43,620 bases of DNA from NCBI RefSeq assembly GCF_001194135.2, contig NC_068994.1:54056698-54100317 (forward strand), read 5' to 3'. This document shows positions 1 to 43,620 of this stretch, piece after piece. Made by a program: the position numbers and the translations under genes. How positions within the stretch are numbered: the stretch's first letter is position 1; every line of letters begins with the position of its first letter. This DNA comes from Octopus bimaculoides (taxonomy: Eukaryota). The notes beneath the pieces were generated by a model. That model did not search any database, had not been told where the DNA came from, and was given only the letters and a program-made list of their open reading frames with translations.

Positions 1-2321
1 TGCACATTAGTGTTCTTGACTAAAACACTTTGTTTCATGTTGCTCCATGGGCAGGACAGTGACAGGTGTGTTGGTAGAGATGCTTTCTGGTATATCTTCT
101 AGCTCTCAGTATTCTGAGTTCAAATCCCACCTCCTACTTGGAGAAGGCAACAGGAAACCACTCCAGTATTAATCTCAAATCTAGTCATGGCAGCCGAAGT
201 TCCAGTAATCTGCTTAATGGTAGCCGGGAAGGGTGTGGGCCCTCCCAGGTCGTATAAAGAGTGCTAGAGAAGGCTCTCATGCACAGGGCCTGCCCATGTG
301 CAAACCACCACTAGACTATAGGTCTCAAGATATATATTTAAAAGCTGAGACTGCTTAATTTTGTTTTAGAGTATAACAGGGGTTTGTGTGTTAGATCCCA
401 TCAATGAAACTGTGTGTTGATGGATATGTTGTTCTTCATTGTCCATGTCACCATGAAAAAAAACAAAATTAAAATAGATAAAAAGTTCAAGAGGGAATCT
501 CTACATATCACATGACCAGCGAGGGGCTCATTCCTGTTGGGGAAATGTCTTCTAATTATAGCTTTGGACTGACCAGTCTCTTATGAGCGAATTTGGTGGA
601 TGGGAACTGTATGGAGGCCTGTCATACAGACATGCATGCACACAATACTAGTACAAAATCCTTGGCAGTCAATATCCCTTTGGATATTGTTCTTTCTTTA
701 CAATTAGCATTAACAATTAGCATTTGTTCACTATTTCATACATTATTTATCTCAGGCTACATTTTTTACTATAGTAGGATATGATTAGGGAGAAATTTGG
801 CTGCTTTTTCTACCAGATTGAACAACCCTGCAGATGTTTCATCTAAGCGTAATGACAATTGGCCTACATCAGAAATTGATATTTATAAATATATGTAAAT
901 AATGAAATATTATCTTCAAGTTCTCAAACATAAGCTTGACAGTTGGCAGACTGAGACATTGTGACCAGGTGAGGGAGAAAAAGCGAAAAGTTTAGATTTA
1001 CTTTGACAGAATTTCTATTGCTAATAAGTACATCAATGAACACCTTGTCAACTTATATACACTCACTACTCATTCCAGTATCAATCCAAGCGATAATTGC
1101 TGACAATAGAAACAAACTGGTAGAAAAGTATTGGACTTGTCCACCTCTACGTCATAGGTTCAAATCTCCTGAAGATGTTAAGGTTTTTTTTTTTAATATG
1201 AAGTAGGACGTTGTGGGTTTCTTATTCATCTGCGTAACACATCAAAGCAGGGTTAAGTTAAAACCAACAAAACTGTGGATAATGTATTAGATTGGCAACT
1301 GTTAATCTGTTGTCTGGATTGGTTGAGTATGGATTAACACTTAGAGGTCTTGGTTCGTGTAACTGTTGGAAAGTGGGGCTTGTTCTCCTGGGAATATTCT
1401 TAGACTAGGGTTTCATGTCTGTCTGGAGGAGATGTTAGTCATGGTGGGATAGGCCTGTGGGATCAACCGTCACCACTTCTTCCCGTGTCTTCCTTGGTCT
1501 TTCTCTTCTTCAAGTCCCTTCCACCTCGTTCCCTCAGAACTTATTTATACAACTGTTGTCCTACATTCAGCCACATCATGGCCTCTCTACCAGCACAGTC
1601 GTCTCCCTTGCTCACTTCATCTAATTTCTTTTGTATCCACTTTTTTTTCTTTCCTATCAGCTTTCTAGATTTATTTATTTATTTATAAAAGGTGTGCTAT
1701 CTATCTGGTTTATCAAGTTGTGTTGTTGTTGTTGAGTAGTTTTATCAACTGTAATCTTGTATGTCTTTTCGCTAGCAAGTGGATTGATGTATGCTTGTAT
1801 CAGCCACTGCTTACTGGCCAGTGAGTGTCCTAATTTTGTCTGAAGAAACTATATGTAAAAAAAAAAAAAAACGGATGTTATTATCTAGGCTAGATAATGT
1901 CTACTATTTTAGCTGTAAATTCTGCTGCTACAGAATTTACAGAAGACAGCCTTACAGCCTGTAGATATATTTCCTGAAGTCTTAATTAAACCGGTCAGTT
2001 AGTAATATTGAAAGAAAGGAAGCCAGCATAGAATTTCCTCCTTGAGTCATTAATTTCGTCTTGTTTGTGTGCAATTTCGTTCAGAGTATTTTTTCTTAAC
2101 ATTTTAGTTTTTTTGTTTGTTTTATTAGGGATTGGTGGTGGCGGTGGGTCTGTTGTTGTTGTTGAAGTATCACACACTACATATTGTATCAACTGTTTTT
2201 TCTTTTTTCTTTTGTAAATATATTTTTAAGTCAAAATTTCATCAACACTTTTGTTACCGTGTGTGTTTGCGCTATGAATGAAGCAATACCTCAATAATGC
2301 TATTGTAACAGAGATCGCCAT

Positions 2322-2523
2322 ATCATCATCATTATCGTTTAACATCCGCTTTCCATGCTGGCATGGGTTGGACGGTTTGACTGGGGTCTGGAAAGCCAGT
2401 AAGCTGCACCAGGCTCCAATCTGATCTGGCAATGTTTCTACAGCCGGATGCCCTTCCTAATGCCAACCACTCCAAGAGTGTAGTGGGTGCTTTTTATGTG
2501 CCACCGGCATAGGAGCCAGTCAG
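2322..2523 (-). mobile_element. SINE family D (GAT-repeat tail; core ggatgcccttcctaacgccaaccactccgagagtgtagtgggtgc)
   Basis: Related copies at about 2598-2826, 13499-13720, 15017-15330, 20713-20891, 38946-39085 and 42269-42390 (same orientation), and at 5409-5550 and 24660-24834 (opposite orientation). Confidence 0.85.
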
Positions 2524-3007
2524 GTGGACCAATATGCTTTGCAACCAGGTGGTCTTGGGTTCAATCTCACTGTGTTGTACCTTAGCAAGTTGTTACCATC
2601 ATCATCATCACATCATCATTTAACATCCATGCTCCATGTTGGCATGTGTTGGGTGGTTTGACAGGATCTGATGAGTCTGCACTCTGCACCAATGTCTGGT
2701 TTGGTATGGCCTCTGCAGTCGGATGCCCTTCCTAATGCCAACCCCTTTACAACATGTACTGGGTGCCTTTTCTTTTTTCTTCTTGTGACACCATCATTAG
2801 TGGGGTTGCCATGCGGCCTGCAAGACTAAGGTCCCTCTTTGACTGAGTGTGGAGAGGAGAACAGGCATCTTGCTGATGAAACGCATGGCCCCAAACAAAT
2901 GTGATGAAACCCCAGCTTCATAGCTACTCACCTTTTAGAAGAGAGGGAGGGAATGACGGCTGGGTGGGAAAAGAGGTAAAATAGTGGTGAGATGGTTAGA
3001 AATAATC

Positions 3008-3355
3008 ACATGATTCCAGGTTCAGTCCCACTGCATGGCACCTTGGGCAAGTGTCTTCTACTATAGCCCTGGGCTGACCAAAACCTTATGAGTAGATTTG
3101 GTAGATGGAAACCAATAGAAGCCCATCATGTGTATGTGTGTTTGAACTGTTGTTGTGTTTGTCCCCCACCACTGCTTGACAACTGTTGCTGTGTTTACAT
3201 ACTCGTAACTTAGCAGTTCAGCAAAAATGACTGATAGAATAAACAGCTGGCTTAAAAAAATTAGTACTGGGGTTGATTCATTCGACTAAAACTTCTTCAA
3301 GGTGGTGCTCCAGCATGGTCACAGTCTAATGACTAAAACAAAATAAAAAAAGAAT
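3008..3355 (+). mobile_element. SINE family B/C copy, CpG-decayed
   Basis: Aligns along its length with 29316-29650. Confidence 0.85.
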
Positions 3356-3945
3356 ATTTGGGTTATTCCCCTCCCTCCCCACCAGCCTCTTCCTAGTTAT
3401 TTTTGCTATGCTCCATATATGTTGTGTGTGTTAGCAACAGCAGCTTACCTGTATGTAAGATATCGTGATTGGTGGTGGGGGAGCGGAAAGGGGGATTTAA
3501 TTGGATTACTTTCAGATATAACACCAAGTAGCCTAGCCCTCCCCCCCGTATTGTTTTTGATTTTTTTTTTGTGTGTGTGTTTATTTTGTTACACATACAG
3601 AAGAAAGAATGTGGAGTTTTTTTTTATGAGGAATTTACTGAAATTAGAGAGTTTGAAAATGATACTCCAGACCAGAATTTACTACTGTTCGTGAACCTCT
3701 AGAAATGGGGACCCTGATAAGGTTTCGGATTGCCAGCTTACAGGCCCCTGTGTTTCTCCTGTGTGACTTGGATCATCTGTTGGTAAATGTTGAATCGATT
3801 GGCATCACCTGCATGCAAACATTTTTGTCTCACAGCATTAATTTAATGCTATAGAAAATGGGGTTACATTGCATTGTACAGAACCCTGTGTTTTATCAAC
3901 ATTGTTGATCTTATGTCTGTTTTTCCATGCCGGCATGGGTTAGAT

Positions 3946-4200
3946 CAGTAGTTCTCAACCAATTTTTGCATATGGACTCCTTTGATTCCTGTTTTATTCT
4001 GTTTGACCCCGCTAAACATTTCGGTGTTTATAAAAAGCCTTTTTTTCATTATAATTAAATATTAATCGCAATTGTATAAAAAGTGGTTATTAAATAGTTT
4101 GTGTTGTATAACTAATTTATTGCAGATGAATTTTAACAAAACCTCGTGTGGATCCCAAAGGGCCATATGGATCTCCAGGGTCATATGGGCCCCAGTTGAA
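3946..4200. mobile_element. hAT/Charlie (MER5-like) non-autonomous element remnant
   Basis: Left end cagtagttctcaacc resembles the CAGTGGTTCTCAAC hAT-Charlie TIR; right end ggccccagttgaa is truncated. Confidence 0.45.
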
Positions 4201-4406
4201 TCCAATAATTATCAAGTATTTTAGAAGAAAGAAAGGAAAAAAGAATGTGATTTATCTATATATATAAAACAGAGTTTGTGTGTGTGTGTGTGTGTATGTT
4301 CCTTATGGATTCGAAAACTGAGTTGCCGATTTTGACATACGAGGCATCAAAAGAGTCAGTAATTTTTCGGTTACCAAATAAAGTATCCTAGTATTATACA
4401 AATTCT

Positions 4407-4635
4407 TTAAGCCTTTTGTTGTTATATTTCTGTTGAAATACACAATTTTTATTTCAATTAATTTTGGATATAGTGAATAATTTAGTAAAATGACTTTATC
4501 ATTATTAAGCTGCCTGATTGGAGCATAATTTTGATGTAATTTTGATGTAAGGTTTTGATTTAGATCACTTAAAATTAGGACATTTGTATCACACAACCAG
4601 TGGTGGTCTCAGATGGGCTGTCATTAAAAGGGTTA
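4407..4635. mobile_element. Second putative TTAA-type MITE family
   Basis: Degenerate ends ttaagcctttt ... aaaagggttag; internal homology (atatttctgttgaaatac..caattaattttg..gaatttagtaaaat) to about 7975-8190. Confidence 0.5.
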
Positions 4636-5644
4636 GTGCAGATTTCATTGCAGTAGTTGATTCTTGTGATTGTCTGTCCCCAGGTCAGGCCTAATTGAGC
4701 ATTCCAGCCATGACCATCCTCATAGTTTTTCCAGCAATAATGTACTCTAGAATACTTTATCTTATATCTTCCTTTTAGAGACAGTGGAGTGTAGTTTGCA
4801 AGGTATTTGGCTGCTATTTCTAGCAGGTTGAGAAACCGTGTAGAGACTTACTCTCTACTTGGCTATCAGTGATCTCTGTTTGCTTGGTTTGGTTCATAGC
4901 TCTCAATTTAAGCCAGAACATACCATATATATTTATATTCCTTTCCTAAAAGACTGGGATTTATTTCTGAAACTGTGCAGTTGTGGGTGGCAAGATTAAA
5001 AGTAGCGTATCGGGCTTTGTTAACATGACAATATAAACCATCGACATCTGGCCCCAAAGGATTAATTTTGGGCAATGCAAGTTGTTACCTGTATTTATAA
5101 GGGATTCGTTTATCTGGGGTTGCTGCATAGAGAAATAAAAGAAAAGAAAGATGAAGATTAGATTTTTTTTTCCCTGTAATTTTTTCATATTGTTAAGAGG
5201 ATGAGAGAAATCTCCCTGGGATGGGACGGAGGTGTAATTTATTGCACAGGAAATTACCAGGGAAGCTTGCTGTCTGTTGTTGATGTGATATAGACAATAA
5301 AATTGTGTTTTCTAATTCTGCAAACACTTATATTAATTTCCTACAAATTACATATATGTATGTATCTATACATACATATATATATAAACGCACACACACA
5401 AAGTCCACTTTGCTGGGTGGTTGGTGTTAGGAAGGGCATCCAGCCCCCCCCCCCAAAAAAAAAATCCGTCCAAAACAGACACAGAAGTCTGGTGCAAGCT
5501 TCTGCCTGGCCAGCACTGAAGGTGGACGCTAAACAATGATGATGATGATGATATATATATATAATATACATATAAATCATTTTGTTTTATCTCATATCTC
5601 TTAAAGTTTCTAAATAAAAATAATAGTTCTTATAATGTAAACAA

Positions 5645-5654
5645 NNNNNNNNNN
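5645..5654. other. Assembly gap (10 N) flanked by an exact 159-bp duplication
   Basis: 5409-5567 is identical to 5655-5813, including homopolymer lengths. Confidence 0.95.
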
Positions 5655-5882
5655 TTTGCTGGGTGGTTGGTGTTAGGAAGGGCATCCAGCCCCCCCCCCC
5701 AAAAAAAAAATCCGTCCAAAACAGACACAGAAGTCTGGTGCAAGCTTCTGCCTGGCCAGCACTGAAGGTGGACGCTAAACAATGATGATGATGATGATAT
5801 ATATATATAATATCAAATGTGTGTAAAATATATTTGTTTTCCTTTTCTTTTTACCAGTTGTGGGTTTTGGGTATTTTTCCTT

Positions 5883-5958
5883 ATGGATCTTCAGTACCAA
5901 GTTGGCAAAGTGACTCATGTCATTGACCCCAGCAACATTTGGCTACAGCTGTCAACAG
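5883..5958 (+). CDS. Tudor/MIF4G gene, first coding exon (MDLQYQVGKVTHVIDPSNIWLQLST); acceptor at 5857 implies an upstream exon
   Basis: Polypyrimidine tract + CAG at 5855-5857, donor GTTGGT at 5959. VTHVIDPSNIWLQ matches the N-terminal strand of extended Tudor domains. The ATG choice is inferred because the frame is also open upstream to 5858. Confidence 0.8.
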
Positions 5959-7765
5959 GTTGGTCATTATTGTCTCATTTAATCTAATACCTGTTATTAT
6001 CATTGCGACTTTGTGTGTGTATGTTTGTACCTGTGTGTGTGTGCATGTATACATATATGTTTGTGTGTTCTTTGCTTAAAATCTACTTTAGTCATTTTAT
6101 CTTAAAACTTTTCTACTATAATAAGGTGAATTTAATTGAAGGAAAAAAAGTGTGTGTGTGTGTATTGATTCAACATTGGTCAGAGAACGAGAGAAATGTG
6201 TCGTCTGTTAAGTAGTAATGTTTTAGTTGTTTGTTTGTGTCTGTTTTTATTTGCTGGTAAGTCACGTGGTCTTTTAAGGCTTTAACAGGAAAAGAAAAGA
6301 GAAATAGAAATGGCTTTCTTGTGTTTGTTTTATGAAAATGAATGTCGATCGAAAGTTTGTTTAAATCAGACAACATATGTTTGTGCTACGACTTGCTTTA
6401 TTTTCATTTCTGAGTTTCTTACGTTGCTTAAATGTTTGTTTAAAAAAAATATGGAAGGATGGCATCAGTAAAAATGTATTAAATTACATTTGAGAAATGA
6501 ACTTGTTAAAACCATACATTGAATAGATCTGTCCATTGTCACGTCTTCCAAGCACCCTTGACATGGTTACTCAGCCTGCCAGAAATAAATCAAATCCTTT
6601 TTGAATCTCATCCTATTGTATGAGAGGAGGACATAACTGGGTAATGTGGTCCTCTTTTGCCTGTTTATAGGGAAAAGACTGGGTGGTCTTTGTTGGATTG
6701 CCTTTGATCATTGCTTTGCCGAATCAATGTTGGTCTGTGATGAAATTTGTTTGTCCATCATTGTTGATGACGACCAAGGATATCACACGGGGAAAGAAAG
6801 ACTAAGCATTTTGCCCAGCGTGCTAACGCTTCTGCCATATCTGTGCCTATGTATCTGATAATTGGAAATTATTTTCCTTTTGTTGATAGCCGTATGACCA
6901 AATCCTTTACACTTGGCAAGCATTTTATTAGTTTATAGAGACAAGAGTGGCCATTTGCTGGAGCTGACTTGACCATGGTGCATTAATGAGGAGATGTCCT
7001 CAGTGTTGTCTCTACAAGATTGGGAGCCACCATTATTTGCAAACATTCTAATGACTCTTTGTTGAAAAATGGTGAATCCTTATTTTGCTGAGAAAAATGA
7101 AAAACTTTGTGTCCAAAGATCTTTTGATTTCTTATGAAATTATTGATGTTCATCACCATCTTGTTTTCAGAATTTCTATTTTATATTTGGGTTTAGTGAA
7201 GTTAACGAAAATCTTCATTTTTGAAGATCTGTTATCTCTTAAGAAATCATTGAAAATTTTTGTTATCCTCTTCGTCATTTATCAAATTTCTTTGTTTTTC
7301 CAGTTGAGTTTTGCGAACTTGAAACTGACATCCAAAAGTGTTTCCACAATGAAAAACCCGCCACACAAATCGGCATGGTCCAGCCCGAGCAGTTTGTTAT
7401 TGCATATAGCTCTTCAGTTGAGAAATGGTTACGAGCTCGCATCTCAAGGGTTATGGGGTCAGTTGTCCAATTTTTTTATCCTTATCTCTTTCATTTTCTC
7501 TCTCTTCCTCTCTCTCTCACATGTAAAATACAGAGTTCACGTGTTTTTTTGAAGATCTCATTTGTAACCACATCTTGTAAACTCCATTGCTGATATCTTA
7601 TTCGTTTCTTCCAGAGAAAAAGCTGATTTATTTTACTTGGACTATGGGTTTGCTGAGCAACGACCACTCAATAGAATATCAACTGAATTTCCTCCACGTT
7701 TCAGTGAACTAAACGCCCAAGCATTGCATTGTAGATTGTATGGTATTGAACCTGTGAGTTTACAG

Positions 7766-7808
<43 letters not shown>

Positions 7809-10800
7809 AAAAAAAAATTTAATCCTGTTAGTCCCGTCAGAACTATTTTGTTTCCCATGTCTGGATACCCAACCACCAAATAATTGAACAAGTTTGTTTG
7901 TTTGATGGATTACCTGAGCGTCTGCTTGGATATCTGAGAGGCTACGAATGCTAGAAAGTACCTAATTGCTTTCAGTTAATAGTTTCAGTTGATTTTGAAA
8001 ATAATGGAGAATTTAGTTGGAATACACTGGCTTTAAAAATGAAGAATTTAGTAAAATAAACCCTTTTGTCATATTTCTGTTGAAATACATTGCCTGTGTT
8101 CCAATTAATTTTGAAAATAAGAATTTTGTGAAACAATTTTGCCATTATTAATCTGGTGTTTTGGTACATAAATTAACATGCAGTTTTGATGCTGGGAGCC
8201 AGTCAGTCTGTTTTTATGTTCTGAGTTAAAATTCCGCCGAGGTCAACTTTGCTTTTCATCCTTTCAGAGTCGATAAATTAAGTACCAGTTGCATACTGCG
8301 GTCAATCTAATCGACTGGCCCCCTCCCCAAAAATTTTGGGTCTTGTGCCTAGAGTAGAAAAGAATTGCTGTCGAGGCAAAGGCAGTGAACTGGCAGAAAC
8401 CGTAGCAAGCCAGGGGAAATGCTTAGAGGCATTTCGTCTGTCTTTACGTTCTGAGTTCAAATTCTGCCGAGGTCAACTTTGCTTTTCATCCTTTTGGAGG
8501 TGATAAATTAAGTACCAGTTGCATACTGGGGTCGATTTAATTGATTGGGCCCCCTCCCCCAAAATTTTAGGCCTTGTACCTAGAGTAGAAAAGAGTATAT
8601 AATATGGCAGAAAAGAAAATGGAATGATCAGAGTTGTGGAGTTTTGGTCTCTCTTATGCCAAAGGCCAACTAAAAAAAGACTACATCAGCAACAACAACC
8701 ACCACCATGACATTCGTAGAAATTATATTTAGTATTTTGAGTGTTACTTACATTGATTTGCTCCTTTTCATTCCAAGTGATTTGGGTTTTGTGATGTCTA
8801 ACTGTATTGTTGGTTTTCTTTCCAGCTGGCCCCACCATCATGGATAAACCGTGCCGGGAAAGTACTGAGTAATGTGGTTTCTGGACAAAATTTTTACGTA
8901 TTCTTCCATTGTTCCTCAGTTGGCAAATATGTTGTTTCACTCTACAATTAGTAAGTATTACCCCCTCCCCACCTCACCCCAACCCCAACCACTGAAACGA
9001 ATTGTTCTGTTTATAATCCTTTTGTAGTACTATTTCTAATGAAACACACGGGCGAAATGCTCAGCAGGATTTCGTCTGTCCCTGGCAACTGGTGTCTACA
9101 TATTCCTTTATTCTTTTATTCTTTTACTTGTTTCAGTCATTTGACTGTGGCCATGATGGAGCACTGCCTTTAGTTGAACAAATCGACCCCAGGACTTATT
9201 CTTTGTAAGCCTGGTACTTATTCTATTGGTCTCTTTTTCCCGAACTGCTAAGTTACGAGGTCATAAACACACCAACATTGGTTGTCAAGTGATGGTGGTG
9301 AGACAAACACAAGCACATACACAAATATATGCATATATGTATACATATGATGGGCTTCTTTCAGTTTCCGTCTACCAAATCCACTCACAATATGTTTACA
9401 CGACAGGCTTCTTTCAGTTTCCATCTACCAAATCCAATGTGCTGTAATTTCAATTGTTATATTGTTTACTGGATTTATCACATGAGTGAGACGAAATTAC
9501 TGGCAAGAGATGAGATGTGTAAACGAATCAGCTGCTCTCAACATTCTGCAAAGAGTTTTGCCACCGAAACCACTTTTTTTAAAGGGTAACGACAAAACAT
9601 TCTAGAAACTCCATCATGCTAAAACTTCATGCTGACCACGTGAAACTATTGTGGTACACTCGTGATGTCTGATCGCATATCTAATGATTTGGTTTCAAAT
9701 CACCGCTACAACCCGTTTTCAAAGAATCTTTTTAATTAAAATATTTCCTTTATTTTTATTTTTTAATTACAGTCAAACCCAGCGCAGTGTCATCCATGAA
9801 TTGTTGGAGTCTGAAGTTTGTAAAGTAAGTACTGAATTGTATTTGATTTTCCTACTTTGTGTTTTGCCATTCTTACAGCTTAGGTAAACTTAGCCAGTGC
9901 ATTTAGTCTCATAGTCAAGGACACAGTGAAACTGTTGAGAAATCAGCAATTTGTTGATTTACATGATTGTGACTCATTCAAATTATATTTCTGTGTCCTG
10001 TTGCCAACTGGATTCATTACAAAATTTTAGAGCAGAAAGTGCCTGGTCATAATTTTGCTCATTTGAACGAGACTGAATGTCTATGAATGTCTAACTTTTT
10101 ATTAACTGACATAGTTTGTTCAGATTGCATATGTTTGATAGAGTAACTCTTCCACTTTACAAAAGTTTCTACTCAACATAGTCTCTGTCACAAGTGATAC
10201 ATTTACACCATCTTTGGACCCAACTCTCAAATCTTCTTTGAAGAAAATTCAGATGTGAACTGTTGTACCCACTTCTTCATAGCTGTTTTCACCTTGTCTG
10301 TGTCATTAAATCATTATCCCTAAAGACTGTCCTTCATCAAATCAAACTGGCACCAGCTTCTGGTTGTTCAGTGGATGGGGAACCACTGACCAATGTAATT
10401 TGCTGATTGCTTGGTCTATTGACCAAGACGTATGTGGTCCTGCATTGTCCTGGTGAATGTGGATCATTGTCAGCCTCTTATTCCATCTCTTCCTCCTAAT
10501 GGCTTCTCTAAGCTTTTCAAGTGTCTCAGGGGACCACTTACTGTTCACAGGACAATCACATTCCAGGAAATCAAGTAAAAATGACCCTTGCTGTGTCTAT
10601 TATGATATCCCCTGACCATTACTGTGTCCATTATGGTCAGCTAGAGTGTGATGCTAAGTGTAATTTATTCTTTCAGCCTGATGGGGAAGTTCCTATTGCA
10701 GAATATATTGCCTCTCCATCTAGTAAGTATCATTTTTACTTTTTCAGTCATGCTCTATTTTTGTCAATTTTCACTTCACTGATTTTGCATTTTTCATTTC

Positions 10801-13800
10801 TTCCATTTTATTTCTTTTTTATTTATTTATATATATATATTTTTTTCTTTTTAGTACCATACAACAATGACAATCGAGGTTTTCCTGCAGACCATTTCCA
10901 CGCACCTAAAGCCTATTCTAAAGTGGCCGATACATGCAAATCTGAAGATTTTGATGCAGTTTCAAATAGCCGGCACCCTCACACTGGCATACACATTGAC
11001 GACAAGAATTACTGGAATCAAACGCGAATTCCAAGTGCTGACCTCTCGGTGTTTGATGCGACGTCGGAACTGACTCCTGAGAAACTTGCCAACATGGACA
11101 AAATGCATCAGTTCCAGAAAGCTCAGCAGGAGGTTCAGAACCTTTTCAGTCACAATGCTGACTATATGTTCGCTTCAAATAGTGAGTGTAAGTTTAAGAT
11201 TTTGTTGTTTTCGACAGAAATTTAATCAGTGAAACTGCAGCCTTTTATGAAGCAAAATTTTGATTCGTTAAGAAATTCCTGGTGTGTGTTTGTATATGCA
11301 TGTGTATGCATATTTGTGTATGTATATGTATGTGTATACATATTATGTTTGTGTGTGTGTGCATATATGTATGTTTACATTTGTGCTTTTGCAAAAATCC
11401 CTTCCTCTATCAACATGCCATCTTCTGGCTTTGTGCCTTTGAAGTTGTTGTGATGGTATTATCCCTAGAGGCCTTCCTGTATCAGGAGGGCCACATCTCT
11501 ATCATCCTCTCTACTCCTTTTTTTAAAAAAATCTTTGTATGCTAAGCATATGTCCCTTTTTCAATGTATACCGTGTATACTTACTGTCCCTTTTTGTAAT
11601 CATTTCATTATATGTAAATCCCCACACTTTTTGTGTTTGTATTGTCCTTCTTATCATTCACCCTTGTGGCAAATAAATGAAATCATCATCATCATTATTA
11701 TCATTGTTATTGTTGTTGTTGTTATTGCAGGTTCTCTCGACTGTAACTATTCTAACAGCAAGACACTCTCAGAGGTAATGAATGATGTCCAAAGCCAGAT
11801 TCAGGAATTGTATACGGACAAGAAGTTTCAAACGGAGAATAATAATCCAAGAAATCTACGTTAGTAGCAGCTTTCCTTTATTACTTCAAAACCCTTTTCG
11901 TTTGACGCCTAAGTATGTGCTTTAACAACAGACGATAAAATATCTTCCCACAAGATGTATATGGTTTTTACATTACATCTCTGGAATGTTCCAGCAATAT
12001 GTAGAGGGCTAGTTATGGGTAAGAGCAATGATGTCCTTGGATAAAATCTAGGTGTCAACAAGGATGAACTGGCTGATCTATTCAGGAAAACTTTCTGGCT
12101 AGGGACTGCTATGGATAACTTCCAGATATCCTTGACTTGCAACGCTACTGAGCAGGGGCACTGCTGGTTTGAGCTGAACTATACAGGCTGAGGGGTGCTG
12201 CTATATGGAACTGTCCAAGATGAGATCACAGCAACAAAACTGTACTGCTTGCATTTGTGTAGTCTCTGAGCATTGCTGACTTGTGGACATGAATGGTTGG
12301 TGTTGCTTGTAACCTGGACCTGGCTGTCAGCCAACCCCATCAAGAAGATTGCTTTGCTGCCTTCATTTTATAAGTTTGGGCAGGCTGTTTCCTTGTTTCT
12401 GGTTTCTGGTGGATGATGTTGAAAGGGTTGAGGTAAGACCCTTTCCTCCTCACTCAGTCCCTCATTCAGATTTACAAGTTCTACTTGGAAAGGAAAGTAA
12501 GAATGGAGAGGGAAGGGCTCTCCACCAGTGAATCTGTCAAACGGTAGGGGGTGACTGATGAAGTTGCTTTGAGTGAATAGAAATACTCTCAGCATTTGCC
12601 TGTAGATAGAACATCAGTTGGGTGAAGGTTTGTACCCTTGATGATCAGGGTAATCTTGAATCTGTGGAGTTCCTTCATTGGCCCTGGTTGGAGGCTCTCC
12701 TGCATCAGGATTACGTCATACATGTATTCGTATTCAAATTTGGTATACTATGTATACATTTTATTCCATTCCCCCCCCCCCTTTTTTTTACATCACCTAA
12801 TTTTATGTAAACTTCATGTAAACTTACCTGTCTTATAAGGATTTTTCGTCTTGCCCCACCGAAAATTAAAGGCACCAAACTGATGGAATCATTGAATCAT
12901 TTGCATGTTGGACAAAATGTGTCTTGCAGTATTTCTTCCAATACTTTATGTTCTGGGTTCAAATTCTGTGAAGGTCAGTTTTGCCCTCCATCCGTTCAGG
13001 AATTGATAAAATTAGAACTGGTTGAGCACTGGGGGGATTGATGTAACTGGTTTACTCTTCCTTCTAACAACTGCTGGTCTTGTGCCAAAATTTGAAACCA
13101 TTATTATTATTATTATTAATATTATTATTATTATTGTTATTAATTAATTAATCTATTTATTTTTCTGTAGCATCAACTCGGTTTGATTCAACTCCTATAT
13201 CACATCCACCAGCACGGAGTCAGGATATTTGGACAACTAAGACCCGTTCGGTGCCTCCTGGTTTCCAACCTCTCGGTTCTACTGAAACCTCAAACAACTG
13301 TCCTCGGAGAAATTTCGATGACTTCACTACTTGGAGCCCATCATTCGAACCTCGGTATGTTAAGACGACGCAGTTTGAACAGAAAGTCGTGTTGTTGATA
13401 TTGTTGTTTTTGTCATCTTGTAGACCTCAGGACTCAATGGTAAGTTATTGAGGCAAGTGCTAAACCCATCATATATAGGCCTACATCATTAGATGGGTAT
13501 CCCTCATCATCATTTAATGTTTGTCTTCCATAGGATCCAATCAGCATCGAGGTCCAGTGTTGCTTTGACATGGTTTCTGCAGTTGGCTGCCCTTTCTAAT
13601 GCCAGCACCCCCTTTACAGCATGTATGGGTACTTTTTTTTTTTTTTTTTTTTTGCACGACACCAGCGCTAGTGAGGTTGCCAAGTAACTTGCGAGACAAA
13701 AAATGACTTCCTTGACTAAATACAGTTGTTGTAGAGAGGAAAGCTTCATGTTGGATGTTGAGAAGCTAAAGTACGACAGAGGGACAGATACCGGTGTCTT

Positions 13801-15847
13801 GTCCCCTGTTAAAATTGGTTCAGTTTTTTCGTAACTAAGAGACTGAAGTTAAATAATAATTTTTTTCCTCACCAACTTCTCTTTACTTTCAGCCAACAAC
13901 CATCGTTAAGTCCAAACTATTTGAAGCTGGTGAAACCTAGTACTGTATTGGTGCCACCTTCAATGTTCAACAGTTGTTCAAAGACGGAACCACCAAAACC
14001 TAATTTACCCAGGTAAACCCCGTCAAATTCTTTTCTTCACACATATTTCTTTTTCAGCTGAGGCGTTTCCAACATGATGGGTTCCTTCTGCTTACTGCTC
14101 TTGTTAATAAATGCTTGATTAGTTTCTTATAATAATTATGTATAGATATTAAATTTCATCATCATCATCATCATTTAACGTCAATGCTGGCATGTGTTAT
14201 TAACTAATGTATATTTCTGATAGGGTGATGAGCTGGCAGAATTCTTAGCACGCCAGGCAAAATGCATTTCAACATTTTGTCTGTTTTTATATTCTGAGTT
14301 CAAATTCCACTGGGATTGACTTTGCTTTTCATCCTTCTGGGGGTCAATAAAATAAGTACTAGTGGAACCCTGGGGGTTGATGTAATTGACATATCTCCTC
14401 TCCTGAAATTACTGGCTTTGTGCTAAAATTTGAAGCCAATATATATATATATATGATAAACTTATATTCATGTACAAGCATGGATGTGTGGTTAAGAAGT
14501 ATGCTTTACAACCACGTAGTTTCAGGTTCAATTCTACCATGTGACACCTTAAGCTAGTATCTTCTATAGCTCTGAGATTTGAGGGTGATTTGGTAGATAG
14601 AAACTGTTGTGTGTGTATAAGTATATTTAAAAAAAATTCCAACAAATTAAAAAAAAATATACTATAAGGAAATAATGATTAAAAAATTTTTCTTAATTTT
14701 TGTAGGAATAACTGGTCAACTTCATGGGGATCAAATTGCAGCCATTCTGTAATTGATACTAATTTAACAGAATTAGCTCAGAAACTCCAGCAGGTAAGAT
14801 GTCTTATTTTTGTGAATTGTTTCTTGAATAAGGTCTCTATGTTTAAATTGTAACTTAAAGATGGTGGTTGGTGCAATTATTAGATTAATATTATTAGAAT
14901 GTTGTTACTATTGTTCCTGCTGTAGCTATTGTTGTTAAAGCGTTGAGCTGCATCATTCAGAAGTTCCATGGTTCCCAAAATTCACCAGCATTAATTCTGA
15001 CATGCCCCTGCACCACCACCATCATCATTTAACATCTGTTGTCCATGCTGGCATGGGTTGGACGGTTTGACCAGGGCTAGTAAGCTGGAAGGCTGTACCA
15101 GATTCCAGTCTGTTTTGGCATGGTTTTCTGCAGCTGGATGCCCTTCCTAACGCCAACCACTCCGAGAGTGTAATGGGTTCTTTTACGTGCCACTGACACG
15201 GGTGCCATTTGTGCGACACCAGTATCTGCCACAACTCTAATTTTACTTGGCCTGATGGGTCTTCTTTGCAAGCACGACATAATGCCAAAGGTCTCGGTCA
15301 TTGCTTCCGTGAGGCCCAACACTTGAAAGGAACTTGGCCACTTTGCCTCTGTGAGGCCCACTGCTTGAAAGGAACTTGACTACTTTGCCTCTGTGAGGCC
15401 CACTGCTTGAAAGGAACTTGACCACTTTGCCTCTGTGAGGCCCAACATGACTCTTTTTTGTCTTATTGCATTTTATTCTGCACACTCTGCGTATATCTCT
15501 TGCTATCATTGCCATTTTTCTTTACTTGCATGTCTGTTTTCCATTCCCTCTTTTAACCTTTTCTGACCAGTCGTAGTGCACCTGAACACTACATGCAATT
15601 AGTTCGTTATTATATTGTTAATTGCCATCTTATTGTCTTTATTCTTCTCGGTGTTATTTCAGGTCCTTCCTTCAGCTCATTCCAATGTACACTGGCCACA
15701 GCTCTACTGGGAAATGGATCAGCTCTTCCTTGATTTCAGTAACTCTTCTCATACTTTTACCTTTCATGTGAAACGCTTGTATTAATGTTGACACATTTCG
15801 TTTGTCTCTGTTTCTGCCTTCATCCCAAATGAGTTTCCAAGAGAATA

Positions 15848-15897
<50 letters not shown>

Positions 15898-17870
15898 TGT
15901 GTGTGTGTGTGTGCATGTGCATGTGTTTTTGTTTGAATGCATGTGACCATTGTAGACAAGTGTTGCCATCATACAAGCAGCGTCTTTTGTTTCTAATCTT
16001 GTGTGAAAACATGTCTGGTCATGGGGAAGACGTTAAACGATGATAATGATGATTAGAAACTGGTGAGGGTTGGCAGTAGGAAGAGCACCAATGAGAAAAT
16101 CTACCCTCAGTGAATTGTGTTTCACATATACAATAATGGAGAAGTGAATGTTAAAACAATGGTGAATTTATATTTATGTGTGTGTACATGTACAGTATGT
16201 ATGTATGGTACGTACGCATGTGTGTATGGTACATATGTATGTATGGTATGTGTGCCTGTTTCTCAACTGGGAAAATGTTTTCTACTGTAGCTGACCAAAG
16301 CTTTGTGAGTGTGTTTGGTAGCTGGAAACAGAAGCCCATCATGTGTGTCTCCTTGTCTTGACGTGTGATTTTTTTTGTCAATGAATGTCATTCATTTCCA
16401 ATATTCTGCAAAAGCCAATTCTGGTTATGGGGAAATTATTTTGCTTAGAAAGAGGTGAAGGTTGGCAACAAGGAGGGCATGAAACCATGCCAAAGCAGAC
16501 ATATGATCACAATTCAGTCCTGGGATTCTATCAACCCTACATACTTATATTAACATGGGACATTTACGTTAAATGATGATGTTGATGCATACATCTAGAC
16601 ACACATATATGCATATATACTCTGTACAGCTGTGTCTAACGCTCACAGTTGTACAGAGTAAATATCAAATAGTCATCTTCACTCCTAGTTATATCATGGC
16701 ACTCCGTTGGTGACGACGACGAGGGTTCCAAGTGATCTAATCAACGGAACAGCCTGCTCGTGAAATTAACGAGCACTCTACAAACATTTGTACCCTTAGC
16801 GTAGTTCTTGGGGAGATTCAGCGTGACGAAGGGTGTGACAAGGCTGGTCCTTTGAAATACAGGAAGAAAGATTGAGAGAAAGAGTACAGAAGGGTTCGCC
16901 ACCACCTCCTGCTGGAGCCTCATGGAGATTTAGGTGTTTTTGCTTAATAAACACTCACAACGCCCGGTTTGGAAATTGAAACTGCGATCCTATGACCGCG
17001 AGTCCACTGCCCTAACCACTGGACCATTGCGCCTCCACCCTAGTTATATAATGTAGGCTGTAATATCAATATACAGAATACTTTATAGAACATGCATAAC
17101 ACAGTGACCTCCCTTCGTTGCCAAATGCAGCAGGTTGGTACATTGACTCGAGGAAATTTGAGGGTTAAATGCAGCAGACAAAATAGACATGCAGCTGTTG
17201 TTGCTAAACTCCATATTGGCAGACCTATCATGAAAGGGTTTCTAATTGGAACCAGCCCAATTTTTGTCTTTTTTCCCCTCCTAGTAAAGTGTACCTAAGA
17301 CTACATTTACCAATATGCTTTTTTTTTTTTTTTTTTTGAAAGGGTTGAGAGATTTGAGTGAGATTTTGTTACTATTTTTAGCAGGTGAAATGACTGCTTA
17401 AAGGTTTCTATATAGGCTCAATAGATGTGTAACCCCCACCCCGAAAAAAAAGACCCCAACACATTCAGAGTGCCAGATATGCACAATTGGTTTCAGTGGT
17501 TCCCACATTAGTATCTAAGATGTGTACTGCAGCATAAAAGCCATATTGCTTGTCTGAACTGTACTTCTTTCTTATTTATCGAAGACGTAATATAAGACTT
17601 CAGTTAATTGTTCCCTTTGATTTTGTTTCAGGAGAACTGTCCAGCACCCAGAAACTGAACCTTATTCTGAAGACCGTCTTAACACAAGCGATTCAAGAAC
17701 CCAACTTCTTTAATAATGCCATCACTCTAATATTTTATTTTCGAGGTGAGTTTCTTTAGAACATACTTCAAGAAAGACTATTTAACCTGATAAAGTAAAC
17801 TTTTAGCCTTTGCTCTCTCTCTCTCTCTCCAAACCACTTTCCTTCTGTGTCCTCTCCTTGTCTTGTCTAT

Positions 17871-17903
<33 letters not shown>

Positions 17904-20588
17904 AATGGAGTCTGATTTTCTAAATTTGATGGCCATATACCATTTCTAACGAAACCCTATCAGCCTCATGTCTTCTCTTCTCCTTACACTTACTGTTTCT
18001 CCCCTAGACCTTTCACTAACCTATTCCCCCTCCCCTCAATCCTTCTCCAGAACTGTCCGCTGAGTACATATTTCCATGGCACCAGCATTATAGAGGCTAA
18101 ATGAGTTTTCTTGTCCCTGTTTAATCTACCAGCCATTTTACAAAGTGATCTTTGTGCTTTTGTTTTTTGTTTTCATGGCACCACCATTAGAGAGGTCACC
18201 TTACAACTGAAAGGGAGACAGGGTGAGATAGAGAGAGAGAGAGAGTGAGGAGGGGAAGTGTAGCGGTGTGTTATACATGTTTTTAATTTGTCTTCTTTTC
18301 ATTTTCAGATCATAACAGTTTTGAGAATAGTCTGCGCACAACTATCACAGATTTAGAGATTGATCATATTAAGGTTGGTAATCTTTTTCTTATTTCTACT
18401 TTTAGAAAATATCAGACCTGAATGGTGTATTTTTCTATGAAACCCTACCTTTTGTTAGGTCTTCATTTTAAAATTACTTAAAAATTCAAGTAGCATTTTT
18501 GTTTGTTTTTTCTTTTGTTCTTTGTATTTTACCGTTGTGACAAAATACCAAGCACAATTCCTTCTTATATGGTGTGCGTTTTGTAAAGTTGTAGTTAACT
18601 GGAATGCTTCGGATATCAAACACAAGTCAATGAGCAAAATACTCCTTCGATGTGTTTCCTGCTCATTAAAACTGCACACATCTATATTTAATACTTTCAT
18701 TATCATTTTTCTGTTGAAAGACAAGTGCCGGCATGACTGTGCAGTAAGAAGTTTGATGATGATGATGATGATCCTGCCACTTCATTGTATTTGTCTTTGT
18801 AATAATTCCGTCCAAAACTTACACTATTGTTGTTGTTGTTGCTTACCAGCCGGAAAGTTTGACTGCTGAGACCTTTGCAGACCTGTTGGGCCATATTTTT
18901 GTTGAAATCTGCTCCCGAAACTCTCAGTAAGACAACTTTATTCATCTGTTTTCATTTTTAATATTTTCATTTGGATTCTTTTTCTCTCATTATACCTGGT
19001 TGCTTGAAGCCACTGACATTTTGCATGAGGCTCTACATGGTAACATGAAGCTATTGAAAATAAATAAATAAATAAATTAATTAATAATAATAATAATAAT
19101 ACAAATCATCTTTTCTACTATAGGCACAAGGCCTGAAATTTTAGGGGTGGGGGCTAATCGATTACATTGACCCTAATGCATAACTGGTACTTATTTCATC
19201 AATCTCTTTTTTTTTTCTCTTCCTGTCTTTTCTTTCAGAAGATGTTCTTTCACACCATTTAGGACAATTCTCACCAAATGGTTGAACTTCTCCAATGTAA
19301 GTTGAAGCATATTTTGGTATTACTATTGAATGCTGGGGAATGTTTATTGTATTTTATTCTTACAAAACTTATTGTTTTTATGTTGGAATTACTGGACCAC
19401 ATTCCATCCCATATTTTTCTTTCAAACAGTGTATTTAGCACTATGCTATTGAATATGACTCTCTTCTTATTTTATAGTCATCTGAGTATGATTTGAAGGA
19501 GGTTAGACTGCTATTTCTAGCAGAGAAAGCAACCTTGTTGGTTTACTGTTTTAGTGTTGTTCTTTACCCCTACTGCATCATGGACATCATTGTCATCATT
19601 TTTACATCTGCTTTTCCATACTTGCTTGATGGAATTTGTCAAATCATATTTTCTATAGCTGGATGCTCTTGCTGTCATTAAACCTCACCTGTTTCCAAGC
19701 AAGCAGGGATGTGCCGCCTGGCAAGGTAGACAGTGCCTATCCTGAATGAAATAGATCGATACCAACATTTTCCTTTTATGGCAAAATATGCATATAATTC
19801 AATAAAACTATGAAGGTGATTCTGATTATTATGCATAAAATACAAAATATTTTATTTTTTGTAGATTAAGTGGCTGCTGTTTCTAGTTAGGCTTACAAAG
19901 AATAAGTTGTGGGGGTGATTTCTTCAACTAAAAAACCCTTCAAGGCTCTGCTTCAGCATGGCCACAGTCAAAAGAATAAAAGAGAGGAAGAAAAAAGCCA
20001 AAATCAGAGTAAATTTCTTAACTCTTGGATTTCAAATTTAAATGATTTATTTTTCTCTCTTTTCTCTTTTTTCTTCTTTTTGCAGCCCAACAATTCTCCA
20101 CAAAGTGACTGTCATTTGTGTAATCTCTACCAGCATTCATTCCTCGATTTTTGGACAGTTGCTGGTCTCAGTTGTTTGCAGAATCTGTCTTCAGAATTCA
20201 CGGGTTTTCTCAGGAGAGAGATGAAGTCAATGATCCTTAGTACCAGTGTGGAATTGTAAGTAAAGAAAATACATTAAAATGGAATAGTTTTGGTGAAGTG
20301 TTGTGTGATGTTACTTTTAAGAGACTAATTGTGCAAGGTTGGAACAATGCGAGAGGATATAGAGTCAACAACAAAAGGAAAAACAAAACATAGTGGAATG
20401 TTTATGAATTGGCATCCGAGATTTTAATAGAAGACTTACATAAACACACACACACGCATGTATGAGACAAAGAGCTGTAGGCCGTCTGACAGAACCCAAA
20501 CCCTGTCTATCACATTACATGTGTATTTGTTGCATTCTGTTCATGTTTATAATGTTACACACACACACACATGCACATAAAATGTGCA

Positions 20589-20674
<86 letters not shown>

Positions 20675-23122
20675 CATATGTGTGTGTCTTAAGGAGAATT
20701 CAAAGAGGTCCAACATCATCATCATCATTGTCGTTTGACGTCCGCTTTTCATGCTAGCATGGGTTGGACGATTTAATTGAGGACTGGTGAAACTAGATGG
20801 CAACACCAGGCTCCAATCTGATTTGGCAGAGTTTCTACAGCTGGATGCCCTTCCTAACGCCAACCACTCCGAGAGTGTAGTGGGTGCTTTTGGATTGATG
20901 TATATCAGTTCATAAATATACCAATGTATCAGTCATTAAAATATTAAAACACATAAAAAATCTATGAGTACATAAATATATAAAAAAATTAATATACATT
21001 TATAGATAAATGAATGGGATTAAGTTATAAAAGTGTAGATGTGGGCAATGTGTAGATGTGTATACAATACACAAAGAAATCTTACTATATATATATCAGT
21101 GAATCATTTTATATATCTTATTCAATGTGTGTCTATTAATTCCTTTTCTTTTTTTTCCCATCAAAGTGCGGTGCGGTCAAGGTTGTTTTCCATCTTTGTG
21201 GAACAAGAACAGATGCTGTACAGTCAGGAACAGAAATCAGTTCAAACAGTTGGAGTCCAGACAGACATTCCAACTGTACCAGAAAAGGCTGATATTGGTA
21301 GGTAAACCCCAGCACAATGATTCCATTCACTAATCGTGGTTCCTTCAGTCCTCCTCTTCTCCCAAATTCATTACTGGTATACTTGCTATACCCATGAGTT
21401 GTTTAAGATGGTATTGTAGTACGCCATTCTGGAGCTGTTGTCTTCCTGCAACATGCTGTAAATGTTGTTATTGTGCAGTAGCAACCACAGACCCTCCCTG
21501 AACATACAGACCTGTTGTAGGTAAGTAGTCATCCGAACAATCAGATACATTGCTTCCCAGTCATTTGATCATGGATTCAGTCCCACTGTGTGGCCCCTTC
21601 GTTAAGTGTCTTCTAGTGTAGCCTCAGGTTGACCAAAGCCTTGTAAGTGGATTTGGCACATAGAAATTGGAAGGAGCTCAACGTGTGTGTATGTGTGTGT
21701 ACTCATGGTTGTATATATATATTTGATATTTGTAACTGAAAACAAAACTGAAAAATGCAATTCCTGTAAATGTTTATACTTCATAAACACTTCCATTTTC
21801 TTATATTCTTTCTTCTTTTCCGTTCTTTTATTACAGATCCTGTGCAATTGTCACCTGATCACAATATTCCAATGTACCAGCAGAATGGAGACACGTCAGC
21901 TGTTGATTCCTGGACCCAGCCTAATTTCTCTGAGCCAGCAGACATCATTGACAACGTGGAGCCAGATTATAACTCCAGCCAAAATGCGCCTTTAGAACAT
22001 CAGTTCAGTGCCCTTTACAGCAGGGATAACCCAGCCTCCCCTCCTCTGACTCCGCCATTGGATTCAACTCGATGTTGTTCAACTGAACTCTTACAATCGT
22101 CTGAGTTTCCATGTGCTGCTTCGCCTCCGCGGTCAGCATCACCAGAACCAGAACCAGAGCCGGAAGAAGAGAACGACTCCCCACCTCTCAACTCTGATGA
22201 TTTGGAGGTCCTGCCAGAGAGGGTCTCTCACCAGGAGAAATATCTCTCACAACGGTACAGTTCCGATTTGGAATTGAAACGACCGTCTGCGATGTCTCTG
22301 AACTTGTTTGAACCTTACTTCCTTGAAAAGACCCTTGAGTCAGCATCGGCCCCTTGTCCCTCTCCACCTCAACCACCTCCTCAAATCGAAGAAGAAAAAG
22401 AACTACCCAACATGGTAGAAGAGGTCGAGGAGAAACAAGCAAATTCAGAATTGTTGCGAGGGAGCTATGCTGCTCGAGTGGCTGATTCATCTGGTGATGG
22501 CCCTAATAGGAATGCCAACAGCCGGACTTCCAACCGAAATAATCCATTATTTGACTATCCCGATGATCACATTGCTGCTATACGAAATAATGCTAGGGAT
22601 ATCGGTAATGGCAAAATTCGATTTGTTGCTAAGCGACTGGTTCCTGAGAAAGGGACCACAGTTATGAACACGTCCTGCAATTATGAACTACGGGGTAAAA
22701 AAAATGGCACTTTCCCATCTTTCTCCTCTACTAATGCGACACCCTTAACTTCCTCTTGTGTGTCCTCACAAACTTCAAAAGGAAGGGCTTCTTCTAGCAC
22801 TAAAAAGACACTGTCAGGGAACAAGCCTGCTAGCAATATGTCACAGGAGCACATGACAAAGTCAGTGCATCTCTCTAGTTTACGCACAAATTCGGAATCA
22901 GACACACGAACTTCCACTGCCGATGTTAGGTATGCGAACACAGATGCCAAAGCTGGCAGCATGCACTCTCAGCCCGAGCCCAGCTTGAAGCTGAATTCAC
23001 GGTCAGTGGGTAGGACTCAAAGTTGTAGTCAGGAAATACCGTGTTACCAGTGTACTATATGTGGTAGGGAAGGGCATCAGAGTCACCAATGCCCCAACCA
23101 TTCCAAGTATTTTTTTATGTAA
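5883..23122 (+). CDS. Multi-exon gene for an ~1138-aa protein: extended Tudor + MIF4G-like HEAT + C-terminal CCHC zinc knuckle (putative RNA/translation regulator)
   Basis: Hand-spliced exons: 5883-5958, 7304-7457, 7615-7753, 8826-8950, 9773-9824, 10677-10722, 10855-11181, 11731-11859, 13171-13354, 13893-14012, 14706-14793, 15663-15738, 17632-17745, 18309-18373, 18850-18926, 19239-19296, 20086-20255, 21167-21297, 21837-23122. All 18 introns are GT-AG with matching phases; the total is 3417 nt with no internal stop. Domain calls come from motif recognition, not a database search. Confidence 0.85.
7304..7457 (+). CDS. Tudor/MIF4G gene exon, Tudor core (VEFCELETDIQKCFHNEKPATQIGMVQPEQFVIAYSSSVEKWLRARISRVMG)
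   Basis: ttttccag acceptor, gtcagt donor, phase 1 to 2; Tudor W-x-RA motif. Confidence 0.88.
7615..7753 (+). CDS. Tudor/MIF4G gene exon, Tudor core (EKADLFYLDYGFAEQRPLNRISTEFPPRFSELNAQALHCRLYGIEP)
   Basis: FYLDYG and QALHCRLYGIEP are typical extended-Tudor motifs; ttcttccag acceptor, gtgagt donor. Confidence 0.92.
7767..7802. repeat. (TC)n microsatellite
   Basis: Direct reading. Confidence 0.95.
8208..8597 (+). mobile_element. Head-to-tail dimer of tRNA-derived SINE family A
   Basis: Two copies (about 8208-8366 and 8381-8597) with B-box-like gagttcaaattc and body gtcaactttgcttttcatcctttc..gataaattaagtaccag. Other copies at about 12930-13110, 14225-14440, 37985-38200 and 40200-40390. Confidence 0.85.
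8826..8950 (+). CDS. Tudor/MIF4G gene exon, C-terminal flank of the extended Tudor (LAPPSWINRAGKVLSNVVSGQNFYVFFHCSSVGKYVVSLYN)
   Basis: tttctttccag acceptor, gtaagt donor, phase 0 to 2; W-x3-A helix typical of the SN-like flank. Confidence 0.85.
9100..9430 (-). mobile_element. SINE family B/C copy in intron 4 of the Tudor gene
   Basis: Reverse complement of the 29316-29650 type. Confidence 0.82.
9773..9824 (+). CDS. Tudor/MIF4G gene exon (QTQRSVIHELLESEVCK)
   Basis: ttacag acceptor, gtaagt donor, phase 2 to 0; fits the S-V/I-x2-L-L helix that ends extended Tudor domains. Confidence 0.82.
10145..10640 (-). mobile_element. Degenerate mariner (DD34D-type) transposase fragment in intron 5 of the Tudor gene
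   Basis: Minus-strand translation shows FLLDFLE..VNS..ETLEKLREAIRRKR..IHQDNAGPHT..LHWSVVPHP and a C-terminal QRWCKCITCDRDYVE*, broken by stops and frameshifts. These are typical mariner/SETMAR-type motifs. Confidence 0.88.
10677..10722 (+). CDS. Tudor/MIF4G gene exon (PDGEVPIAEYIASPS)
   Basis: ttctttcag acceptor, gtaagt donor; this exon is needed to bridge phase 0 to phase 1. Confidence 0.78.
10855..11181 (+). CDS. Tudor/MIF4G gene exon, disordered linker (PYNNDNRGFP...YMFASN); alternative donor at 11187
   Basis: 327-nt open, GC-richer exon; tttttag acceptor; gtgagt and gtaagt tandem donors. Confidence 0.85.
11731..11859 (+). CDS. Tudor/MIF4G gene exon (SLDCNYSNSKTLSEVMNDVQSQIQELYTDKKFQTENNNPRNL)
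   Basis: ttgcag acceptor, gttagt donor, phase 1 to 1, open frame. Confidence 0.8.
12350..12740 (-). mobile_element. Possible very old LINE APE-endonuclease remnant
   Basis: Minus frames give YDVILMQES (cf. DVIxLQET) and a degenerate ..HHP segment; heavily decayed. Confidence 0.35.
13171..13354 (+). CDS. Tudor/MIF4G gene exon, Ser/Thr/Pro-rich linker containing VPPGFQ
   Basis: ttctgtag acceptor, gtatgt donor, phase 1 to 2. Confidence 0.8.
13893..14012 (+). CDS. Tudor/MIF4G gene exon (QQPSLSPNYLKLVKPSTVLVPPSMFNSCSKTEPPKPNLP)
   Basis: tttactttcag acceptor, gtaaac donor, phase 2 to 2. Confidence 0.78.
14706..14793 (+). CDS. Tudor/MIF4G gene exon (NNWSTSWGSNCSHSVIDTNLTELAQKLQQ)
   Basis: tttttgtag acceptor, gtaaga donor, phase 2 to 0. 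Confidence 0.82.
15309..15445 (+). repeat. 42-bp minisatellite, about 3.2 units, expanded from a SINE-D body
   Basis: Unit gtgaggcccactgcttgaaaggaacttgaccactttgcctct starts at 15309, 15351, 15393 and 15435; a single related copy lies at about 37340-37375. Confidence 0.92.
15663..15738 (+). CDS. Tudor/MIF4G gene exon (VLPSAHSNVHWPQLYWEMDQLFLDF)
   Basis: ttatttcag acceptor; donor gtaact chosen because it gives the phase 1 needed by the next exon. The donor is weaker than most. Confidence 0.7.
15851..15912. repeat. (GT)n microsatellite
   Basis: Direct reading. Confidence 0.95.
16695..17038 (-). mobile_element. tRNA-derived SINE family E
   Basis: Minus strand begins gtggaggcgcaatggtccagtggttagggcagtggactcgcggtcataggatcgcagtttcaatt (A- and B-box-like) followed by a non-tRNA body; a fragment recurs at about 25060-25180. 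Confidence 0.75.
17632..17745 (+). CDS. Tudor/MIF4G gene exon, MIF4G-like helix pair (ELSSTQKLNLILKTVLTQAIQEPNFFNNAITLIFYFR)
   Basis: Only one frame is open; ttgtttcag acceptor, gtgagt donor. AIQEPNF resembles the eIF4G MIF4G segment KAISEPNF (recalled sequence). Confidence 0.85.
17871..17903. repeat. (TAC)n microsatellite
   Basis: Direct reading. Confidence 0.95.
18309..18373 (+). CDS. Tudor/MIF4G gene exon (DHNSFENSLRTTITDLEIDHIK); alternative donor at 18377
   Basis: cattttcag acceptor, phase 1 to 0. Confidence 0.8.
18850..18926 (+). CDS. Tudor/MIF4G gene exon (PESLTAETFADLLGHIFVEICSRNS)
   Basis: ttaccag acceptor, gtaaga donor; LLGHIF sits where MIF4G domains have FIGELF. Confidence 0.8.
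19239..19296 (+). CDS. Tudor/MIF4G gene exon (RCSFTPFRTILTKWLNFSN)
   Basis: Long pyrimidine tract + CAG, gtaagt donor, phase 2 to 0. Confidence 0.82.
20086..20255 (+). CDS. Tudor/MIF4G gene exon (PNNSPQSDCHLCNLYQHSFLDFWTVAGLSCLQNLSSEFTGFLRREMKSMILSTSVE)
   Basis: Strong acceptor tttttgcag, gtaagt donor, phase 0 to 2. Confidence 0.85.
20591..20670. repeat. Compound (TG)n(TA)n microsatellite
   Basis: Direct reading. Confidence 0.95.
20713..20891 (-). mobile_element. SINE family D copy
   Basis: Near-identical to 2322-2523 and 42269-42390. Confidence 0.85.
21167..21297 (+). CDS. Tudor/MIF4G gene exon (AVRSRLFSIFVEQEQMLYSQEQKSVQTVGVQTDIPTVPEKADI)
   Basis: Pyrimidine tract + AAG, gtaggt donor, phase 2 to 1; VRSRLFSIF matches the last MIF4G helix. 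Confidence 0.8.
21837..23122 (+). CDS. Tudor/MIF4G gene terminal exon: ~420-aa Ser/Pro/Glu-rich disordered region ending in a CCHC zinc knuckle
   Basis: Longest ORF in the window (21770-23122); ttattacag acceptor at 21836; CTICGREGHQSHQC (C-x2-C-x4-H-x4-C) at 23051-23092; TAA stop. Confidence 0.92.
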
Positions 23123-24213
23123 CTGCTGTTCACATTCAGTGTTGGTCCCTGGCGACTATTGTTTGGTATTTTTGAAAGGTTTCATCTGTCTATCAATCCG
23201 CATTGCATTTGATACTGATGGATAATCAATCACTTTCAATCGATCACTAAAATCTCTTGCACTGCATCATCAATTCTTCATCATCTGTGTGTGCATGTGT
23301 GTATGTATGTATGCACGCATGAAAGTATGTTCATGTATGTTTCATGTATGTTTATTTTCCAATACACCTTGGCTATCAGTTTTGTATAGTAAGAAATAAT
23401 AACACCCATCAAAAGATACTTGGGGAGACCTTTAACTCTAAGTAATATTCTAAGTTCTGTTGTAATGTAGAGCAAGAGATGAAAGCTCCCGGCAAGTCAA
23501 GACCTCATTTCTTGGTTGAAGTCAGTTCTCCTCACATCACTAAGGGAAAGTATGAATGCCACACACCCCGTTACCCAGCTACTAAAATAGGGCTTTATTA
23601 GCCTAGTTAAATTTGATAATCTAGGACCCGCTTCTAATAGTATTCACTCTAATTTTCACTTGCTTTCTTCTTACTCTTTGTTATCTTCAAATAATGATAC
23701 ATCATGCTTTCTTTTTCTTTGTTTTATTTATTTTCTAGTAGCAAAAATGGCTATTAAAACTTGGTAATTGCTATTGTTAATTAATATTTCACTTATTACC
23801 TTAGACAGATGTAAGCGGTTTTTGGTTTCTGTCTGGATACAAGCCCGTTGTGTTACATTCAAAATGAAGTTTCTTTTTTAAGCTCTTATATTTTTTGTAA
23901 TAGAAGTTATTTTCTTCTTCAGACTATTATAGAACTTGTTGCAAAGTTGTATAAAATCCTAAAAACAAATAATGCATGTATGTGCATACACACACACAGT
24001 TTCAGTAGCTATATAACATTACCCAGGTTAACAATATAATCTTAATTCCCTAGTATTTTGAGTTCAAGTCACACCAAGGTCATGTTTGCCTTTCATTTTT
24101 TGGAGGTCTCCTATGAAACAAATAGTGTTCTAGAAGTAGTGTTGCTCAAAGTGACTCGTGAAGGGGTACTATACTGTGACTACAGTCCAGTGATTGAAAG
24201 TAGTGGAGAATTT

Positions 24214-24380
24214 TTAACCCTTGAGCATTTAAACTGGCTATATCTGGCCAAAATATTCTTTATGTTCAAATCGGCCAGATCTGGCATCTCACACCTACCC
24301 TGGAATGTCGTTTTAATTCAAAATGATGTGAATAAATAAGCAGTACATGTGACAGAGTAATCTGAATGCTAAAAGTTTAA
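24214..24380. mobile_element. TTAA-flanked piggyBac-like MITE, shorter sibling
   Basis: ttaacccttgagcatt ... aatgctaaaagtttaa; internal sequence shared with 27560-27780. Confidence 0.72.
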
Positions 24381-24615
24381 GAAATATATGAAAATATTCG
24401 GCTGCTGAGTAATATTCTGTGGGTGTATGTTTTAGATAAGCACCGGAACAATGTATGGCGAATGTTCGTCATTGTTGTATTGATGTCCAGTTTCCCTTGC
24501 TGGCATGGGTTGGACTGAGTTTATTGAAGCTGAGTTTCCATGACCAGATGTTCTTCCTGTCACTTGTCTTTAAGCAAAGTAATATACCCCCTCCCCCACC
24601 CATGGCCAGACTTGG

Positions 24616-24659
<44 letters not shown>

Positions 24660-24661
<2 letters not shown>

Positions 24662-24834
24662 GCACGTAAAAAGCACCCACTACACTCTTGGAGTGGTTGG
24701 CATTAGGAAGAGCATCCAACTGTAGAAATCATGCCAAATCAGATTGGAGCCTGGTGCAGCCTCCTGGTCTGCCAGTCTTCAGTCAAACCGTCCAACCCAT
24801 GCCAGCATGGAAAGCAGACGTTAAACGATGATGA
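24660..24834 (+). mobile_element. SINE family D copy ending in gacgttaaacgatgatga
   Basis: Reverse complement of the 2322-2523 type copies. Confidence 0.85.
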
Positions 24835-26939
24835 GGTGTGTGTGTGATGGACTTCTTTCAATTTCCATCTATCACATTATTCACCAGACTTTGCTCAGAC
24901 TGGGATCATAGTAGAAGACATCTGACCAAGGTGCAACACAGTGGAACTGAACTCCAAATCCTGTAGTTGTAAAGCAAACTTCTTAACCACACAGCCACAC
25001 CTGTGTCTATAATAAATATCATTTCAGTCTATGAGCTTCTGGTTGTTTGCCTGCTCATCGAATTAGCATGTGAAGTGGCCGAGTGTTCCACAGACACTTG
25101 TACTGTTAATGTAATACTCAGGTTGAATCAATGTGGCATAAGTATGACAATGCTGGACTTTTGAATCATGAATACTGTTTCTTCCACTGAGCTTCCAGTA
25201 CCATCTGTCCAATTTCACTTACAAAGTTTGGGTTGACTTGAAGCTATGGTAAAGGCATTTGTCCAAGAAGATGCTATGATGCAGTGAGATTGAACTTCTT
25301 AATTGCTTAAACACACTGAAATAATTTTCTCTAGAAACATCAATGTTTAGTTAACCCCATATTTTATGGCAAACCCCTAACAGCTTTTGTTCTCTTCTTG
25401 CTTCTTCATTTATCATGCTATGTACAGTTTAGCGAACTTCATTTCCCATCGTTTCTTTTAATTTCATTGGGTTTAATCAGCAGGAACGAACTGTACCTTT
25501 GACCTCTGCAGACCTTCCACACTCTGCTTTCAAAGCTAGTGTGATCAATATGTCTGGTGTTAGGTTTCAGCATCTGAAGCTAGATGTCTGCAGCAAAAAT
25601 ATGGGTACACAGAGATTGTGCAAAGTTTTAGGGAGTTCTTTGGAGAAAGAATTGTGGAAAAAATTATCAGTCCAGGGTGTGTGGGGGAATGAGCGAGACA
25701 CATTACGGGCGTCGAGTAGGTGTATGTGTGTGTAAGAGAGAAAGAGAAATGAAATGTATACGTGAGGGAGGGAGTGTGAGAGAATGCTTGTATCTGAGAG
25801 AGTAAAGAATATGGAGGAGGGAACAGAAGCCGAAGTGTATATATATATTTGTGTGTGTGTATGTTTGTCTGCGCTCGTGTGAGAGAAAAAAAGAGTATAT
25901 GTACATGTGTATGTAAAAGAGCCAATGTTTGTGAGTGAGTGTGTGAGAGAGAGAGAGATGTGTCGGGTGGATCTTAGTTAAGGTGGTATGAAACTAATTC
26001 AGAGGAATAATCGTAATGGTAGAATAGACAGAAGAGTTCGTTTCGCAGTGGTGCGGGGGTTTCTGCTGTTGGAAAAGACTGGCTTTTGTGGGTTTGTTAA
26101 TTTAAGTCACACAAAATGACAGACGTCCATTAAATTCAAGCAGATTAAATGATATCGGGGTGGATTTCACAAGAGAAATACGTTCGGTATCAGCTAAATA
26201 TAGCAATCGTAGAGGGAGGTAACTCATATAAATTAATCTTTATAGTCTACCTTGACAAGTCACTGTATCCATCCATCATTCCCGCTTCTTTCTCTGAAAG
26301 ACAAAAGGGTTAAAGTAATCTGGCTTTTGCGTTCATTCTGTCAAGAAAAAAAATATTAGATTTGTTGTCAGAATGGTCACACTGAAGCAAGGAACTCTGC
26401 TACACGTGTATAGTACTTTTATTCCCGTTTTAGGTAAATCTGAATGATATAACTAAGAGGTCAAAAGAAGTAGTTTTAAAATATTATTTAAAAATGAATA
26501 AAACGGCGAAGTGTATGTCAAATCTCGTATCAGCTAAACATTTCTCAATCGAAGTCTGTAATGTGCGAATTTAGACAAGTTTATTGTAGAGATATATTTG
26601 AGGAAGAACGTATTAATGTAAACAGAGTAGGTATACAACAGCTCTAAATTTCATTATATATATATATAATTTGCATGCATACATATGTACACATAAATAT
26701 ACAGACACATCTGTTCTCCCCACGGTCTGCATACATATACAACACATGCCTGTACTCATCAGTGGGCAGTGTCCAATGACTGCATGCCAGCCAAATGCCT
26801 CTCTCTCTCTCCCTATATATATATATATATATATATAGTCACTATGAGGATATTTAGATCCCTTATAAGGATATTTTTATCCAAGATACACTGGTTTAAA
26901 ATATTGTATCTTGAAGAGATATTTCTTCAATGAATATAT

Positions 26940-27080
26940 TATATAAAATATGGGATATTATTATTAAGCTTGAAAATGGAAAGATCCAATGGATATAAAT
27001 TAATTTATTAATCAATTAACATCTTAGTAAATTAATTTGTATCCATTGGATCTCTCTGTTTTCAAACTTAATAATATTCG

Positions 27081-27091
<11 letters not shown>
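26940..27091. repeat. ~150-bp imperfect palindrome with ~70-bp arms, probably a TA-flanked MITE
   Basis: Left tattattaagcttgaaaatggaaagatccaatggatataaattaatttatta versus reverse complement of the right arm tattattaagtttgaaaacagagagatccaatggatacaaattaatttacta. Confidence 0.85.

Positions 27092-27172
<81 letters not shown>
27087..27172. repeat. Compound (TA)n(TC)n(CA)n microsatellite
   Basis: Direct reading. Confidence 0.95.
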
Positions 27173-27176
<4 letters not shown>

Positions 27177-27559
27177 AAACATTTGCACAAGTGTGTAGAG
27201 TTTGTAAATGTTTGTCTACGTATGTATGTATATGGCGAGTATGGTTTCAAAGTCCTACATTAAAAAAGGAAAACGGTTTCTCTCAACTTACTTCATTGTA
27301 TGGAGATAATCTGAGTGATCTGTAATGTCGAGAGTGTGCACGGCGGATGAGACGCTGCTTGAACACCACAGTTGCTTCTATCTATGATCAGCTGCCGGAA
27401 ACTTAAAGTACATCAGCCTTTACCTTTAGATCCTCACCCCCTTCCTATCAGATACTATATACTTGCTCACACAGACACACACACATTTATTTCCTGACGT
27501 ATTTTTTCACTGAAATTTCAAGAACATATATGCAGGATGGACCAAAAGTCACAAAGGCA

Positions 27560-27780
27560 TTAAACCTTTAGCATTTGAACAGGCCACATCTGGCCAAGCT
27601 ATTATATCTGTTTTATGTTACAACTGGCCAGATCTGGCCTCTTATATACAATGTCATTCTAAAAATAAATAATCTCGTTATTAAAATCTCAAAACTACAA
27701 GAGAATTCCTGATTAATTCAAAACAATGTGAATAAATAAGCATTACATTTGACAGAATAATTTGAATGCTAAAGGGTTAA
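27560..27780. mobile_element. TTAA-flanked piggyBac-like MITE
   Basis: Ends ttaa-acctttagcatt ... aatgctaaaggg-ttaa (terminal inverted repeats within TTAA). Internally deleted sibling at 24214-24380 and a partial at about 38538-38625. Confidence 0.75.
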
Positions 27781-29089
27781 TAAGGTTTTAGTTTTTTTTA
27801 ATTTTAAAATTACAATTTTACAAATTTTTGTTTTAAAATTACAGCATCATATATGAAATATACATAGGAAATAGATGTTAGATAGGAAAAGCCGCATCTA
27901 AATTAAAAAAAAAAAATTCTTTTCAGATTTATTAAAACTTCATCCTTTCTTTGTGACTTTTGGCCCACCTTGCATATTTCTGGGTTTTTCTTTTTTATAT
28001 CTTTCTCTATTTTATTTTCTGCTCTCTCTCTCTCTCTCTCTCTTCCTCATCCTCCCCATCACTAACCTTACAAACACACATATCAGTCCATTTTTTTTTC
28101 TCTCTTCTTATTAAAGTATTAAACCATTAAACTCCTCGCAAACTCCATTATCTTCTATTGTTTATATTTTTTTTTACTGTCCGGGAGCCTCGGTAGTTTT
28201 TGGAACTTATTTATTCCAAAGAAATATTTTTTTAGGTCGCTGTATTTTTCTTATTTTTTTTATTATTTTGTTTGTTTTCTTTTTTTCTCCATTTGTACAA
28301 AAAAAAATGGATTCAACATTATCACCAACTTGTCTGCTGTGTCAACACTTCAAAATAATAATGTATGTAGTATTAATAAACTTCTGGAAAAAAATAATAA
28401 TAATAAAATGATATTAATAATAATAAATGAATAAATAAAATTTCATTTTCTTTTATCTTTGGTGCTCCAGTGTGGCCATGATCTGAATGACTGAAACCAT
28501 TGAAAGTGAAAGGTGGGTGGGTGGGAAGTGAAAAGGACTAAATCATTATTTGTTATTAATACTAGCCTTGAAGCCACCTGTTGAGTACTGGGGTCGATGT
28601 AATTAATTAGCCTAATACCCCAAAATTTCAGGCCTTGTGCCTATAGTAGAAAGGATTATTATTAATATTATAAAAATAATAATTTCAAACCAATGAAGGT
28701 AAGTTTTGGCCAATGCTCAACCACCGTAGTTTGCAATGAATTCATGTAATTTTATATTACAGAACACCAGATTCCTGAAAGAAATAATCAATCAACCCAA
28801 GAACATATTGTTTGCAAATAGTAATCATGGTCTTGATTGATCACCACCATGCTTATATGTGTCACTGCCGTATCAAATCTAATTCTTTCAAGCAACTTGA
28901 AAAATTCTTCAGACGTACCATTTATCTGCTTCAATTTATTCTTGGCATCAGATCAAAATTTACTCAATTCTTTGTGCCTGATGGTTAGTAGGATTGACAA
29001 AATTTTTACTGTAGTTCAGAATATAGTGGTCAAACACAGGTTGTAATTATTTTTTTAGAACATTGATTCAAATTGAGTTATGTTTCCTT

Positions 29090-29310
29090 TAATAATGGTT
29101 TCAAATTTTGCCTCAAGGGCAGCAATTTTGCGGGAGGAGACGAGTCAATTACATCGACCCCAGTGTTTCTCTAGTACTTAATTTATCAACCCCCCGAAAA
29201 GATGAAAGGCAAAGTTGACCTCAGCAGAATTTGAACACAGAACGTAAAAGTCAGAAGAAATGCTGCTTAGCATTTTGTCTGACATCCTAATGATTCCACC
29301 TTATATATTT
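29090..29310 (-). mobile_element. SINE family A copy
   Basis: Reverse complement of the family A pattern; abuts the family B/C copy at 29316. Confidence 0.8.
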
Positions 29311-29315
29311 CTTAT

Positions 29316-29650
29316 TGCGTGGCACCTTGGGCAAGTGTCTTCTACTATAGCCTTGGGCCGACCAAAGCCTTGTGAGTGGATTTGGTAGACGGAAACTGAA
29401 AGAAGCCCGTCGTATATATGTATGTATGCATATGTATGTGTGTGTATATGTTTGTGTGTCTGGGTTTGCCCCCCCCCCCAACATCGCTTGACAACCGATG
29501 CTGGTGTGCTTACGTCCCCGTAACTTAGCGGTTCGGCAAAAGACACCGACAGAATAAGTACTAGGCTTACAAAGAATAAGACTTGCACGACTAAAGGCGG
29601 TGCTCCAGCATGGCCACAGTCAAATGACTGAAACAAGTAAAAGAGTAAAG
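29316..29650 (+). mobile_element. SINE family B/C (ggcaccttgggcaagtgtcttctactatagcc ... ccagcatggccacagtcaaatgactgaaacaagtaaaag), well-preserved copy
   Basis: Homologous copies at 3008-3355, 9100-9430 (-), 14465-14620, 21575-21700, 24840-25005 (-), 36190-36310 (-), 37400-37560 (-) and 43290-43510 (-). CCTTGGGCAAG resembles the CORE-SINE central segment. Confidence 0.85.
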
Positions 29651-32319
29651 GAAATATAATAACAGTAATAATTATAATAATAATATTAATAATTGATAAT
29701 AAAGAATTAGGCTTCTAACGAAACCAGTTCCAATTTCATTTCACAAAAACGAAACAGAAAATAAAATACCTTCTTGCTTCAGTTTCCACCTCTTATTATC
29801 GCCCTTAATTACCTTGCTGTTTAATATACCTGGATGCTTGTTCTTTTACTTGAACATCAGCATCCATGTTGTCAGCTGGAACCAAACAGGATTTGTCTAC
29901 CAAATATTATTTGTCCATCATACGTCTTCTTTTATTGCTCACTGGTCTGTTCCATTTGCATTCTTTGATGTTGTTATTTAACATAATATATAAACCTTTA
30001 GTTTGGTTACTAACTCGATATTCAGTTGTGAAATTCCAAAATCTACCTCACAAACTTGAATAATATTTTCTTCGAGTGACTCAAAAGTGTTTATTATTAT
30101 TTTTTTAAAAATTCCACGCAGTAAAACTAATAAATAGTTTCGACGATATGAAAACCTGGAGATGTAATTAATATTGGTTAATGTCTATCAAACGCGTAAG
30201 GAATCAGTCTGAGTCGAGTAGGAATTATGAACAAAAGAAGGATTCGCAGGATTTCGTTGTTATACAGAACCAAAACCATCTCCGATTGAGTAGAGTTACA
30301 TATTTTTAAAAAGAAGATTAAGGGAGATTTGGCTGCTATTTTTAGCTTTTTGATAAATTGCGAACAAGTACTTCGCTCCCTAATTGACTCTGGTCACACA
30401 GATACTTGCTTTTACCGCCCTAAATTCAAATTGATCTTTGAATATGGTCCACAATGCGTGTATTTGTTTCTATGTTAAGTTATAATAAAAACAATTTTAC
30501 ATTAAACCGAAGGATTATTCTATAATTTATTAATAATTAATGTATACTGTATTAATTATTCTTTAACAAAAATAGTATTGATAGCATAGCTTCGTCAATT
30601 GATTTTTAAGGCGAATTCATTTTACTACGTAGCACCAATTTAGTTCGAGTTACTGTTCTCGCTGTACTGCGTTCGAATTTCGTTGTGGATCGACTTAACT
30701 TCTTTTTATAAACTGGAGCCTCGAATGGCTCAGTGCGTTAACCTTAAAAATCAATTAACGAAATTAGAAATTATAAATAAATAAATAAAATAATAATTTA
30801 AATTAAGGACCCCCACCACCCCGAAATCCCTGCTTCTAAGTAACGAACAACAAAATGGTTAGCAATACAGAATGCGGCAGAAAAAGCTCCAATATTTTGC
30901 ACGGCCTTTGATATGGTGTTAGCGAAATTAGGCAAGTGGTAATGGTGTCTGCATACGGCAAATGTTTTGCCGTTTATAGTTTTGGTTATTGTCATGGTTT
31001 GAATCGGTACACATTGTACATTTGCTGTTGAAACATTTATCAAGAATGGGAAATCCGAAGGCAGGTTTTGCCGTATCCTTTACCTACATACATACATGCA
31101 TGCGTATATACGCACACACATAATTACGTACATGCATGCGTATATACCAACATGTAGGACTGTATTAAAACAACAATTTAGAAAATTATAAGAGAGAATA
31201 TACGAATATATTTGGACATAAACTTCAAAGTAATGTTATTTCAACGATATGGTACAAGAGAATCTAAAGTTACAGGTTATGTTGATAACTGTTTCTAGTT
31301 AACGCACAAGGGGACATAGTTTGTATCATCGAACCCCGTATTCGGCGTGTACTTTATTTTAATGATTATGAAAGGATAAAAGGTGAAGTTGACCTTTGTG
31401 TGATTTGAACTCGGAGCCAGAAGATTCTGCATGGCTGCACCTTAATATGCATGAGCGCGCGCACGTGTGCGTATACATATATTGTTTTATTGTTTCTTTC
31501 AGTCATTAAGGCCGTGTGGTAATTCTGTAGTACTACCCTCCAAGTTTTGTATACGATCATACGAACGCCGGAATAAATTTCAGTCCTTCACTGAATCAGC
31601 ACAAGGTGCTCTGAATAAACGCTACACCTGAATCTTCTGAGGTGGTTTGACCATGTGAAGCGCATGTCTGACTCTTTTATCTTTTGTAAGTTTTCTCTAC
31701 AGCCAGCAACAGAATAGTCATTGCTTGGTCGGATGATTAAATAAATAGTTCAAAGACCAACTAGTGAGCCATATCAACCTTTGAAAAGTGGATGTCATCG
31801 CGATCCGTCGTTTACTTGGACAATCTAACGGGAAACTAAAGACAAGGGAGAGAAAGACATTCGGTACCACAATCAGGTGAACGGTGAAAAGAAGCATATA
31901 CAACGAAAGCAGTCTTTCCATCAAACACTTTACGTCTTGTCTGCTGGATTGTGATGTACAATCGCCAAAAAGGGACGCTCATTATTATTATCATTATCAT
32001 TTTGTCGAAAGATGGATGAATGTGGCAAAGATATCCCGATTGAGTGGGCCTGCCCTGAGCTTGCACCTGTTAGTTGAAGAGAACGGATGGAAGAGGTACG
32101 CTTGCCTGTGGTGTCCTTGGCGGACTGAGTGATCCAGGATTGACGAGGTTCCTTGGCTGCCTCTGGGTCGCACTCGTCCCTGTTGGGAAATTTTGTTGTT
32201 AATCTTCCAGTTAATTAAAATTTTTTCTATTATTTACACGTGTATATGTAACCACGTCCCCTAGCCTTCGTCTTTATATTACGCTCAATGTTTTTCGGTG
32301 CTTGTAGCTAATAAAGAAA

Positions 32320-32337
32320 TTATTATCATCATCATCA

Positions 32338-32403
<66 letters not shown>
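32320..32403. repeat. (ATC)n(ATT)n microsatellite
   Basis: Direct reading. Confidence 0.95.
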
Positions 32404-32405
<2 letters not shown>

Positions 32406-33682
32406 TAATAAAACAGTGTCTCAAATCAACTTCAAGTTCAAAACTAAGACTAAACTTTTTAAAAGCGTGTTTAGAATCTGGAGTTACTCCCCTTTGTAGT
32501 TTATCCAACTTTCGTGGATGAATTTTTTTCTTGTTTTCCTTTCATTTCATATTTGTTAAAATTTTAGTTCGCAATTGAAACTGTAACATTCTGTTTATCA
32601 TAAATCAGCATCTAAATAGACATGGAATCGAAAGATCAAATATATTTATAAAAATATTAGAGATATATCCTTAAATTAAGGATATCTTTTAGTTCTTTAA
32701 AAAAATTAAATTTTGATTTGAGTAAGATTTTCAATTTTTAATTCTTTTTTTCTTTCTTTCTTTCTTTTTCAACTTCTCTAAAATTTTCATTTCTGAAGAC
32801 ATTTCTGATTTCACTGTTTGAAATTATGACAAAATGAATAAAAATGCACAAAATAATGAAAGCAAAAGCCAAATCTGGAGTTCTTCCTGGGTTTATTTCC
32901 TCGACAAATAGGTGCAGGCGTGGCTGTGTGGTAAGAAGCTTGCTTCCCAACCTCATGGTTCCAGGGTCAGTCTTACTGCATGGAGATGTCTGCAAATGTC
33001 CCTGGCAAGAGTGGAGGTGCATTTTACTCAGCCACTTTCAGTTCTCTGCAATCATAAGAGGTGAGATGTGTGAACGAGTTGACTGGTCTCAATGTTCTGC
33101 AAGGGGTCTAGGTAGCAGAAGTGACGCTTCTATAGGGGCACAGAGAGAATATTCTAGAAAACTGAATCACACAGTGGCTCAATGCTGACTGGTTGTTTAA
33201 CAGACCTATTGTATGAAACTGCTGTGGCTTGGTCATGATGTCTGACTGGGTATCCAGAGATTCGGTTCTAAATCACTGCTACAAGCTCTAATTAAGGCCC
33301 CAGCTTCATGTAGTGCAGTGGTTTTGAATCTGGATGGCAATGCTCTCTGGAGGCTCACAATGGAAAGGTAGCTGGCAAGGGAGGAACTATGGAGGATGCT
33401 GGATGCTTAAATGGGTCAAGATTTTGAAAGTAAAATATAACCCTTTCAATGTCAGCGAATAGCTTAGATGGGTCACAAGAGAAGTAAATGTATTTTTGAT
33501 AACCTAAGGGGACTTAATTTGCACTGGAAGTTGTGACAATAACTAGAGAAAGAAAGAGAGTGAAAGAGTGTTGTGATATTTCTTGGAAAACTACTGGTTT
33601 TTCTGTCTACGCAAAGGGTAGACTATATAAAGTTTATTATAAGTCTTAAATGTGTAATATTTAATTCCTTATTGCCCACAAG

Positions 33683-33895
33683 GGGCTAAACATAGAGGAG
33701 ACAAACAAGGACAGACAAAGGGACTAAGTCGATTACATCAACCTCAGTGTGTAACTGGTACTTATTTAATTGATCCCGAAAGGATGAAAGGCAAAGTCGA
33801 CCTCGGTGGAATTTGAACTCAAAACGTAGCAGCAGACGAAATACTGCTAAGCATTTCGCCTGGCATGCTAACGATTCTGCCAGCTCACCGCCTTA
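33683..33895 (-). mobile_element. SINE family A copy with CpGs retained
   Basis: Reverse complement of the 8381-8597 type. Confidence 0.85.
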
Positions 33896-34369
33896 TGATT
33901 TGAGGTATGGACAGTGAATGAAGACAAGTTTTCGTCTGAAAAATTGGATTTTTATGCTGGAAAATATGATATGAAATCAATATTTGTATACTGATTTTGT
34001 ATGACTGAAACCAATACACAAATACGATATCAATATAATATTGATATAGTCTGATATCTCTAACAATATTGTCTTTATATTCTAGCAGGACAAAAACAAC
34101 AATAAATTTTGATTTTTTCCTTTTTTTAGTTTTTTTTTTTTTTTTTTTAATTTCTTCACTGTAGAATTTCTTCATTGTAGAATTTCAGAAAAACATCAGA
34201 AAAAAATATTCAGAAAGTAGAAGAATATTCTACGAAGTGAATCATTTAAAGGTCAAAATGGGAGAGAGTAAAGTATTAATAACAAATAACAGGAAATAGC
34301 TTTGCTAGATCTGTTGGACTTGAATCAGAATAAAATCAATTATGTGGACTCCAGTGTAATAATAAGAAT

Positions 34370-34885
34370 TTCTGATTTAAGCACAAGGCCAGCACTTATG
34401 AGGCGAAGGGGAAAGTCAATAGCATGAACCCAGTATTTGACAGGTACTTTATTTATCAATCTTTGAAGGATAAAAAGTAAAACTGACTTTGGCAGGATTT
34501 GAACTCAGAATGTAAAGAGTAAAAAAAGATACTGCTGAGCATTTTTTCTGAAGATCTATCAATTCTTTCAGCTCACCGCCTTATGTGTAATAATGGCAAC
34601 AAATTTTGGCAGAAGACCAGCAGTCTTAGGACAAGGAAGGTTAGTTTATCACATCTGTCCCAAGACTCATCTGATAGCTATTTCATTGAAGAAAAGCAAA
34701 GTTGACCTTAGCAGGATTTGAACTCAGAATGTAAAGAACCAAAAATAAGACTACAAAGCATTTTTTTCTGTAAATTTATTGATTCTGTTAGCTCACTGCC
34801 TTATCTGCAAAAATGGTTTCAAATTTTGGCACAAGGCCTGCAATTTTAAAGGATGTGGTTAGTTGGTTACATTAATCCAAGTACT
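34370..34885 (-). mobile_element. Three tandem diverged SINE family A copies
   Basis: Repeated ggatttgaactcagaatgtaaag / agctcac.gcctta segments at about 34370-34582, 34595-34803 and a partial at 34812-34885. Confidence 0.75.
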
Positions 34886-35289
34886 CTAATCTTTTGTCTT
34901 CTTTGATCTCCCTCTTCCTTCCACTTGGAGCACTCAATAAATTTATTATACAAATGACATCTTCCACACACATCACATGACCAGATCAGAACAGTTCTCT
35001 CCCCTGAACTCTAAACTTGATTCTCTTTCCAGTTTTTTTTCTCTCGTTTGTCTTCAATTGTTCATGCTCATTGACATTACATGTCTAGCAAGGTATGCTT
35101 GCCTCATTTCATTCCCATCTTCACAAAATCCTCTATATTCAAAACCAGTATCTCACACTTTAAATTATAATACTTAAATACAAAAATAACAAAAAAACAA
35201 AGACATCAATGTGCTTTTTAAAAGAAATAACATCCTGAACTTTCCCATCCTATTCTTGCTCTGGCTACAATGCCTTCAGAACACCCACG

Positions 35290-35356
35290 TCCACTGCTAA
35301 TTAAGTCAGAACACCAAGTCTCCACTGCTAATTAAGTCTCCACTGTTAATTAGGTC
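35290..35356 (+). repeat. Three copies of the 18-bp unit tccactgctaattaagtc
   Basis: Copies at 35290-35307, 35321-35338 and 35339-35356 (last has two mismatches). Confidence 0.85.
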
Positions 35357-36470
35357 GCCAAGATAACAAAAGCTAACATTTGCTAAAGAGCCTTCCAAGC
35401 AATTGAAGGAATCTATCTCATGTAATCTTACTAACTATTTCAATGATGTCCCAGATTTAGATGCAGAGAGGCCCTAAACCTATTCCACTTGTAAAAACCC
35501 TCCTTAAGAGCTTTATAAACATTAAACATCTTAACTGGAGGCTCCCTAGATTATGCGGCCCTAGGCTTGAGCCTGTTAAACCTATAAGTAAATCCATCGC
35601 TGCTTCTGTGCATCTATTATTTACGAAGCTTACTTTTCCTGTCGGCACACATACCTGTCTAATGACACCTGTGGGATATGCTGACATTGTGATCCTGCAA
35701 TACCTCATGTGTACCTATAGTTTATAACGGGTTCACTGTATGGAATTTCTGCCTAGTTGTCTTCTGCCTATTTTTATCTGATGGTAGTAGCTACAAGATT
35801 CTGTCTTGTGTCTTGCAAATTAAAACTTTAGTCTTTACTCTTTTTGCTTTGAGATCTATCAGTTCAAGATTTTACTTTGTAGTCTTGAATTTCCTCTTTA
35901 ATCTTGCACGTGCACACACACATACATCTACTCACACACATATACTCATCTAACCCATGAAGGGATTGAGAAACAAATGTAAAAATGAATATGTAGGGGT
36001 GGGGGAATATTATTAAGCATGGGGACAAGTGACAGTTAGCAACAGGAAAGACATCTGGCCTTAGGAAATCTTCCTCAACAAATTCTGATTGTCCCATGCA
36101 AGCATGGAAAATGGAAGTTAGAACGATGTTGATGATGATGATAATCCATACATATTCAATGAGTTTCTTCATGATTTCTTTCTGTTCTCCTCACAAGGTA
36201 TTGGCCAACCTGAATCTAGAGCAGAAAGACTCTTATCCAAGATACCACACAACGGGGTCAAACACAAAAGCACATGGGTGCAAATGAAGTTCTTAACCAC
36301 ACCCACACGTATGTGAGATGTATCAATTATCGCAATCAACTGAACCAGAATTTATTAACTGAGAAATAAACCAACTGGAATTTCTGACCTTTATCATGAA
36401 AATATTTAAAGCTACTAATATGTTACAAAAATCAGAAAAAGCGATGTAACATGCAACAGAAATATAGAAT

Positions 36471-36843
36471 AACAAGAGCACTCAGAGAGTGCAAACCTCA
36501 ACCAAAGGCAACACCAACGTCCTCTCAATGATTAACCGGAGATGATTTTTAAAATGAGAATATCTGAAATAAGCTCGACTGCTCTCACAAATAAGAATAC
36601 TAAAAATGAACCCAACTGCTCTCAAAAATTAAGTTAAAAAACAGGAAAAATAATCCAGAATCCTTGTCTGGTACCAGATCAGTACCAAAATCTAATCAGT
36701 TTGTGCTAGTCATGAGGCCAAACATCCCTGGAAGTTTCGTGTGAATCCATTCAGTGGTTCTTGAGATATCTTGTCCATGGACAAACAAACAAACAAATGT
36801 GACTGAAAACAATACCTCGGCCTTCGCTGAGGTGGAAATGATA
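36471..36843 (+). mobile_element. Helentron-type non-autonomous element (HINE/DINE-1-like)
   Basis: 5' acaagagcactcagagagtgcaaacctc, internal (CAAA)n, 3' hairpin ACCTCGGC-cttc-GCTGAGGT at 36814-36833. Confidence 0.55.
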
Positions 36844-37807
36844 AATCACTTCTAAAGAAGACTAAACATTTAGAATGTACTGATTTACATTCAGCTTCAG
36901 AGCATCTGCGGTTGTACTAAGAATTTATCCTCTTGGTAGTTCCTCATAGTCTGAGAAAGACTGTTCAGCAATTCCTTTGTAAACACCCTGCAGATACAAT
37001 TCGTTTACAGTGCTTTGATACTTGTGCTGCACATAAACTCACTGCCTCCATCAAATCAACCTTTGCCAGTAGAAGGCTGGCAACGGCCACGATTGGATGG
37101 TGGTTTTTACGTGCCACCGGCACAGGGGTCACAACTACAATTTCCATTTGATTTTCATTTTGATGTTGATATACTTGACTCAATAGGTCTCCTCAAGCAT
37201 AGCAGGTCGCCCTACGCTCCAAGGTGCTTTTGAATGGGCTGGCAATGGTTATGCAAAACTGGCGTAGGATACAGCCGCAAACTCCCTTTATTTGCCAGGT
37301 CTTCGCGGTCACAGCATGTCTCCAGAGGTCTCAGTCTTTTGTCATTGCCTCTGTGAGGCCCGACGTTCGAAGGTCATGCTTCACCAATATATATATGTTA
37401 AGTTACTTCCAGTTTCCATCTACCAAATTTACTCACAGGGCTTTGGTTAGCCCTTGGTTGTAGTAGAAGACTCTTGACCAATATGCTGTGGAGTGGGAGT
37501 GAACCTGGGACCATATGGCTGGGAAGCAAGCCTCTCAACCGCATAGCCATGTCTGCACCATACATATAATGTGCTTTTATAGATGCAGAAATGGCTGTCT
37601 GGTTGAGATTTTGATGGTGATGACAACAATGATGAGGATGACGGTGATGATGATGATGATATATGCTTTCATTTCTGTTGGTCATTTAGTTTGTTATGGC
37701 AGTGAGCATCATAACCTTTTGTGTTGTTTTTATGTATTTCTTGTTCTGTTGATTGTATTTCTTCTCCCTTATTCTAAACACTTACCATTTCCATTTCTTT
37801 GTTGCAG

Positions 37808-37926
37808 TCTATCAATATGGAATTGCATCTGCTTCCACCAGTTACCAATATTTTGAAATTCTCATTCCAGAGGAAATCTCATACATATATAAAATAAGAG
37901 CTGCAGAGAATTTCGGGACTTCCTTT
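37808..37926 (+). CDS. PRADC1: PRADC1 exon (VYQYGIASASTSYQYFEILIPEEISYIYKIRAAENFGTSF)
   Basis: ttgttgcag acceptor, gtaagt donor, phase 1 to 0. Confidence 0.9.
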
Positions 37927-38484
37927 GTAAGTCTATTCTCATCATTCCATTATTTTTGTTTAATTAATATAGGGATATTTGTAAGGTGCTGAGCTGGCAG
38001 AATTGTTAGCATGCTGAGCAAAATGCTTAGTGGCATTTCATCTGCCTTTATGTTCTGAGTTCAAATCCCACCAAGGTTGACTTTGTCTTTCGTCCTTTCT
38101 GGATTGATAAAATGAATACCAGTTGTGAACTGGGGTCAATGTAATTGACTTACTTTCTCCCCTTAAATTGCTGGCCTTGTGCCAAAATTTGAAATCAGTT
38201 ACGGGGGAGTTGTGATAGAAAGGTGTTTGGAAAGGCAGCCAGCCATAAAAACTCTGCCGAAACAGACACACCAGACTTCTGATGCTATATATAGGTTTAC
38301 AGTTATCACGTAGGCACTTTAAATTTCTACTAAAACATTTTATTACATTTAAATTTCTATCTTACAATTAACTAAATTAGCATAGAATAATGGTTTCATA
38401 TTTTTTTATAATTAAGATCTAAACTGTTAATATATGAATGCAACAGAGATAATTGAATAACTGTAAACCTACTTTTGGGCCACC

Positions 38485-38529
<45 letters not shown>

Positions 38530-40450
38530 TGCATATAATCTTGAAGCTATGAGAGAATGCCTGATTAATTCAAAACAATGTGAATAAATAAGCATTACAT
38601 TTTGGTAGAGTAATCTAAAGGGTTCAACACACAGGATTTTGCTCAGAACACCAGTGGATTGCCAGACATGGTATTTAGTCATTTCAATGACCAATATGCT
38701 GGATGATCTAAGCCAAAACCAATTATTCAGTTAATTACACTTAATCAGGTCCATGTAATTATTCAGTTACATATATATATCTGTCGATTGTTAGATAAAA
38801 ACTAGTTAGATGAGTTGCTTGCTAAATTAATACACACGTGCCCCAGCATGGCCACAGTCTAATGACTGAAACAAGTAACACATAAAACATAAAACATAAA
38901 ACATTTTACAGCTTTACATTAAAATACTGATATATATATATAACATGTCATCATCATTATCGTCATTTAACGTCCATTGTCCATGTTAGCATGGATTGGA
39001 TGGTTTGAATGGGCTGGCATGCTGGAAGGCTGCACCAGACTCCAGTTTGGTTTGGCATCGTTTTCTATGACTGGATGCCCTTCCATAAAATTTTTAATAT
39101 TTTATTAAATTTTTATCAAATTGCTTTTAGATTTTTAGACATTAAAAAATGTTAAATTTGAAACAATTAAAAAAAATAACTGTTCAAACTTGTTATTTTG
39201 CAGAGACACATATACCACAGGATAAATTTAGTTGTCGCAGAACCTTACTTAGGGTGCAGTCCTCTTCTTAATAAACATGTTGTTGATGGAGCAGTTGTTC
39301 TTCTGAAGCAAGGGTAAGGAGGAGGATTTAGGTTTTAAATTTTGAAAGTTTCTATTGGTTTATATACAGAATTTTATATGGAATTGCAGAGCAAATGATG
39401 TTTGCTATAATTTATTAAAACACTTTAACAAAAAAATATATCGACTATGTGTGTGTATATGTCACAGATAGCGAACGTGTGTTTGTGTTGATTGACATGT
39501 CATGACATTCATTATATACTCACACATACATGCACATACATACATATATACATGCTCACACATACATACATATATACATGCTCACACATACATACATATA
39601 TACATGTGCACATACATAAAAAGTATACTTAATTCCTCAAATTGTTCAGTCAATTATTCTAAATTTAGTGTCAAAATTATTGCCGTGTGTCTCTTTTATA
39701 GGAAATGCACATTTGTTACCAAAAGCTTCCATGCTGAGCAGGCAGGAGCTGTTGCTGTATTGATCACAGACAGTGATTCCAACAACGACAGTGAATATTT
39801 CAACATGATACATGACAGCTCTAGTCACATCATTGACATCCCGGTTTTCTTCATGCTTGGAAAAGATGGGTAAGCTATTATCTTTAGTTATTTCTTTTAT
39901 TTGTCATTATGATGTAACATTAATGAATTATAACGAAAATGATGTCAAGAGTTCACATATTTAATCTTTTGCTTTTTTTTTTTGTTGGTTACTTATTATG
40001 AAACTCTCAAAATTTCCAGTCAATGGTAATCATGTATAGCATTATTTCCCTCTTTTCAGAAATTGACAGCATGACATAACTTGTGACATATTAGTTAAAC
40101 ATTCTATGAAATGAGACATTTCTGGATGGAAAATAATCATTGTCTGGAAGAAATTCATGGAATGTGTGTTTTTCTTTTTCTGTTTCTCATTATTAAGGCA
40201 ATGAGCTTTCAACATCATTAGCACACTGGACAAAATGCTTAATGACATCTCATCAGTCTTTATATTCTGAGTTTAAATTCGTGCCAAGGCTGACTTTTCT
40301 TTTATCCTTTTGGAGTCAATGAAATAAGCACCAGTTGAGCACTGTGGTCAATGTAATTGACTTGGTCTCTTGGCCCCTATAATAGAAAAGTTTGTTATTG
40401 TTGTTGGTGTTGTTATTATTATTGTTGTTGTTATTATTTAATATTATTAC

Positions 40451-40487
<37 letters not shown>

Positions 40488-41023
40488 GAGTGAGAGAGCA
40501 GTGCATACCATCCAAGTGACACTGGGGTAAAATATATGAAGACCAGTATACCCATCATGACTGCTCATCTGATAAGGGTACACCAGGCACATGCATCACA
40601 ACCGTATGTGTACAACATGGTGATCTCATATCAAGATAAACAGCACATAACCTTGCAGATGGGGCCCAGTTAGAATTTTCTTCAGGTTGAGTAGCGAATC
40701 CCACTCAAAAGGTGCCTGAATAAGGCTTGTTTGAGGATGATGAATGAAACACCCATATTTCCAAAGGTGAATTATTCAAACACCAAAGAATTCCTTTTAA
40801 CACATGGCTATGATGCTCCCCAACTACTTCTGCTTATGATCAGAGATGCACTTATCGTCAGCCACTAAGGGACATGCTCAACTGGTTAAGGTCAAACAAA
40901 TGACAAGCAAATCTGTGGTATTGGGCAAAATATTTGCTGAAGCCCATCTTTTATAACAAGACAAAATTATTATCATATTATAATCATTATTATTATTAAA
41001 TATCACTGTTATTATGATTATTA

Positions 41024-41055
<32 letters not shown>

Positions 41056-41179
41056 CTATAGGTGGATGATAAGCGAGACGTTAAGACGATGGTACCACTT
41101 TGGCATCATAAACATCCCAGTGAATATCAGCCGAGTTCCTGTAGATCAACTTCACTTCCCACCTTGGACAATATGGTGA
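37808..41179 (+). CDS. PRADC1: Protease-associated domain-containing protein 1 orthologue; four exons shown, signal-peptide exon uncertain
   Basis: Exons 37808-37926, 39204-39313, 39702-39869 and 41062-41179 are GT-AG and phase-consistent. Translation includes YQYFEILIPEEISYIYKIRAAENFG, INLVVAEPYLGC, GKCTFVTK, MIHDSSSHIIDIPVFFMLGKDG and IPVNISRVPVDQLHFPPWTIW*. This matches recalled human PRADC1 segments (YLYFQVLSPGDIRYIF, GGCSFLSK, ADIPALFLLGRDG, IPVNVT, QPPWTFW*). Confidence 0.93.
39204..39313 (+). CDS. PRADC1: PRADC1 exon (RHIYHRINLVVAEPYLGCSPLLNKHVVDGAVVLLKQG)
   Basis: ttattttgcag acceptor, gtaagg donor, phase 0 to 2; start of the PA domain. Confidence 0.9.
39702..39869 (+). CDS. PRADC1: PRADC1 exon, PA domain core
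   Basis: cttttatag acceptor, gtaagc donor; KCTFVTKSFHAEQAGAVAVLITD. Confidence 0.93.
40393..40487. repeat. (TTG)/(TTA)n microsatellite tract
   Basis: Direct reading. Confidence 0.9.
41062..41179 (+). CDS. PRADC1: PRADC1 terminal coding exon (WMISETLRRWYHFGIINIPVNISRVPVDQLHFPPWTIW*)
   Basis: cctatag acceptor, phase 2; conserved PPWTxW C-terminus; TGA at 41177-41179. Confidence 0.92.
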
Positions 41180-41610
41180 TTCTACCAAGGACTTTTTATC
41201 CTCTCAGTGGCAAAAATATCTTCTGCCAATATCGTACAGAATCCTGCAATATTTCTGAATACCTGACTGAGAAGAAGAATGGTTTTTTTTCTTTTGTAAA
41301 TTTTCTTACTTTTCTTATTATTCAAGAAAATTGCTGCTGTCTCTTATGTCAAGTTATTTCCTTTCGGTAAAGTGGGTGCTTATGTGTGTGTTTGGCAAAA
41401 TATACGAAGGGATAATATTTTACCATTTTTACTAGCATAAAGACAGAACATATACACACACGCATGCACGCACACACACACACACACACACACACATCAT
41501 ATATATATACATCATATATATATACATACATATATATATATATGTTGATCAGGAACGTCAAAATTTGAATAACTAGACATGAGGTGCCAGTTGTTATAAC
41601 CATATATATA

Positions 41611-41691
41611 NNNNNNNNNNNNNNNNNNNNNNNNNNNNNNNNNNNNNNNNNNNNNNNNNNNNNNNNNNNNNNNNNNNNNNNNNNNNNNNNN
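41611..41691. other. Assembly gap (81 N) within a (TA)n tract
   Basis: Direct reading. Confidence 0.98.
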
Positions 41692-42644
41692 ATATTTAAA
41701 TATATATGCATATATATATATATATACATGTATGTTGTGATGTGTTGCTTTATTGGAAAATTCTTTTTCTGCTCTGTTTTGCTTGTTGGAATCTTTCCAC
41801 TCATCCACTCAATTAATGAGAGATGATATGAACAGCAATGGACATTTTTATGACTTTATCCCCATTTTCTCAAATTACTGGGGTTTTTTTTTTCCTATCT
41901 ACAACACTTCCATTGCATCATTTTTGCACCTTTCCTGAAAGATGTAGTAGAATCTTATTGGAAGTATTCTTTCTCTCCCATTTACTTTTGATATTTATTA
42001 TTCAGTTTATTTTTGCTGCAAGAGACAATTCATGTTCAAAGTTAAATATAAAATTAAAATGAAATGTTCCAAAGTCTATGTAAAATGTCTTTTTGTCCTC
42101 TATCGATATCTTACAGTAAAAAATACAGAAATCTGTTTGAGATTTTTGATATAAAAAATATCCATTTTTATCATAAACCAAAAAAATGCCCACGGGCATA
42201 TAGCATAGTGGTTAAGAGCACGGGCTACTAGCCCCAAGATTCTGAGTTTGATTCCAGGCAGTGACCTGAATCATCATCATCGTTTAACGTCCACTTTCCA
42301 TGCTAGCATGGGTTGGACGATTTGACTGAGGACTGGTGAACCAGATGGCTGCACCAGGCTCCAATCTGATTTGGCAGAATTTCTACAGCTGTTCAAAAGC
42401 TTCGTAGCGAGGTCTTTACTCCTGTCCTTGATGGCTTGGGATAAAATTTGGCCCTTGTGAGATTTAAACATATAGTAATTTTCTCAGTTATTTTTTATTA
42501 AACATAACTAATGCAGGAACTTTCTGATACCACCGCATATACGCAGACACATACACACATCAACATTAATAACAACAGAATACTTTCCTTTTTACTCTGT
42601 ATAAAGAAAATACTTCGATTTATATAAAATTTAATTGATTTGTG

Positions 42645-43273
42645 GCAAGTTTTGAACTCAACATGCAAGGACCAAGTGTTCTGAAGCCAATGCACACACA
42701 TGCTGATTTTTCATTCATGGTGCATGCAGCAGCTTTTGCACACACAGTGTGTATGCACCAAACTTTGCATCCAATATGCGCATACCAAGTTTTTGAGTTA
42801 GTGTGCATGTTTTATGTTTGGACAGCATGCACATGCAACAAGTTTTGAAGCCAATTTGCATGTACTATGTTCTAACGCCAATGTGCATCATCTGAGTATT
42901 AAACCTAATGCATATACGCCAAGATTTTAAGCCAATATGCATGAACCAAGCTGTCACTTTTCTGCATATTTGCCAAGTTTGCATTTAAATATGCATGCAC
43001 CACATTTACAACCTGGTGCACATTCACAAAGTTTTCAACCTAAATATTTAGGGAAAAAAACTTGCATGTGTCAAATTTTGATATATATAAATATATATGC
43101 ACTGAGATTTGTTGCTAATGCCATTTCTGCATGCCACAGATTTTGTACATACAACTACACATGTGCCAAATTTTGTAACCAAAGAACATTCAACAAGATT
43201 TGCATACAGTATGTATGCTCTCCAGGACTTGAAAGAAATATGTGTGCCAAGTTCTATACCCATTGTATGTGTG
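42645..43273. repeat. Highly diverged 27-bp tandem array, about 23 units
   Basis: ccaag-like anchors at exact 27-nt spacing: 42838, 42865, 42892, 42919, 42946, 42973, 43000, 43027 and 43166, 43193, 43220, 43247; consensus about ccaagttttgaagccaatatgcatgca. Confidence 0.8.
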
Positions 43274-43289
43274 TGTGTGTGTAGGCATA

Positions 43290-43510
43290 CAGTCTTTACT
43301 TTTACTTGTTTCAGTCATTTGACTGCGGCCATGCTGGACCATCACCTTTAGTCGAATCAAATCGACCCCAGGACTTATTCTTTGTAAGCCTAGTACTTAT
43401 TCTATCAGTTTCTTTTGCCGAACCGCTAAGTTATGGGGACGTAAACACACCAGCATCGGTTGTCAAGCGATGTTGGGGGGACAAACACAGACACACAAAC
43501 ATATACATAC
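43290..43510 (-). mobile_element. SINE family B/C 3' half
   Basis: Reverse complement of about 29450-29650; CpGs largely intact. Confidence 0.82.
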
Positions 43511-43554
43511 ATGCACACATACACACTCACACACACACACTCACACACACACAC

Positions 43555-43620
<66 letters not shown>
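43510..43620. repeat. (CA)n then (TA)n microsatellite running to the window end
   Basis: Direct reading. Confidence 0.95.

Follow-up and report, generated by a model that had tools for sequence, protein, structure and literature searches.

An octopus protein combining an extended Tudor domain, a predicted MIF4G-like fold and a C-terminal CCHC knuckle

Germ granules and piRNA factories are organised by Tudor scaffolds, and the DEAD-box ATPases of translation, decay and export are classically controlled by MIF4G domains. Does a single gene of Octopus bimaculoides join the two? The question is raised by a locus in a 43,620-nucleotide window (the whole stretch of DNA analysed, from whose first letter positions are counted), for which one protein with an extended Tudor domain, a MIF4G domain and a CCHC knuckle had been predicted from the letters alone. 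A natural Tudor/MIF4G fusion would suggest a direct wire between the Tudor-granule and the DEAD-box/mRNA-control systems, and would be a second route, besides LOTUS, for a helicase regulator in a Tudor scaffold.

Exact spliced alignment of the 1138-aa protein P0002 (XP_014768148.1, LOC106867702 isoform X3; UniProt A0A0L8I099) onto the window gave 19 exons between 5883 and 23122, 3417 nt in total, with an identical translation. All features described below lie on the + strand. The reading frame runs from an ATG at 5883 to a stop codon at 23120-23122; introns are uniformly GT-AG and every junction, with its AG acceptor and GT donor, is phase-consistent. Exon count, ORF length and outer coordinates are those of the original prediction, which had also remarked, correctly, that just two exons exceed 300 nt (exon 7, 327 nt; exon 19, 1286 nt). 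It had suggested that the protein could be undescribed; as a gene model, LOC106867702 is not new but already public in RefSeq and UniProt as an uncharacterised protein.

The complete 19-exon model is based on the match to this database protein and not on an ab initio predictor. As an ab initio check, exons were chained by splice-site and codon scores. Thirteen of the 19 were recovered exactly (1-3, 5, 7, 9-11, 13-15, 17 and 18), four had one wrong boundary (6, 8, 16 and the last, which was recovered except for its stop codon), exons 4 and 12 were missed and five false exons were added. Two of these false exons (9137-9204 and 12840-12973) lie inside window-internal repeats, and the other three (13534-13683, 16689-16731 and 19478-19501) were rejected by the P0002 map, as was the predicted acceptor at 10551 for exon 6, which starts at 10677. 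No convincing candidate for a coding exon was seen upstream, at 1-5882, and the ortholog mRNA places the true N-terminus of the protein immediately ahead of the Tudor domain. Neither an Rfam nor a tRNA scan gave a match in the window.

We then asked how far orthologs sustain this model. The ortholog P0003 (1142 aa) is 38% identical to the octopus protein, with the same order of parts, and its ORF lies on intron-less assemblies of 3.8-4.4 kb from four SRA runs, with 5′ and 3′ UTRs and an upstream in-frame stop. Since the ORF is intact on these intron-less assemblies, Tudor domain, helical domain and knuckle belong to one mRNA in that species; the single transcript expected for all three parts is thus shown in the ortholog. 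The orthologous genomic contig L001, which ends short of the Tudor half, carries eight consecutive exons with the same boundaries and phases as those at 15663-23122. Because of this exon conservation and the intron-less P0003 transcripts, the 19-exon gene is far more than a chance arrangement. Identity between the octopus protein and P0003 reaches 65% in the Tudor domain (to aa 182) and 61% in knuckle and tail, against 36% in the MIF4G-like domain and 30-35% in the linkers, where islands of near-identity stand out from the background. The O. sinensis ortholog is 98% identical to the O. bimaculoides protein. P0002 and P0003 were both retrieved by a profile search with the last exon. Homology searches of the protein collection returned only the ORF fragment P0001 with the last exon and nothing with the Tudor and middle domains, the middle domain remaining without a match at E <= 10 although the collection contains P0002, P0003 and the O. 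sinensis proteins. These empty searches are uninformative on the absence of homologs and on lineage restriction, because the proteins in the collection have long exact words in common with the queries. The family was encountered in this analysis only in cephalopod-like sequences.

The protein consists of one extended Tudor domain (aa 1-182), a linker of low overall conservation that contains short conserved motifs, PPGF among them (aa 183-465), a predicted ten-helix HEAT-repeat domain of MIF4G-type fold (aa ~466-700), a low-complexity region in which three short motifs are strongly conserved (aa 701-1105) and, in the last 23 residues, a CX2CX4HX4C knuckle followed by a hydrophobic tail. The original prediction knew of no characterised protein with all three domains; likewise, none combining Tudor and MIF4G, with or without a knuckle, was found in the literature searched, where the locus name, the accessions and the sequencing runs had no match either.

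Exon 1 (5883-5958, aa 1-25) carries the start codon at 5883 and the first beta-strand of the extended Tudor domain (GKVTHVIDPSNIW); the ortholog mRNA begins at the equivalent place, its ATG being preceded by an in-frame stop. The Tudor helix and core strands 1-2 are encoded by exon 2 (7304-7457, aa 26-76), with KWLRA (7423-7437) for the canonical WYRA, and core strands 3-4 by exon 3 (7615-7753, aa 77-123), with LDYGF (7637-7651) for DYGN. Exon 4 (8826-8950, aa 124-164), highly conserved in P0003, contributes the C-terminal SN-like part (LAPPSWINRAGK...VVSLYN), and exon 5 (9773-9824, aa 165-182) the end of the domain. The Pfam Tudor model PF00567 (cutoff 23) matched the octopus protein with 55.1 bits (E=1e-14) and P0003 with 51.4 bits (E=1.4e-13). 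Against the PDB, the best relatives of the Tudor profile were TDRD1 (5m9n, 3e-6), B. mori and Drosophila Papi, TDRKH and SND1. The extended architecture was visible in the alignment of positions 12-153 of the aa 1-197 profile to residues 38-179 of TDRD1 5m9n_A, and also in Papi/TDRKH; profile position 153 corresponds to about octopus aa 148. By these sequence comparisons the assignment of aa 1-182 as an extended Tudor domain is solid, as had been predicted.

The octopus domain resembles those of TDRD1, TDRKH/Papi and SND1 (Tudor-SN) in the N-terminal strand, the helix, the Tudor core and the start of the SN-like part. It differs from them in three motifs: AQF is changed to AYS, WYRA to WLRA (WVRA in P0003) and DYGN/DYGD to DYGF (DYGY in P0003). 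In residue alignments with 2wac, 5m9n, 5vqg and 2o4x, the template F, the Y of WYRA and the N/D of DYGN/DYGD correspond to S61, L68 and F89; of the cage aromatics, Y84 and Y87 alone remain, two of four and the Asn being replaced. The equivalent residues of P0003 are S, V and Y, the same kind of change, and a complete aromatic cage with Asn/Asp for symmetric dimethyl-arginine was absent from both proteins in these alignments. The degenerate cage argues against classical PIWI symmetric-dimethyl-arginine binding, a reading that the original prediction had implied. Unlike this set of Tudor proteins, the octopus protein also has no KH, MYND or nuclease domain.

The linker starts in exon 6 (10677-10722, aa 183-197). 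Exon 7 (10855-11181, aa 198-306) holds the conserved motif RIPSADLSVFDATSELTPEK (11025-11084), exon 8 (11731-11859, aa 307-349) a conserved helical motif, KTLxEVMNxxxSQIQELY (11760-11813), and exon 9 (13171-13354, aa 350-410) an S/T/P-rich segment with the conserved VPPGF(Q/R)PLG (13251-13277); exon 10 (13893-14012, aa 411-450) is linker as well. GYF domains bind PPG-hydrophobic motifs, and the HPat-GIGYF interaction is mediated by PPGF motifs (PMC6648886). From its residues, VPPGF(Q/R)PLG is of this PPG-hydrophobic kind and a candidate GYF ligand.

The middle domain begins with exon 11 (14706-14793, aa 451-480), which encodes its first predicted helix (VIDTNLTELAQKLQQ; residues 15-30 of the AlphaFold2 model). 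Further MIF4G-like helices are predicted in exon 12 (15663-15738, aa 481-505), whose boundaries and phase recur in L001 and whose donor is weak (TCA/gtaact), exon 13 (17632-17745, aa 506-543, several helices, including AIQEPNF at 17688-17708), exon 14 (18309-18373, aa 544-565), exon 15 (18850-18926, aa 566-590), exon 16 (19239-19296, aa 591-610) and exon 17 (20086-20255, aa 611-666, several helices), and the last long one in exon 18 (21167-21297, aa 667-710; AVRSRLFSIFVEQEQ...). AlphaFold2 models built on alignments of just 2-3 sequences predicted ten helices for aa ~466-700 of the octopus protein (pLDDT 77, pTM 0.73) and, independently, for P0003 (pLDDT 76). In Foldseek searches, MIF4G domains were the sole PDB matches with TM >= 0.45 in both models. 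The octopus model matched PAIP1 (TMt 0.60/0.58), yeast eIF4G (0.54), DAP5 (0.52), the CNOT1 MIF4G domain (0.60) and Gle1; that of P0003 matched DAP5 (E=7e-3), eIF4GII 1hu3 (TMt 0.67, rmsd 4.3), yeast eIF4G (0.57), PAIP1, UPF2 MIF4G-2 and CNOT1. E-values of the MIF4G matches ranged from 0.007 to 0.1, none being <= 0.001, with probabilities of 0.99-1.00. Non-MIF4G matches stayed near TM 0.3 in the octopus-model search; in that with P0003, the HEAT/ARM proteins Wapl, importin-beta and FHOD1 reached TMq 0.35-0.44, under the 0.5-0.67 of the best MIF4G domains.

Comparison by sequence gave a different picture. The MIF4G Pfam model PF02854 did not match at E <= 10 either the isolated domain of both species or the full proteins, hhalign against eIF4G1, eIF4GII and DAP5 gave a probability of 2.8-4.8% over 25 columns, the ortholog profile of the domain had 0 matches at E <= 10 among PDB sequences, and BLASTP against eIF4G1 was non-significant (E=0.31). 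AIQEPNF in exon 13, against AISEPNF of eIF4G, is the only stretch of the domain alignable by sequence. Thus, of the MIF4G/HEAT assignment made earlier for the exons at 14706-21297, the fold stood in two structure predictions and the sequence family did not: the term 'MIF4G-like fold' is justified for the modelled aa ~466-700, and membership of the MIF4G family is not. The domain was missed by profile searches and exposed only by structure prediction, a blind spot also seen in the database label, 'CCHC-type domain-containing protein', which names the CCHC only. With eIF4G1/eIF4GII, DAP5, PAIP1, CNOT1, UPF2 and Gle1 the models share the ten-helix fold at TM 0.5-0.67 (1hu3, 2vso_F, 4iul, 3rk6/6yxj, 4gml and 4cek, over the two models), and with eIF4G an A-I-x-E-P-x-F helix. 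Unlike eIF4G and PAIP1, the octopus protein has no MA3, W2, PABP-binding or eIF4E-binding region among its Pfam matches, and we know of no instance of a Tudor domain ahead of MIF4G in the eIF4G, DAP5, PAIP1, CNOT1, UPF2 and Gle1 families.

Exon 19 (21837-23122) encodes aa 711-1138 and the stop, comprising the low-complexity region, the conserved motifs MSxNxFEPxFLEKTLE (22292-22339), RGSYAARVA (22457-22483) and KIRFVAKRLVPE (22613-22648), the knuckle CTICGREGHQSHQC (23051-23092, aa 1116-1129) and the tail HSKYFFM (23099-23119). The knuckle has CX2CX4HX4C spacing, and its four ligand residues are all conserved between lineages (CTICGRDDHETHQC in P0003, CTICGLEDHETHQC in L001). The octopus protein reached 17.2 bits with the zf-CCHC Pfam model PF00098, under the cutoff of 20.8, and P0003 had no zf-CCHC match in Pfam; the predicted CCHC knuckle therefore held as a conserved C-terminal CX2CX4HX4C motif and fell short as a Pfam assignment. 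It shares this spacing and the Gly after the second Cys with the CCHC RNA binders (retroviral nucleocapsid, CNBP, LIN28, Vasa/GLH). Unlike theirs, it occurs only once and at the very C-terminal end, ahead of a conserved hydrophobic tail, and its first two Cys enclose Thr-Ile with no aromatic. RNA binding by the knuckle is uncertain because of the sub-cutoff score and the Thr, in place of an aromatic, after the first Cys. An origin from a retroelement Gag was discarded as an account of the structure as it now stands: the knuckle closes a long exon continuous with conserved host motifs, and has an identical position in both lineages.

What might such a protein do? We propose, judging the chances evenly balanced, that this Tudor/MIF4G-fold/knuckle protein would act as a multivalent scaffold of cytoplasmic RNA-protein granules, an adaptor between a Tudor partner, a DEAD-box helicase or mRNP, and RNA. 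The Tudor domain would dock a protein partner, probably independently of symmetric dimethyl-arginine since the Asn and two of the cage's four aromatics have given way to other residues. The MIF4G-like domain might be one of the platforms on which DEAD-box ATPases (eIF4A, DDX6, Dbp5, eIF4AIII) are bound and regulated, candidate partners being Vasa/DDX4, DDX6 or eIF4A, and the short motifs and knuckle could contact additional proteins and, weakly, single-stranded RNA. A functional parallel would be offered by the LOTUS+Tudor proteins (TDRD5, TDRD7, Tejas), with MIF4G taking over from LOTUS the regulation of the helicase. LOTUS binds and stimulates Vasa (PMC5458760), and MIF4G and eLOTUS have been grouped as modulators of the helicase core (PMC12526068). 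Like TDRD5, TDRD7 and Drosophila Tejas/Tapas, the octopus protein would unite an extended Tudor domain and a domain of the helicase-regulator class in one polypeptide. Unlike them, its module is predicted to be a HEAT-repeat MIF4G fold rather than a winged-helix LOTUS, and it has one Tudor domain, a degenerate cage and a terminal CCHC knuckle. No LOTUS/OST-HTH domain was matched by Pfam in P0002 or P0003, and outside the Tudor domain there is no sequence relationship to LOTUS-Tudor proteins; the parallel would be one of functional analogy only.

The proposal depends on a correct gene and on correctly read domains, and each can be challenged. That the model is an annotation artefact fusing a neighbouring Tudor gene and a MIF4G/CCHC gene could be argued from the weak coding scores of linker exons 6, 8, 9 and 10, from the lack of the Tudor half in L001 and from transcript support that comes from the ortholog rather than the octopus. 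We hold this highly improbable: P0003 has Tudor domain, linker motifs, MIF4G-like domain and knuckle in a single ORF on four independently assembled transcript contigs, the motifs of linker exons 7, 8 and 9 are conserved in its mRNA, and all junctions agree in phase. A more serious challenge, though still an unlikely one in our judgement, is that the helical domain is a generic HEAT/ARM scaffold for self-association or an unrelated partner, within a lineage-specific, fast-evolving Tudor scaffold having no link to helicases or translation; its MIF4G likeness would then reflect the resemblance of all short HEAT arrays. The non-significant sequence signal, the 36% identity between two lineages and the weak Foldseek E-values, in lists that include ZER1/ZYG11B, Wapl, 14-3-3 and importins, point this way, and some MIF4G domains do not bind a helicase. 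They are countered by the highest TM values going in both models to MIF4G domains of six families, others remaining <= 0.44, by the fit of ten helices and about 235 aa to MIF4G, and by the A-I-x-E-P-x-F of eIF4G/PAIP1 type at the same relative place, about residue 40 of 230. As to the knuckle, it may with its tail form a protein-binding rather than RNA-binding element, comparable to the zinc knuckle and tail that end CLIP-170. Its location in both lineages, 9 residues short of the end and followed by a conserved HSK(Y/S)FF(M/I), the missing aromatic and the sub-cutoff zf-CCHC score fit this idea, as does CLIP1_ZNF as the sole listed match in P0003. That match is not significant, however (E=3.9, 7.9 bits), the spacing, together with the Gly behind the second Cys, is that of a classical RNA-binding knuckle and the tail is basic and hydrophobic, unlike the acidic EEY/F type; we consider a protein-binding element improbable.

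If the scaffold reading is retained, its setting could be the germline or mRNA control in general. A cephalopod germ-granule or nuage scaffold, in which a diverged MIF4G rather than LOTUS would recruit and activate Vasa or another DEAD-box ATPase and a methylation-independent Tudor domain and RNA-binding knuckle would provide tethering, is a speculative reading that we think improbable. If true, evolution would independently have found a way to connect PIWI/Tudor granules with helicase activity and the control of translation. That the protein serves mRNA repression or decay at large, perhaps in somatic cells and outside PIWI/germ granules, appears to us similarly improbable; PPGF would then recruit a repressor of GIGYF-4EHP type and the MIF4G-like domain a DDX6-type helicase, the cage-less Tudor domain being merely an oligomerisation or docking module. 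This second setting draws on the conservation of VPPGF(Q/R)PLG within an otherwise 30%-identical linker, on the class of its PPG-hydrophobic motif, which comprises GYF-domain ligands, on the place of CNOT1 MIF4G, a DDX6 binder, among the best fold matches, and on the degenerate Tudor cage. On the other side, the nearest solved Tudor relatives (TDRD1, Papi/TDRKH) are piRNA-pathway proteins, and a four-residue PPGF motif is weak evidence alone. The protein has no bearing on any long-standing open question; its practical value is to offer studies of the cephalopod germline or of mRNPs a concrete candidate that can be tested.

Finally, isoforms of LOC106867702 differ at exons 7 and 16. Isoforms X1 and X2 gain 'EC' from an alternative donor of exon 7 at 11187, and both donors were visible in splice-site scoring. 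At exon 16, a putative tandem (NAGNAG-type) acceptor 3 nt downstream, deduced from the isoform difference, may explain the isoforms without R592.

The 1138-aa product of LOC106867702 (P0002) was placed on the window by exact spliced alignment as 19 exons, 5883 to 23122 on the + strand, with all introns GT-AG, a summed length of 3417 nt and a translation showing no difference from P0002. This confirmed the original prediction of a single gene at 5883-23122, whose exon count, length and span are those of the exact map. Chaining exons ab initio from splice-site and codon scores produced a rough model of 23 exons, which agrees with that prediction at boundaries 5883, 14706, 21297 and 23122. P0002 corresponds to XP_014768148.1, annotated for Octopus bimaculoides as "uncharacterized protein LOC106867702 isoform X3", and to UniProt entry A0A0L8I099 ("CCHC-type domain-containing protein"); its ortholog in Octopus sinensis, LOC115218864, is 98% identical. 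Isoforms X1 and X2 use a donor 6 nt downstream (11187 vs 11181), adding 'EC' after aa 307. R592, absent from isoform X2 and UniProt A0A0L8HZ32, would be lost through a putative tandem acceptor at exon 16 (19239).

A profile made from the last exon (21837-23122) and its single detectable relative was searched against a set of 1.84 billion representative proteins, yielding two full-length proteins, P0002 (1138 aa, 813 bits) and P0003 (1142 aa, 471 bits). This unrestricted scan with a fast-evolving exon returned just the Octopus cluster, the P0003 cluster and P0004, an unrelated protein with multiple knuckles. A word-indexed protein search missed P0002, its O. sinensis ortholog and P0003, all present in the collection and sharing long exact words; its negatives therefore do not show absence of homologs.

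P0001, a fragmentary ORF with homology to the last exon, pointed to a 543-kb ENA contig containing an orthologous locus, L001. Translated comparison of L001 with the window showed seven conserved blocks, collinear, 5′ of the last exon, and exons 12-19 have the same acceptor, donor and codon phase in both genomes. P0003 shares 38% identity with the octopus protein and 72-75% with the L001 products. Its ORF lies uninterrupted by introns on contigs of 3.8-4.4 kb, assembled from four separate SRA runs, with a 3′ UTR and a 5′ UTR that contains a stop in frame. These contigs are therefore mRNA assemblies, and Tudor domain, linker, helical domain and knuckle share one transcript in the species of P0003. 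Thus, the predicted single transcript, as opposed to separate Tudor and MIF4G transcripts, holds for the ortholog, whose mRNA also contradicts a gene-fusion artefact in the LOC106867702 model, which we consider highly improbable. The P0003 protein starts just ahead of the Tudor domain, in agreement with the octopus ATG at 5883. The shared exon structure, together with identities of 65% (Tudor) vs 36% (elsewhere), suggests that P0003 and L001 come from another, distant cephalopod. At about 11175-11200 of L001, a one-base shift alters the frame of the last exon shortly before the knuckle, so that the called ORF P0001 stops early. The P0003 mRNA is in frame across this site; the shift is probably an assembly indel and less likely a true lineage-specific truncation.

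The best-conserved part of the protein is aa 1-182 (65% identity to P0003). Its designation as an extended Tudor domain is justified by Pfam PF00567 (cutoff 23 bits; octopus 55.1 bits, E=1e-14; P0003 51.4 bits) and by a two-species profile, positions 12-153 of which matched the TDRD1 extended Tudor domain (5m9n, E=3e-6) among PDB sequences; further matches were B. mori Papi, Drosophila Papi, human TDRKH, Tudor-SN and SND1. The nearest solved relatives of the domain are piRNA-pathway proteins. Residue alignments to PDB templates revealed an incomplete methyl-arginine cage: the templates' F (AQF), Y (WYRA) and N/D (DYGN/DYGD) are replaced by S61, L68 and F89 in octopus and by S, V and Y in P0003, leaving just the two Tyr of FYLDY. 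Because the cage is degenerate, classical recognition of methylated PIWI tails is unlikely. Cage-less extended Tudor domains engage their partners independently of arginine methylation, or by surfaces other than the cage.

For the helical domain (aa ~466-700, exons 11-18), predicted as MIF4G-like, fold and sequence family gave different answers. Ten helices were modelled both for octopus (2-sequence alignment, pLDDT 77.1, pTM 0.73) and for P0003 (3-sequence alignment, pLDDT 76.1, pTM 0.70). The best PDB fold matches in Foldseek were PAIP1 (TMt 0.60/0.58), yeast eIF4G (0.54), DAP5 (0.52), CNOT1 MIF4G (0.60) and Gle1 for the octopus model, and DAP5 (E=7e-3), human eIF4GII (1hu3; TMq 0.59, TMt 0.67, rmsd 4.3), yeast eIF4G (0.57), PAIP1, UPF2 MIF4G-2 and CNOT1 for P0003. 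With octopus, matches of probability 1.00 and TM >= 0.45 were exclusively MIF4G domains (counting Gle1 as MIF4G-like), ZER1/ZYG11B, 14-3-3 and CSN4 lying near TM 0.3; with P0003, a few other HEAT/ARM proteins, namely Wapl, importin-beta, FHOD1 and one designed repeat protein (TMq 0.35-0.44), fell below the best MIF4G matches. Foldseek E-values for the domain reached 0.007 at lowest. We conclude from the models that aa ~466-700 probably adopts a MIF4G-type fold. In contrast, sequence methods did not demonstrate membership of the MIF4G family: Pfam MIF4G gave no hit at E <= 10 with isolated domain or full proteins, and an ortholog profile matched no PDB sequence. BLASTP against human eIF4G1 MIF4G (a sequence agreeing with 8huj_B over all 225 aligned residues) gave E=0.31, and hhalign against an eIF4G1/eIF4GII/DAP5 alignment gave probabilities of 4.8% and 2.8%, its alignment limited to the helix around AIQEPNF (octopus) / AISEPNF (eIF4G).

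The predicted CCHC knuckle, CTICGREGHQSHQC (aa 1116-1129), has the spacing CX2CX4HX4C. All ligand residues are kept in P0003 and L001, as is the C-terminus HSK(Y/S)FF(M/I) after the knuckle. Pfam zf-CCHC scored below cutoff in octopus (17.2 vs 20.8 bits) and was not found in P0003. The knuckle carries Thr after the first Cys, where an aromatic residue is usual. It is a real, conserved element of zinc-knuckle shape, for which binding to RNA is plausible, though not certain.

Between lineages, identity is just 30-35% in both the linker (aa 183-465) and the C-terminal region (aa 701-1105), which are polar and contain near-identical islands: RIPSADLSVF..TPEK (aa 255-274), KTLxEVMNxxxSQIQELY (aa 317-334), MSxNxFEPxFLEKTLE (aa 863-878), RGSYAARVA (aa 918-926), KIRFVAKRLVPE (aa 970-981) and, in the poorly conserved linker, VPPGF(Q/R)PLG (aa 377-385, window 13251-13277). 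Such a pattern is typical of a scaffold with several partners bound via short linear motifs. GYF-domain ligands consist of PPG plus a hydrophobic residue, and PPGF motifs link HPat to GIGYF (PMC6648886). VPPGF(Q/R)PLG fits this ligand class (GIGYF/4EHP repressor complexes), a lead rather than a result.

The original interpretation, an adaptor coupling a Tudor/PIWI-type granule to translational control, is partly supported: one polypeptide carries an extended Tudor domain for protein docking, a platform of MIF4G fold, short motifs that are conserved and, at its end, a knuckle. This protein may act as a multivalent adaptor within RNA-protein granules, the MIF4G-fold domain serving as helicase module beside Tudor. 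MIF4G and eLOTUS domains alike modulate DEAD-box helicase cores (PMC12526068), and LOTUS domains of TDRD5, TDRD7 and Oskar bind and stimulate Vasa (PMC5458760); the octopus architecture therefore resembles LOTUS+Tudor scaffolds, with MIF4G in the helicase-module position. A helicase-adaptor mechanism, whether serving germ granules or general mRNA repression, is the leading reading, at somewhat less than even odds. A generic HEAT scaffold devoid of MIF4G-type partners seems somewhat unlikely, and a somatic adaptor repressing mRNA via GYF/DDX6-type contacts, to which the PPGF-like island would be relevant, more unlikely again. That the knuckle binds protein rather than RNA is the least expected of these.

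Full-text literature searches that combined Tudor and MIF4G with either piRNA or zinc knuckle turned up no protein of this kind, in line with the prediction that no characterised protein has all three parts, and a search for the locus names and accessions found no mention. The gene model is public and its Tudor and CCHC parts are within reach of standard tools; the locus itself is therefore no discovery. The domain of MIF4G fold, and with it the architecture of three parts, appears undescribed, making this product a Tudor-family scaffold whose partner domain has gone unreported.

The window consists of AT-rich animal DNA, crowded with microsatellites and dispersed repeats. The latter (2319-2504, 3016-3356, 8203-8605, 14221-14442, 15014-15199, 20693-20891, 24659-24952, 29090-29653, 33725-33896, 37982-38201, 38919-39088 and 42270-42391) may belong to more than one family and gave no tRNA or Rfam match in window scans; each matches up to 5-9 other window sites on both strands, several within introns of LOC106867702. 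Intron 5 harbors a remnant ORF (10339-10548, - strand) with a transposase-like 'HQDNAxPH' stretch, presumably Tc1/mariner-like; Pfam did not confirm a transposase domain, and a similar remnant occurs at L001 15889-16266 (tblastn E=4.5e-4). Assembly gaps, seen as runs of N, lie at 41611-41691 and 5645-5654, the latter ~230 nt upstream of the start codon within a duplicated repeat (5409-5567 / 5655-5813), so that 5′ UTR and promoter region are incompletely resolved in the assembly. Upstream of the gene, only the Ser-rich segment 102-248 (+ strand) scored mildly positive for coding (11.6); it may belong to a 5′ UTR exon or to another gene, or be noise. Downstream, ~39590-39873 (+ strand) is an exon of a separate gene and codes for a protease-associated (PA) domain (Pfam PF02225, E=1.7e-8).
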